Below, piece by piece: positions 1-64,000 of a stretch of 64,000 nt of DNA; within the stretch, counting starts at the first letter, position 1; each line of letters starts with the position of its first letter. The position numbers and the translations under genes were made by a program. A model generated the notes under the pieces. It made no database searches. It saw only the letters and a program-made list of their open reading frames with translations, and was not told the origin of the DNA. The stretch comes from Podarcis liolepis (taxonomy: Eukaryota). The stretch lies in the NCBI GenBank assembly GCA_965112155.1, contig OZ218099.1; one strand, 5' to 3'.

Positions 1-2719
1 CTGAGATAGCTTTAAAACTGCTTAAAAATCTGTAATAGATGAGAGTCCACCTTCTGATGCAGTCCACTGTCCAAACAGTTCAGGACATTCTTCCTAATGT
101 TGTAATTTAAACACATTGTTTTGGGTTACATGCTCTGGAGCAACAAATCTGCTCCATCTATGTGGCAACGTGTCAAATATGTAATGTCCGCTCTGCCCCA
201 CACAGTCAAACCAGATCCTTCAACCTTCCCTCATCAGCCTTGGTCTCAGGCTCACTCATCATCTTTATTGCCCTCTTTCTTAAATTGTAGCGCCCTGTTC
301 CTCAGGTGAAGTAACCAAAGCATTCTAGAGCGGTGCCATTACTCCTGAATGGGACACCAAAACTTCTGTTGATGCAGCTCAGGGTTGCATTATTACTTTC
401 ACATAAGCCTCAAGGCAGTTTGCAGTCATACAATAAAAACAAAATAGATTTTAAAACAACACCCCCAGGCTTAAAAAAATACAAATAAACCTCCAATGCA
501 CAGATCCATTTGCTTGGTATTTTTTTCTTCAAAAAAGAGAATCTCAACCCATTTGGAAACACTTGTCTTTTTAGCCACTGCATTGAACTCTGACTCCAGT
601 TTAGCTTGTGGTTTGCTAAAACCCTTGTTTGTTTTCCCATGTACTGTACATTTAGACTAAAATTCCTCTCTGGGCTCTTTGAAGACTGTTTTAACATAAA
701 TGCAGTACTGTATGTTAAAACGTTTACAATTTGTGGCTAGGCTAATGTATCTGATTTAGTAACAGTATGAACCACATATTATTGAAGACAACACGAGCTG
801 CCCTACTGAGCCAGATCATCTGATTATTAGGATCTGATTCTTGTAGGAAGGATGCTAGGCTGAATGGACTCAGGACAGGAAGACCTTGATCACATGATAC
901 AGATTCAATTAACCCATTATGCTAGCAGAAGCCAGAGCAAGGACTCGTCACTAGCACATCAGGGCTTTGCCCCACTCCTCTAGAACCTCCAGAACAGCAG
1001 GCAGGAAGAGGAAGAGAGGAGACTGTTCCATTGTGCAAGCAGAACTCCTTACTGTGGATTGTATGCCACATGGTGCTCGCTCTCCTCCCTAACATGAGCT
1101 CTCTTGTTCACACTTCCAGCTAGCCAGTCAGCTTTGCCCTCCCTCCAGGATATGCCATTCCTTTGCTCCTCGCATATATTTCACATTTTTCATTTCCATC
1201 TGACAACAACAAGGGAGCATGCTTTGTCCTCACTGAGCTAAGTATTGATGGGGAAGAGGGGATCCCCTTTAGATTTTATATTTAAAGGATATTTTTGTAC
1301 ATCTGCAGATTTCAGCCGAGCATGCTCAACCTCCCTCTTGTTTCTTGGTCACTCTGCTTTGGTTCCCACCATCTTGAATTCGTTATTCAGGACACGGATG
1401 TTAAGAATAAGAGCTTTAAATAAGTACCTGGGCTTTGAACACACCTGCTTCCATGCGCTTCCATGTCAACAGTTCCAATGGTCCCATTCTCAAGTTTGCT
1501 TTTGAAAAATGACCTTGGAGCCCAGCTCCATTGAGCCCATAACTTTGCAAAGGTACAAAGGTCCAGTTAACATGTTGCACTCCACCATTTACAATCAAAG
1601 ATAATATAGTAGTAATTTGTTACACCTTCACAATACTTTTAAGACCCAGAGCCTTGTGTTCTTAGCATGTTAGTTATATGACATATATATCTTGGGAACT
1701 CTAGTTTATTCCTCGGTATTACAATACCCAGTTCCCTTAAACTGCAGTTCCTAAGATTATTTGGGGGAAGAGTTATGTGCTTTAAATGTATGCTGTGTAT
1801 GCGACCTTGTATGAGACCCCACAAAACTTCCTCTGTTCCACTACCACTGTGTTGTCCAGCAATTCAGGTCAACTCTCTGCTTTCTGTCTGGCTTAATATT
1901 TTCTCCTTCCCTCCCTTCCTCCCTTCCATGTCTGCAAATGAAAAGGCAAAGGCCAATGTAGCCCCACCCATCTGTGGACCCAGAAGTGTATCAGGCATTG
2001 GCAAGGAGGGACTGACAACTGTTCTTGCAAGAAAGGAAGGAATAGAGAGACTCCATGGCCAATTTGGGGGTGGGGGAAGGGAAGAGAGGCTATGATCCTC
2101 AATAATAAAAAGCAGGGCTGGCTTGACGTTTAATCTTCCATAATTAAACACTTCTGCAGTAGAGAACTCTGCTCACTCAGACATACTTTCCAGAAATGAC
2201 TATGCCACATTCTTATGTACGAGCAGTAAACAAAGTTTATAAGAGAGAGAGAAATTCCATGGATGAGATAGAGGGGGAGGGAGTGAAACAAATCATAACG
2301 TGGTATTTCTAGTCTAATATAAAATGATTGTATGCAAACTAACCAGTTTTGGGTTACTGAGTTTTCAAAGGCAATGAAGTTCCTGTGAAATTCTTTTCTC
2401 TAAAGGTGTTGGATTTATTATTAATCAAATTTATATGCTGCCCTAAACCCGCAGGTCTCGGGGCGGTTCACAGGAGTAATCCATACCGTGATTCCCCCAG
2501 GAACAGACATGGTCAGTAAAAAGTTAATAGGCGTTTTGACCCCCTTTGGAGTGGCTGGGATCAGGTGAGCCCCTGTGGGAGCACCCTCGGGCCAGTCTTG
2601 AAAAGCCATGAGGCTACTTAACTTTGGGTGTCTGAGGAGTCTGCAACACTTTCTGTAGGTTCTCATCTGGAAAATGTTTTACGTTCTATATTCAGTTGTA
2701 AGATGATGGGGATGATGAT

Positions 2720-3200
2720 AATAATTATTATTTATATCCCGCCATAACCAGGCTAAGGGCGGCTAACATCAAAATATAAATACATTAAAACATAAAATTC
2801 AGCAATTGACTGAAATACAGCTTAAAATCGGATTAAAATCAAATAAGATCAGAAAGCAACCAGCAAATTATGACTATAGGGGTTGGGAACCTTAGGTACA
2901 CACCAGGCTCAGCTATTTATATGAACCGGTGAGAGGAATTAGAGAGACCTATTATATGTAGGGTCTTGTAGGAGGAGAGGGGTCAGACTGGGCCCTGACA
3001 AAAGGCCTGGCGGAACAGCTCTGTTTTACAGGCCCTGTGGAGAGATGCCAAGTCTGTTGCAGCAGGGTGTTCCACCAAGCTGGGGCCAGGGCCGAAAAGG
3101 CCGTGGCTCTGGTTTGAGGCCAGCCTAACCTCCTTGAGGCCCGGGTCCTCCCAATATGTTATTCTTTGCAGACTCTAGGGTCCTCCGTAGGGCATACCAG
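2720..3200 (-). mobile_element. Degenerate LINE (L2-like) 3' fragment
   Basis: ttattatttatatcccgcc tail plus ttccaccaagctggggcc..aaaaggcc motifs typical of squamate L2 3' ends. Confidence 0.55.
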
Positions 3201-3387
3201 GTACTCCTGTTGGAAATCTAGTGAATCTAGTTACAACCACTTGTGCAATCCCTTATCCAGACTTTCTCCAACCCAATCTTAATGGTAACCAAGCACTGCC
3301 CAGTGGTCTTCCATGCACCTTATGCAATGGACAGCATGCAACATATAGTCCGCAGCATGCTTATGCTACCCTTATATTGATTGCTTT

Positions 3388-4417
3388 TGCTACGACAGAC
3401 TTCCGCAGCTGCTCTGTTCAGGAGGTGTAGGATGGGACAGTGCATTCTGAGGCCTGCTGCTGCCTTTGTCTGTGGCCTTGGATGAATCACCTGGGTTACG
3501 TTTATCCCTCCCTGCGTCAGGCTTGTTCGTTTTTTTCCAGAAGGCCTTGGAGTCTGCCAGAGCATTCTGGGAAAGATGAACATCTTGTAAACAGGCAGCC
3601 TGTGGCCTTGGAGCCGCGTGCAGCCCTCTCTGCCTAATTTCTACCCAGGTACTTGGCAGGCAGGTAGAAAGAGAGGCCTGCTCCTCCTGCTTTTTGGGTT
3701 CTGTCCTGTCCATCTGACAGGATCTCTTGCAAAGGAGTAGCGGCGCTTGACAGGCAATGATGCCTTCCCTGCCTGCTGGTATAAAAGGGCAAGTTCCCTC
3801 AGGCCTCCTTGTCGCGACTGGAACTCCTCTGCTTCCCTGTTGTTGCTTCTCTGTCCCCTGGTTAGTGATCCGTTAAAGCCAGGACAGATACCCGGAACAT
3901 CTCCTTCCTAGCCCTACCTCACTGGGGTGGTAGGCAGGTCACGCTGACCCAGATTTCAGCACAGCATACCTGCCGGTGCCTCTCAGGAAGTCTCCTCCTC
4001 TGCCTGCGTTAATCATAAATCCACCCCAATCTCCTTGGTAACCTAAGCGGGGGCTTGCCTTGTGATTCTCACTCTGTGGGACATCCTTCGGGGTGAAGGT
4101 CGCTTGCTTGATGGCTCCCTGCTTGGGGGGGGGGAGCCATCTCCCCGCTACGGGGGTGTGTGTGTGATGAACCTGCCACTCGCAAGGTGAGTTCCTGGGA
4201 TCTGACAAGGGAGGAGAGACAGACACACAAAGAGAGGGAAAGGGAGCGGATGCTTCTCCTTGTAAGTCTCTTCTTCCTTAATACCTTTCCTCCACTGCTG
4301 AATTCCCTTAGAAATAAACAGCTTGCCACATAAACCATGCCCTCCTCCCCTCTCACTTGTAACTTGACCCTCCTTGTGGGCCTAGAGTTATTTTTAACCT
4401 CCCATTGACCCGCATAA
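3388..4417 (+). mobile_element. Putative solo LTR (~1.03 kb)
   Basis: Starts TGCTACG and ends CGCATAA(C), an imperfect TG..CA inverted terminus; cttt on both flanks (possible 4-bp TSD); TATAAAAG at 3780 followed by AATAAA at 4313, the U3-R-U5 order. Confidence 0.5.
3780..3787 (+). promoter_or_regulatory. TATA box (TATAAAAG) in the putative LTR, upstream of the TGFBR3L-like gene
   Basis: Consensus TATA sequence; TGGCCTTGG motifs at 3473 and 3603 upstream; AAG|GTGAGT donor after 4186 downstream. Confidence 0.45.
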
Positions 4418-4602
4418 CTTTTTTATTATTGTTGTTCATTAAACGATGCCAGTCTGGAGATAGGAGGCCTTGAATTGGCTCACGGCTTCTACATCCCCTG
4501 GATTAAGCGCTGCAAGTCCTCCCACTTGCTTCCTGTCCTTCAGTTCAGGTAGCACTTTGTCCAACCTCCTCCTCCTCTATTTTTCTCCTAACCTGCATCT
4601 AG

Positions 4603-4636
4603 ATCCACTGACAGTGGGAGAGCTCTGCTGGACAAG
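4603..4636 (+). other. Probable non-coding 5'UTR exon of the TGFBR3L-like gene
   Basis: Pyrimidine tract plus ctag acceptor at 4602 and a perfect CAAG|GTAAGT donor. The ATG-containing exon has its own acceptor at 5747, so an upstream exon is required. Confidence 0.45.
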
Positions 4637-5794
4637 GTAAGTGTTCCTCTGGCATTCCCTCTCCACATTCTGGCATTTGGCTTGCTGGGAGGTGGAACAC
4701 GTCCTGGAAACTTTTAATTACAGCCAGTCTAATCCTGTAACACTGAATCTTGCTGTCTCAATGCATCCTCCTTTTAAAACAGAGCCATAAAGGTGGGAGG
4801 GAAGTTTTTGTGGGAAACTTGAGACAGGAGAGAAGAACGCCTTTTTGACTGACAGAAGTTGGGACCAGAAGGTGAGGGAGAGTAAGTTGCCTTCAGGGAA
4901 AGATTTCAGATTCAGTCTATAGAACTGAGAAGCAGGTGTTGGGCAAAATCCTTCTGGCTAGAGACAGATCATCACAGTGGATAATACTGAGCAAAGTGGA
5001 CCGATGATCTGGATTAGGCTCACACATCTTCCCATTTTCAAGGAGTAGAAGCTATTAGATAGTAAACAGTTTGGAAGCAGGATAAGCTCTGGGGTCCCCA
5101 ATAGTGCCCTCCTCTTGGTGCCAGCCAAGATCCCCTGACCCCATTTTTTTTAAGAAATTGAGGCTTTTTGTGATGAGGAGAGTGGGGTTTTTTTGCAGGG
5201 GAGACATTGCCTGCTTTTTGTATCAGTTTTATTTCTTTTGAGTGGGTAGGTGTTTAGTCTGGTTTTTGGGGAGGAGGGAGGGGTGTCTGAGCATCACCCA
5301 TTTTTCTTCAGTGAAATGGGTATTCTTAGATTTCTGACTGTTTGCTCAGATTGAAAAGGTTGGAGACCCTGGCTATATGCTATACCCTTTCACTTTGTGG
5401 TGTTAATCGGAAGGGTGGTCACCACCTTCCCCTCTGCTTCCCACTGCACCAAAATGAAGTCCTTCCACCACCCCATTCTGCTATGACTGCGCATATGACA
5501 GGATAGTTGAAGGAATGTATAATCCGTATTAAGGGACATTGAGTGTGGTCTGTATGCTTGTTTCTGTAGCAGATAGATCAGGAACGGAGAGAGGAAATGT
5601 TGGAGTTCTGTCCCAAAATCTGAACCACAAATTGACTGGTATGAGGTCTTGAGGGCTGGAAAGTGTTTCCAAGTAGCTCAGAGGTTGTGCGACGGCATTC
5701 CCTTCAACTCCTGTGCTTTCTTGCCCTGGCTTTGCTTTCTTTCCTAGGGTGGAACAAGAGGGAAATCACAGCTTTTCTTTGGGTTCTGAACACC

Positions 5795-5879
5795 ATGCAT
5801 AGAAACTGCCTGCATATCGATCACCTATGGAGACAGTACCTCCTCCTGCTGCTTGTCGTCTGGGGGTGCTCTGGGACAG
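5795..5879 (+). CDS. TGFBR3L: TGFBR3L coding exon 1, signal peptide (MHRNCLHIDHLWRQYLLLLLVVWGCSGT); exon begins at 5748
   Basis: cacc-ATG context, hydrophobic LLLLLVVW core, ACAG|GTAAAA phase-1 donor, ttcctag acceptor at 5747. Confidence 0.75.
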
Positions 5880-8800
5880 GTAAAATCTAACAGAGTGGCT
5901 ATTGTAAACATTTAAATGGGCTGCACAATAATTATCCACACCAAAGGTGTAAAACGTTTTGCTAAAACCAAACCAAACCAAAACAAAACAAAACAAAAAC
6001 ATTATTGTAGGGGAGCTATCCAGGATACATTGCTGTATGTATCAGGATGTGTAGATGTAAAAAAGAAATTAGCAGTCTTAAAATACATTTTTCTTTGCAA
6101 CCTTGAATGTAGATCAGGTCTTTCAACTTTGCTAAATAGACATGTGTGCGCTCATACAGAGCCATTTGGACAGAGCCATTTGGACATTGTCAGAGTATAA
6201 ATGTATTCAATGGGGTTTTATACTAGGGGTTTGAGGGACGTGGGTGGTGCTGTGGTCTAAACCACTGAGCCTCTTGAGCTTGCGGATCGCAAGATTGGCA
6301 GTTCAAATTCACACAATGGGGTGAGCTCCCATTGCTCTGTTCCGGCTCCTGTCAACCTAGCAGTTCGAAAGCATGCCAGTGCAAGTAGATAAATAGGTAC
6401 TGGTGCGGCGGGAAGGTAAACGGCGTTTCCATGTGCTCTGGTTTCTGTCACAGTGTTCCATTGTGCCAGAAACAGTTTAGTCATGCTGGTCACATGACAC
6501 AGAAAAGCTGTCTGCGGACAAACGCCAGCTCCCTCAGCCTGAAAGCAGAGATGAGCGCTGCACCCCAAAGTCAAATTCAACTGGATTTAACCATTCATGG
6601 GTCCTTTACCTTTACCTTACTAGGGGTTTCCCAATTCTGCATGATGCTTCTGATGCCTTTTGTCCTGCTTCTCTTTATTGGATGTACCTTCAGTGAGCAG
6701 CTTGGATTTACAGAGTATCCTTCATTCTGTACCTGCTTATTTTCCACAGGATGCATTTTCAGTTCCTTGATAACCAAGTACACACAGCTAAGGGCACTTT
6801 TAACCTGCAGCTCGGCACTCAGTATTTGTTTTTGACATTGATTACCATAGGGCAGGTAGATGCTGCCTGTGGGTTGTTTATAGCACGGAGGCTCTTAAGC
6901 TATCTGCTCAACTCATAGCCAGCTGACCATGGTTGCTTCCTATAAAGAGAAGAGTCCAGGCTTCCAAAGTTGACCAGGAGTCATAGTTTCTGTTCTGAAT
7001 GGTGAGGGGAAGGCACTCTGCCCTTGCTGTAAGGTACTTCTGCTATTTCTTCACATTCCCAAATTGGGGGGGAAACACCCATGTTGAACACTCCTGCAGC
7101 TGTACTTTGGTACCTGGTACAGCTCTCTGTGGGTTGCAGGTGGCGCTGTGGGTTAAACCACAGAGCCTAGGACTTGCGGATCAGAAGGTCGGCAGTATGA
7201 ATCCCCACAACAGGGTGAGCTCCCGTTGCTTGGTTCCTGCTCCTGCCAACCTAGCAGTTCGAAAGCATGTCAAAGTGCAAGTAGATAAATAGGTACTGCT
7301 CTGGCGGGAAGCTAAACGGCGTTTCTATGTGCTGCTCTGGTTCGCCAGAAGCGGCTTAGTCATGCTGGCCACATGACCCGGAAGCTGTATGCCAGCTCCC
7401 TTGGCCAATAAAGCGAGATGAGCGCTGCAACCCCAGAGTCGGTCATGACTGGACCTAATGGTCAGGGGTCCCTTTACCTTTACAGCTCTCTGTTCCTTTC
7501 TCATGGTGCCAGTGCATATTCTTTCACATGGAATGTTAAGGCAGGTTGAGTTGGTAGAATCCTCATGTGCTAAATGGAATTGTACCATTTCAGGCTGCAG
7601 ATGGTGTGTGTGTTTTTAAACCCCTCCCCCCTAAAGCTGTCTGTGTGTAAAATTCTAGTACATTGAGGAGAAAGAATTAGCTGCCTGGGGCAACTTAATA
7701 ACTCTGCCCAGAAGCATAGGCAGAAACGAGAGAGCCCAGGCCAGGCAGCTCCTGAGGTCGCCCTGAGAATATTTGGTAGCTTTTGTTCTTTCCAGTATTT
7801 TAAATTGAAAATTGCCTTGGTAGAAAGGCAACAAACCAGCCCAGCCTGCTCCCTACTGTGTTAGCTTTCCTATTACAAGGAACTTTTTACATTGTAGTCT
7901 CAGAATAGTATATAGTCTGGTCTGCCACCACATTCTCACCCAGTCTTATTGTTGTGTATGTAATGTGTAGCTCCTGTGCAGGGCTAGCAGCTTCCCTGTA
8001 ATTATTTAATTCATAAAATGAATGGTCAGTGGTTAGAGCACCTGCTTTGCATGACGTAGGTCCCAGCTTCATTTCCCAGCATCTTCAGGTAGGACTGAGG
8101 TTGTCCCTAGAGAGCTGCAGCCAGTCAGTGCAAAAGACAATACTCTCATCTTCATAATGAAAACAGACTTTAAATAATAATTCTCTTTAATAGGGTTGAG
8201 TGCCAAACATGACCACTGAAAAACAAGAGGAGTGCCATCAACATGCCCAGGAGAAACGGGGGGGGGGGTGGAACTAAAAGGGAGGACCCCCCCCCAAAAA
8301 AAACACTTTCCCACCCAGCAAAGGCTCTACATGCTGAGTATCCTTTGGAAAAGGAATTTAAAGGGAAGGGGGAGACTGAGCCCCTTACAGTTTATAGTAT
8401 CTTCGTGGAAGGAAAGGATAGCTGACTGAAAAAGAAACACTTTTTTTCCCTTGTACAACTTGTACAATCTAAAAATAAGCCAGTAAGTCATTGTTAGGAG
8501 CAATTCACAGTGACCCTCCCCCCTCAGTGTGGGGACCATGAAATGCGCACCAATCCATTTCTGTCCCATCATACTAGTTCCCCCAGAGTTTCCTTGTTGT
8601 TTTATTCCCCCCCCCCCCATCGTCCTCAGTCATTGGCCAGATATTCCATATTTTTTGTTTCTCAGACACAGAATGAATTATGCAAAAAAAAAAGAAAAAA
8701 GAAAAAAAAGAAAAAAAGTTAAGCTGGTGTATCATTTTGAGCTCAGGCACCTGAGCACTTTGTGTTTGGGGAGAAGGGGATGCCAAACGTACACAGTTTT

Positions 8801-9321
8801 GGAAACTACTTTTCTGAAGCCCCGTTTCTTCCAGCATTGCTCTTCTCCTTCCCCTGCAGCCTCCTGGCACCATCTCGCTTGCCTCCCCATGTCTGCCTCT
8901 ACCCCACACCCCGTCCTCGGCTTCTGGGAATCACTGCGAAAAGGCAACGGATGCACCAGCCGGGGCCGCTCTACCCTGGGGCAAGAAGTCCATGTCATCA
9001 GCCTGAAGAAGGGATTGCCGGCAAATGGCCAGGTATGGGAGATCCCCACCCATACCACCTTGCCATGTATGAGGCTGTATGATGGGTCTCGCTACAGCTC
9101 CATTGGATACCCAAACAAGATGGCAGTTCAGCTTGGCACTACGGTTCAAGGTGTCTCAGTCAGTCAAAAAGGCAAAACTCTATTTCAAAGACATCTGAAG
9201 GCAGCCCTGTTTAGGGAGGTTTTATAATATTTAATGCTGTATTGTTTTTAACACTTGATTGGAAGCCGCCCAGAGTGGCTGGGGAAACTCAGCCAGATGG
9301 GTGGGGTATAAATAATAATAA

Positions 9322-9380
<59 letters not shown>

Positions 9381-12300
9381 ATCACATCTTCACAGTTGTC
9401 AGGGCCTGGCAGAAGTCTCTCTTAAGTCACAGAAGGGTTAGGTTAGCCAAGTTGTGAGAAGCAAAGAGGAAGACTCTGCGCAGGGCCTGCTTAGAGCTGG
9501 GGGTGGGGACAGACCTCACCTGCTGAACATCCAAGGGGTAAATTGCTTTGATCATGCATGTCTCCTTGATCCTCTTTCAGGTAACTCTGATAACTCTGGA
9601 CCCAGATCCCCTCGACAGAGCCCCCATCTTTGTGCTGTATTCCCAGAAGCCTGTGCGTTGGGTGTTGCTGTCTCCCCCTGGAAAAAACTGGACCTTCCAG
9701 GTGAGATGGGATAGAGGGCCAAAGGGCCTGCAGAACATCATGGGGATCACTGAGCCAGGCCCTGCCGAGGGGGTCGTTGGAGCCCCTACTCTACGCAAGC
9801 ATAGAAGATGAGCGGCAGCTATGGGAAGGGTGGATGGAAAAGCTAATTTGCTACCTTCATAGCACTTTAACAAAATACTTTCTACCTCTGTTTGTCTTCA
9901 GAACCATCTTGTGTAGTAAGTTACTATTCTTCCCATTTTACAGATGGGGGAAATTGAGGCTGAGGGAGGCTTGCCTAAGGCTGTGGCTGAGGTGGAACTT
10001 GAACCCAGATCTCCCAGACTAAAGTGCAGCACTGTTCAACCTTAGTGCACTCCCCAGGGTGGGGTGTCAGAGAGTGGGGAGGTCCTCCAGGCTAGTATAT
10101 TTTACCTTTGCCTTCCTCCTATCTACAGGTCTCCCCCGGCTCTAATGTTTCAGCCCCAGGGCCAGTGGCTTCTGCGGAGACCAACTTACCAAAGACGCCC
10201 AAACGCCTGCTGAAGTGGGCACGGAGGGAGCATGGAGGGGTCACCTCTCTGGCTGAATACCGTGGAGTCAACAGAATCTACACACGCCTGGGGGCTGGCA
10301 TGGGCGATGAGGGTAGATATCGGCTCTGAGGGAAAGGGTGTCATTATGGCTGTGTGTCCTGCAATTCCCCTCATCCCTGACCACTGGCCCCCCTGGCTGG
10401 GGCTGATTGGAGTTGCAGTCCAGCAACATCTGGAGAGACACATGTTCCCCATATTCGCTACTGCAGTGTGATAAGCAGGAGGAAGGAAGGCAGCTGGTCT
10501 TTTGGGTCCTGGGCTAATGCAGTAACTTTGTGCAGGTCTGGGTCTGGTCAGTGCTTGGCAGGGAGACCATCCAGGAAGGAAAGATCTGTGCACTACAATC
10601 ATAGAGGGAAGATGGAATATATACACGGCACAGATAAATAAGACTCACCAGTATTAACTGGAGAGCAGTTGCCAAAGAGTTTGCATTGCTTGCAAACAAA
10701 AAAGAGTAAATCGCAGCAGCTCTTCTGTGACCATTCAGTCCAGATGCTTCATTCCTTTCCTTCTCCAGATAGGATTGCCCCAGCCACTTGCAGATTAAGT
10801 AGGAATTTCCTGACCCCGGTGCACTTTGCCTCCAAGTGCCAACTCCAGCCTCTGAGAGTTTGCCTGCATCCTGACCCTCCGCAAATCCTTGAAGTTCACA
10901 TCATCCTCTCCAAAGGAGTTGCACCAAGGTGCGTATCAGGCAGGTGTCGCCGGAGCTTCAGCATGCGGCTGTTGAACCGGGGTGTGTGTGTGTGTGTGTG
11001 TAGCGAAATGTTCATAATGAGATGCCATGTGTTGAACAGGGAGGTTGAAATTGTCCTTAGTGTAGATGGGGGGAAGGGGGATGGTGAGGAAGAATGAAAC
11101 CTGTGCAAGAAGCTGCGTATGATAAGTGACCCTTGTGTTAAAGATATAAACAGGAACATGGAAGCTGGTTCATCTAGCCTAGTACTGCTGACACGGACTG
11201 GCAGCAGATCTCCCATGTCTTTCTCAGCTCTGTCTGGAGATGATGGGGATCGTATCTCTGACCTTCTGCATGCAGAGCAGTTGCCCTGCCACTTAGCAAT
11301 GACACTTCCCCCGAAAATCAAGGCCAGACGGACACTGAGACCCTGAGCCAAAAACGAGTAGTGACAGTGGCTGGTATTAGGCCTTGAATATTGGGCAGGG
11401 GTCTCTTGAGTTGGGGGACGGGTGGCGTGGGGCTTCTCTGTCTTCCATCATGTGCTTAATCCTGTTGTGGTGGGTGGACAGCCTGCTCTCTTCTAGGCCC
11501 ACCCTGGCTCATTTGACTGTGGAACTTCATGCTGTCCGAAGGCCCCCCCACTGGGGACTGATCTTGATACTGAAGAGTGAGGGAGCTGCTGAGTGGATGG
11601 TTCACACCCACCGCCTCACTGGCCGGCTGCATGTCCTGGTAGGGGCAGGGCATAGATCTGTAACGCTCTCAGCTAATGCGCTTCTCTCTCTCTCCCTCCC
11701 CAAGTTGGTGGCAGTGGCACACATCTGGAAGGGAGCAGGGCACACATGTGCTCAAATCCAGATACAGTGGTACCTCAGGTTACAGGCGCTTCAGGTTACA
11801 GACTCCGCTAACCCAGAAATAGTACCTCAGGTTAAGAACTTTGCTTCAGGATGAGGACAAAAACCATGCGGTGGTGGCGTGGCGGCAGTGGGAGGCCCCA
11901 TTAACTAAAATGGTACCTCAGGTTAAGAACAGTTTCAGGTTAAGAACGGACCTCCAGAACGAATTAAGTTCTTAACCTGAGGTACCACTGTAGATGCATT
12001 ATGCAGAATTGCAACCTTTCCTAGAGGAAGCAGTTTGGTAATTTTAGATGCTGGACTTAATACTATTATAAGGGTTATATTATGGAGGGTTCCTTCTGCT
12101 AAGTCCTGCCTTCACAGGCCCACTAGCGAGCTTTGCCAACCCTCTTCCATAAGCTTCCCCTGCATTCTCCCTATAACTCTAGGCTTGCCTCCTCCTCCTC
12201 CTCCAGCCTTATTATTTTTCCTGAAGTGAGCCAAGGAGTCTTACTTCCTGGCTCCAACTCTCCACCCCACTAGGCTACTCCCTCTTGGGAGTTTGTCTCC

Positions 12301-15300
12301 ATGCTGCCATTTGATTCCCCTGGACCGTCTCTTGTTTATGGTGTGCCTGCTGCTGCTGCTGCTCTCCATGTCTGGGCCTTGTATATGTAACTCAGGCTGG
12401 GATTCCTTTCTAGGCTTCGCACAAAGTCACAGTCAGCAGCACAGAAATGGATCTGCCTCTGACTGTGACCCAGCGGATGTCCCCTCGGCTGACGACCCTC
12501 GACCCTTTGCAGTTTGCAATGGAGCAGAATCTGCCTGCCTTTACGTCCTACGTTGAGGCTGAGCGGGTGAACAGGTTTCTCCTTTTTGTTGGGATGAATG
12601 GTAGGTTTGGAGAGATTCAATGGACATGAATGGGAAAAGTGCCCACCAGAGAGCTTAGAGGCAAACCACTAGTGACCGCTGCTGCAGATTCCTGGCATTT
12701 ATATTCCAGTTCCTTCTGCACCATTTTACCCTAGGCTATACAACCTCCAGTTTTATTTTAGGAATGCACCAAATCAAAACATTTTCAGCATGAAAATTAT
12801 GCTTCCAAGGGGACTGAAATGGTACATACACACCAGCCAACAGCATATATTTGTTAACAGATATTTTGCTGCTTCACTGCCATTTTCCCAAACCCTTTGG
12901 AGAGCTTATTTCCTAGTCGTTATGTGATCCCAGCCAATCAGGATTCACGTAGGGATGATAAATGGTGTCAAATAGGCAATCGGCTGTGGCTACAATGGTA
13001 AAATCAAGAAGGGCAAATGAAGCCACATTGCCTTTGTTCTGAATGCTGAACCCATGGAAGAGAACAGGAAGGCATGCCATATTATGTCAGAATGTGCAGA
13101 CCTTTTACTTGGGTAACAGAAGGAATAGATATGGGGTTGCCAACGTTCTTGGGCCCATGGGCAAGTCTGCAACAGAGAAATTGTTGTGAGTACCCTGCCC
13201 TCTCCTGCAACCTATTCTATGGGCTCCAATAGAATGCTTCTTCTGAGCCTAATTTCAGTGCTGGGAGGGGAGGGTACCCTGCAGACTGTAAGAGAAGGCC
13301 TCTGTGAGCTGGGCACATGTGTTCCTTTGGGGCCACACTGGTGATGCTTGGAATAGATCATATTCTGATTAACAGCAGCAGCGTATAAGGCATATGATTG
13401 CATCACACCCACACACCTGTATTTCCTTTGTAGGGGCCACACCTCCTCTAGAAGAGCCAACACTCTTTTGGCCCATATTTTTGCATCCTCCCAGTTTCAC
13501 AGCCTCTCAACAGCACTTTGCAGAAGCCAACACAGCTGGCTGGGAGGTGACAAGGCAAGACTTTGCGGGAGAGGATGGTTCCGTTACCTACCCACCGTCT
13601 ACAGCCAAAACAGAGGGGACAGAATCTATCTTGTGTCTTGGGGACCAGAAGCCTATTCTTGAAAACCAGGACACTCAGAGCGTGAGTAGCCAAGGATGAC
13701 ATCTCCAGATGGACAGAGGGAATCTATTTCCTACAGTGCCATTTCATGTGGATGTGGATGGGCGGGTATTCTCTTGTCATTGTACATCAATACCGCTCCA
13801 CAGACCTGTTTTTCTCCTGCAGGTCTCCTGTATTTCACCTTCTCCAACCCAGATATCTCCCTCAGAAGCTGCAACGGCCTTTCAGGATCCCCACCTTCAC
13901 CTTGGCAATGCCCTCCTTAACCTAGAGCTCTACAACACAGAGGCTTTTGCCAAGCAACTTGGACCTTTTGTCGTCTCAGCCAACAGCCTCGTCTTTGTGG
14001 AGGTAAAGCGGACGAGGAATATGCAAGAGCTGGCATTGGATGCAGCAGTTACACACCAGAATCTTGTCCCTAAGTGATTCCTCCTCTGTCCAGAGATCTG
14101 GTGGTTTGCAGCACTCCCTGTCTCTCTCAGAGCCTCAAACAGGGCAGTTGACCTGCTTGTTGCTTTATGGGGGGTGATAAACTTACACTGCAGCTCTCAA
14201 AGGGATGAAGTAAGAGGGGTGATTTGCCACCACGTTTTAGCAGCTTAGAATGGCAACATGCATCCCAGGGAAGCAAAACATGCATCTGTAAGCAAAAGAG
14301 CAAGGAATAGACTAGGCAGATTTCATACTGAGGCCCAATTCAAGGCCCAACTTTATGGTTGGTTGGCAATGAAAAAATAGGTATAAAAAGAGAATTCCTG
14401 GATGCCAAGAACCAGGTCTGGGGCAAGTATTCTTTGGTGAGAGAACCCCAGCAGAAATTTAAAATAACAAACACCTAGCAAAGTAAAGCGTGGAAATATA
14501 GGTTGTCATTCTTAGAATATAACTTTCTAAGTTCCTTCCAAAATTCCCCTCTTCTCTTAGCATAGAAAATACCATGTGTGGGGCAAGTTAAAAATGGTTT
14601 ACTTACAAACTCTCCAAAGATCAGATTCATGTGCTTTTCAATGCAGCATTCAGAAAACGTCAGCAGCAAAACTTGCACTTGTGTTTGCAGACTAGATGGT
14701 GTTTCCTTTTTCCTCCAGGCTTCCTTGGCAACCTATGACTCGTCTCTCAGCTTCACCATCCAGAAGTGCTTCATCTCTAGCTCCTCAGATGCTTCAGAGA
14801 CCTCGGTGTATCTGCTGGTCCAGCATGGCTGTCCCGTGGCTGCCGCCCAAGTCAGGCTGTGGAAACCCAAGCTGCCAGGCCAGGCCCAGGCGTTGCCTCT
14901 GGGGTACCAGGAACGCCAGCGACTGAGCTTTGTGTTGAAACCCCGGTCCAATGCCTCCATCCACTTCTTGCACTGCCGTCTGAGCCTCTGCAGCAGGGGG
15001 TCTCAGGACTCCGCCAGACCCAAGGGCGCAATCCCCAAGGTCTCTGGCTCCCTGGGCTAGGGAACCCTGTCTTCTAGCAGCTGTCTGAGGGCCTGATAGC
15101 GCTACTGCTTCAGAATAGGCTCTCCTGATTGGGGATGCTTAGGGAGGAAACTGATATGCCACAGCAAGCTCTCCACATGGCCCAGAGGTAGCCAAAATGG
15201 TGCCCTCTGCTCGATGATGACACTGGCTTCATAATTCCCAGCACCTCAGCTAGCATGGCCATTGGCCAGGGGTGATGAAAATTGTAGTCAATTGGTATCT

Positions 15301-18300
15301 AGGGGGGCACCATGTTGGTTACCCCTTAGCTTATTATTACTGCCTCCTCTGAATGGCAGTATCCCTCAAGTGTTTCAAGCAGAGGTCTTTCCTTTGATAT
15401 GTTTGGCTGGGGGCCCCTCTGTGTGCTTTGCCCCTCAGCTATGACTGGCCCCTTCCAGAAATCCTTGGTCCATCTCTGCTTTGAGGGTGGAAGGCCTCTT
15501 TATTCCAAAAGATGGAATCAAGAGGAAAGCGAAACCCCTTGGAGGGGTGGAAACCCTCTGGAATGGGCCTGTGCAAAAGAGCCTCCCTGTTAGCTGTAGA
15601 AATGAGCTGGCTGGGCTTATGGAGAAGCAGGTGGGATGTAACTAGGCCAAGGCCTACCTCCCACTGTTGGGATGAGGCACTCTTCTGAGGCAGGTTTTTG
15701 TTTCAGTGTCGGTCTGAGAACGAGGCCTGCAGCGGAGAAGAGGAGGCGGTCCCAAGCCGCTTCCAGCGCACCATCACAAAGCCTATGCTAGTGACTGTGG
15801 AGACTCCGCTCCGAGCTGCCTTTCCTGGCCCGAAACCAGGTACTTTCCTGTGGGTTCTAGATAGCAGCTAGAAGAGAGTTGTTGGCTTGAAGGCCTTGCA
15901 GTTCAGCACCCTGGCTCCATGCTGGAGAGAACTGCCCTGCAGAGTGAGTGAGGAACTGAAAGAAACGGATGGGGGAGTCCTGCTTGCTAGGGAGATGGAA
16001 GCGTCTTGGTGTGCATCTCTCCAGAGCAGAGGTGGTGGACCTGTAGCCCTCTAGATATTCTTGGACTCCAGCTCCCATCACCTCAAGCCAGCATGGCCAA
16101 TGGCAAGGGATGATGGGGCTTGTAGTTCACCAGCATCTCCTACCCAGGAGATTGATGCCTTGGCTCTCACCATGCTACAAGCTCAGACTTTGCCAATGAC
16201 ATCTTACATGTTCATCCTGAGTGAAGCAAAGTAGCAATGATGGGCAGAGTTATGCACTCATTCCTTTTCTCCCCCTTGCCACCCGGAGGCTATTTTCTTC
16301 AGACACTCCCTCAGATTATCTGTTCCTTCCTTGACTTTGGTGTCTTTTTCTGCAGCTAATGTCCCAGACAAACAGCAAGGAAAAGCACCAAAGGATGCAG
16401 CCCACAAGCGGAAGACTCAGGTAGTCCGAAGTAAGTAAACATCCCCATGATCTCTTGCTGGCCTTGTTTCCCGGGGATTTGGGGACTGAAATCAGTTTTA
16501 GACTGGGATTCTACTCCTGGCTCTGGGGGGGGGGGGAGTGGAGTTGAGGATTCCTGCTGCTGTGGGTTGGAGCAAGAACTCTGATCCTCAGACTTTTTCA
16601 TTCTGTATTACCCCATTTCTGGCCCTGGCCCATCTCCCCTTCCTGGACAGAGAGTGAGAATGAATTTTCGTGCTCTTTCTCCACACATCCTCCCCATTTC
16701 CCGCTTCTCTATAGCTGCAGCTACGCCAGGCCAGACGGTCCCTGCAGTAATTGGGATAGCTATTGCAGCCTTCCTCATCGGCATCTGCCTCACTATTGGG
16801 CTCTGGCTCATTTACACCTATACAGGTGGGTATGAGGAGGCTCCCCTCAGTGCTGTAGGTACCACCTATTTTACTTGAATGATTGATTTTTGGCAAAGCC
16901 TGGGGGAGCACACCTTAGCATTTCTGTAAAGGTAGACTGGGCCTCATGTCCGAGATGGGAAAACTCCAAATTATAGATCATGACACCTTTCATCAACCTA
17001 TTGCCTTCCAGCTGTTTTGGATTTTAGCTCTCATCACTAGCCAGCCATGCTTGCTGGGCCTGGACCAGGAGTTGTTCTCCCAAGCATCTGGAGGGCACCA
17101 GGTTGGGGCTGGTTGGCTTCTGCCAACTGTCTGCCTCCATCTCTTCCGTCAGAGACAGAATATGCATTATTCAGTCACATGTACACAGGTTGAGTTACAG
17201 TAGGGCATGGATCTTGGGGTGGAAGCTGGCAGCCAAATGATCCCCATTGCAGTTGGTTTCTAGGAAGGATCATGACCCTTAGGCGATCGAAGATGCAGCA
17301 GCTGAAATACATATTGGAATCAATGTTACAAAAAAGTCTGGAGGGGATTATGTGTCTGGGAAATTTGCATCATTATTCATATTGGTCTGCCTTTGCACAG
17401 TTGTACTTGTCCACCCATCCACCATGGAAAAAAGAAATAGAAACAGAACAAATAGGATGATAAAAAGGCCAGACAGTCAAAGGAGGAAAGTAAAGGTCAG
17501 AGGGGAGGGAGAGGGATTTATGTGCACATCCATGATATTGATCCCCGTCTGCTTTTTATTTCTGGTTATTTTTTATTATTAGACAGTGCACATGCATTTT
17601 CACACCTTTCTCTGAAATGAGGCGGTCTGAACAAAGCTTTAATTACTAAATTTTAATGCCAGCCTTGAACTCGTAGGTGAGTCGGCTTCCGGGAGGAGGA
17701 GCCAGCCTGCAGCTGAGACAGGTAAGGTGACACATTGGCTTTTGAGAAATCCTTCATTTGAGCAGAGGCTTTGATTCTGCACTCATTTCCATCTCTGGCT
17801 GTGAATGGAATCAGTGGTGCACGCTTATATTAACTTTTAATTATTTTTCAATGTTTAATTATTTCAAACTGGTTCTTTAATTGATAATTTCAACATTATA
17901 AGCACCTTAGATGTTTGACTACAACTAAGCAGTATACAAAATTTGTTAAATAATAATGAATGCATATTGCATGGGTGTCCAGTTCAGCAACCACAGGCAC
18001 ATATGCACCTTGAGACCTTCCTGGTGCCTGCAAGTCCCCTTCCCTCTGCTGAATAAGGCTTCCAAAAAGTCACCTATTGTAGCTAATATAAGGCAGGGAG
18101 AGTTATCTTCCAGCTATACCTGGAGATGCTGGTGAACTGAACCTGGGACCTTCTGCATACACCTGGACTCGTTTGAAGCATCCATAATGCAAATGCACTT
18201 GGAGTGGGCAGAGCCAGGAATTCAACTAAGCTGTCCTTACTACAGCAGGTTGCTGTATGCAAGAGAGCCAGTTCATTGCCTCCAGGATTAGCCAGTTTTA

Positions 18301-20197
18301 AATATACCCAAGCTAGGGCAGTTTTGCTTCATCTCAATACTTAAAAGTGGAACATTATAAATATGCTAAGGCTTGGAGAAGCTAACATATGCAAATAGGA
18401 AGAGGGTGCATTTGCTTACCTCTGGAAGGGGGTTAGTGTGGTGGTGAGATGGATGGTTGCAGTGCAGTTGGGGGCGGGTGGGGGGCACTGCTGCATTTTC
18501 TTTCTTCCTCCTGCTAGACCCTGTAGGACCATCTGCTCCAAAGCGTGAAGACACTTTGTCAGCTCCAGCTGCAGCTGGCCCTGCACGTCGCACGTGGTGC
18601 TCTACCCTAAGAAGCCTCTACCGAAGAAGGTAACTAGATTTCAAAAAGTTCATGGGAGGAATGAATTTGGAGAATTGGAAGGGGATTATTTATTGACTTG
18701 GATCCTTTGTGCCCCCTGCATTTCCAGAGTTTGCCTCTGCAAATATGCAGGCTTATACAAGTAGCGTGGTGATGTTTTTGAGTGATTTTTGTTGATAATA
18801 ATAATACAATAATTTATTATTTATGCCCTGCCCAACGGCTGGGTTTTCCCAGCCACTCTGGGCTGCTTCCATCAAAATATTAAAATACAATAGTCCTTCA
18901 GATATTAAAAGCTTCCCTAAACAGGGCTGCCTTCAGATGTCTCCTAAAAGTCTGGTAGTTGTTTTTTCCTTTGACATCTGGTGGGACAGTATTCCACAGG
19001 GTGGGAGCCATTACCGAGAAGGCCCTTTACCTGGTTCCCTGTAACTTTGCTTCTTGCAGTGAGGGAACCGCCAGAAGGCCCTCGGCGCTGGAGCTCAGTG
19101 TCTGGGCAGAATGACGGGGGTGGAGCCACTGGACCAAGGCTGCTTAGGGCTTTAAAGGTCAGCACCAACACTTTGAATTGTGCTCGGAAATGTACTGGGA
19201 GCCAATGTAGGTTTTTCAAGACTAGTGGTATGTGGTCTCAGCAGCTGCTCCCAGTCATCAGTCTAGCTGCCGCATTCTGGATTAGTTGTAGTTTCTGGGT
19301 CACCTTCAAAGATAGTCCCATGTAGAGCGCATTGCAGTAGTCCAAGCGGGAGATAACTAGAGCATGCACCACTCTGGTGAGACAGTCTGCAGGTAGAAAG
19401 GGTCTCAGCCTGCATACCAGATGGAGCTGGTAAACAGCTACCCTGGACACAGAATTGACCTGCGCCTCCATGGACAGCTGTGAGTCCAAAATGACTCCCA
19501 GGCTGCACACCTGGTCCTTCAGGGGCACAGTTACCCCCATTCAGGACCAGGGAGTCCTCCATGCCTGCCTGCCCCCTGTCCCCCCAAAACAGTACTTCTG
19601 TCTTGTCAGGATTCAACCCCAATCTGTTAGCCATCATCCAATCTCCAACCGCCTCCAGACATTCACACAGGACCTTCACTGCCTTCACTGGCTCTGATTT
19701 GAAAGAGAGATAGAGCTTTCAGCACATTTATTTTAACTTTTAATGGACTTTTGTTGCATATTGTACTTTGTTGTCTCTGCAACTCACTTTGGGACTTGAA
19801 GCAATACACCAGTTGAATAGATGGAATTGTTCATGGGATGCATTCCATGTCTAACTGAGAGATGGAAGTCAAAACTAGTAGGGATTTTGTATTTGAAACT
19901 GGTCCTTTTGTTGTTCGTCCCATATTAGCATTCACAAATGAGATACTCCAGACCGAATGGAAGGAAATTTTTTAGGGTCAGTTATAAAAACATGCCTCTG
20001 CAGCTTTAAACACTGCAACTGTTAGCTGATGAGTCTGTGATGGTAGCACAATAACAAATATGTAAAATGTTTGCTGGACGAGAGAGGAATGGGGAGCTTG
20101 GGTCCATAATAGGTTGTCAAGAGAGGCAGGCAAAGAAGGGCCAGTGGGGAAGTCTAGCCTGTCATCCGCACTGATTTATCTATCTTATAGGTTCTAG
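5795..20197 (+). CDS. TGFBR3L: TGF-beta receptor type III-like protein (betaglycan/endoglin family), whole spliced CDS span, ~755-760 aa: signal peptide, orphan domain, linker/vestigial ZP-N, ZP-C, TM, short tail
   Basis: About 16 phase-compatible exons whose peptides align colinearly with TGFBR3 motifs (GCTSRG..EVHVI, LLKWARREHGGVTS, NFL, LILILK, TSY..RVNRF, LELYNT, six-Cys ZP-C, TKP EHP, TM IGIAIAAFLIG). It neighbours EVI5L, as TGFBR3L does at human 19p13.2. The symbol is inferred from synteny plus divergence from TGFBR3. Confidence 0.82.
6235..6617 (+). mobile_element. Sauria SINE, full length
   Basis: GGGACG head with tRNA-like A/B boxes, (ACCTTT)n tail, TSD tactaggggttt. Confidence 0.9.
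7131..7480 (+). mobile_element. Sauria SINE, full length, second subfamily
   Basis: Same head and core, cctttacctt tail, TSD tacagctctctgt. Confidence 0.9.
8860..9032 (+). CDS. TGFBR3L: TGFBR3L coding exon 2, start of orphan domain
   Basis: ctgcag acceptor and CAG|GTATGG donor; CLPMSASTPHPVLGFWESLRKGNGCTSRG..QEVHVISL resembles TGFBR3 CELSPVSASHPVQALMES..GCASRG..QEVHVLNL. Confidence 0.9.
9180..9378 (+). mobile_element. L2-type LINE 3' fragment with expanded (TTA)n tail (9323-9378)
   Basis: Matches the 3'UTR of the 18795 element (gccgcccagagtggctggggaa); similar remnants at about 32835-32890 and 34855-35005. Confidence 0.8.
9581..9700 (+). CDS. TGFBR3L: TGFBR3L coding exon 3, orphan domain
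   Basis: tttcag acceptor, CAG|GTGAGA donor, 120 nt, phase 0-0; VTL..IFVLYSQKPVRW resembles VTL..VFLLNSPHPLVW. Confidence 0.88.
9860..10030 (-). mobile_element. MIR/CORE-SINE remnant
   Basis: cccattttacagatgggggaaattgaggctgag..acttgaacccagatctcc core motif. Confidence 0.6.
10129..10312 (+). CDS. TGFBR3L: TGFBR3L coding exon 4, orphan domain; ends at 10312 (GT donor) or 10297 (GC donor)
   Basis: VSPGS..LLKWARREHGGVTSLAEYRGVNRIYTRLG resembles VSEGS..LLNWARKEYGAVTSFTELKIARNIYIKVG; both donors are phase 1. Confidence 0.88.
10769..10928 (+). CDS. TGFBR3L: TGFBR3L coding exon 5, orphan domain
   Basis: ttctccag acceptor, AG|GTGCGT donor; DRIAPATCRLSRNFL..C..EVHII resembles DQVFPPKCNIGKNFL..C..EVHII. 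Confidence 0.9.
11497..11638 (+). CDS. TGFBR3L: TGFBR3L coding exon 6, orphan domain
   Basis: Phase 2-0; GLILILKSEGAAEWMV resembles NLILILKCKKSVNWVI. Confidence 0.88.
11765..11990 (+). mobile_element. Tc1/mariner-type MITE, family A
   Basis: TIRs CAGTGGTACCTC..GAGGTACCACTG with TA TSD; homologous to 45293-45518. Confidence 0.88.
12414..12600 (+). CDS. TGFBR3L: TGFBR3L coding exon 7, end of orphan domain
   Basis: Phase 0-1; FTSYVEAERVNRFLL resembles ITSYTMAPVANRFHL. Confidence 0.88.
13434..13681 (+). CDS. TGFBR3L: TGFBR3L coding exon 8, linker plus first strand remnant of ZP-N
   Basis: ttgtag acceptor, AGC|GTGAGT donor, open frame in phase 1-0 that bridges exons 7 and 9; ends ESILCLGDQKPILENQDTQS. 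Confidence 0.75.
13823..14002 (+). CDS. TGFBR3L: TGFBR3L coding exon 9, start of ZP-C
   Basis: VSC..GNALLNLELYNTEAF..ANSLVFVE resembles FNC..GNITFNMELYNTDLF..ENGHVYVE; GAG|GTAAAG donor. Confidence 0.9.
14719..15039 (+). CDS. TGFBR3L: TGFBR3L coding exon 10, ZP-C core
   Basis: FTIQKCFIS..HGCP..RLSFVLKP..FLHCRLSLCS..IPK resembles FAIQTCFIS..ICP..RFSFVFKP..FLQCELTLCT..LPK; 321 nt. Confidence 0.92.
15707..15839 (+). CDS. TGFBR3L: TGFBR3L coding exon 11, ZP-C end and EHP
   Basis: CRSENEAC..RTITKPMLV resembles CVPPDEAC..KTFTKPLAV; phase 0-1. Confidence 0.88.
16356..16430 (+). CDS. TGFBR3L: TGFBR3L coding exon 12, basic juxtamembrane stalk
   Basis: Strong acceptor tctttttctgcag, GAA|GTAAGT donor, 75 nt in phase 1-1 with no stop. 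Confidence 0.7.
16715..16825 (+). CDS. TGFBR3L: TGFBR3L coding exon 13, transmembrane helix
   Basis: VIGIAIAAFLIGICLTIGLWLIYTYTG resembles the TGFBR3/ENG [29 protein letters not shown]; alternative acceptor at 16721. Confidence 0.92.
17677..17721 (+). CDS. TGFBR3L: TGFBR3L coding exon 14, cytoplasmic (GESASGRRSQPAAET)
   Basis: cgtag acceptor, CAG|GTAAGG donor, phase 1-1; resembles TGFBR3 GETAGRQQVP. Confidence 0.7.
18518..18629 (+). CDS. TGFBR3L: TGFBR3L coding exon 15, cytoplasmic tail; if the donor is not used, TAA at 18631-18633 ends the protein
   Basis: Strong pyrimidine tract plus ctag, open in phase 1, AAG|GTAACT donor. Confidence 0.55.
18795..19717 (-). mobile_element. 5'-truncated L2-type LINE (RT C-terminus plus 3'UTR, frameshifted)
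   Basis: LNPDKTEVL, LGVILDSQL, SRLDYCNAL..LQLIQNAAARL and LHWLP..FKVLVLTFKAL across three frames; (TTA)-rich tail. Confidence 0.9.
20191..20197 (+). CDS. TGFBR3L: Probable TGFBR3L terminal exon start (..RF*), followed by 3'UTR
   Basis: tatcttatag acceptor fits phase 2; TAG at 20195-20197; candidate ATTAAA poly(A) signal at 20869-20874. Confidence 0.4.
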
Positions 20198-21332
20198 GAT
20201 GTTTTTCCTGTGACCAAGCACCTGTTTCGGTGAATCCGCTTGCATTCCCCTGTACCAGCAACTCTTTCAGGCCACAACATCTTTATGGCTTCAGTCCAGC
20301 AGCACAACCGATTCTGAATCAATACCTTTCGACACTGGAAAACTTCAGACTTTAAGCTTTAGCTTAAATAAGCAATTGTGTTTTCTGGCAGTTGTATGGG
20401 ATTTTCATTGCTTTGGGTAGCTGCCTGGAGAGAGCTGTGCTGCTTCTTCATTGAGTTTTGCTCTTCGTTTCTGCACTGCTAAGTGTGGACTAAAAGGCAA
20501 ACTCAGGCTGAAATCTTCGCAGAATGTTTGCACTACTGCCCCTCATCTTTGGGGAAGCTGTTAGCTACCATTGTGGCCTTGCAATCGCTCTTAGGCCTGC
20601 TTCAGCACTTTGGGAGAAGAGAACCATCGTTGCATTTGGCTGACATTGCCATTGGGGATTTGGTTGTTGCTTCCTATCTGACTATAGTAATACCTTGTAC
20701 TCTCTTTGTAGGAATGTTATTTTGGGATATAAATGGTAGTTTTCATGCCATTGCCCAGCTTCACAAGGAAACAAAGCTGATTGCTCCACAAAATGATTCA
20801 AATTCTGAAACCTTTTGGGTCTTTTTTTTTAGTTAACCACCTTGCAAATGATAAGTTTCTCCAGTTTTATTAAACAGATGTGCAAGAGAGTTGCTGAGGC
20901 TCTTTCAATAGGCAGTCAAGTGCCCCCATTGCCTTTAAACACCACTTGTTCCCTGCTTTGTCTACAGAAGCCTGATTCAATAGGATAGACAACTGGAAAG
21001 TATGTACTTGAGAATTTGGCTGGAGACAGAGTAAACAGCCTCTAAATCTTGTGTGTGATCATAAGTGTGGAGAGAAAAGGTGAATGTTGCTTTTGGTATA
21101 TTTTCTTCAACAAATACAGAAATAGCATGCAATCAATTCCACCCATAAACTGTGCTATTGTGGGGAAGGAAATGCTGTATTTTGGGCAGGGATGGTGAAC
21201 ATGTGATCCTGCTGGACTCCAACTCCCATCTCCTCCAGCACCGGTTACACGGACTGGGGTTGGTAGGAGTTGGGAGTCCAACCTCCCTGATGTTGCCAGA
21301 GATTTTGCATGAGGCTTGGGAGTCTTGTGTCA

Positions 21333-21591
21333 CCGTATTTCGCGCTCTATAAGACGCACCAGACCATAAGACGCACCTAGTTTTTGGAGGAGGAAAACAA
21401 GATAAAAAATATTCTGAATCTCAGAAGCCAGAACAACAAGAGGGATTGCTGCGCAGCGAAAGCAGCAATCCCTCTTGCTGTTCTGGCTTCTGGGATAGCT
21501 GCGCAGCCTGCATTCGCTTCATCAGATGCACACACATTTCCTCTTACTTTTTAGGAGGGAAAAAGTGAGTCTTATAGAGCAAAAAACACGG
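21333..21591 (+). mobile_element. Mariner/Tigger-like MITE (CCGTATTT..ATACGG type)
   Basis: TIR-like ends and TATAAGACGCACC repeats; homologous to 33667-33925. Confidence 0.8.
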
Positions 21592-21866
21592 TACTTCAGG
21601 AAAGAGCCATTGCTTGTATTGCAGAGCTTTCAGCCTGATATGCTGTCATGTTTGTAAGTTTTGTGAATTAGGTGGATACCATGATCTAGGCCTCCACGCA
21701 GCAAATGTAACCCAGAACTCCCACATGGGCAGGTAGTACAAGTCTTTTGTAGAGGAAACTATGCGCTGGGCACCCACCCAATGCACGCAGGTGTGGTTTT
21801 CTCAGTGACTAACACCCACCATCACCACTGAAGTCGGAGACAGAATTATTAAGACAGTGTAAATAG

Positions 21867-21872
21867 TTTATT
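21867..21872 (-). terminator. Probable EVI5L poly(A) signal (AATAAA), implying a 3'UTR of about 6.4 kb (about 21850-28242)
   Basis: On the minus strand TGTACAAAATAATATCTGTAC (UGUA elements) precedes AATAAA; the interval up to the stop codon is largely free of TEs. Confidence 0.6.
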
Positions 21873-22793
21873 TCGTCGTTTTTTTGAAAGTACAGATATT
21901 ATTTTGTACAGCAGTATTTGTTTTAAAATGGGTGTGGGCTGAAAAGAATGGCAGTTTATATTCTGAGGAGCAGAGAAGGGACACTGGTACATAGTTACAC
22001 TAAACGCATGACTTGAGGAACAGTTGGGGGCTATGAGGAGAGAAAGTTTCCTTCCAACCTGGAAAGCCCTAACACTGCAATGTGCACATTCCCTTTGGAT
22101 AGATGCAGCTGTGGTACTGGAGCCGTGCAGAATACAGGGGCTTTCAACCACATAGTCATTTCATACTGTTCCACAGGATGGTATAAAATTGGAGCTGGAT
22201 TTTTAGCTAAAGGTGTGGCAAATGTGTACCACTACCTCCAATGCTGCTTTATATCAGCTGGGCAACTGCTCCCACTGGATTGGAGCAATTCTGGATTTTA
22301 AGGTGAACTTCAGAAACTACCACACAAACAGCAACAATATTTTACATTTTTTTTACGCACCCAGAAGAAGTCTTTCTTTGAAACAGTGGCGACATAGGGG
22401 TAGAAGGAGCATCAGACTCACTACAGAAAACCCTAAGATAGTAACCAACTTTTAACACGGTGGTGGTTGTTAATTATGACGTCTGCTAATACTTTTCAAT
22501 GCTGAAAAAGAGTGCAGTGCTCAAATAAAACTCCTCAGCTGTGCTACCTTCTTAGTTCACTGTTCCTTTCTTTTATGGACTACTAACCTGTCCGGATGCA
22601 TTGCTCCTCCTCATAGCAATGCCTGATGCAAAGTCACTCTGGTCAAGCTTAATTCTGGTGTGTGGGCATGTGTGTCGAGTCAGTGCAATAGGCCAGGTCC
22701 TAAGTGAGGTTGTATTACCAGCTCTCACAGAGATCATGAATGTGTGTGTGGGTTTAGTAGTTGTTGCAGATTGATGTAACATTCATTCTAAGG

Positions 22794-22929
22794 CAGACAT
22801 GGCCAAACTTAGCCCTCCAGCTGTTTTTGGACTACAACTCCCATCATCCCTGGCTAACAGGACCAGTGGTCAGGGATGCTGGGAACTGTAGTCCCAAAAC
22901 AGCTGGCGGGCCAAGTTTGGCCATGCCTG
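22794..22929. mobile_element. Palindromic hAT-type MITE inside the probable EVI5L 3'UTR
   Basis: TIRs CAGACATGGCCAAACTT/AAGTTTGGCCATGCCTG with perfect 8-bp TSD ttctaagg. Confidence 0.88.
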
Positions 22930-25900
22930 TTCTAAGGGCACTGGCAATGCATCTGTGGACTCCAGCTCTGCGGCTTGATTACACATACATAGTAGCAGCT
23001 TTAATGTTGCAGCAGAAAAATGTGTCTTACTCTTGCCCTAGGGCCAGGCTCTCTTATTACTTTTTTTAAAATGGCACATGGGTGTTTTATGCATACAATT
23101 TTTCCACCATGTGGAAAAAAAATATCAAACATTAAAAAGCAACACAGCAAACCATTTCAGGGGACAATGTGTGTTGGCAATTTCACAGGTGCTAACCAAG
23201 TGGGACCCACAAGCACTAACTTGGTCCATCCATGTTCCAAACATAACCAGGCAGAGCCAGTTGCCACTTTCGCTAGGACAGAAAATGTACAATTAGGTGG
23301 GTGGCAGTGCTGAAACTCTTAATTTAGCTCTGCTCTTTCTAGAATAACAAACTAGACTCTGGGGAGCACACACTCATTCCTTCAATCCTCTAGTTCTGCT
23401 TTGTCTCCAGCAGGATACTGCCGTTGCAGCTTGTACACTGGGACCTAGTCTGGGAAGTTCTGTTTAGTATAATTAACAAAGGGCCACATGATTTATTCAC
23501 AAGAGTACACTCGGCCTCTCCCGCTTCTGTAGAAGGGGATGCTGTGGTGCACAAGAAGGGGATGGATGCATTCAAGGTAGAGAATAACTAGAAGTCAAGT
23601 GTCAGAGGTGGGAGAACAGCACTCCCAACCCCAGTCTAAACACAGCACCACATTGTTTTCCCTCGATGATGAAGGGAAAGAGCTACTATTAAAGTGCAAA
23701 TTGAACCTTGTCAATAGCTAGTAAAGATCACACACAGGCACCATCTCCAGCCTATCCGTCCCAGGAGAACAGACTGGAGCAAGACATAACCACCTGCTCT
23801 AGGATACTGGTTTTTCCGCAATGGTGGCACCACCGTTTGCTGGTACGTAGTATAGGAATCTGTAGGCGATCGAACACAGAAGGCCAGATTCCTGATAACC
23901 TGCTGCTGTTAGAGATACAGGAGGGTCACAGGTGTAGCTCAAGAGAAGAGAAAAGGTCTGTGCAAGCTTACTTTAGGGTAGAAATAGGTGTGCAGCCCCC
24001 CCATCCTTTAAAATCCATTCATAATATTTAGTGTTATAAAAATGTAATACAAAAGTCAAAGCAAGATTGTGAGGGTGGCAGGTGGCCTAGCATGGCCTTT
24101 CTATGCCTCTTGGAGCAGAAAACCCTTGCTCCAAGACACAAACACAACGCTGCCTGAGAGGGTTTTGGGGCTGCCAGACTGGGGGGCCTCAAATCTTCTT
24201 CTATCCTCTATGCCAAGGCAGAAGCTTGCTTTGTAGTCCATGTGTGGATAGTATGCAGAAGACCAGCACTTCCACTATGCAAGTATCCATCCCATGAGCC
24301 CCCAAAACACACCATTACCTTTTAAGCCAATGATTACCACAAGAAATAGGAAAATCCCTTTGAGATCAATACAGTACTTTTTTTGTTTTGTTACCTTGAT
24401 TTAAAGGGATTGTTTTTAATGACCTTAAGTAGATGTGCATGAGAAGTAAATTACTTCAATATAAGCAACAAGGTTAGGGTTTTCTAAAAAAAAAAATCAG
24501 CTACATGACCTAATGTTATTCAGCTCACTGGGGATTATCCTCACCTAGCAATTAGCCAAACTCAGTGGGGAGAAACAGGCTGCATCAGCTTGAAGCAGTG
24601 GATCGAGTCCCTTGTGCTCAGTCACAAATCATAGCAAAGTTAGAATTGCCCTTGCCCTTAATGCTTGTCATTCTTCCACGGTTCCAAGGAGTCAAATTAG
24701 GCTTTCATTAGGAATAAACTACTGTTTTTAGAGCTTTACTGCATGTTATTCAAAATAATTATTTCATCATATGGTTGTATGTTGCTCGCTCTGAGCATCA
24801 AAAGGATATAAATAAATATTCCTTGCCGGAGTGCTTGTCCCTTACTCTCCTGTTGTTGCATGGATCTAGTCTGAGAGATCAGACAACTCTGGAAGAAACC
24901 ACTTATCTTGAGCACACTGTGATTTCTTTTACAATATGGAAGGGAAAATGCAAATTTCCTCTTAGGGTGTTTTGCAGGTAAAGCAGCAGTCGGAGTAATC
25001 AACTATGTAGCAACTTTTGGTCAAACATATGGCCCTGCTCTACAGCCATAGTCTCGAAACCACTGCAAGAGGGGTGACAGAAAGGTGAATAATTAATGTA
25101 GTATTACCAATGTCACTTCAGGGACAGTCATGCTAGAACAAACTTAAAAGTAAGGCCTGCACATCCAAGTGAATTTCATATGCAAAACAAAACCCAAACC
25201 CTGACAAAAACAGGCCAAAGAAGCCGCTTGGATTCGATTCTAACAAAAATATTCTCCCATTTACTCCAATGTAAATCTGAAACACTAAAGTCGACGGGGT
25301 TTTACTCCAGATTTAGAAACAGCAGCGATTAATGATCTTCCTAACATGTAGCCTTGGAGGCAGCGAGCATTCGGGTAGCACTACACAAACAAGTATCAAC
25401 AACAATTGCTAGGAATTATGATGCACAAACCGGCAAACAGTTTCACAAGCCATCCAAAACTGCAAACATGTGCCCACTGCTAGCAAATAAATGAAATCAG
25501 ACTGACACAAGGAGATCAAAGCAACAGTTTGGGCTGAACTCTTGTTTGGACCACATACTATGCTGCTGGATTGAGGGGGTGGGGTTGAGGGGAGACTGGA
25601 AAATGGTACAGAAAGTCACAGAGATTTGGCAATACGGTGCAGCATGTATATATAGAATACATCTATTAAAATATGCAAGGTTATACCAAACTGGAGCCTT
25701 TCCCCCAGGCATATTCATATAAGTACATACACAATACTTCAGGGCCACCCATGTGACAGGCTGGGCCAAGTGGGTGCAGGCTTGTCCTCTTGCTTCTGCA
25801 GTGTAAATGCTGGGTTAACCTCACTGGAGGAATCCAGAGTTGGGGAGGTAAAATGACCAACAAGGCTTGCCTGCAGCTAAGAGGCATGCAGCATAAAATT

Positions 25901-28242
25901 TGGGGAGAAAACCAAAGGAACTCCTCCTTCAACTATGGACCAAATATATTGCAAATCCATGCCAAGTGAAAAATCATGGAGACCTCTTTCAGAAAGAGAG
26001 GCCCATGCATCTCATACAGAACCTTCATTAGATTTATTGTTGCAGGTTTTAGAAATTAGGCAAAATCAAATGGAGCATAAATTTGTACAAGCTTGGTATA
26101 AGGAAACAGATGAAAAGTATGCCCATGACAACAAATGCTTCTCCTTCCCTAAAAGCAGAAGCATCCCACAGTTTAGGAACTATCTGGTACTGTCCAGGGA
26201 ACATTCTCTATAACCAGGGATGTTGCCTAATGAAGCTGCCTACCTGCTCGGCAGGGTGGAAATCCTACATCTTCAAAATTCGGCATCCTTCACCGCCTCC
26301 TTCACAGACCTTCTGTGGAACCCCTCCTAACACCAGCTGGTCTCCACCTTCATTTGCAACAATGCCTTTATTCAGACACCTTGCAAGACACAATACATTT
26401 CGCACACCAGCACGTCCTTGCGATCTCTCCGTCACCAGTGGAAAGAAAGTGTGACACGAGAGAGGCCTTGCTGATTTTAATCTTGGACTCTATTGTTAAG
26501 AGGGGAAGGAGCCAATTATCAGGCTTCCTCCCCGTGTTGAAAACAAAGAGAAGGACCATGAATTGCAAATACAGAGTGATTTTTGGCTGGACCAAATCAG
26601 CACCATGCCGCTTCCCAAAGCATTGCTCCACGGGTTCCCTCTAGCTGGTGTAGCTATGTCAGCATTGGCCATGGCAAGCGTTCTTGTTGAGAAATCAATG
26701 TTTCTCCCCCACTACCCCAAACAGAGGTCTGCTTCTGTGGAGCAGAGCTACACATTATACAAGCCTGTCTGAAGGTTCACATACGTGCAGAGGCAGGAGT
26801 GGAAGGGGCACATAGGGTTAAGCACACACCTCCCACTTGATCTCCCCTGCAACCCTCCCATCCCCAACCCGATAGTGTTAGGAGGCAAACAGTGAGCTTG
26901 GAGCCTCATGTTTGCTTCATATGTAGTTCCACTACAAGAGTCTGCGCATTTTCACTAAAATAAAAAAAGATTTTTTTTAAAAAAGGGCAGAACCTGATGT
27001 CCAAGCAGCCCAAAATTCTCATCTCTTTGTTTGTCAAGAAGAAAATACTCTTCAGGCAATTCTCTCAGGTGCCTAAAAATTCAGCCACTTGCACTGGCCT
27101 TGTAAATCATGAACAGAATAAAAGTCCAATAATGGACCCTTCTTTCCTTAAAAAAACCCCCTAGGGTTTGGGTGCTTTGATGGATTGCCACCCCCCTGAA
27201 GCAAGCCAGGCATTGGTAGGAACTTTGCAAGAACCAATGTTTGAAAAGATAGCCATAAAGGTGGAATTGAGAAAGAATACTGTATCAGCTCACACAATTC
27301 CAGGCAGGGAATTCTGGAGGAACTGTCACTGACCATATGGATTAAGGCAACGCCTAAACTCCTGTAATGGTTGCAGCAGAACAGAACTTCAGGCAAAGTG
27401 AGACACAGAAGTTACCAAGGGGAACCCTTCCCTTACCACAATTAAATACAAAAGATGTCATACCTTTAGCTACAAAAGCAGTTCTGGCTGCTCCTTAAAA
27501 GTCCTCAAGATAATTAAACTTAAAGCTTTATGCCAAGCCTCCTCTAAGGGAGACGGATTGGCATTGCACAGTATAAATAAATAATATACACAGAAACAAA
27601 AATAAAATCTCTCTCTCTCTCTCTCGATCCAAGCCACCTCTTCAGAAGCACTCTCTCTATCCACCCATCCTTTCCTGGGCTGAAAACCACAAACGAGTGT
27701 GGAGGCACCCAACCTTCTTACCTCTCTGCAGAACAGCAGGGTAGGGGATCGCATATAAATAAAAGGAAGACAGACCCCTCTCATCTCTCCAAGCACAGCA
27801 AGGAGACAGAGGTTCATTACTACTGGACTGCATTTTATAGAACCAGCGGCCTGGTTGCTTCTGCTGTCCCTTCAAAGTTCTCAAGTGTGCAAACCTTTGT
27901 GTGTAAGGAGGAAGTTTTTTTAAAAAAGGAAAAAAAGGTGTGGAAATGGTGGGTGGGAGGGTGGGGGATGTGAATGAGGTCAATACATGGATTTGAACCA
28001 GTGACAATAGAGCTGGGAAAAAAGGCAGTGCAGACAATGATCAGCGGAGGTGGCCCATGTAATGCAGGCCAGCTGTAGGACTGTCCGTCCCCCATGCCAT
28101 CTCGGGGGCACGGTATTCACTGGGTAAGGGGGCCCTCCGCTCTGTCTTGCGTGATCTGTCTATGAGCTCCACACCCTCAGTACAGCGTGGCCAGAGGGAG
28201 CTGGTGCCTTCCAGGCAGACTTGGGACGGCAGCACCACTTCC

Positions 28243-28554
28243 TCATTTGCTCAGGGCTTCTTCGAAGATGATCTCGCCATTGGGCTCGGTGGCAGAGGCA
28301 GGGTCGTCCGCATCGCTATCCGTGGTGCCGTCGCTCTCCTTGCCGGAGCTCTCGGCCCCCCGTAGAAAGTGTGTGTTGTGGGGCGACAGCGGATACAAGA
28401 CATCCTGCAGGGCACCTACCACCATGGGGCTGGTCAGCAGCTCCTCGTCGGAAGAGTGCAGCGAGTCGTCATCCACCGCCAGGTGACTCACAATGTGGAT
28501 GCCGTCAAAGCCCATGGAGTCCTCAAAAGGCTTCTGCCCCTTCATCAGCCGAAT
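28243..28554 (-). CDS. EVI5L: EVI5L last coding exon, TGA stop at 28243-28245
   Basis: IRLMKGQKPFEDSMGFDG..SSDEELL..LQDVLYPLSP..DSDADD..ALSK*. Confidence 0.93.
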   Translation of the reverse strand: MRLMKGQKPFEDSMGFDGIHIVSHLAVDDDSLHSSDEELLTSPMVVGALQDVLYPLSPHNTHFLRGAESSGKESDGTTDSDADDPASATEPNGEIIFEEALSK

Positions 28555-31500
28555 CTGCAGGGAGAAGGCGTTAGGGCAAAGATAGGAAGGGGGGGGGGTC
28601 CTGCGAACCCTCAGAGTACAACTCCCACTGTCTCTGACCCTTTGGCCATGCTGGTTGGGGCTGACCAGAGTGGGGAGCCCCATGGTATCCAGAGGGATGC
28701 AGGTTCCCCACGACTGCACTGGGACAGCCATGATGGACTTGGCACTCTGCCTAATGGGACTGTTAGATTACATTAACTCTGATGCAGAGAAAGAACCCAG
28801 GGTGGAGAGGACGCCTCATGCAGAACATGCACAAAAAGCTCCTGAAAACAGTGGAGAGCCTGTGCTCAGGGAGTAAGTTGAAATGGAAGCCGCGCCCCAG
28901 ATCAGAGGTTTATCAAACAACATATACAGTCTCCAGCCTGGTTGGAACAGAAGAGCACATTTGTCTGTGTTACATGAACATCCCCTCCCAGGGTTGGCAA
29001 GGGCTGTGAAAATGAATAACTTTTGAGAGGGAAGACTTTTCCGCAGGTGTGCGAGAGGCAGAGATGGCTAGCTTTACAGCAAGAAAAAGGGGATTATTTT
29101 TTTTACATCACATAGGTGTGGGGGGTAACTTACTCTGCACCTTCCATCATTACCCTAGTTCTCGCCCACTGAAATCTCCTTCCTATGCCCCGGACAAAGG
29201 CTCATGGTGAGAGTCTTTGGAGCTCCTTTGCAGTGAGTTCCAACTGGTAGCCAACCACCTGGTTGACTCGCACCTTAAAAGCTGACTTCTGATCTCTATC
29301 AGCTCCTGAGGAAATCAGCAGTTTTGTAAGCCCCAGTCGCTTATGTCTGTTCTCCAGCTGGAGGCCCTGCACAGAAATAGGCAGCTGGGGAGAAGGAATG
29401 GGGACACAGACGGAGGCGTATTTGTATTCTTCGATTGCAAACAATAAATATTAAATCTTCAAAAAGAAAAACAGGCAGCCGTGACTTGATGCAGGGTGTT
29501 AACGGAGGCCAACAGAGAAGACACCAGAAGTCACACAACCCCAATCCCTTGGTGGATCCCTCCTCCCTTTCTCCTACTAGTTTGGGCTCACCTCTGCCTT
29601 GAGCTCATCAATCTGATCCTTCAGTTCACGGATGTACTGGGAGGAGTCGGAGTTGTTGAGCTGGCCCTGAATCATCCCTTCTTCCCTCTGTGTGGAAGAA
29701 AGAAGAGATGGGAATTTAGAAGAGCCAGGTGCTTGGCAGAGAAGGAAGTGGAGAGAAAGCTCATTTGCTTCCTCCTCCTCCCCTTTGTATGCATTATTTC
29801 ACAGACTGCACAAATGAGCAAGCACTTTGTCTACATTATACAAATTTGACACAGTCCGTGTGGCTGATTGTTTATGTTTTGAAAAAGGAAACTGGAGAAA
29901 CAAGAGAGTCTGTATTTCCTATGCAGAATTCCTTATGTAAACAAAAGTTGAATGCTTGATCTTCAGGTCTCTTAAAAAAACAAAAAAAACCCTACTTACA
30001 AGCTGTGTAAGCAGAACTAAAGAAGGGGACCAACATTGGCTACCCCTGGTTTAAACAATGACAAATAAAACATGTTTTCAGCCCCCAGACCTCTCAGCTA
30101 GCTGCAGACACAAAAGGAACAACAGTTCATACAAGAAGAAACAAATACTCCTGGGGGAAAATGCTGCTTTAGGTACAAGGCAGGTTCATTGCTCCTTATG
30201 CTCCTTGCTCCCTAACCTGGATCTCCAGCTCAGCAATCCGCTGCCGCATCTCTGCCACTGCAGCCATGCTGTCGGCTTCTCGCAGGCGCACAGCCATCAC
30301 CTCTTCTTTGCTCTGAAACAGAAAATGCAAGCCAGTGGCAGCAGCCCAGTGGAGTGCAAGCAACGAGGTCAGCCAATGGGGGCGGTGGCCAGTACATTGG
30401 GGTTGGGGGGGATGATCACCTGCAGTTTCTTTTGGCAGCTGAAGATAATAATAATAATAATAATAAATTTTATTTATATCCCGCCCTCCCCAGCCGAAGC
30501 CGAAGATCTTATGAGACCCACAATGAGTCACTAAACACCTGGAATTCCCAGGAATACACACAGGACACTGACTAAAATCCAGGACAGCGGCTAAAATCAA
30601 GGATGTGAGACGTGCAGGAGCCCAGTCTCCTCTTCAGAATAAACAGACAAAATCTGGGCTCCCCATGGATGTGTTTGCATGTCATGGTAAATAGTCAATT
30701 GTTTTTCATGAATACACAAATGGGCACCCGCTTCCTTCCCTCCCTAGCATGAAGCCACAAATCACAATCTCGGGTTTAATGTTATATTGAAATGGGAACG
30801 GATGAAACAAACCACAACCGATAAGCCAATGCAGGGCATCAGTGCCAAGGAACTGATTTGGAGGGTGGGGTGTATTCTGTAAATTTGCATGATTTCTGCT
30901 CTGAGTTCCTTGACTTCAGAGCAGCAGTTGCAGCAAGATTCCTTCTTTGTCATACATGAAAGGCTTAAGGGAAAGCAGCCTATGTCAACTGCATGGCATT
31001 AGACCAGATCTCACCTTGCACTCGGATTCAGCATGCTTGCGCTTGGTCTCACTCAGCTGGGTCTGCAGCCCCTTGTTCTGGGCCGTAAGGTACTGGACCT
31101 TTTCGTGCAGCCCAGCACACTCCTGCTCCATCCGGTTTAAATGGTTGCTGTGGATCTGATCCTGGAATAAAGGCAAGAAGATACTTGGACACTTCCAAGA
31201 CCAGACACGCTTATGACAAATAGGTTGGTGTGCACCATATTCTTACGTGGCACACTCTGAGTGTACTCAATAAGTGCCTATAATACAGTAGAAAACCCTA
31301 TACTTTCATTGTTTGCATGTTAAAAAACCCGCAAACCAGGTCTTCAGTTAAGGAAATATGTTCACATTGCAAGTGGAAAGATCTCAAGTCAATTTCTAGC
31401 CATAAGAATAGATGGGAAGAAATTTTATTTTTTTCAAGGAGTCATAACTGCAACTCAACAACAACAACAAAAAAAGATTGTCACCTGGGTTTCAAGTTCC

Positions 31501-33574
31501 ACCACCCTCTGACGCAGTTCACGGACTTCAGCTTGGGCCTGCGTCTCACGCAGACGGAGGCTCATCAATTCGTCTTGGAGGTCATTCATCGTGTTCTTGC
31601 GAGGAGACTCCTTCCATCGCCCGCCTGTCCGGCTCAGGTGGGCCTAGAGTGAGGGAGACAGAAGGATAACCTTCACATCTTAGTATAGGCATATGATGCT
31701 CATTGGTCTCAATACTCCCATGTGCTCTACTTTAAGACCATGCTATTTCCTTATATGCTGTGATTGCTTATATATCTAACTAACTTTTATTTAAAACCCT
31801 TGCTCGGTATGAGTATCAGATATACTGCTATGTAATTTACAGGTCAAGCCCTTGCAGCCTTCCATAAAAAAGGGGGTTACCACATGTCACCCAAACAGCA
31901 GCATGTAGGAATTCAGCAACAGGGACAAGGAAGTAGGGCACTGCTTTAGCGGGCCACCATTCCAGTGGATCATACCTGCCAATTGTCGTTGAGCTCCTTC
32001 ACCTGCTGCTGCAGTTCCCGAAAGGATTTCATAGCCTCAGACTCCCGCACTTTCATAGCCTTCAGCTCTTCCTGAAGGCGGGCCACATTGTTTTCATCCG
32101 GAAGCAAGCTATTCTTCTGCCGAGGGAAGAGGGTTTGTGATATTGTTGAAGCATTTCAACCCACTCTGGTGCTCAAAAGTCCAAAATTCTGAAGAGTGCA
32201 ATCAGGAAAACCAGACCTCTTTAAATATCACGCATGCTACCTAGAGTCCCAGGATGAATATACCCAATAAGTTCGGATGAGTTTTGTGAGGATGAATCTC
32301 ACCCAAAATTGCTCTTTCCCTGCTATCTTTCCCGTGACGACAATTTCTCCTGAATGCATCTTGATCATGATAAAATCCGTATTTAAACTGCCCTTGAAAA
32401 GTGCGGTTTTCAACAGTTTTTCTGCAGAAACTACTGATGCAACCTCAAGGTGTATATTCAGAAAGGAAGACTAATCATAGAAGAGCAAACAAGAAAAGGT
32501 AATCTCTTGACTTTTCCTTGCTGAGACTGATAAGTGTAAACTCACCCCCCATAATACAATCTTCATCAACATGAGCATTGCAGAGAGGTCTGTATCAAAC
32601 TTTTGGGAGCTCAGGCCCTACTAGCCTAGGCTGCTTTCTAAAACATGCATGTTTCATGCTAGATCTTTTAGCCAATGTACCTTCTCCATGTCCAGCACTT
32701 TGTCCTGCATCTCTTTAAGTGCACTCAGGGTCTCAGACTCCCGCAAACGTGACTGTTCAAGCTCTGTTTCCAGGTGACTCACAAACTCCTCGGAGTAGCG
32801 GGGATTTCCCTGCAAACAAGATGAGAAACGTTGATAAAACCAGAGTGGCTGGGACAACCCAGTTGGATGGGCGAGGTACAAGTAAAATAGTACAGTGGTG
32901 CCTCGCAAGACGAAATTAATCCGTTCCGCGAGTCTCTTCGTCTTGCCGTTTTTTCGTCTTGCGAAGCATGGCTATTAGCGGCTTAGCAGCTATTAACGGC
33001 TTAGCGGCTTTAAGAAAAAGGAAACAAACTCGCAAGAACTCGCAAGACGTTTCGTCTTGCGAAGCAAGCCCATAGGGAAATTCGTCTTGCGGAACGACTC
33101 AAAAAACAGAAAACTCTTTCGTCTTGCGCGTTTTTCGTCTTGCGAGGCATTCGTCTTGCGAGGTACCACTGTATTATTATTATTACTACTGCTACTAGTT
33201 CCTAGATGTTGCAACCATCCATAAGCCTTCAGGTAACAAATGCCATCTTCAATGTTTTCTACAGTTTTTACTGCAGTGGTTGAGCGTGTTTACCAAAATG
33301 CACTTGTAGGGGGCAGAAAAGTAGGCAGGGAGATGTTTAACATTCTGCCACTGACCCTCCCCTCATGCGAAATTTGGCCCATGAGGCAGCTCCTGAAAAG
33401 AGATCTGGCCTGTGCAGCCAAAAAGATTCCCTCCCTCTGCACTAGGAAGACAAAGGTATATTTACTCAGTGCACATTCATGTGTTCATTAATGTTCTTAG
33501 TGACCAAAATATGGCAAAACTAATTTTTAAAAACCCATGAATTTGAGTGCATTGAATACTCTGTGCTATTAGGA

Positions 33575-33606
<32 letters not shown>

Positions 33607-36600
33607 GAAATAGGGGCTATTCTGTACTTCTTGGGCCAGGAAAACCACCAACACCAAACCAGTTCACCGTACTTTTCGCTCTACAAGACGCACCAGACCA
33701 CAAGACGCACCTAGTTTTTGGAGGAGGAAAACAAGAAAAAAAATATTCTGAATCTCAGAAGCCAGAACAGCAAAAGGGATCGCTGCGCAGTGAAAGCAGC
33801 AATCCCTCTTGCTGTTCTGGCTTCTGGGATAGCTGTGCAGCCTGCATTTGCTCCATAACACACACACACATTTCCCCTTACTTTTTAGGAGGGAAAAAGT
33901 GAGTCTTATAGAGCAAAGAATACGGTACTTGTACCTCTTTAATTTCACCCCCTCCCCGTGCCCCGGACTGTTTCATTTGTGATGCCCATCACCTGCTGTT
34001 CCTGCAATTGCCGAATAGTGCTTTGAGCCTTCTGCAAATTCTCGGTTGCTGAACTGCACTGTTGCTTAACCACTGCCAGTTCTCGCTTGATGATGTAGTT
34101 CTCTTCAGCCTCCTGTGCGCGGGTAACTTGGCCCTGAAAAACGAGACGAGAAGCTATTATCTCAAGAGAAACACACCTACGTGTCATTTCGCTGTGGGAT
34201 TCCAATTGAGGATGTGCACTCTCCTCTGCTGCATCACTGTGAGAGGCAATTCCATGTCCCAGGAGTCCCTTAGTACTGGGGAAAGTATTATCACCCCCAG
34301 CCCTCAGCTAAAGTGTGCAAGGTGATCTTGAGATGATGTATGAAATCAAGCAGGTATCCAAATGAGGAAATGTTGTAACAATGGGTGTCTGGGTACATGT
34401 GTGATCTGGTCATGATAAAGAGACAAAGTTTCTAAATACCCCAAATGACAATGCCCGAAAACAGCTGGCCATGGAACTGAATGGAAGGGAGGCTACCCTC
34501 AACTTAATCTTAAAAGGCACCCAGGACCGGGTGCAAGATGTAAGTGTTGATGAGCCAACTGGGAACTGTGACCAGTGTTCAAATTCAACATAGATGTAAG
34601 TGGGACATTGCCAGCAAAGTCCAACAGTTACATTTGACTTCAAAAAAGGAAAATTCTCAAAAATGAGAAAACTGCCGTTCAGCTTCCTTTTTACCAGTCA
34701 AAAGGGTCAAATCTCTCAAAGATGCTTGCAAGTTCTTCACAACTATGACAGAAGCCCATTTGGAATGTATAGGAAGGCATTAGAGGCAAGAAGTCTTCCT
34801 TCAGAAAATGAAAGTCCTGCCGAAATGTGAAGAGCAAAAAGCAGCATGAACTTTGATAAAATAAAATAAAATAAAAATAATTTATTATTTATACTCCGCC
34901 CACCTGGCTGGGTTTCCCCAGCCACTCTGGGCGGCTCCCAATATAATAATAATAATAATAATAAAGTGCTAAAACATCAAACATTAAAAACTTCCCTAAA
35001 CAGGGAAATGCAAAGAAATGCAAGCAGACAACAAGGGATGCTAAAAAAGAAAAGTTTGCAAAGCACATCACTAAAAACATTAAGACCAACAAAAAAAATT
35101 GAATACATAAAAAGCAGGAAACTGGGAGGCAGTTGGATCTTTAAATGATGGGGGAAATCAAAGGAGTGATAAAAGAAGAAAGTGAGATTGCGGAGGAGCT
35201 GAATAAATTCCTTGCATCTGTCTTCACTGCAGAAAATGCAGGGCAGATCCCTGTGCCTGAACTGAAGCAAACTGGTGAGAAGAGGTAAAGTTCTAGACAT
35301 CACTGACAAATTAAAACCAAACAAATCACCAAGTCCCATTGGTAACCGCCCGAGAGTTCTTGAAGAATCCTTCAAACAAAAAATATATGGCTTGTATGGA
35401 AGAGTATAAATTGGCCACTCTAACACCATTTTTTAAAAAAGGAGTCCAGGATGGATCTGAGAAATTATTGGCTAGTTGAGCTCTCCACCTTTGACAGGTC
35501 ATTTTGGCAGGTCAGCAACACAGCAAATCCCAGCGGCACTGATCAGCACAGACACCAAGCTTTGCTTGCCAATGAATGATCAGGAGAGCACTTTAAAGCT
35601 CCCCATCTGACATCACATATAGAGCAAGTGGGTGTGGTTTGGTGGAAAATAGCCTTCTTGGCAGAATTAGGACTGTTGCTGTTCTTTAGGCTGCAGTTTT
35701 CCTGTCTCACTAACCTTTTAAAGTCCTTTGGGAGTATCAATAAACATTTGGATAGGTGTGACCCAGTCAACCGTACGTACTTAGTCTGACAAAAAGCATT
35801 TGATAAAAGTCCCTCACTGAAGACTCCTGAGCTTAGCAGTCATGGGGTAAGAAGAGAGGTCATTTTATGGATCAGTTATCTGGTTAAAGAACAGGAATCA
35901 GAGAGTTGGGGAAAATGGACAGTTCTCACAAAGGAAGAGAAGTAAGAAGTGGAGTCCTACAAGGATCAGTATTGAGACTTGCCCAGGTAGTTGGCCAATG
36001 AAAATGCAGACTTTGTGTGCGGCAAATGTGAAAAGGGCAAATTCCATGTTAAGGAGCAGGGACCTTCATAATGCCCTTATACAAATCTGTGATGCGACCG
36101 CACTTAGACACCACATCCAAAGAAGTTATTTGGTAGAACAGGAAAAAAGTTCAAAAATGGACAACCAAAATGATGATGAGACTTGAACAACTACCTTGGG
36201 GGAAAGGTTACAATTTTGGGGGCTTTTTAGTTTTGAAAATATGGCAAGTTAGGTGTGGCATGACAAAGTTATATAAAATTAGGCACACAGAGTGGCTAGA
36301 GATACGTCTCTGCCTGCCACATAGAATACCAAAACCCAACACCATCTAATGAAGCTGAATGTCAAAAGATTCTAGAGAGACAAAAGGAAGCATTTTTCTC
36401 ACAGTACATAGTTTGCAACCACAACATATAGTAATGGCCTTCAATTCAGATGGTTTTGAAAGAGGTTTGTGAAGGATAAAGTTATTAATGGCTACTAGCT
36501 ATGGTGGCTGGATTGCTTCTAGTATCGGATGCAGCACTTTTCCGAATGCCAGCTGCCTAGAATGCTGCTGTGTGCATGCTCTGTTTGTGGCCTTCTCATA

Positions 36601-39600
36601 GGCATTTGGTTGGCCACTCTCAGAACAGGATGCTGCCCTAGATGGGTCTTTGGTCTCATCCAGCAGGGTGGTTCTTAAGAGTTTTTGTTTTTTTTTAAGT
36701 GGTAAGCAGAGTAGCATTAATTACCATACCGGCTTCCCAAAGCATTGCTCCAGCGCTAGCCATACAGAAAAAGGATTGTGCATGCAGGTTTTGCTCCCAT
36801 TTTTATTTCACTTGGTTGACTAAGGAGCGCACCAGTCTTTTAATGCTACATGTGGTTCAGTCCCTATGACCCCACAAGGTATATGAAGGGGGGCTGCTCC
36901 TTTGAAAGCAATCCCATCTAAAACCCTTTGCATGTGTGCAAAGCTAAGCTATCGCTTTCCTGAAAAGGCTAAGCTAGAATCCATCTCTCGGACACAAAGT
37001 GCTTTGAATGGAAGACTTTGATACATATGCTGCTTTAAAAGGGCAATGCCCTGAAGGCATCCAGCCCAGAAATGCTATCATGCTTCTCATTCCAGTTGTG
37101 CAACACTGCCCCCCAAAAGACTTCCAGCTCCCCCAAATCTACACAAGGCCCATTTAATACAACCCCCAGATCTACATGCTCCGAAAGGGCCTGTTACGTT
37201 ACAGAAAGAAGGTTCTGTACTCTTAGATTCTGCTTGGGAGGCGCAGCCTGCAGCAAGGGTTGGGGAGGGCCAAAGAATTTCACGTTTTTCTAGGCGCAAC
37301 TGTAAGAGATGTGTGCCTTATTAGTTAAAAATTGTAATTCCTAGAAACTGTAATATTTATATGCCTTATGTCAGCATAAGATGTGAAAACATAATGTTCC
37401 AGGAATTTGTCTTTACACAGAGCCTGTGCCATCAGCCATATTGTGTATCCAAGGAACAGATGTCCAGTCATCGAAAGCAATTCGCAAATTCAGAGAATAC
37501 CTGTGGGCAGAGGCAGGAAACCATTTAGGTGAAACCACAAACCTTACCTTCTGCCCTTGAGAGGTATCTGTGACTTGCCCATGGACTAGGGGGCAAATGG
37601 GCTTCATAGACTGAGGGAATGTGAGCCTCCTTCCTCTTTCCAAGCCTACGACACCACACCAGCTTTTCTTCTCTGAATAATACCATCTGCATTCATCATG
37701 GTTCCTCCCCACCCCAAGTCTTTTCCGGCTGGCAAAGATCTTAAGTAGGTCCTCCATCAGACTTAATTAAGAACCACTTGGTGAGTGTCTGGGACCCATT
37801 AGAAGCACTACAGTGTCTGTCTCTAATTGGAAGCACTGTGTGCTTTTGCAAAATAGTTACCCTTAGCTGTACATCAATGTGTGTGCCGATGAAACAAATA
37901 CACAGGAAGAAAAACACAATGAGATAGCTGCCCTCAGAAGCTCAGGTGTGGTGACCCAGGAGGGCATTTTCTGTGGCAGTTGTGGAATTCCCTCCCCCAC
38001 AATGGTGTGTCTGGCAACTTCACTGTAGTTGGTGAATACAGATGTGCCTCTTTCCCCTGGCCTTTGACACTCAAGAGATATTTTAGGACCCACACAATTT
38101 CTGTGGCTGTAAATTGTGGTAATAAAACAGCAGCCGCTGAGGAGTGCAAACACAGACAGACGTGGGGGGTGGGGGAAGGTTAGCTTTGAGAGATCTTTTA
38201 GGAAAGATCTCCCCACCACCCCCTTTACTGCCAATTTGTTGTTGTTGAACAGTTGGCTCTGTCCTACTTTATTTCATGATTAATTTCTGCAGTGAGAGAG
38301 GGGTGGAGATGTCTATAGACATCTAAGTCTGGGCCAGAAGCAATAATATGGGAAGCTGTATGAAAAGACTGACGGACAAATTAATAACTTATTGAGCTAA
38401 ATTGCAGGTACACATGTAAGGAAGCTGGGGTCTGATGAATTCATAGACAGGGCAGTCCTTTTTGTGCTTTCTTGCACTAACAGGACGAGAAGCAGTATCC
38501 ACAGTTGCCTGGGGATTTGTGTTTTACATATCATGCCAATACCTCCCAACTTCAAGAAGTGCTGCTACTACTAAAATCTAACAGAGCTGTAAAATATTCT
38601 GATTCCCATGAAAAACAGAGTTCAAGCCTAATCCTAAGCAAAACTTTATTCAGTGGCATGTAGCATCAAGTAACTGAACAGGATTAGTTTAGAATAAGGG
38701 TTAAACAGGCTGTCCAAGGATCATTCAGTGTTAATGCTAAACAGCTGAAAACTTCCTATTTGTACAGCACAAGAAAGGACCCATGACAGCAATAAGAACA
38801 CTGATGAAGAAAAACAGTAAGTATTCTTATTGGGAAAGATTGGTTTTCTTACAAAATAGGAGGTCCTTCCCTTTGAAATCTGAGTGTGGCATTCTCACAG
38901 GACAAGCGAAGTATTTGTCAGTATTGGTGTTGGTTATGCCACTTCCACAATCAGATGCCAGACCTTGTTTGCAACTTCTGAGTTTGCCCAGTATTTGGGG
39001 CATATACTAAGCTTCCCATATATGTATCTCAGTGCAAGGAAAGAAGTGTTGTACGCAAGGGAGGGTTTGTATGAGTTGCCTCTCTGCCTGCAGGCATTTG
39101 AGGCAATAATACAAGAGGAGTCCTGTAGTATAAGAAAGTCAAGGTGATGTTAAGTCATCCACATAATCTACCTTACGATTCTAAACAGAGTGGTACACAA
39201 CTCTTACATAATTAGCAAAAGTATTTTGTTCAAAAGTAGCCCAACTTTAAACACTAAAGGTAAAGGTAAAGGGACCCCTGACCATTAGGTCTAGTCATGG
39301 CCGACTTTGGGGTTGCGGCACTCATCTCGCTTTATTGGCCGAGGGAGCCGGCGTACAGCTTCCGGGTCATGTGGCCAGCATGACTAAGCCACTTCTGGCG
39401 AACCAGAGCAGCGCACGGAAACGCCGTTTACCTTCCCGCCGGAGCGGTACCTATTTATCTACTTGCACTTTGACGTGCTTTTGAACTGCTAGGTTGGCAG
39501 GAGCTGGGACCGAGCAATGGGAGCTCACCCCATCGCGGGGATTCGAACCGCCAACCTTCTGATCGGCAAGTCCTAGGCTCTGTGGTTTAACCCACAGCGC

Positions 39601-42600
39601 CACCCACGTCCATGTTAAACACTAGTTGGAACTAATTTGCTATAACCGCTTTGCCAACAAGGTGCACTCCAGATGTTTTGGTCTATTATGGCCATCAACT
39701 CTAGCTATACTGGCTGGGGCTAATGGAAATTTAATCCAAAATATCTGGAGGTGTTGGTGAAGACTGTGATTAAGAACCTCGTTTTTCAGAATCCTGAAGG
39801 TTTTATTCCCATGCATTTCCACACAAAACTCAGAAGCAGATGTTTAGCTAAGAGCAGTTTTAATGATTTTAGCCCCTTCTCCTCCTTGCAGCTATAGTTT
39901 ATATATTGGTGTCTTGGAAGAAAATTCATCCACAGATTAAAAAGATAACCATGGAGAAACTTCCAATATCCACATCTACAGCCTGTTCAGAAAGCTTCCA
40001 ACAGAACCCCCTGCAGCTTTAATAAACCCTTATTTCTTCTAGGACTTTGCAGAATAAAGAATGATGGGCATTGACACTGAAGACATGTAATTTCCTATGG
40101 AAGCAGTATCTCCATAAAGAAAGTCTGCACGCTGTTTCCCATATAGACGTGATATCTATGTAAGAAATTAGATATCAAGGATACTGCAGAAAATGTTTTT
40201 CTGTGCAGTGATTTTCACACAAGAGAGGTGTTGTAGTGTCATGGTTCTTCCTCTGACACTTCCCTCACCCACCCACAACAAGTAGACGAGGGCTACATTT
40301 TTTAAGTCTCTACAGCACTGTATCCTAAAACCAGGTAAGTTAGCCAGAGCATTGTTAATTTTGTTTCTGCTAAAATTAATTAATTAATTAATTAATAATT
40401 CATCTGCTAAGACCCAGAAACTTTCAGCCAGTTTAAGTCAGCATCGTTCTAGCTAAAAGCCAATCAGCAAACAGTGATGTAGAAAGCTACGGCTTCAGAG
40501 CTCACATCCTTAGCTGCATAAAACAGGAAGGATTGCAGCATCCTTAATATCACATGATCTAATGGATGCAACTTAAGAGTCCCCCTTTAAAGAATGTTAT
40601 GGGTGATTCAAGAACCAATACAGAATTGTTCGTCTGAACTCTTCTGGGTGGAAGTGCCAAGTAAACACAAACACAAAGATAATGCTGCAAGTGGTTTTTC
40701 TGTCCTGGAATGAAATGTTACACCAAGAGGAGAATTAGAAATAAAAAAGGTTGTACCGTACCTGGATCAATCTATCTGCCAAAGCAGCACTCTCCTACAG
40801 ACTCAGAAGAGGGAGATCCAGACAAGGAAGGAAAGATGAAGGAAAGAAAAAGATACAAAAGCAAGGTCACACACGCACTCTATAGCTAGAAGCACAGAAG
40901 AAAAAAGATAAAGAACCCAACAGAGCCCAAGTAGAGAACTTCCATTCCAGAACAGTGTCCAATCTGCAGCGTGACACTTCCCTTTATGGAGAAAGCAAGG
41001 CACATTTTATGCATGTGCTTTGTGCCTGTCCACAGGGGAAGGCAAACAGATATGGATTCCCTCAAGAAAATCTTGTCTTGCATTAACTTCGCTTCAATCC
41101 TGCAAATGCTGCAGCGGTCTGTAATTTTATTGCCCATTAGGTCGATGGAAGAGATCTTATTTTAGGAATCAAACTTGTGTGTTGCCCAGTCTCCAATTAG
41201 CCAGACTCCCTGGAGTTGCTGGCTCTGGGCAAGTCTCCAAGATCTCTGTTAACAGTACATCAAAACGGGGCCAAATAACTTCTATATTTTTCATGTAAAA
41301 CTTTAATATTTAGCACATAATAAGGTCATCTGAGGTATATGGCACAGCATAGCTGAAAAACAATGAAAGGTTCAATTGCCGAACTGTGAAGTCCCAATAG
41401 CAAGCAGGCTTGGACTGTCCAGAATATAATATAAGTTGCTTCTGGTTTTAAGTTATCATCCAAGCTGAAGTTTTTTGGGCTGACAATATAGTCATGTGTC
41501 TGCAGCTCCTGCAGTTTACTTTTTCCATCTTAAAGAGTGCAGGCAGCAGATCACCAAGGTTTTGCCGCTTCTTCATTACCAGCAAAGGTTTTGAGAGAGC
41601 TGAGTAACACTGCTTCGGACATATATTACTCCCTACCCTCCTGAAATAAAAACACCCCCAGCAGTCTCTGTGAAGGTACGCAGCAGAGACTAATGGCTAG
41701 CGCCCTGAGTAGTGTCCACAGTCAACCGGGACAGTCGGTTGTGTAAGGCCTCGTTTTTGGTGGCCAAACTAGTCTGGAAGCGGAGGAAGTGAATTTTCAT
41801 GCGGCTGGGTACTCTCCTCACCTTCTCCAGGGTCTCAATTCGCTGTTTCAGAAGACGGTTCTCAGAACGGAGCCTCTGCAAGCGAGATCAAAGTCAACAT
41901 GCATTCTAATCTGTAAGAATCAGCTTTTGTTACGCGATGGCCAGCATGCAGAAATTATGCTGAAATCCTGAACACCGAGCTAGAGCCATCTGCACAACCA
42001 GCTGATTGAATAACCAGGAAGCAAGCATTACACCAGAGAGAGTGAGAGAGAGACAGATCTTAAAGTTCAGTATAAAAGGAATGCTTTTAAAAGAACTAAG
42101 GTACACTGAATGACACAAAAGGAGCCAAGGTACGTGAGCTCTTGAACTTTTGCCTGAAGTGCAAGAGTTTCTATAACACCAGAGGACACAGTAGAAAGAA
42201 TGCAAGCCCTGCAGCAGACAGAAGGACCAATATACCAAGGGTACAAGGCACTGCTATGAAACAGCAAAACCATCTATGTGATCTGACCATTGGACAACAC
42301 TGTACACCCTTAGGATAACAGTGTCTTGAGGCCTTGCACTGGAAGAACAAAGAGTAAGTTGACTCGATTTTTGGGAAAGGAAGCATGGGGAGCGCCCATG
42401 TTTTTGTTCTATATGTTGCCATACGTGCAAGACAAGTGCAGGAATGTACAGGGGAGGGAGGTAAGGAGGCAGCTTACCTTGATTTCAATCTGCTCTTCCA
42501 TCTCTCTGTTTTTGATTGCAGTGTATTCCTTCTCTAGTCTGCAACACAGGCAAGATACAGTTCACCCTGATTCTCCCTACCGAACGCCAGCATTTTGGAG

Positions 42601-45600
42601 ATGCTCTGAGAGACAAGCCTGATATGATAGCAGCACATCTGTGCATTTAACGCTTGATCTGCCCCCATCACATTGAAAGAAGTCTATTTGGGTTAGAATT
42701 TAAGGAACATGGGTAAAAGGCTTATGGGTACTAGGAGTTTAATCTTTCCCATGCTTGCCAGTTAATTAACTGGCACTGCCTGCCTTGGTCTATTTTCTCC
42801 AAGCTAGGCTCATTTCTGGTACAAAAGTCTGGGCAATGAACTGTCAGAAGGTGAGCAGCCTGTGAGGTTAAGCTGCCTTCACCAGGATGCCCTTTTCTGC
42901 TCCTTAAACCAGATCCCAACCCCTGTTTTCTATGCAAAAATCAGATTTGCTACAGTTGCACCCAACCTGGCTGCTAGAGAAGCCAAGGACTGGAATAGCT
43001 AACCATCCATGCTGGACAAACACAACTCCAAAGTCTCCCGGGCCACACTTCATGATTACTAAGTGACAAAAGGCTGCCTGCAGTATTTGTCGCAGGATCA
43101 GGAGACTTTTAAACTTCCAATTAAGTCAATAAGGAATGGTAATATATGATTCAGCTGCATCTGCTAGCAGTTAACATATTGACCCTAAAGCTGGCTATGT
43201 TTCTAGTCTCCCACAACACAGTATTTTACACTCACTCTCATGCTACTCTGTACCGAGGCTGAATTGCCTTACCCCTTATGTGCCCACTCAAGTGCTTTAA
43301 CCTGTGGAACTGGCACTGTTACAGGTGTCACATAATGCTTGTGAGATCTTTCAGTGGAACAGCACCAACACTTTGTTCCCACCTACCTACTGATTACAGA
43401 GGCACCTTCACTGGACTCTCTCTCTCTCTTTTAGCACTTGCTAAAGCATTTTTGTTGCGGCAAGCTTATCTCGATACACATGATATGTTTTAATCTTCTT
43501 GCTATCCATTTTAATGATATTTAAAATGTTTCATTGTTTTGAACTCTTAGTGATTTTAATATTTCTTGTAAAAAGCTCAGGGTTTTTATTACAATCAAAC
43601 AATATAGAATTTTTGTTAGATAAAAATAAAAAAATAGATGGGACCCCAGTTTACAAATATGTTAAAAGGCAGTCAGGATCGCCTATCTTTAAACAGATTT
43701 GATATTTAGGATGTAATGTACACAATTAGCTAGTTCCACAAAAAGCCACACCATGCTCTTTCCAACCCCTGAAATTTATCTTAAATTGAGCGAACGAAAA
43801 AACACAGGGAAAGTTAAGTTTTAGTATTGGGTGCTTTTTGATGTTGTACTAATTCAAACACTAACCTTACCTTTCAGGGTTGTTTTCTGCTTGCTTCGTT
43901 TTGACTAGGAGTGGAGTTTCCCCAATGTAATATTTACCATGGTAAAAGGTAAAGGACCCCTGACAGTTAAGTCCAGTCACGGACAACTCTGGGGTTGTGG
44001 CGCTCATCTTACTTTACAGGCTGAGGGAGCCAGCATTTTGCCACAGACAGTTTTTCCGGGTCATGTGGCCAGCATGACTAAGCCGCTTCTGGCGCAATGG
44101 AACACTGAAACCAGAGCAGCGCACGGAAACGCCATTTACCTTCCTGCCAGAGCAGTACCTATTTATCTACTTGCACTTTTTGGCATGCTTTCGAACTGCT
44201 AGGTTGGCAGGAGCTGGGACTGAGCAACGGGAGCTCACCTCGTCACGGGGATTCGAACCGCCGACCTTCTGATCGGCAACTCCAAGAGGCTCAGTGGTTT
44301 AGACCACAGCGCCACCCACATCCCTTGTTTACCATGGATGTCCTTTAAATCATGTGATTTTTGTGGGTGTTCTTCGTAAGCTTAAAAGTAGGATGATCAA
44401 ACCCATCGAAAAGGACAAGCCACAGAGAGGTTTCTTGGTGGATAACCATCAGTATTTTCATTGCAAATTCCAAATCTCCACATACACTTACTGCCGGTTA
44501 GAACTTGGTATCTTAGCAATTAATGAGAGCACCATATTTTAGAAGCATGGCACGGGAAGAGTTTCCGATCAGATTTAGTCTCCCTGTTTGAACTTTTGTT
44601 ACAAACAATGGTTCCAAGTTTTCTCTCCCTTCCTATTAATGTTTAAAGACTCTGCCAAATTATACAGCCAACATAGTTGGAATGGGCTTAGGGTAGGAAT
44701 GGGAGTTTATTTTTGACTGGGTCAATTTGCTTAACTTGCACTTTAATTATGTTAATGTGTGATTGTAAAGGGATTGTTAAAATCCATGAAGCGCACAAGG
44801 AAAGTAATAAACACACATAAGATTGAGTTAATTCTGGACAGCAGGGGCAACATCCAACATGATGCTGAGCGAGTGGATTCCTCCTTCTGTTCCTCTGCCC
44901 TGCAGCCTCCTGAATGTCCCAAATCCTGCTCCAGGGGGTCTTCCGGCCCTCCAAAGCATATTTGGTGGGTGTGCAGAGGGCTGTAGAGGGCAGAAGAGGA
45001 AAGGGAAGTCCCACTGGGCAGGTGGAAGTCTGTTCTGCTAATGTGTGGGTACAGCAGGGTATCACCTCAGGTCTTGTGAGCTGAGGGAGACAAACACCCA
45101 TAAGAAAAGGTGTTTCGTGTCTACAGTCAACAAAATTAGGTGCTACTGTGTCCAAGTTTCAGCAACAGTCCATGACCACTTCTCACAAACACTATCTGAT
45201 GAAAAGGCCACCAATCATACGTGCCACCAATCATAACAGAAAACCCTGCTTCTGGCAATAAAAATTCCTCCAAGAGAAATTCCTTCGATATACAGTGGTA
45301 CCTCGGGTTAAGTACTTAATTTGTTCTGGAGGTCCATTCTTAACCTGAAACTGTTCTTAACCTGAAGCACCACTTTAGCTAATGGGGCCTCCGGCTGCTG
45401 CCACGCCCCCGGAGCACGATTTCTGTTCTCATCCTGAAGCAAAGTTCTTAACCTGAGGTAATATTTCTGGGTTAGCGGAGTCTGTAACCTGAAGCATATG
45501 TAACCCGAGGTACCACTGTAGCTGTTCAGGAGACTTCCCACATCAACCTACGCAGCTTTCCAAAGAAAGCGACAAAAGACACTTATGTATGAGATATCTG

Positions 45601-48600
45601 ATAAAGTAATACTTACCGTTTCATTTTCTTAGGGTTGTATTTGACCTGGTAAGCCTTAAAGATCAGCTTATCAGGACAGTTTTCAAACTGATGAGGAATC
45701 ACCTTCTGGAAATACTGTGAAAAAGGCAACACTGAAGTCAGAATGCGCCTAGGATACATTCCCTGGTCAGCAAACCTGCTCCTAACGTCCAGCTTAATTG
45801 TATCTACTTCTTCCCAGAAAGCTAAGACAGAGGGAGTGGCCAGTCTTTGGAATGCTTCTTGTGATATAACACTTCTAAGTGCTGCTCACTTGAATATTAC
45901 CTCTTGAGAATCACACAATCTAGCATTACGGTCTGGAATGGAAGTGGGGGGGGGGGAGCACTCCTGACCACATTTGTTTTAGTGCATTAAAAGCACTTTA
46001 AAAACGTTAACTCTTCCCCACCTCAAGACACATGTGCAATACACCAAACACACAGGGCAGGCCTCAAAATAGGCTGCCTATAGGCTCCATCCTTTGCTAT
46101 AAGATAGCTTGGAAGTGTTTGACATCACCTCCTAAAACAGTGTTGAAGCAGCAAGGAACAGGCAGCAAGGAACTGCCACCTTCAATCACTGCTGCTATCA
46201 CCAGGGTGGGGCCCTTCTCTGCCCTCACAGAGGCCCCCAGTGCCAACTTCTTTGCGAGAAGTGTCAGGACTACCTTCTCTGGTGTGTATGTGTGCCAGAT
46301 TATCAACTGTCCCCGATTAGACCACTTGATGTGACAAGAATGACAAGAAGCTGGCAGATTCCAGCTAGACCCCATTCTCTATGGCCAACTTCTAGGAAGG
46401 CTGGGTTGCTGGGCTATTTTTAAGGATCTGCCAAGGCCTGCTTTTTGAACTGTGAGCAGTCTGTTCCCATCCAAGCTGATTACTATGAGAACCTTGTAAC
46501 ATTAATCATTTGGTGACCAATATTTCTGCTTTCACTCCCTATCCCCTTTCCTCACAATTTGTGAGTGCCTTTTTAGACTGTAAGCCTGAAGGCAGGGACT
46601 ATGCTGTTTTGACTGGGTGATTTTCCAGCTAAAGAGCATAGTATAAAGGCTTTGAATAAGATGTATTCCATGTTATGGGAAAACTGGGTTGACCTGCAGT
46701 GGAGATCTGGTATAGACAGACTAGATTTATTTCAGGAGAAGAATGTGTTTAACACAAAACTCACAGTGAAAATATTACAAATGGGATAGGTCCTGGCCAT
46801 ATACTTAAAACGTTTTTATGCAACCCGTCAGCTGAAATTGCTCCCAAGCTCCCTCTGCAAGGGTGAAGAACCAGGATCAGCTTTCAGAAGATTTGACACT
46901 TCAAAGTTGTGAGTCAACACAATTTAGATTGATTTTTACTGCCATTTTTGTTTCTGTACCTTCAGCAATTTTTTTCTGGCATTATGTCTTTAGCCCTAAA
47001 GGCTTAAACTTTGTAAGTTCAACCTTGCAATTTGCCACCCAGTTGGGTGGATAGTACTTACCCCAAATGCAAGCCCACCCTTCCTAGTGCTAGCTAATCT
47101 TGCATATGACTTCCAATAGCTATCACAGTGGGACACTGTCTTTCTCCACCTGCGGCAGTTCTAGTCTCTGCCCTCTTAAGTCTCAAAACCAGGAATACTC
47201 AAAGCAACTTCTAAAGTTTGGTTTCCTTACCTTCCTTTTAGAATTACTGTAGGAAAAGTAGGAGCAAAATAGATATCTGAATGGCCAGAGTAAGAACATA
47301 TACTCTCCCTCGCACCTCAATATTTCAACACTAATGGTATTAGCAACTGCAAAAAAGCAACAAAAGGTCCCAACTGAGCTAAACTTAGTAGCAGCGCAAT
47401 CCCAGCCATGTCTCCTCAGAATTATTTCCTACTGAGTTCAAGGACATTTGCTGCCAGTTAGGTGGGCTTAGGATTGCAGCCCAAGGTATTTTCTTGTGAT
47501 AATTCTCTTCCTCACTTTGTAGATTCCAAACACCAACATACACCGGTATCTTAAAAAGGGCTATAATATTACAAGAAAGGACATTCCAACTAAACATCAG
47601 GAAAAACTTTCTGACAGCAAGGGCTGTTCAACAGTGAAATGGACTCCCTTAGAAGGTGGTGGATTCTCCTTCATTGGAGGTTTTTAAGCAGAGGTTGGAT
47701 GGCCATCTGCCATGGGTGCTTTAGTTGAGATTCCTGCAGCGGGTTGCACTAGTGGACCCTCTGGATCCCTTCAAACCCTACCACTCTATGATTCTATTAT
47801 TGTTCTTCTACCACTCTATGATTCTATTATTGTTCTTCTACCACTCTATGATTCTGTTATTGTTCTTCTACCACTCTATGATTCTATTATTGTTCTTCTA
47901 CCACTCTATGATTCTATTATTGTTCTTCTACCACTCTATGATTCTATTATTGTTCTTCTACCACTCTATGATTCTATTATTGTTCTTCTACCACTCTATG
48001 ATTCTATTATTACAAACATGTTACTCAGACAGCATCACATTTGGAATGCTTATATGGTACCACAAAAGACTGAGAAGCATTCAAAGCTGCTCCCTGGAAT
48101 GCAAGCGGGCATTGAGACTTTGGTCAGGCCTTGAGCAGACCGTATGCCCCTGCAAGCAGCTGATAGTGGAAACAAGCTGACTGGCTCATCGCATAAATCA
48201 AACTGCAGAAGAATAGGGAGCTGCCAGAATTTGGGCCATGAGCCGTTGCCCTCGGGCATAGTCAGGCTGAAATGGCTAGGGTTTAGGATGTTCCAAAGAT
48301 GACAGTTCTCAACCAGCCCCCCACTTCCATTTCCCCTTCATGTCTTTCTCCCCCATACGGGTATCCGAATGAGAGACAGAAACTAGCAAGTCTACCTCTA
48401 GTCCTACAGTTCACCGTAGAGCTGACCTGTGACATCCCCTCCATGTCCAGTTGCATCAGTTCAGCCTGGTTGAATTGCAGAAGAGCCATCCCCACACGGA
48501 AGACTATTTCCAATCCCTGTAAGAAGTCAGCAGAAGTTATAAGGGCTCCACCCCAAAATGGAGTTTCCCATGGTTTGGAGTAAGCCTATGGAGTAACTGA

Positions 48601-51600
48601 GGAATAAGCCACATTTCCTATGAAGTGGAAATGCAAATGAGATTAGAAGATATCCAACAGAAAAGAAATATATCTAGTTTCCAACCCCCAATAAAATCAT
48701 CAATCCGCTTGAGCACATCATCTAGAGAATGTGTTGGCTCATCCGTTGCCAAGTTAGGCCGAAAGAGCTCTGAATTGAACACGACTTAACAACTTGCTTA
48801 AGCAGCAGCAGGCATATGGATGCTAGCACATTTGCACAAGTATAAATGAACACAATTACAGAATTCTGTGACAAATGGAGCTGAGATAATACTTTGATGT
48901 CTTTAAAGGGGGATTAGACAAATTCATGGAGGATAAGGCTATTAACGGCTGCTAATAATTTTGGCTATATACTACCTCAAGGATCACAGGCAGTAGGCCT
49001 CTGTATACCTGTTGCTAGGGAACAGCAGAGGGGGAGGGTTTGTTTCCCATTTCCTCCCCGTTGTGAACTTTCCATTAGGTATCTGACTGGCCACCGCAGG
49101 AAACAGGATGGAGCAGATAAGGCCTTTGGTCTGATCCTACAGGGCTCTTTTTACAGCATTACAGCACTTCATTTAAAGGGATGTTCTGTAACCTGCAATA
49201 TTTTGAAGAGCTGGTGTTTGGCTACAACACCTTTTTTATGGAAGCGGTGTCACTTTTAAACAGAATATCATTCAGATACTTTCTAACACAGACCTGGGCT
49301 AGTGGCATAGGAGAGATGGACGCAGTGTACATTAATACTATTATTATTATTATTATTAATTCAACTTATACATCATCCTATACCCGGAGGTCTCAGGGCG
49401 GTTCACAAGACGACAACAACTTCCTTGTAGTTTTGTGGACTTCCTGGGCACAGGTCAGTTTCTGACAGCAGATGAGAATGCTGAAAGTAACATGTTTATT
49501 TCTGGTTGCATTCAACATAGCTCTAAGTATCACATTGGCCTGAATATAAGCCACACCTGAATATAAAGGGCACCTTTAAAATTCAAAGGGAAAAAAGAAA
49601 AAAAGACAATACCCAAATATAAGCCGCTCCCTTAAAATTCCGCAGGCACTCACATCCATTCTGTTTTACCATATGTCTGTTTCAGCAGCAATATCGTAAA
49701 AGCCAATTTTTGTAAGGTTGCGAATTTAAGCCACACTTTAACTTTCCATGGTTGGAATTTGGAAAAAAAGTGGGCCTTATATTCAGGCCAATACGATAAA
49801 TCCTTGTATGGATGGAATGGCTCCCATTTCCACAACAGGACACCCCCCCGCACTTCCCCACATGTGCTCCCTAAATTTATTCTGAGGGTCCCCCCCCCCG
49901 AGAGATTTAGGGACAGCACAGGGCAGACACACAAGGCGGGGAGTCCCATTGCGCAAGCAGAAGCTATTGAAGTCTGGCAAGGATTTAGTTGAATACCACT
50001 CTTTGATCTAGGTTTTCTTCTAAAATATTTAGAATCTCACACTATGTCTTTACACAATCCACATTTCATAGCATACAGCAGCCTGGAGCAATGTTATTTT
50101 AAAAATCAGCCATTAATTCTTCCTCGATATATGCAGACATGTTGTGATACGTCACATTAAACACGTCATGCTCACTGCTGCTCTTCCTGCAGCCCTGTGT
50201 CTTCCCCCCCTTCACATTTTTATATCAAATGCTTTACCTCGTACATGAAGATGTCAAACACTCGAGTGGCCACAGGCAGAGGAAAGGTGGTAAGGAAGAG
50301 GGTAAGAAACCAGGATGATGCATACATAGAGGTAAGGAAGCTTTGAGAACGGAAGTGGATATTCAGTTCAGGCAGCTGCTCCTGAAGAGACACAGAACAC
50401 AGCTCTTAATCAAGAGAAATAACAGCAAGTCTTGAGCATCACAGTTGGATTCCCAGAGTCAGGACACTGGATTCTCAAAGGCAGGGCCACACATAATAGT
50501 AATTAGTATCCTTAACTTTATTGCCCTAAAATAATAAAGCTGATGTACTTGAGACTGCTACAGGACTTTTAGGAGGCAGGAGGGAAGTAATGCACAATCT
50601 AACAACTTGTACCCTTAGAAGCTTCTTTATGCAGGACAAACACAGTCTTTTTTACCTGAAGCATGTACTCAAACTGGTAGATGCAGAGCCCTAGCTCAGC
50701 CATAGTGGGTTTAAACAGCTCCCGTAATCTGTACTCTTGCATCAGACGTACAAACACACAGAACGCCTCTTCTTCAGGCATCTAGAAATGAGACAAGATG
50801 CTTGCATAAGCTTCTTCAAATTGATTCTGTATCAAAAGGAAATTATGACACACAAGACTGGTATCACCACAGATTCCCCCTCCCCCTTTAAAAAAATAAA
50901 GAATGCAACAGGGAGAGGTGATACCAATAGCAGTACATATACTTTGCTTGCACAAGATGTCAGTTTCAATCCCTTGCACCTCCAGTTAGATGGGTCAAAG
51001 GGAGCAGAAGTGGGCAAGAGGCTTGCCTCTGGAATGCTCTTGCAAATCAATGTAGACAACACTGCATTAGATGGATCCATTATCTGTTTAGGGCAACTTC
51101 GTATGTTCAACAGGCAACCGCCACGTTGCCACAAAAGTATTGAAGAAAAACATTCTATCTACTGTATTCACAGAGTCAATATTTGTGCAAGTAACACAAA
51201 TCTTAAGTGCATTCAGTATGAATGACTTCAATTAACTGGATATGGGAACACATTGTAGAATTGTTCTTCTTTGGTACACTGCATTAGGGCTTCTCAGCAG
51301 GGTACTGCTGTTCTTGTTGTATTATAATGGATACTTCTAGTGCCTAAACTAGTATTAGTTTTCATTTGCAGCAATAAAATGATGTGTTCTCAAAAATGGC
51401 TTTTTCAGTGATGCTTCTTCTAAATCAGATATCCCCATTTTATACTGACATATGCATAACACTCTACCCATCACTGTTTAAAGTAATGGCAACTTGTTTT
51501 GTTTTGAAGCACTTGAAATTCCATATGGTTTTTCATTACTAAAGTTGATGAATAGGCTTCCATTCTTGTATTGAGGACATTAGTACAAAGGAGTGACGGC

Positions 51601-54600
51601 GGGATATCAAAAAGATGCCTTGAAAGCCCAGCTCCTAGTCCAAACACAGGCCCAAGAGTGAATGTAACTGAAAAATATCTTCATTCATTGTGTTTATGCT
51701 AGATTACATTCCTCCAGCCTGGGCCAGAAAAAAACCACATTTGTAGGACTTACCCTATAATGGATTTCAAAATTCCAAGGCACTAGCATTAATACAGGTG
51801 CCTGAAGATTTTTTAGGCCTGCTTCTAGCTCAGCCTTTCCCAACCCAGGCTCCCCAGATGCTGTTGGAATACAAGCCCCATCATCCACAGACAGATGGCC
51901 AATGGCCATGGATGATAGGAGCTGTAGCTCAACAACATGTGGGGACCCAAGGTAGGGAAAGCCTGTCTAGCTGAAACCATTTGGAAACATCAAAAGCTTT
52001 AATAAAGTAGGGTCATATAGGAGAATGTTTCCTTCTACTAAAGTAGCTACTTTAATAATGTAGTCAAACCCAGTTAAAATTTGTGTTTGGCACTGACCAA
52101 TGCTAAGGGGCAAGCAACTAGATTTATAACCTTTTTTAATATTTCGCAAGGTATTGAACTGTTCCATAAGCTCCCAAGTAAAGATGAACACTTAGGTTCA
52201 GGCCAGACATCTACTCCCATGTTACACAAACCTGCATCAGGAGCAGTCCAACGATGAATGCACTGCCTTGGCAGTACCCAACCTCACGGTCTACTAGAGA
52301 GTAAGCCTGAAAGAAAAGCAAACCTTAAGCAACAGCTGGTCCAGATTAGCACAAAATACAACCACCAAATGCCCAAAGGGATTTGAAGCACAATTAAAAT
52401 ACACAACTACGAGGCAGAGTTTTGACACAACTTGTTCAACCGCACACAGAATTTTCTTAATGCTGGGAAGTTTCAAGTATCAGCAGTGGGAAAGGGAGGG
52501 GAACTGGGAAGGATCCAGACCATGTCATTCAAGTCATTGCTTAATACACACAAGGAGAATGACAGAAAATATTTCTACAAATGTTTCTGCAATCATGCTA
52601 CAAATGAAGATTAAAATGAGGACCTTAATACAATTAAAATTCAAATAATTGTTGTTGTTTTGAAAAAAGGAACTAAATGAAGAGATGTATACCTTTAAGT
52701 ACTTAAGAACAGTGCTTTGTTCCCCACAACACACAGAACACATTTTTTTTAAAAGATTAGCTGGGAATTTCCCTTCTTCTAAGGTACTCAGGATGTGTCC
52801 TCTGCATTTCTTTCTGGGAAGTTGGGAATTTATTGAATTGGCTTAGCTTCAGCATCTGTCCAACTCTTTCTCTTTATACAGCAGGTTAAGCATTTGTCTT
52901 TCCAGACTGTAGTTCACCTGCAATCCTTGTGTCAACTAGAAAGCCAACTGGGAAGGAGGAATGCATAGCTAAGCTATCCCAATGGCAGAGTGTAGTTACA
53001 TCAAAGAGCAACGTGCAGAAACACCTCCATCTCAGGAATAGCTACATCTTATATTCCCCTGAGAAGTCAACAAAATTTTGCCTCTGGCAGTCAATTATGT
53101 GTGGTCATCAGTGACTCGTGTACCAATAGATGAGTCACCTCTAAAGTAACAGATGAATCACTTCACACCATCCAAAAATGGGAAGAGAACAAGAGGGACT
53201 GCCTATTTCCTTCTCCAATGTCTGGCATGAAGCAAGACAGACATCCTCAAGTTCTCTCCATGAGTAGAGGACTCAGTGGAGGGCAAGGGACTTCTCTCCC
53301 ATGTCTGGCACAGTGACAGCCCTTCCGAAGTTTTCTGTAATTTGCCTGGGTTCTAAGATGGGGTGGTCTGTGGTGTGTGTGGCTTTTTCAACTGGCTTTC
53401 TTAATTCCTGCTTCCCACAATGCATATCCTGCTAGAGGTTGGTTCTCTTTACCACCACACTTTTATTTATGGCTTTATTAAGTAGCTGAAATTTTAAAAT
53501 TGTATTTAAGTTTTAATTTCTCAAAGTCTGGACAAACAATTGGATACCACAGTGTGTTTTCTGCTAGGCAGAACCTACAGCTGTTCAGCAGATTGATGTT
53601 AGCCACAAGCCATAAAATTATTTGCTACAAAAAATGGCATTAGAAAGGTCTGCAAAGCAATAAACACCCCATTTCCCACTGTGGAAGTCAAGCAACTCCT
53701 TTAGAAACTATCCATGGCTGGTATATTTCATCATACTGAGAGCTGAAGGAGCATCAGTTCTTATCAAGGTTGTCTCAGGACAATAAAAAGAAGAAGAATT
53801 CAAGTACCCTAATATAAAGCTGTATCCAGGGATTCAGGGATCCATGTGACAAGGCCCATGTAATTTAAGGGGCAGAGAAATTAGCATGTATTATGGTAGC
53901 AAGATTTTACAGAGCAGATGAAAGTAGTGCATAGATACCACACATTTTGTCTTATGAATTATGAATGCTAATACCCAAACTCTAGGCAGCTAGAAGTCTT
54001 CCTTTGATGTGCAGGTTAAGCCACTTTGTAAAGTTCAATTCATGAAATGCCTGAATAACAAAGGATCAGACTTTTGGAGCATCAGGCACTGAGCGTTGAT
54101 TTCTAAAGCAATTTCATTAGGGAGATTCCAACTTGCCTTCATAACATTGAAGAGGACCTCTTGGCCCAGACTGTCCTGTCCCTTAAAAAACTCGTGCTCT
54201 GGGTATGTCCGGGCAATATCCCTCCTGATCAGCTTTTCACAAGGAGAAGACATCTTTAACAACTCTGAATACTGATTCTTCACTGGCATGTCAGTGGCAC
54301 TGCACAGAAGTTGCCAAACAATGGCTCGGAAGTGGTGGGGAATTCCTTTCCTTATGAGCTCCTAAGGGGGGGGGGGGAGAGAGAAACAATGTATGAGAAA
54401 CCCCAAGTGACATTTGTGAAGTAGGACTCCCAAGCCCAAATCCTGTCCACAGTTCTGCTCAATATACCATAAGGAGGCTGCATATTTTAAACCTTTGGTA
54501 TAAACTAAGGAGGACGCTGGACGCAAAGCTCATGATCACAGCATATTGGAATAAGTCAGCTTGGTAGGAGAGAAGGCAGTACAGAAATAAAAAAATTAAG

Positions 54601-57600
54601 TTTTCAAAACTGTAACCAAAATTCTATTGGCAGAGAATTTCTGTTTACTATCTAGTTCTCTGTTTGGAACTATTAATTGATTGCACCATAATTTTTTATG
54701 CATTCTTTGCAAATTACCATGTACATCAGTGACATTGTATAAATAAAACTTTCCTTCCCTCCAATACCTTGTCTCTGATAAATTCTGCTCCCCTCAAACA
54801 ACCACAGGCACATTACTTACACATTAGCCCACAATTGTGATGTAAGTGTGTACAATTGTGAAAAGGATTACAGAGTTTATGCAATCCCACTTGTGTTATT
54901 ATAATTAAAAGTATTCATTAGCTGCATTACTTACAAATGAGACAACACAGTATGAACATTAAAAGCAATTGTCACAAGCCAACCAATAAAAGTCTAAAAC
55001 ACATATCACTTCTTGTTTCTACAATACTTCTTGTGAGAGAAGGAGGAGTATTCATGCGCCGTCATGGGTACTGCCCATCGCCAGAACAGACTCCCTCACC
55101 TTGAGCAGTTTTTCCTTCTTTTTCCGCCATTCTTCCCATTCATTTACAATCCTCCCCCACAAGATCCAGGTATCCTCCTCAAGATGGCTCAGGTTGGATG
55201 AGGCAGAAGAGCTTGAGACCAAAGAGGACCCACTATTCCTTCGCGAGCCATTCATGGAGCGCAAGGATTTGGAATCTGCTTCCAGCAGCCTGGGAAAATG
55301 ACAGCCTGTTAGTAGCATCCCTACCAGCCCCACAATCAGGTTACACCTTCAGAGCTATGCAAGTGCATCAACATCTAACTAAGTTACCATGAAAGTAGGA
55401 CTCCTCAGTTACAATTGGTATGCACAGAGCTTCCAGTTGAACTAAGTTGAAATGCTTTTGCACACAAGTTTTTTGACATGCCAGCCCTTCTAGCAGCATA
55501 CAAAGCATCTCCAGAGGTAAAACAGCTACAAACATATCACATGAAACACAGCAAAGTTTGTCTGCTCATGGAGTCTGTAACACAGGGGTCAGCAAGCTTA
55601 CCAAACGATGGTCCGGCCCACGTTCTGTCCGTCGGAGGATGGGCTGGAGCATGTGTGCATGCGCAACTTCTGGGTTGCCACTCCGTCCCACACGTGTGCA
55701 CACACGCTACAGTGGTACCTCGCAAGACGAATGCCTCGCAAGACGAAAAACGTGCAAGACGAAAGAGTTTTCCGTTTTTTGAGTCGTTCCGCAAGACGAA
55801 TTTCCCTATGGGCTTGCTTCGCAAGATGAAACGTCTTGCAAGTTCTTGCGAGTTTGTTTCCTTTTTCTTAAAGCCGCTAAGCCGTTAATAGCCGCTAAGC
55901 CGCTAATAGCCGTGCTTCGCAAGACGAAAAAACCGCAAGACGAAGAGACTCGCGGAATGGATTAATTTCGTCTTGCGAGGCACCACTGTATTTCCGGTGC
56001 ACATCCGGGTCGGAGGAGCACCCTTGAGCATGCGCACAGGCGCCATCAACCTGGAAGTTGTTCCCCGCGCCGGTAAGAACGGGCGGTGGGAGAACAAAGC
56101 ACATTCCTCAACAGAGCCCAATTTAACAATTAAGATCTCAGGCAATAACAGTCAAGAATGATAAGAAAACCTCTCCATGTCTATAGTACATCTCGGCTTC
56201 ACCCAATTTCGATTTTAAATAAAGGTATAATTTATATTCAAATGCAAGACCAGAGAATTAAGACAAATTGAATTCTGTTACTTTCACAAATCATTTTCAA
56301 TGAAATCCCCTACTAGATTATTCTACTCATGAACTTGGTAAGCACCTGAAGCCTTTAGCCAAAATCACACCACCGTTTTTAAAACAGATTTAGAAACACG
56401 AAGGGCAATATAATTCCTATAAATATTAAGAAAACCTTGTTCATTATACACAGCTCAGCAGAATTTGATTCCTCAGGCAGCTATAAAGGACTTATGCTTA
56501 CTCATCAACAAGGTGTTCTCAGTTTTCTACTTTACTAATTCTCAATCCCAAGTGAAGCAGCCATGCTAAAACAGTCTGGTAAACAAAACAGCTTTTAGAT
56601 TAGGAAAAGAGCTGTTATACATTAGGTCAAAGAGATAAGTATTTCAAAGAAATAGCCAGACACAAGTTACCAAGAAATTTTTGCCTGTTCAATTCAAGAT
56701 TTGTCACTTTCCATTACAGGTTCTTTGGCTGTCATGATCATTTGATGTTCGGATGCCACCACATGGCCATTTAGAAATCAAGCAGGGCATTCAGTAAAAG
56801 GAAGCTACCATAGAGCTACTGAAAGTAGCAAATCTACAGTTGTTTATACGATATGAGCAGCTGTCAAATCCAGGCAAATCAAAAAACAGAAAGGCAACTC
56901 CAAAACAGAGCTCTCACTGCCTGTCTACTCAGTCTAACATACACTGCTTGGATACTTGGGCAAAACTTCTGTCTCTAAAAGGAATGGAGCCTGACCTAGA
57001 CAATGACATCTGAACAATGAAATCCAACATGCACTCACGTCACTGATTGCTACATGGGAGAACATGTGCTTTGCTGGAACGAGGAATACTGCACTCAGTC
57101 CTTATTCAAATGGAGAAACAGTGGGAAGTCTGCTAATTCTAGTGTCCCAGCAAGTTATTCCACCTGGCCTCTGATTTTTAGAGGTTCTAAAGTCCAACAA
57201 GGTGGAAAGCCTAAGAAGACTGAAATGCTGCCCTAATGATCTATGCAGCATCTTATTTTTAATATCCAGTTCATGTGCTTACAAATGAATGGTTCATTTG
57301 TATATATGGTTCATTTAGGGATGCTGAAGGAATGTCAGTGATCTGAACTATGAGACAAGCACATCTGATCTACGCCTTGCAAACAAAATCATGGGTCAGA
57401 GGAGTTCTGCCTCTGAATCTGGACCACCCAATAAAGCCCTACAAGGTGGTCTGAGTGGGACGGAATTTTTTTATATGTATAAAACCCTCTAAGAGCTGCT
57501 TGGAGCAGCAAATAATCACGCCAGTTGCCATGCAAGTTGAAAATATGGCTACAAATGGCCCCAGGATTGATGAGATGTGGGTGTGCGTCAGTTGCTTCCA

Positions 57601-58097
57601 GAGACACTGTGTGAGCAGGAATGGGACAGGTGGTTCCTAGGTTCCTAGGCTGATTCCTAGACTAAAGTAACCTGTCAAAGTTCTTTTTCTGTTCATTTGA
57701 ACGAATGAAAAGAAAAAGGTGACAACTGCATTTATCAAGGTCCAAAAGTATCTCCCATTTGGTAGCATTGAGCTATACACTATATGGGCTTTATACTCAA
57801 GAAAGCATTTAAAAATATGTATTTATGTACAGCATTCCCAACTAGAAGGATTGGTTTCTCAGCTTTAATAATCACATTGATAACTTTTTTAACCAACCCA
57901 GTGTGTATGCCTACTATATCCAAGTTCAGCTCACTTCACTCAACTTACCTGTTTTGTTCTTCAAGCTTTGCCAATAGCTCCAACTCATCTGGGCTCAGAT
58001 TCTCGGAATCGGACGTGGGGGAGCATGCAGGCATGGAGTTGACGGAGGAGAGTCCTTCATGGGAAGAAGAGTCTGGGCTGATGGCCGGACTTGCCAT
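28243..58097 (-). CDS. EVI5L: EVI5-like protein (TBC RabGAP plus coiled coil), whole spliced CDS span, 19 exons, ~821 aa
   Basis: Exon peptides match human EVI5L almost residue for residue (MASP..SPTSDSENLSPDELELLAKLEEQNRLLEADSKS..IRRDIARTYPEH..YCQG..SKEEVMAVRLREADS..LQDVLYPLSP); all phases are consistent. Confidence 0.96.
29592..29687 (-). CDS. EVI5L: EVI5L coding exon 18
   Basis: REEGMIQGQLNNSDSSQYIRELKDQIDELKAE. Confidence 0.95.
30217..30312 (-). CDS. EVI5L: EVI5L coding exon 17
   Basis: SKEEVMAVRLREADSMAAVAEMRQRIAELEIQ. Confidence 0.95.
31015..31161 (-). CDS. EVI5L: EVI5L coding exon 16
   Basis: DQIHSNHLNRMEQE..QNKGLQTQLSETKRKHAESECK. Confidence 0.94.
31485..31643 (-). CDS. EVI5L: EVI5L coding exon 15
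   Basis: AHLSRTGGRWKESPRK..LQDELMSLRLRE..RVVELETQ. Confidence 0.94.
31976..32116 (-). CDS. EVI5L: EVI5L coding exon 14
   Basis: KNSLLPDENNVARLQEELKAMKVRE..LNDNWQ. Confidence 0.94.
32681..32809 (-). CDS. EVI5L: EVI5L coding exon 13
   Basis: GNPRYSEEFVSHLETELEQSRLRE..MQDKVLDMEK. Confidence 0.95.
32893..33171 (+). mobile_element. Tc1/mariner-type MITE, family B (CGCAAGACGAA internal repeats)
   Basis: TIRs, TA TSD, CpG-rich; inserted in the tail of an L2 remnant. Confidence 0.88.
33667..33925 (+). mobile_element. Mariner/Tigger-like MITE, same family as the 21333 element
   Basis: High identity to 21333-21591. Confidence 0.8.
33993..34133 (-). CDS. EVI5L: EVI5L coding exon 12
   Basis: GQVTRAQEAEENYIIKRELAVVKQQC..QLQEQQ. 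Confidence 0.95.
35160..36670 (+). mobile_element. Degenerate CR1 LINE (RT region to 3'UTR)
   Basis: Remnants of ..FASVFT.., KAFDKV (aaagcatttgataaaagtcc) and SGVPQGSVL (agtggagtcctacaaggatcagtattg); many stops. Confidence 0.75.
39256..39611 (-). mobile_element. Sauria SINE, full length
   Basis: Reverse complement of the 7131 type; TSD ttaaacacta. Confidence 0.9.
40762..40794 (-). CDS. EVI5L: EVI5L coding exon 11, 33-nt small exon
   Basis: ESAALADRLIQ with tgtag acceptor and CAG|GTACGG donor. Confidence 0.92.
41822..41875 (-). CDS. EVI5L: EVI5L coding exon 10
   Basis: RLRSENRLLKQRIETLEK. Confidence 0.94.
42478..42538 (-). CDS. EVI5L: EVI5L coding exon 9
   Basis: LEKEYTAIKNREMEEQIEIK. Confidence 0.94.
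43943..44324 (-). mobile_element. Sauria SINE, full length
   Basis: Reverse complement of the 6235 type; TSD tttaccatgg. Confidence 0.9.
45293..45518 (-). mobile_element. Tc1/mariner-type MITE, family A
   Basis: Same TIRs and TA TSD; inverted copy of the 11765 element. Confidence 0.88.
45617..45714 (-). CDS. EVI5L: EVI5L coding exon 8
   Basis: YFQKVIPHQFENCPDKLIFKAYQVKYNPKKMKR. Confidence 0.95.
47560..47800 (+). mobile_element. CR1 LINE 3' end
   Basis: aggaaaaactttctgacag..ggaggtttttaagcagaggttggatggccatctg..cccttc..ctatgattctat, the CR1 terminal motif. Confidence 0.8.
47778..48011 (+). repeat. 30-bp minisatellite, about 7.8 copies (CTACCACTCTATGATTCTATTATTGTTCTT)
   Basis: Direct tandem copies with one substitution (attctgttat at 47851-47860). 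Confidence 0.97.
48427..48516 (-). CDS. EVI5L: EVI5L coding exon 7
   Basis: GLEIVFRVGMALLQFNQAELMQLDMEGMSQ. Confidence 0.95.
48895..49150 (+). mobile_element. CR1-like 3'UTR fragment
   Basis: ggattagacaaattcatggaggataaggctatt; similar to about 36450-36670. Confidence 0.55.
49530..49795. mobile_element. Mariner-like MITE
   Basis: ATTGGCCTGAATATAAG..CTTATATTCAGGCCAAT inverted ends. Confidence 0.65.
50238..50381 (-). CDS. EVI5L: EVI5L coding exon 6
   Basis: EQLPELNIHFRSQSF..ASSWFLTLFLTTFPLPVATRVFDIFMYE. Confidence 0.95.
50656..50781 (-). CDS. EVI5L: EVI5L coding exon 5
   Basis: MPEEEAFCVFVRLMQEYRLRELFKP..EYMLQ. Confidence 0.95.
51831..51965. mobile_element. Palindromic hAT-type MITE; related degenerate copies near 15180, 16025, 21187, 39650, 61170 and 62294
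   Basis: CAGCCTTTCCCAACC..GGTAGGGAAAGCCTG termini and a shared ACTACAACTCCCATCA-like core. Confidence 0.7.
52232..52306 (-). CDS. EVI5L: EVI5L coding exon 4, TBC YxQ glutamine finger
   Basis: AYSLVDREVGYCQGSAFIVGLLLMQ. Confidence 0.95.
54137..54361 (-). CDS. EVI5L: EVI5L coding exon 3, TBC start with IxxDxxR arginine finger; GC donor
   Basis: ELIRKGIPHHFRAIVWQLL..IRRDIARTYPEH..VLFNVMK followed by AAG|GCAAGT. Confidence 0.95.
55100..55289 (-). CDS. EVI5L: EVI5L coding exon 2
   Basis: LLEADSKSLRSMNGSRRNSGSS..KEKLLK; canonical splice sites. Confidence 0.95.
55710..55988 (-). mobile_element. Tc1/mariner-type MITE, family B, nested in a hAT-like element (about 55583-56090)
   Basis: Near-identical inverted copy of 32893-33171; the host element begins CAGGGGTCAGCAA. 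Confidence 0.88.
57949..58097 (-). CDS. EVI5L: EVI5L coding exon 1 (exon acceptor at 58174; upstream in-frame ATG at 58130)
   Basis: MASPAISPDSSSHEGL..LELLAKLEEQNR; AG|GTAAGT donor. Confidence 0.92.
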
Positions 58098-59834
58098 CTC
58101 AGGCAGTTTGAGGGTAGCGGGGATGTCCATTAAAAAAGTATTCAGAAACAGTTTCAGGAAGGTCAAAGTATCACCTGAAAGGAAGGGGAAAAACCACATT
58201 TTTCAGAGCAACAGTCCTTTTTTGCTTATATAGATCGATGTCAATATAAAGAACGACCTTTATAGGTCTAGTTCTACACTGTTCAGAAGCATTTGGTTGG
58301 ATGTGGCTAAGGCTCTATCAGGCCATCGTATTCAAAACCGGGCACTTCAGGAAGAGTACAGAGATTATTAATTTCCGGCTCTATGAGAAGATGACGATTG
58401 AATTTTTAACTTTAGGTGGTAGTTCAAGAGAGGAACTTTTAAAAGATGTAGGACTACTGTTATCTGTGAACTAGGTTAATGTTTTATCAATTTGGCCATT
58501 TTGTATTCTGTGATCTCTTTTAGGCTGCTAAAACACGACAGACATCTCTATCAACAGCAGGCAACACTTTACTTCTAAGCTCACAAATAATTCAGATGTA
58601 AGGTTAAGTCTCTGCTGAGAAAAAGCTTCCAAATATTTTTTGAAATGAAAAAAGGTCACACTACCTTTCTTTAGTGCTGTGGTACAGAGCTTACAGGCCT
58701 TCACTAAATTGCTTTTTCTGCTGAATTTAAAATTCTTTAAAGGTAATTCCCAAATAAATTTACTCATTCAACTATTCGTATTCTTACTAATCTGCTTGAA
58801 AATCCTGGCTGGTATTTTTTAATGATATTTCTAATCATGTCACGAAAAAGTGAAACACTGACATCAGAAGGACTCAGAAGTCAACTCACTACGTTCCCCC
58901 ATGATATTACCAAGTCTCATGACTAACCATGTCTACTTGAAGTAGGTCCTACTGAATTCAATGGGGCTTATTCTCAGGTAAATGAGGTTAGGACTGCAGC
59001 CAAAGACACTGCTTTTTTCAACAGGCTACATTAACGGTGCAATCCTAAAGTGGAGTTAGGCCACCTGAGGGGCCTCAGAATTTGGCAGAAGTCCTCCTGC
59101 CCTCACAGAATGCCAGCTAACACCATAAAATCCCATCACACAAACTGGTGGGTGCCACGAGGAAGCCAACTGGGTCCTGAAGGTGGAATGATTATGGTAT
59201 TTGGTGTCTCAGAGGCTTTCCTGCAGGGCAGTCAGGTATCTCTCTTAAGGAGCCATGTCTTGCCACTTGTACCACTGGGGATCAAATGAATGATGGGCTG
59301 CTATGCCACAGCTGTGTGTGTTGCAATGTATTCTGGCTCACTCCACTTCTGGGCAGTGATGTGGTGCTGCCTCAATCCTATCCCAAGATTTGTAGGCAGC
59401 AGCTGTGTTGCCCAGGATAATGGAGCTGCCCTTTTTGGCAGTGTTTTTAGATGCCTGTTCATCCTGTTCTCCTGCCCCCCCCCCCAATTCTGGGCTGAGA
59501 AAGTACTGGACACAGCAAATGTTCGCCTGACATTGTGGCAACATTATCTGTGGCCCAAGCATAATTGCAGTTTGTGATTGTTCAGCCTGGGTCTTTATCA
59601 GACCAATGTCTGATCTACCAGAGAAATCGAAATAATCCTGTTTCCAGGCTTTGACACATAATTTATTTCCCTGTCATGTCATCTATTCACTTTCTATTTA
59701 GATCTCATGCCCCAAAGCCCAATGAATGTGAAGGAGAATGGGTTTGCAAGGCTGCAGTGGACCAAGCACTATCAAAAACATGCGCTCTCTCATTGTAAAT
59801 TTGCCAGATGTCCCTGTAATTTCTTTTGCACCTA

Positions 59835-60078
59835 CAGTGCTACCTCGGTTTTCGAACATAATCCATTCTGGAAGTCCGTTTGAGTTCTGAAACATTCAAA
59901 AACTGAAATCGGAAGCCTCAAAAGGCAAGCCTCAATATGGAAAACTCAAAACGGAAGCCGCGTTTCCTGTTCGACTTCCAAGGCACGTTCGAAAACTGAG
60001 ACACTTACTTCTAGGTTTTTGATGTTCAAGTTCCAAAATGTTCAACTATGGAGGTGTTCGAAAACTGAGGTACCACTG
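59835..60078. mobile_element. Tc1/mariner-type MITE, family C
   Basis: TA-CAGTGCTACCTCGG..CTGAGGTACCACTG-TA. Confidence 0.8.
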
Positions 60079-60329
60079 TACATAGATTTCTAGATGTGTT
60101 CTGTTTAGCTGCTCTCTAAACTGGGTGGACAAGCAACAAAAATCACAAATGAAGTGTAAATGAGTTTCAATATAAGTGAGTGTGAGCGATACAGATACAA
60201 AGTGGTAAAAAATAAGCTCCAATCTCACATACGTTGATGAGGTAGTTGTACCGAAGCAGAGCAACAGCTAGGATATATTGTGCAACTTACTATTGGGATC
60301 ATGGTGGAGAGTATAATGAAATCAATACA

Positions 60330-60540
60330 GCATCCTATGTGAAAAACAAAATCCATGCTAGGGAGATTATTAAGGAAAGAGATTGAAAATGCTCTTCTCG
60401 GTACTCTAATGCCTTTATACAAATCTATGGCGCAGCCTTGTTTGGAATGCAGAGTACAGTTCTGGTGATTCCATCTCAAGAAAGATACTGCAGAGCTGGA
60501 AAAAGAACAGAAAAGGGCACCTAAAATGGTCAGAGAATGC
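60330..60540 (+). mobile_element. CR1 RT fragment
   Basis: LYKSM..LECRVQFW..KKDTAELEKEQKRAPKMV-like remnant. Confidence 0.6.
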
Positions 60541-63500
60541 TGAAATTTGTGGGAAAGGAGCAGGATGGGGCACAGCTAAAGAGGAAGTGATTGAGGCTTG
60601 AATTGGGCCATAGTTGAAGCCCTATGTTAAGGGTAAGACACATGTACAGCATTTATACATTATAACCTGATATCCAGGGATGGAGAAGTAGGTGCTGCAG
60701 CTTAGAGAATAGCTTAATAGATAAAGAAGAAACTTAGCAGTGTAGCAAAGGTAGATTTGAGGATGGTCCATACCAATTTTTGTAGGAGTCTCAAGGTTGA
60801 CAAGTAATTTAAGTAGGTATTGCCAGTTCTTCCCCTCCTAGTGTCCGCTGTTGTTGGACTTGATTTCTCCATCTGTACTGAATCTTTTGGGAAATCTTTT
60901 ATTATTATTAAGTCAAGGGACAAGTATATTATCTACTGTGCCCTAGCAGTAGTGCACCATACATCTAGAGTTTTAGGTTTAATCAGTTTTGCTGCTTATT
61001 TTAACCTGTGAGTGGTGCCAAGGTATGTCATGGCAAATGCTCAGTCGAAACCTGTGATACCTGTCAACAGTTCCAGCAACAGAAGCTGTGTGTTTGCGAG
61101 GGTCTCTGGGAGGAGGGTGGGGGGAAGACAGGCCTGGTTAGAACAGGGATGAGGACTCAGACTCTTGTGGCTCTCCAGACTCTGACTCCCAGCAGGCCCA
61201 GCCAACATGCCCAGCAGTGAGGGATGGTGGAAGTTGCAGTCCAGCTACATCTGGAATGCCACAGGTCCTCCATCTCTGGGCTAGTGGTGCTAATAACACT
61301 AAAGGCCACAGGTTCATTCCCCATACATGCCAAATGTTCTGCACCTCTTTTTCATCCTACTCATTTCTCTCCATTTCAAAAGTATAGTCACATAAAATGG
61401 ACAATAATTTTGCAAACACCTGCGATAAATGCACAATCAACTGAGCCATTAGAAGAGGGGAATTCAGGGAACTGCAGAGCCCATTAATTCTAATACAACT
61501 TGACCCCCCCCCCAAAAAAATATCCCCTGCAAGTTCTGTTCTGTCAGATCTCTCCTTTCAACCAACTCAAAGACACTCCCAGCCTAAGACAAGGCCTCAG
61601 TTAAGCCCCACAGACCTCAAGCGTTTACAGGCTGAATATGTTAGGCCAAGAGGCTCAAGGCCTCCAAACCAATATACACAGTATTACCTATGTCCTCAAA
61701 ACCTTATTTTGTACATTAATAAATGAACTCCTTATTATAATGAACATCTGTGCAGTTTTTGAGCAGCCATTTTGTGAAGAGCCTTGGTTGAGCTGTAATA
61801 TACCATTAACAGTAAATATAAATAGAAGGTCTAAATAATTATAACTGGGAGGTTGGGGTGGGACTCAGCTACTGTGACGCTTCCTGAGGGGAAGAGAGTC
61901 TCAGTATTCAGCTATAGGTTAGGGAAGGAAGATTATCTCAATCCCAAATAAAAAGAGCGGGGAAGCATCCCCACACCTCCCCATTTTTAATGCATCTCCT
62001 TCTTTCTTGCTCAGCCTGTATCTTTTTCCATCTCTCTCTCTCATTTTCCTAACCTTCCCATATCTTTCTTTTCTTCTTTATTATTTCTCATTCCAGTATC
62101 TTTCCTAATTCATTCTAATTTCCCACTCCGACTTTCCTTTACACTTTTCTTTTGCTTATGAAAGGAGAGTGAATGGTGTGCTACTTCCTTCTATGATGGG
62201 GCAGGAAGAACTTAGAATAAACCCCAAGCTTTTTTCCTTTTTTACAGTGGACAGTTGCTAATTTGGTGTGGGTTTACTCTGTCAGTTAACACAGCCTTCC
62301 CCAACCTGGTGTCCTCCAAATGTGTTGGACTACAATTCCCATCAGCCCCAGCTAGCACAGCAGTTATGTCAAGAGTTAATGAAAGTTGCCATCCAAAACA
62401 TTTGGAGACCCCTAAGCTGGAAAAGTTTGAATTAAAAGTATGTAGATAATACTTGCCTACCCTACAGAGCTGCTTTAACATTTACAAGAGTGGTATTTGT
62501 AAATTTTCATGGCTCATGTTTCCTAACACACATACTGTGTTTTACTGACTTAGTTCCTGTAACCTTAGACAATAAATATTATGTAAAAGTACAGGTAAAT
62601 ACATTCAGCGATGCAGGCATTCAAAATCAGCAGAAGACATTTGGGACTTTCAGATAAGCTATGGACTCCTTTTGACATCTTCATCAGATTTTTTTAAAAA
62701 CCATTTTTCACTTATCAAGTGGCAAGCGTATTGGGTTTTAAGATACGCTGCATGTGTATTCTTACCCTTTTTAATGGTGTGTGTTTTCTTATTTTATTCC
62801 TTCCTTTCTCTATTTAATTTCTCATTTCCAAGTTTGTCTGCTAAGATAGTTGTAGGCACAGACTTCTCAAAAATGTAATCAAATATAATAAACAACAACA
62901 ACAACAACCCACTTTTGATTTAAAGCAGGGGTGGGTAAACACCAACCCATGGCACAGATTTGGTCCTGCCTGGCCTCCCCATTTAGCCTGTGACCAAAAC
63001 ACACACCTCTGCCCCTCACCGAACACCATATGTGACATCAGGTGTGGGGCAGGCAGAGCTCTGCCTGGAAAGGCATGGCTGATCCCTGCTGAAAGCAGGA
63101 TTGAATTCTAATGCATGAGGAATTAAACCCTGCTTGGTCACTATCTACTTCCACTCCCATGCGTCAATTCCTTTCAGACCTTCACATATTTAGCGCAAAG
63201 ATCTGAAAGTGGCTAAGTGTGTTCTGCTGATTGCAGTAAGAAAACTCTGTGCAATTAGAGCCCTGATAATAAGGCAGGGTTTTCAACTGCACACAGAGGC
63301 TTCCAAGCCCAAAGAATATAGAAACCCCCTTTAGACCTTTGCACTCCACATTCAAAGGTCTGAGAACCACCCCTGAACGGACCCTGGGGCACAGCTTGAG
63401 TGAATTCCCCTCCTCCTACACAGTTTTAACCCTTTTGTGTTCAAGCTATTGCCTAGAGAAATGCATAAAACTCACTGCAATCCTAATGACTTCCTATCAC

Positions 63501-64000
63501 TGACACTTTCATCCTCAAATTAATTTAGGTTCCTTTCATATCCTGCTTGTATGACTGCAGAAGAGAGCTAATTCCAGCATTCAGTATTACGTTTTCTAAG
63601 CCAGCAAAGGCTGTTTACAACCTCCTCCACACAAATCCTGATACGGGGGGAGGGGGGTATCTAATAATATATAAAAATGTAACAGCAGCATTCAACTAAG
63701 AATTCCCCACTGATCAGGTCAGAAGATTATGAAGCAGCACTAGAACAGAGTATCTTATCAATATCCTGGGCCTCCCTGCAAGAGCTCTAAGTAATCAATG
63801 CAAAGTTGCTTCAAGTTAGGTCTGAAATTGAAAGCTTCCGTAGTAATACTTTCCAAACCTTCTAATGGTTCAGTTGATTTAAATAAACTCTTGGCCATGA
63901 GAAGAAAGGAATTCAGGGCATGTTCAGAGAGCCCACAAATTAAGGCATTTTTGCTTTTTTGTCAACCTTTGGGAGCAAGGAAGCTACCGTATCTTGAGCT

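Follow-up and report, generated by a model that had tools for sequence, protein, structure and literature searches.

A lacertid TGFBR3L gene that very probably encodes a complete betaglycan-type orphan domain

TGFBR3L is known only from mammals, as a short ZP-C-only protein that confers an inhibin B response on pituitary cells, where it acts as the inhibin B co-receptor of gonadotropes (PMC8673766). In the window, by which we mean the whole stretch of 64,000 nucleotides analyzed here, the first-pass annotation had placed a TGFBR3L-type gene with exons for the orphan domain of betaglycan (TGFBR3). Is this locus indeed TGFBR3L, is its orphan domain complete, and what might that domain do? The locus is very probably lacertid TGFBR3L, with the orphan domain complete. 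The long form of TGFBR3L is not new as an object, as databases already predict it in dozens of lizard, snake, and turtle species; none of the papers searched describes it.

On the plus strand, positions 5795 to 18633 of the window hold a 15-exon gene encoding 764 aa; its introns are GT-AG and its splice phases match. The exons are as follows.

5795..5879, + strand: exon 0 with the start codon and the signal peptide (ATG at 5795 followed by a hydrophobic core; GT donor at 5880; ends in phase 1, which fits the exon at 8860)
8860..9032, + strand: orphan exon 1 (cag acceptor, phase fitting exon 0, 97% identity to Podarcis; conserved cysteines 1 and 2 retained, alignment columns 17 and 41)
9581..9700, + strand: orphan exon 2 (splice sites present, phase 0 at both ends, matches Podarcis)
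10129..10312, + strand: orphan exon 3 (ends in phase 1, 95% identity to Podarcis)
10769..10928, + strand: orphan exon 4 (conserved cysteines 3 and 4 and the equivalent of the betaglycan OD2 TGF-β contact loop; aligns to rat and zebrafish betaglycan)
11482..11638, + strand: orphan exon 5 (equivalent of the betaglycan binding loop and the strand following it)
12414..12600, + strand: orphan exon 6, the last (ends in phase 1, 98% identity to Podarcis, aligns with the end of the betaglycan orphan domain)
13434..13681, + strand: linker exon, ~80 aa (its acceptor supplies the rest of the Gly codon that starts at 12600; donor at 13682)
13823..14002, + strand: ZP-N remnant with its last cysteine, followed by the initial part of ZP-C (splice sites; alignment with turtle and TGFBR3)
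14719..15039, + strand: ZP-C core exon, 107 codons (splice sites, phase 0 at both ends)
15707..15839, + strand: end of ZP-C and membrane-proximal cysteines (splice sites, 96% identity to Podarcis)
16356..16430, + strand: basic stalk exon (relatives' models and splice sites)
16715..16825, + strand: transmembrane exon (49 to 58% match to TGFBR3 transmembrane segments)
17677..17721, + strand: cytoplasmic exon (relatives' models and splice sites)
18518..18633, + strand: last coding exon (stop codon taa at 18631-18633; 100% identity to Podarcis over 30 aa)

The encoded order is signal peptide, orphan domain, linker, ZP-C, transmembrane helix, and short tail. The six orphan exons lie where they had been placed, at 8860-12600, with AG acceptors, GT donors, and phases that carry over from one to the next. 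The claimed in-frame passage from the orphan domain to ZP-C holds as to frame but not as a direct join, since the linker exon 13434-13681 intervenes; with this exon in place, a direct splice of exon 12414-12600 to an acceptor at 13866 was no longer assumed. The gene had been drawn as far as 20197, but its coding sequence stops already at 18631-18633. An extra exon at 19058-19111 is used by some relatives' isoforms. For orphan exon 5, an alternative in-frame acceptor is present at 11497; lacertid models have the five additional residues that come with 11482, and a shorter form occurs in non-lacertid squamates.

The window exons, which were searched singly, are colinear with Podarcis and Zootoca TGFBR3-like models at 85 to 100% identity per exon, and each orphan exon matches lacertid TGFBR3-like proteins at 85 to 98% identity (tblastn E values of 1e-21 to 1e-33). 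The Met at 5795 is also the start of the P. lilfordi 765-aa model, which follows the window exon model, of several RefSeq isoforms, and of Eublepharis X2. Squamate "TGFBR3-like" proteins (e.g., Podarcis muralis XP_028573155.1, P. lilfordi CAI5766353.1, and Tiliqua XP_066469001.1) represent the same gene with the same exons and layout and differ at the species level only; among the proteins listed, none is identical to that of the window. Models under this name with both orphan (PF26060) and ZP-C (PF00100) domains are annotated in about 25 squamate species in RefSeq and UniProt, and the idea of a third, lizard-specific architecture had to be given up because the layout was already on record there.

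By splice logic and the gene models of relatives, the orphan exons would be spliced to ZP-C in the lizard transcript. In P. lilfordi, PASA contributed isoforms built on RNA-seq and IsoSeq data of heart, kidney, liver, lung, and tail (PMC10214862), and most of those listed connect the orphan exons to ZP-C. As these isoforms come from somatic tissues, expression of lizard TGFBR3L may, by analogy, not be limited to the pituitary. Sequencing runs presumed to be RNA contain 0.14 to 0.19 of the words sampled, roughly the share estimated for exons, but are given no weight here. Motif scans near the 5' end for an SF-1/EGR1 promoter module of the mammalian type gave nothing above chance. On an unlikely reading, the pituitary would chiefly make a short, mammal-like, ZP-C-only protein from an internal promoter located downstream of 12600, the long form being a minor isoform or one confined to certain tissues. 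Short reptile models of this kind do exist (Gopherus, 311 aa; Chrysemys, 317 aa; Alligator, 325 aa), and relatives have many predicted isoforms, some of them beginning with exon 3, others missing the transmembrane exon or passing over the ZP-C core exon. The short models could be real short isoforms or incomplete predictions; their 5' ends, however, resemble truncations inside long-form exons, none of the lacertid isoforms listed lacks all orphan exons, and it would be odd for a rarely used part to be the most conserved one.

We next consider the orphan domain itself, for which Podarcis proteins stood in at full length when the PDB was searched, the fold predicted, and the trees built. The Podarcis protein aligns to residues 30-360 of human TGFBR3, the entire orphan domain, with an E value of 2.5e-29; in the window, exon 10129-10311 alone matches solved betaglycan orphan domains (E value of 2.2e-7), and the ZP-C core exon 14719-15039 matches betaglycan ZP-C structures (E value of 1e-12). 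AlphaFold, proposed earlier as a check, gave the Podarcis protein a confident betaglycan-type fold, with pLDDT mostly 85 to 95 across residues 80-400 and low values in the binding loop. Foldseek matched the modeled orphan domain to rat and zebrafish betaglycan (E values of 1e-22 to 1e-18 over ~340 columns) and the modeled ZP-C to betaglycan ZP-C (TM score of 0.85). Endoglin, whose orphan fold is distantly related and which also has a ZP module, scored 3e-13 versus 1e-22 for betaglycan. A transmembrane helix is predicted at residues 726-758 of the Podarcis protein, and the window protein has a tail of ~50 aa. The conserved orphan cysteines, all thought at first to be present, are kept in four of five cases; the fifth is Ser in every TGFBR3L row. 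Because this position is Ser in TGFBR3L and Gly, not Cys, in one zebrafish crystal construct, we infer that the fifth betaglycan cysteine is unpaired. The orphan domain is two-lobed and of betaglycan type, with two likely disulfides.

Likeness in fold does not extend to the TGF-β contacts. Betaglycan residues F49, L210, L213, F250, and D253, at any of which alanine abolishes TGF-β binding (PMC11865472), do not vary among 10 TGFBR3 sequences; the window has L, P, F, T, and H in their place, and they are replaced across reptile TGFBR3L. The OD2 loop LSLNYL of betaglycan is LTPVHF in the window, while the alignment of the binding loop crosses gaps, which makes residue equivalences there less sure than in the OD2 loop. 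With the contact residues replaced, the lizard protein probably does not bind TGF-β in the betaglycan manner. The earlier proposal of a dual co-receptor, in which the orphan domain and ZP-C jointly bind TGF-β as in betaglycan and ZP-C also binds inhibin, is thereby weakened on its TGF-β side, and we regard it as improbable. Both modules of high-affinity TGF-β binding by betaglycan are present and conserved, L208 is retained, and the changes F49 to L and L213 to F remain hydrophobic. Beyond the five replaced contacts, however, the binding loop is of another length and sequence and its model has low confidence, and the mouse TGFBR3L ZP does not bind TGF-β2 (PMC8673766). The lizard TGFBR3L would still be a cell-surface co-receptor for a TGF-β-family ligand, and its ZP-C may, by orthology, play the part it has in mice, the presentation of inhibin B to activin type II receptors.

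That the gene is TGFBR3L, as the first-pass annotation had it, follows from a maximum-likelihood tree of 37 ZP-C rows in which the ZP-C of this gene groups with TGFBR3L and with neither TGFBR3 nor endoglin. Support was 93/87 for TGFBR3L as a whole, 98/94 for tetrapod TGFBR3L including mammals, and 98/98 for TGFBR3. The window exon is sister to Podarcis and nested in TGFBR3L, where it stands with mammals, amphibians, lungfish, and coelacanth in near species-tree order. In the orphan tree, TGFBR3 from sturgeon to mouse forms one clade (support of 100) with the reptile TGFBR3L orphan domains outside it, and the lungfish orphan fragment falls on the TGFBR3 side with a support of 84 and a long branch. 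Endoglin is the outgroup in both trees, in each of which TGFBR3 is monophyletic without the window gene, and Podarcis has a distinct TGFBR3 of 844 aa. On these sequence trees, the orphan domain of TGFBR3L is an old paralogue of that of TGFBR3 and not as a recent capture.

It is very improbable that the reptile gene is instead a separate old paralogue, lost from mammals and not orthologous to mammalian TGFBR3L. The support of 93/87 for TGFBR3L as a whole lies below the starred level, and the mammalian branches of the ZP-C tree are long and differ in composition. Tetrapod TGFBR3L, however, unites mammals and reptiles at 98/94 with lungfish and coelacanth outside, as the species tree predicts, and only one such gene besides TGFBR3 was found per reptile species. 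The long form carries the NCBI name TGFBR3L in Malaclemys, Chrysemys, Carettochelys, and Varanus, and turtle copies are filed as MAP2K7 isoforms, which we read as a sign of gene adjacency. We take MAP2K7 to adjoin TGFBR3L in humans, within a mammalian neighborhood (human 19p13.2) that presumably comprises MAP2K7, SNAPC2, and EVI5L. At ~28 to 58 kb of the window lies a RabGAP-TBC gene on the minus strand, which the protein atlas resolves only to RabGAP-TBC; it is a candidate EVI5L, as its peptides would match that sequence exactly and not EVI5. Motifs of MAP2K7, SNAPC2, CTXN1, and TIMM44 were not found within the window.

The orthologous mammalian TGFBR3L shares with the lizard protein the ZP-C, a single transmembrane helix, and a short tail. 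Its ectodomain is ZP-C only, whereas that of the lizard has in addition an orphan domain of ~325 aa and a linker of 80 aa; a ZP-C-only ectodomain is a description of the mammalian protein and not a criterion of orthology. Betaglycan shares the orphan fold, four cysteines, the ZP-C fold, a similar transmembrane segment, and a colinear domain order, but differs in having the ZP-N core and intact TGF-β contacts and in belonging to a separate old clade.

Constraint was measured at the protein level only, as identity between Podarcis and eight squamates, which is 67 to 82% for the orphan domain, 59 to 71% for ZP-C, 36 to 67% for the linker, and 19 to 50% for the tail; the cytoplasmic tail is thus not conserved, in contrast to 91 to 94% in TGFBR3. 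No part of TGFBR3L is better conserved among squamates than the orphan domain, from which we infer that this domain is functional. Disabling changes in related squamates, named at the outset as a way for the proposal to fail, did not turn up: the orphan domain is intact in about 25 of them. That the orphan exons are a decaying remnant fused by gene predictors to a working ZP-C gene is highly improbable, even though TGFBR3L evolves two to three times faster than TGFBR3, as all six exons are free of stops and frame breaks, the domain is intact also in many turtles and more conserved than ZP-C, and its fold is predicted with confidence.

How did the lizard layout arise? Turtle models contain the orphan domain, a ZP-N recognizable as PF23344, and ZP-C, while lungfish and coelacanth models contain ZP-N and the terminal part of the orphan domain. 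PF23344, present in turtles and in TGFBR3, had no match in squamate TGFBR3L, and the lizard gene lacks the ZP-N core, which would lie between 13681 and 13823. The turtle ortholog (Terrapene XP_029769740.1, 822 aa) is ~55% identical in the orphan domain and 48% in ZP-C and, unlike the lizard protein, keeps a recognizable ZP-N; the predicted isoforms X7 and X8 of turtles leave out the ZP-N core exactly where the linker ends, the junction that is fixed in lizards. The fast-evolving linker exon 13434-13681 closes with what is left of the first strand of ZP-N together with its cysteine, and the linker is predicted to be disordered in the Podarcis protein (pLDDT of <35). Mammalian TGFBR3L, at 279 to 343 aa, consists of ZP-C alone, in agreement with the earlier statement that mammals lack the orphan domain. 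TGFBR3L is an ancient sister of TGFBR3 and had the complete layout of betaglycan at the outset. Turtles have retained the three modules; in squamates one or more exons for the ZP-N core were lost, the disordered linker being what remains of ZP-N, and mammals lost both orphan and ZP-N. Having kept a complete orphan domain, the lizard form is closer to the ancestor than the mammalian one, as had been suggested, but it is not itself the ancestral layout, since turtles have ZP-N as well.

Tentatively, the reptile orphan domain might bind a different TGF-β-family ligand or partner, TGFBR3L being a broadly expressed two-site co-receptor of which the gonadotrope-restricted, ZP-C-only form of mammals is a late, stripped-down derivative. 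The value of the finding lies in the comparative picture more than in a single lizard gene already predicted in many species. It raises the questions of which ligand the reptile orphan domain binds, whether the specificity for inhibin B preceded the truncation, and when the N-terminal modules were lost in mammals. The short mammalian TGFBR3L is the remnant of a gene that started as a full twin of betaglycan.

On the plus strand, the region 5700-20300 was read with each junction inspected by eye and yielded a gene for TGFBR3L, the paralogue of betaglycan (TGFBR3), with 15 exons. All introns are GT-AG, phases are compatible throughout, and the coding exons total 2295 nt (764 codons).

Exons of the TGFBR3L gene model
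5795-5879, plus strand, start codon and signal peptide
8860-9032, 9581-9700, 10129-10312, 10769-10928, 11482-11638, 12414-12600, plus strand, orphan domain
13434-13681, plus strand, linker
13823-14002, 14719-15039, 15707-15839, plus strand, ZP-C
16356-16430, plus strand, stalk
16715-16825, plus strand, transmembrane segment
17677-17721, 18518-18633, plus strand, tail (stop codon at 18631-18633)

Junctions and phases bear out the six orphan-domain exons of the first-pass annotation, which had missed the linker exon 13434-13681 and placed the gene end too far downstream of the stop codon at 18631-18633. The 765-aa Podarcis lilfordi protein, whose start methionine corresponds to position 5795, agrees with this model. 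Orphan exon 5 has two in-frame acceptors 15 nt apart, 11482 and 11497, within the equivalent of the betaglycan TGF-beta binding loop; use of 11497 gives five residues fewer. Lacertid models use the upstream acceptor, and other squamates have a shorter loop. A perfect ATT microsatellite (9322-9379, 19 copies) lies in the intron that follows orphan exon 1. Directly past the stop codon, a minus-strand ORF (18900-19700) resembles a LINE reverse transcriptase tail, and the alternative last exon of some Podarcis isoforms (19058-19111) falls within it. Similar translated stretches reveal a dispersed repeat, probably a lizard SINE, in at least four copies: 6257-6580 and 7325-7588 (minus strand), and 39251-39481 and 43909-44199 (plus strand).

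Window exons were used singly as search queries; where a full-length sequence was needed, close Podarcis proteins served as stand-ins. Exon 10129-10311 by itself matches solved betaglycan orphan domains (E 2e-7), and the ZP-C core exon matches betaglycan ZP-C structures (E 1e-12). In the Podarcis muralis stand-in P0084, which is 85 to 100% identical to the window per exon, residues 82-401 align with human TGFBR3 30-360 and residues 501-679 with 582-755. Its AlphaFold model, built from an alignment of 45 rows, is confident for the orphan domain (pLDDT mostly 85 to 95), ZP-C, and the membrane helix, with residues 401-508 disordered. Foldseek matched this model to rat and zebrafish betaglycan orphan domains (E 1e-22 to 1e-18, ~340 columns) and to betaglycan ZP-C at TM 0.85, whereas the orphan region of endoglin matched at E 3e-13 only. 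Four of the five conserved betaglycan orphan cysteines are retained. At the fifth position all TGFBR3L rows carry Ser, and one zebrafish crystal construct has Gly in place of Cys, from which we infer that this cysteine is unpaired.

The identity of the gene as TGFBR3L is secure. A HMMER search of 1.8 billion representatives with the ZP-C exon returned 60 proteins, the top named ones being reptile “TGFBR3-like” entries, with marsupial, guinea pig, and amphibian TGFBR3L lower in the list. A careful maximum-likelihood tree of the region from ZP-C to the C terminus (37 rows, endoglin as outgroup) supported TGFBR3 (98/98), TGFBR3L (93/87), and tetrapod TGFBR3L (98/94). Branching within TGFBR3L roughly mirrors species relationships, and the window exon adjoins Podarcis within this clade rather than grouping with TGFBR3 or endoglin, so that the original assignment stands. 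Podarcis has a separate, ordinary TGFBR3 of 844 aa. A quick orphan-domain tree grouped all TGFBR3 sequences, sturgeon to mouse, in one clade (100) and left the reptile TGFBR3L orphan domains outside it; the domain therefore stems from the old duplication, with no recent borrowing from TGFBR3.

Convergent with TGFBR3L is a multi-exon RabGAP-TBC gene with long coiled-coil exons (minus strand, ~58.2 to 28.2 kb), an intron of which holds a 30-bp minisatellite (47778-48011, 7.8 copies, 99% identity). Two of its peptides match exactly what we take to be human EVI5L, and do not match the presumed EVI5 version; in the human genome EVI5L lies near TGFBR3L on 19p13.2, and on 1p22 EVI5 is found near TGFBR3. 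Database records list turtle TGFBR3L copies as MAP2K7 isoforms, a hint that these two genes are neighbours in turtles. Synteny with the mammalian TGFBR3L locus is suggestive only.

The combination of orphan domain and ZP-C, which had been put forward as a third architecture, is correct for this protein but is neither special to lizards nor new. A search with the skink protein found orphan (PF26060) and ZP-C (PF00100) models in ~25 squamates (geckos, skinks, anoles, iguanians, lacertids, an amphisbaenian, an anguid, a monitor, and several snakes), and the lacertid cluster holds many isoforms of P. muralis, P. raffonei, and P. lilfordi, with Zootoca forming its own cluster; such predictions are therefore already in databases. 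A literature search for TGFBR3L with “orphan domain,” with subscription journals outside its coverage, found no treatment of any non-mammalian form.

Predicted TGFBR3L modules across lineages
Turtles: orphan, ZP-N, and ZP-C
Lungfish, coelacanth, tuatara: truncated models starting within the orphan domain; ZP-N also in lungfish and coelacanth
Caecilian and salamanders: ZP-N and ZP-C
Frog and mammals: ZP-C only
Squamates: orphan and ZP-C; no ZP-N match

Squamates keep remnants of ZP-N: the exon ending at 13681 retains its first strand and a cysteine, and the exon from 13823 its last cysteine, while everything between is gone. In turtles, isoforms X7 and X8 omit the ZP-N core at this same junction. 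The TGFBR3L ancestor was therefore a full betaglycan twin. The lizard protein is nearer the ancestor than the mammalian form, as first proposed, yet itself reduced; its layout is not the ancestral one, turtles holding ZP-N too.

Identities between Podarcis and eight other squamates were compared with those of TGFBR3 over the same species pairs.

Protein identity, TGFBR3L versus TGFBR3
Orphan domain: 67-82% versus 87-92%
ZP-C: 59-71% versus 75-85%
Linker: 36-67% versus 62-82%
Tail: 19-50% versus 91-94% (transmembrane segment and tail)

The orphan domain is thus the most constrained part of an otherwise fast-evolving gene, and this conservation, seen at the protein level only, counters the idea of disabling changes in related squamates.

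Structures of betaglycan with TGF-beta place orphan-domain contacts at F49, at L208, L210, and L213 of the OD2 loop, and at F250, Q251, V252, and D253, where the binding loop ends; alanine at F49, L210, L213, F250, or D253 abolishes binding (PMC11865472, 2025). Among 10 aligned TGFBR3 sequences these positions are invariant except for one Ile at L208.

Betaglycan contact residues and TGFBR3L equivalents (OD2 equivalences firm; binding-loop equivalences span gaps and are less secure)
F49: window L; reptile TGFBR3L L, I, or Q
L208: window L; reptiles L, V, or F
L210: window P; reptiles P, S, or L
L213: window F; reptiles F in 15/15
F250: window T; reptiles T, S, I, R, G, or P
Q251: window L; reptiles L or gap
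V252: window A; reptiles A in 14/15
D253: window H; reptiles H in 13, R in 2

The TGFBR3L binding loop also differs in length from that of betaglycan and is modeled with low confidence, and the mouse TGFBR3L ZP domain is published as not binding TGF-beta2. Replaced contacts, altered loop, and the mouse result together make it unlikely that the lizard orphan domain binds TGF-beta in the betaglycan manner; the replaced residues weaken the TGF-beta half of the suggested dual TGF-beta/inhibin co-receptor.

The P. lilfordi annotation took its alternative forms solely from PASA assemblies built on RNA-seq and IsoSeq data for heart, kidney, liver, lung, and tail (PMC10214862). Most listed P. lilfordi TGFBR3L isoforms span the orphan exons through ZP-C, which lends the joined transcript indirect support; given their somatic origin, TGFBR3L would, if this isoform support holds, be expressed outside the pituitary too, unlike in mammals. 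Some predicted isoforms of relatives lack the transmembrane exon or the ZP-C core exon, or start at exon 3; P0246 and P0255 (Podarcis) and P0090 (Eublepharis) either lack the transmembrane exon, and such forms could be secreted, or omit the 321-nt ZP-C core exon without breaking the frame. Two minus-strand SF-1-like sites (3473-3481 and 3603-3611), 130 bp apart, lie about 2.2 kb before the start codon; a motif scan found no EGR1 site between them and SF-1-like sites in no more than chance numbers.

The locus itself holds no discovery; it makes a tidy comparative point and offers specialists a testable question.

Follow-up and report, generated by a model that had tools for sequence, protein, structure and literature searches.

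Lizard TGFBR3L probably lost its ZP-N exons in an ancient, exon-exact deletion and kept two cysteines as relics

Mammalian TGFBR3L is a short pituitary co-receptor for inhibin B with a single ZP domain (Brule et al. 2021, PMC8673766). Its expression is gonadotrope-restricted, and it has been described as a ZP-C-only protein. In betaglycan (TGFBR3), the loop that binds TGF-β, PNSSSAFQ, lies in orphan domain 1 (PMC11865472), and a bond between cysteines C1 and C4 is canonical for ZP-N (PMC5464963). Standalone ZP-C proteins of nematodes document repeated and ancient loss of ZP-N, with ZP-C under selection (Weadick 2020, PMC7456536). Already known, then, are repeated ZP-N loss in nematodes, the ZP-N-less form of mammalian TGFBR3L, and the protein models in public databases. 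Among the literature matches listed, including passages of PMC7795056, PMC13187141 and PMC12018112, we found no description of the domain architecture of TGFBR3L outside mammals, and a term search of the supplement to PMC8673766 gave one alignment match, which concerns mouse and human.

The window, a stretch of 64,000 nucleotides from Podarcis liolepis, contains a gene of this family with the following features, all on the + strand.

5795..5879, +: first coding exon of TGFBR3L, with signal peptide; its translation matches the N-terminus of Podarcis/Zootoca TGFBR3-like proteins
8860-9032, 9581-9700, 10129-10312, 10769-10928, 11497-11638, 12414-12600, +: complete orphan domain, six exons in an open spliced frame
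13434..13681, +: linker exon of 248 nt, phase 1 to 0, ending in a remnant of the first ZP-N strand; RNA joints 12599>13433 and 13680>13823
13634..13636, +: codon for the Cys homologous to ZP-N C1, Cys418 of the window protein
13682..13822, +: 141-bp GT..AG intron; turtles have two phase-0 exons here (84 aa, with C2 and C3)
13823..14002, +: exon of 180 nt, phase 0-0, with the C4 remnant, the interdomain linker and the first ZP-C strands
13829..13831, +: codon for the Cys homologous to ZP-N C4, Cys436 of the window protein
13851..13852, +: in-frame AG, 30 nt inside exon 13823-14002, preceded by a pyrimidine-rich run (22/30 C/T)
14719-15039, 15707-15839, +: ZP-C exons (Pfam PF00100; RNA joints)
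16356-16430, +: juxtamembrane exon (RNA joints; translation)
16715-16825, +: transmembrane exon (RNA joints; translation)

Spliced at these coordinates, the gene (5795-16825) yields an open frame of 706 residues comprising signal peptide, orphan domain, linker, ZP-C and a transmembrane helix, and the product is 96% identical to Podarcis 'TGFBR3-like' proteins. The orphan domain of the Podarcis ortholog matches betaglycan orphan structures in sequence (E 1e-28 to 1e-30) and in fold, the best PDB matches of the lizard ZP-C are betaglycan ZP-C, and a single transmembrane helix follows ZP-C, as expected of a TGFBR3L. Several other observations concern the same transcription unit. Another in-frame acceptor lies 15 nt before 11497 and adds five residues (11482-11496) that fall exactly at the position of betaglycan's TGF-β-binding loop, and squamate models vary in having them. 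At 15040-15403, contigs in three runs continue past the donor of the ZP-C exon into the intron, where an in-frame stop soon follows; this would give a secreted form without the transmembrane helix, although the contigs may also represent unspliced RNA. Most squamates carry two extra cysteines in ZP-C (window 13823-15039; 21/24 and 19/24), both missing in lacertids; they may form an additional bond whose two partners were lost together there. The lacertid orphan domain has an odd extra cysteine of its own. Beyond the last exon, on the minus strand at about 18800-19720, lies a fragment that, judging by its ORF, is probably from a LINE-like reverse transcriptase.

The window gene is TGFBR3L, a paralog of TGFBR3. 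In a tree built from 36 C-terminal segments, the window protein falls inside a tetrapod clade of 16 rows that also holds the amphibian and turtle proteins and the TGFBR3L of marsupials and placentals (support 97/96); TGFBR3 forms a clade apart (95/98), endoglin is a separate clade, and proteins of fish, lungfish and coelacanth join the TGFBR3L side weakly (80/65). The genome's true TGFBR3, which falls in the TGFBR3 clade, is on contig C6 (G000:C6:72.83-72.86 Mb), another contig than the window gene. Assignment of the window gene to TGFBR3 or endoglin was rejected on the tree and on this second locus. Exons of a MAP2K-type kinase lie ~18 kb upstream of the window TGFBR3L, and downstream, on the minus strand at about 28200-58200, is an EVI5L-type TBC-domain gene. 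A paralog of the latter sits 0.5 Mb from TGFBR3 on C6 and marks a duplicated block. From sequence motifs and this synteny, we take the two lizard neighbours to be MAP2K7 and EVI5L. Turtle TGFBR3L models are merged with MAP2K7, and four of the turtle proteins (P0028, P0034, P0036, P0038) carry MAP2K7 as their RefSeq name, which makes them invisible to name searches. The gene order reported for sheep is EVI5L, PRR36, LRRC8E, MAP2K7, TGFBR3L (PMC13238802). Because the window gene is TGFBR3L, the ancestral comparison is turtle TGFBR3L; TGFBR3, the yardstick of the original prediction, has equivalent exon and cysteine positions but is not the same gene.

The original prediction described an exon at 13434-13681, a 141-bp intron and an exon at 13823-14002, and both coordinates and transcript contigs confirm this arrangement. 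Contigs from three of four runs (three studies, related lizard) join 13680/13681 directly to 13823, and one contig of 1,880 nt extends from the final orphan-domain exon as far as the transmembrane exon; in the fourth run (raw reads, X23) the junction was without coverage. The runs are presumed to be RNA, and the GT..AG joints in their contigs show splicing. Between the same two exons, the lizard's own TGFBR3 has two further exons, both phase 0-0: the first, of 150 nt, encodes C2 and C3, and the second, of 141 nt, carries the acidic Ser-Gly sites. The flanking exons of this gene are separated by 4,732 nt. Turtle TGFBR3L has at this junction an 84-residue cassette encoded by two phase-0 exons, and the exon borders around the cassette are identical to those in the lizard. 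The turtle and TGFBR3 exons thus support the prediction that two phase-0 exons, bearing C2 and C3, were lost without a change of frame. No remnant of the turtle cassette was detected in the three forward frames of the 141-nt intron (shuffle p 0.45-0.62), which contains an in-frame TGA if retained. The spacing between the orphan domain and ZP-C is altered, as anticipated: C1 and C4 are 102 residues apart in 12/12 turtle long forms versus 18 in the window protein. In Pfam searches the lizard proteins match ZP-C (PF00100) and not ZP-N (PF23344); turtle long forms match both, with Terrapene as an example for ZP-N. Of the features of ZP-N, the lizard protein has only the C1 and C4 positions, with no predicted strands and without the four-cysteine, seven-strand fold.

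The cassette is missing in all 27 squamate proteins, one per species, in 14/14 members of the Podarcis cluster, and in the TGFBR3L model of the tuatara, which is partial and has a C1-C4 spacing of 13. This distribution indicates that the loss is ancient and no assembly gap: we infer that it preceded the squamate split, and it probably preceded the lepidosaur split as well. That the exons are missing through an artefact of assembly or annotation has a negligible probability, since contigs of three studies splice straight across the junction and the cassette is absent from every squamate species and Podarcis member sampled. The direct splicing in three runs and the 27 squamate species also answer the concern, raised with the original prediction, that the assembly had dropped the exons, and an assembly gap was ruled out as a candidate on this basis.

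We consider it likely that the window gene encodes a lepidosaur TGFBR3L co-receptor whose ZP-N cassette exons were deleted in the squamate (probably also tuatara) ancestor, leaving a predicted disordered linker with C1 and C4 as relics. Isoform models suggest how this may have happened. Trachemys X7 and Mauremys X8 of TGFBR3L skip both cassette exons, Mauremys X5 and X6 skip one, and Hyla TGFBR3 X2 skips the same two exons; all of these skip forms are annotation models. A form lacking the phase 0-0 exons could have arisen through such skipping, singly or together, and then have been tolerated and fixed by genomic deletion. Tolerance would be expected because the exons are phase 0-0, because they are skipped in turtle models, and because betaglycan ZP-N binds no ligand. 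The frog TGFBR3 models P0114 (Hyla) and P0234 (Staurois), which skip these same two exons, would yield betaglycan proteins devoid of ZP-N as well as of the GAG sites.

One further consequence attributed to the deletion, removal of the GAG attachment sites, was not borne out as far as the motif shows. Acidic neighbours favour GAG attachment at Ser-Gly, and we scored a Ser-Gly as acidic when at least 3 acidic residues lay within 7 residues of it. Among the 29 ZP-N-bearing TGFBR3L proteins given, 26 were parsed, and betaglycan's acidic motif was present in none (0/26). Three of five TGFBR3 controls could be parsed and two had the motif, with 5-7 acidic residues near the Ser-Gly; the exon of the lizard's own TGFBR3 has it too. 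The absence of the motif from 26 proteins suggests that the betaglycan sites were probably gone from TGFBR3L long before the exons were deleted. A non-acidic Ser-Gly in the cassette of 11/12 turtles makes GAG attachment possible there. The lizard protein has one acidic Ser-Gly in its ZP-C (residue 609), which is unconserved (present in 1/9 aligned squamates). The view of it as a non-proteoglycan receptor is likely to be correct.

The origin of the two leftover cysteines is clear from their positions. In lizard TGFBR3L, the lizard's own TGFBR3 and turtle TGFBR3L alike, C1 lies 15 residues before the end of its exon and C4 is the third residue of the following exon, which upholds their identification as the C1 and C4 of ZP-N. 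Their fates differ across squamates: C1 is kept in 25/27 proteins and C4 in 13/27, so that the expected conservation holds for C1 and fails for C4, which is missing in snakes, anguimorphs and pleurodont iguanians. Four pleurodont iguanians have a substitution at C4. In ten other proteins (7 snakes, 2 anguimorphs and 1 unverified gecko model), C4 is gone together with a 10-residue segment, and the shortened exon starts where an acceptor at the AG of 13851-13852 would place it. On the evidence of these protein models, a shift of the acceptor to this AG likely dropped C4 in snakes and anguimorphs. Among further snake isoforms and cluster members, 16/19 were parsed and C4 was missing in 16/16. Use of the inner AG was not seen in the transcript contigs, which drop rare forms. 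That C4 appears only through a wrong choice of acceptor was ruled out for the lizard group, where contigs use 13823. C1 persists in 12 of the 14 squamate proteins without C4; it is lost only in both Anolis, a clade already without C4.

The original prediction read the pair as a disulfide-closed mini-loop, and a selected version of this idea would make C1-C4 a functional staple, maintained because it fixes how far the orphan domain lies from ZP-C or because it prevents a free thiol. C1-C4 is the canonical ZP-N bond (PMC5464963), and the two cysteines occur together in geckos, skinks/cordylids, lacertoids and agamids, four major clades, as well as in the tuatara model, with no case of C4 without C1 (0/27). 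A cysteine pair just before ZP-C is also found in other ZP-N-less models (4 frog-type, 2/6 marsupial and one unnamed protein). Against this, C1 stands alone in 12/27 species, and neither cysteine is better conserved than its neighbours: C4 is present in 13/17 proteins where the segment exists, compared with 9-17 of 17 for neighbouring residues, and C1 in 25/27, compared with 24-27 of 27 for adjacent Leu, Gln, Pro and Glu. The segment is predicted to be disordered. In the AlphaFold model of the Podarcis ortholog, the orphan domain and ZP-C are confident, and pLDDT is below 50 over residues 360-464, which include both cysteines and for which no distances are given. For the turtle protein, modelled as a control from the same 59 sequences, AlphaFold folds ZP-N, with values mostly of 73-92. 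Low confidence of this kind is compatible with a disulfide. Across 24 squamates, identity is 53% for the remnant and 49% for the linker, and the orphan domain (74%) is as conserved as ZP-C (73%). We therefore judge a required staple unlikely, and support for the mini-loop itself is weak, with C4 missing in 14/27 proteins. A new role for C1, such as an intermolecular bond that dimerizes the receptor as in endoglin, with C4 incidental, is very improbable. It would account for the retention of C1, inside a squamate-specific conserved block, in C4-less proteins, and endoglin does dimerize through unpaired cysteines (PMC5464963). In 13 species, however, C4 would compete from 18 residues away, both Anolis lack C1, and cysteine parity across the ectodomains shows no pattern pointing to a new partner. 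C1 and C4 are thus probably relics and not a needed clasp. Where both remain, a loose 18-residue loop probably closes during secretion but would be dispensable, because C4 has been lost several times. That both residues have survived together in tuatara and in four clades of squamates is consistent with weak selection on the pair.

Betaglycan's TGF-β loop PNSSSAFQ is replaced in 5/5 squamate and 2/2 turtle TGFBR3L proteins shown, and the lizard orphan domain may have a partner other than TGF-β. By analogy with mammalian TGFBR3L (PMC8673766), the lizard ZP-C would serve an inhibin-type ligand and hold it next to activin type II receptors, and the tethered orphan domain would add a second, non-TGF-β contact.

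Database protein models, of which those of lungfish and coelacanth are partial at the N-terminus, place the lizard form in a wider pattern. Orphan domain, ZP-N and ZP-C are all present in turtles and, if their proteins are orthologous, in lungfish, coelacanth and ray-finned fishes. Salamanders and caecilians have ZP-N and ZP-C without the orphan domain, frogs and mammals have ZP-C only, and lepidosaurs have the orphan domain and ZP-C without ZP-N. TGFBR3L is thus full-length in turtles and likely so in fishes, and the models suggest that lineages lost different modules. For crocodilians and birds, word-limited searches returned no named match, which does not imply absence. The salamander and caecilian models (P0258, P0259, P0267, P0268, P0131), with signal peptide, ZP-N and ZP-C, are a mirror image of the lizard form. 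ZP-C-only models of frogs and marsupials (P0161, P0172, P0149, P0260-P0264, P0223) keep a cysteine at the C4 position, among them 6/6 marsupial models; P0223 is short, unnamed and TGFBR3L-like. In frogs a new cysteine follows the one at the C4 position, suggesting re-pairing. A bolder synthesis, which we put forward tentatively and regard as somewhat doubtful, is that TGFBR3L started out as a complete second betaglycan and was dismantled module by module in different tetrapod lineages; that the lepidosaur product is a two-site co-receptor whose conserved orphan domain binds a member of the TGF-β family other than TGF-β itself and whose linker is stapled by C1-C4; and that lizards, turtles, salamanders and mammals form a natural deletion series for the origin of inhibin B selectivity.

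Taken together, the data show that a known gene underwent a real and ancient loss of ZP-N along exact exon borders; the cysteine relic is genuine but probably dispensable. The cysteine detail is minor; of more value is the picture of TGFBR3L as a second betaglycan taken apart, with an orphan domain that is conserved in squamates. The lizard form, in which ZP-N was deleted naturally, carries an orphan domain that is the third among vertebrates, alongside the betaglycan and endoglin ones. Such proteins are ready-made constructs for asking what ZP-N does and how selectivity for inhibin A versus B evolved, in animals for which a reduced gonadotropin system has been reported (PMC12360902).

Comparison with described relatives sets the lizard protein apart from each. 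Mammalian TGFBR3L is the same gene by tree and synteny and likewise has ZP-C and a transmembrane helix without ZP-N, but it lacks an orphan domain, whereas the lizard protein has a full one plus both ZP-N end cysteines; as its ectodomain is not the single ZP domain of the mammalian protein, we class it as a variant. Turtle TGFBR3L, 54-55% identical in orphan domain and ZP-C, has retained the 84-residue cassette, and with it a folded ZP-N; only some isoform models skip the cassette, and the lizard protein has neither. Betaglycan shares with lizard TGFBR3L the orphan domain, the ZP-C fold, the exon phases and the C1/C4 positions; it differs in having a ZP-N that bears GAG sites of the acidic Ser-Gly type, and in the TGF-β loop (PMC11865472), which is absent from the lizard and turtle proteins alike. 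Endoglin is likewise an orphan-plus-ZP co-receptor of the same family, but it belongs to a separate clade and is a Cys-linked dimer with a full ZP-N held by C1-C4 and C2-C3 bonds (PMC5464963). The nematode ZP-C proteins are small and secreted, whereas the lizard loss is internal, with exon-exact borders and with the orphan domain and ZP-C kept on either side.
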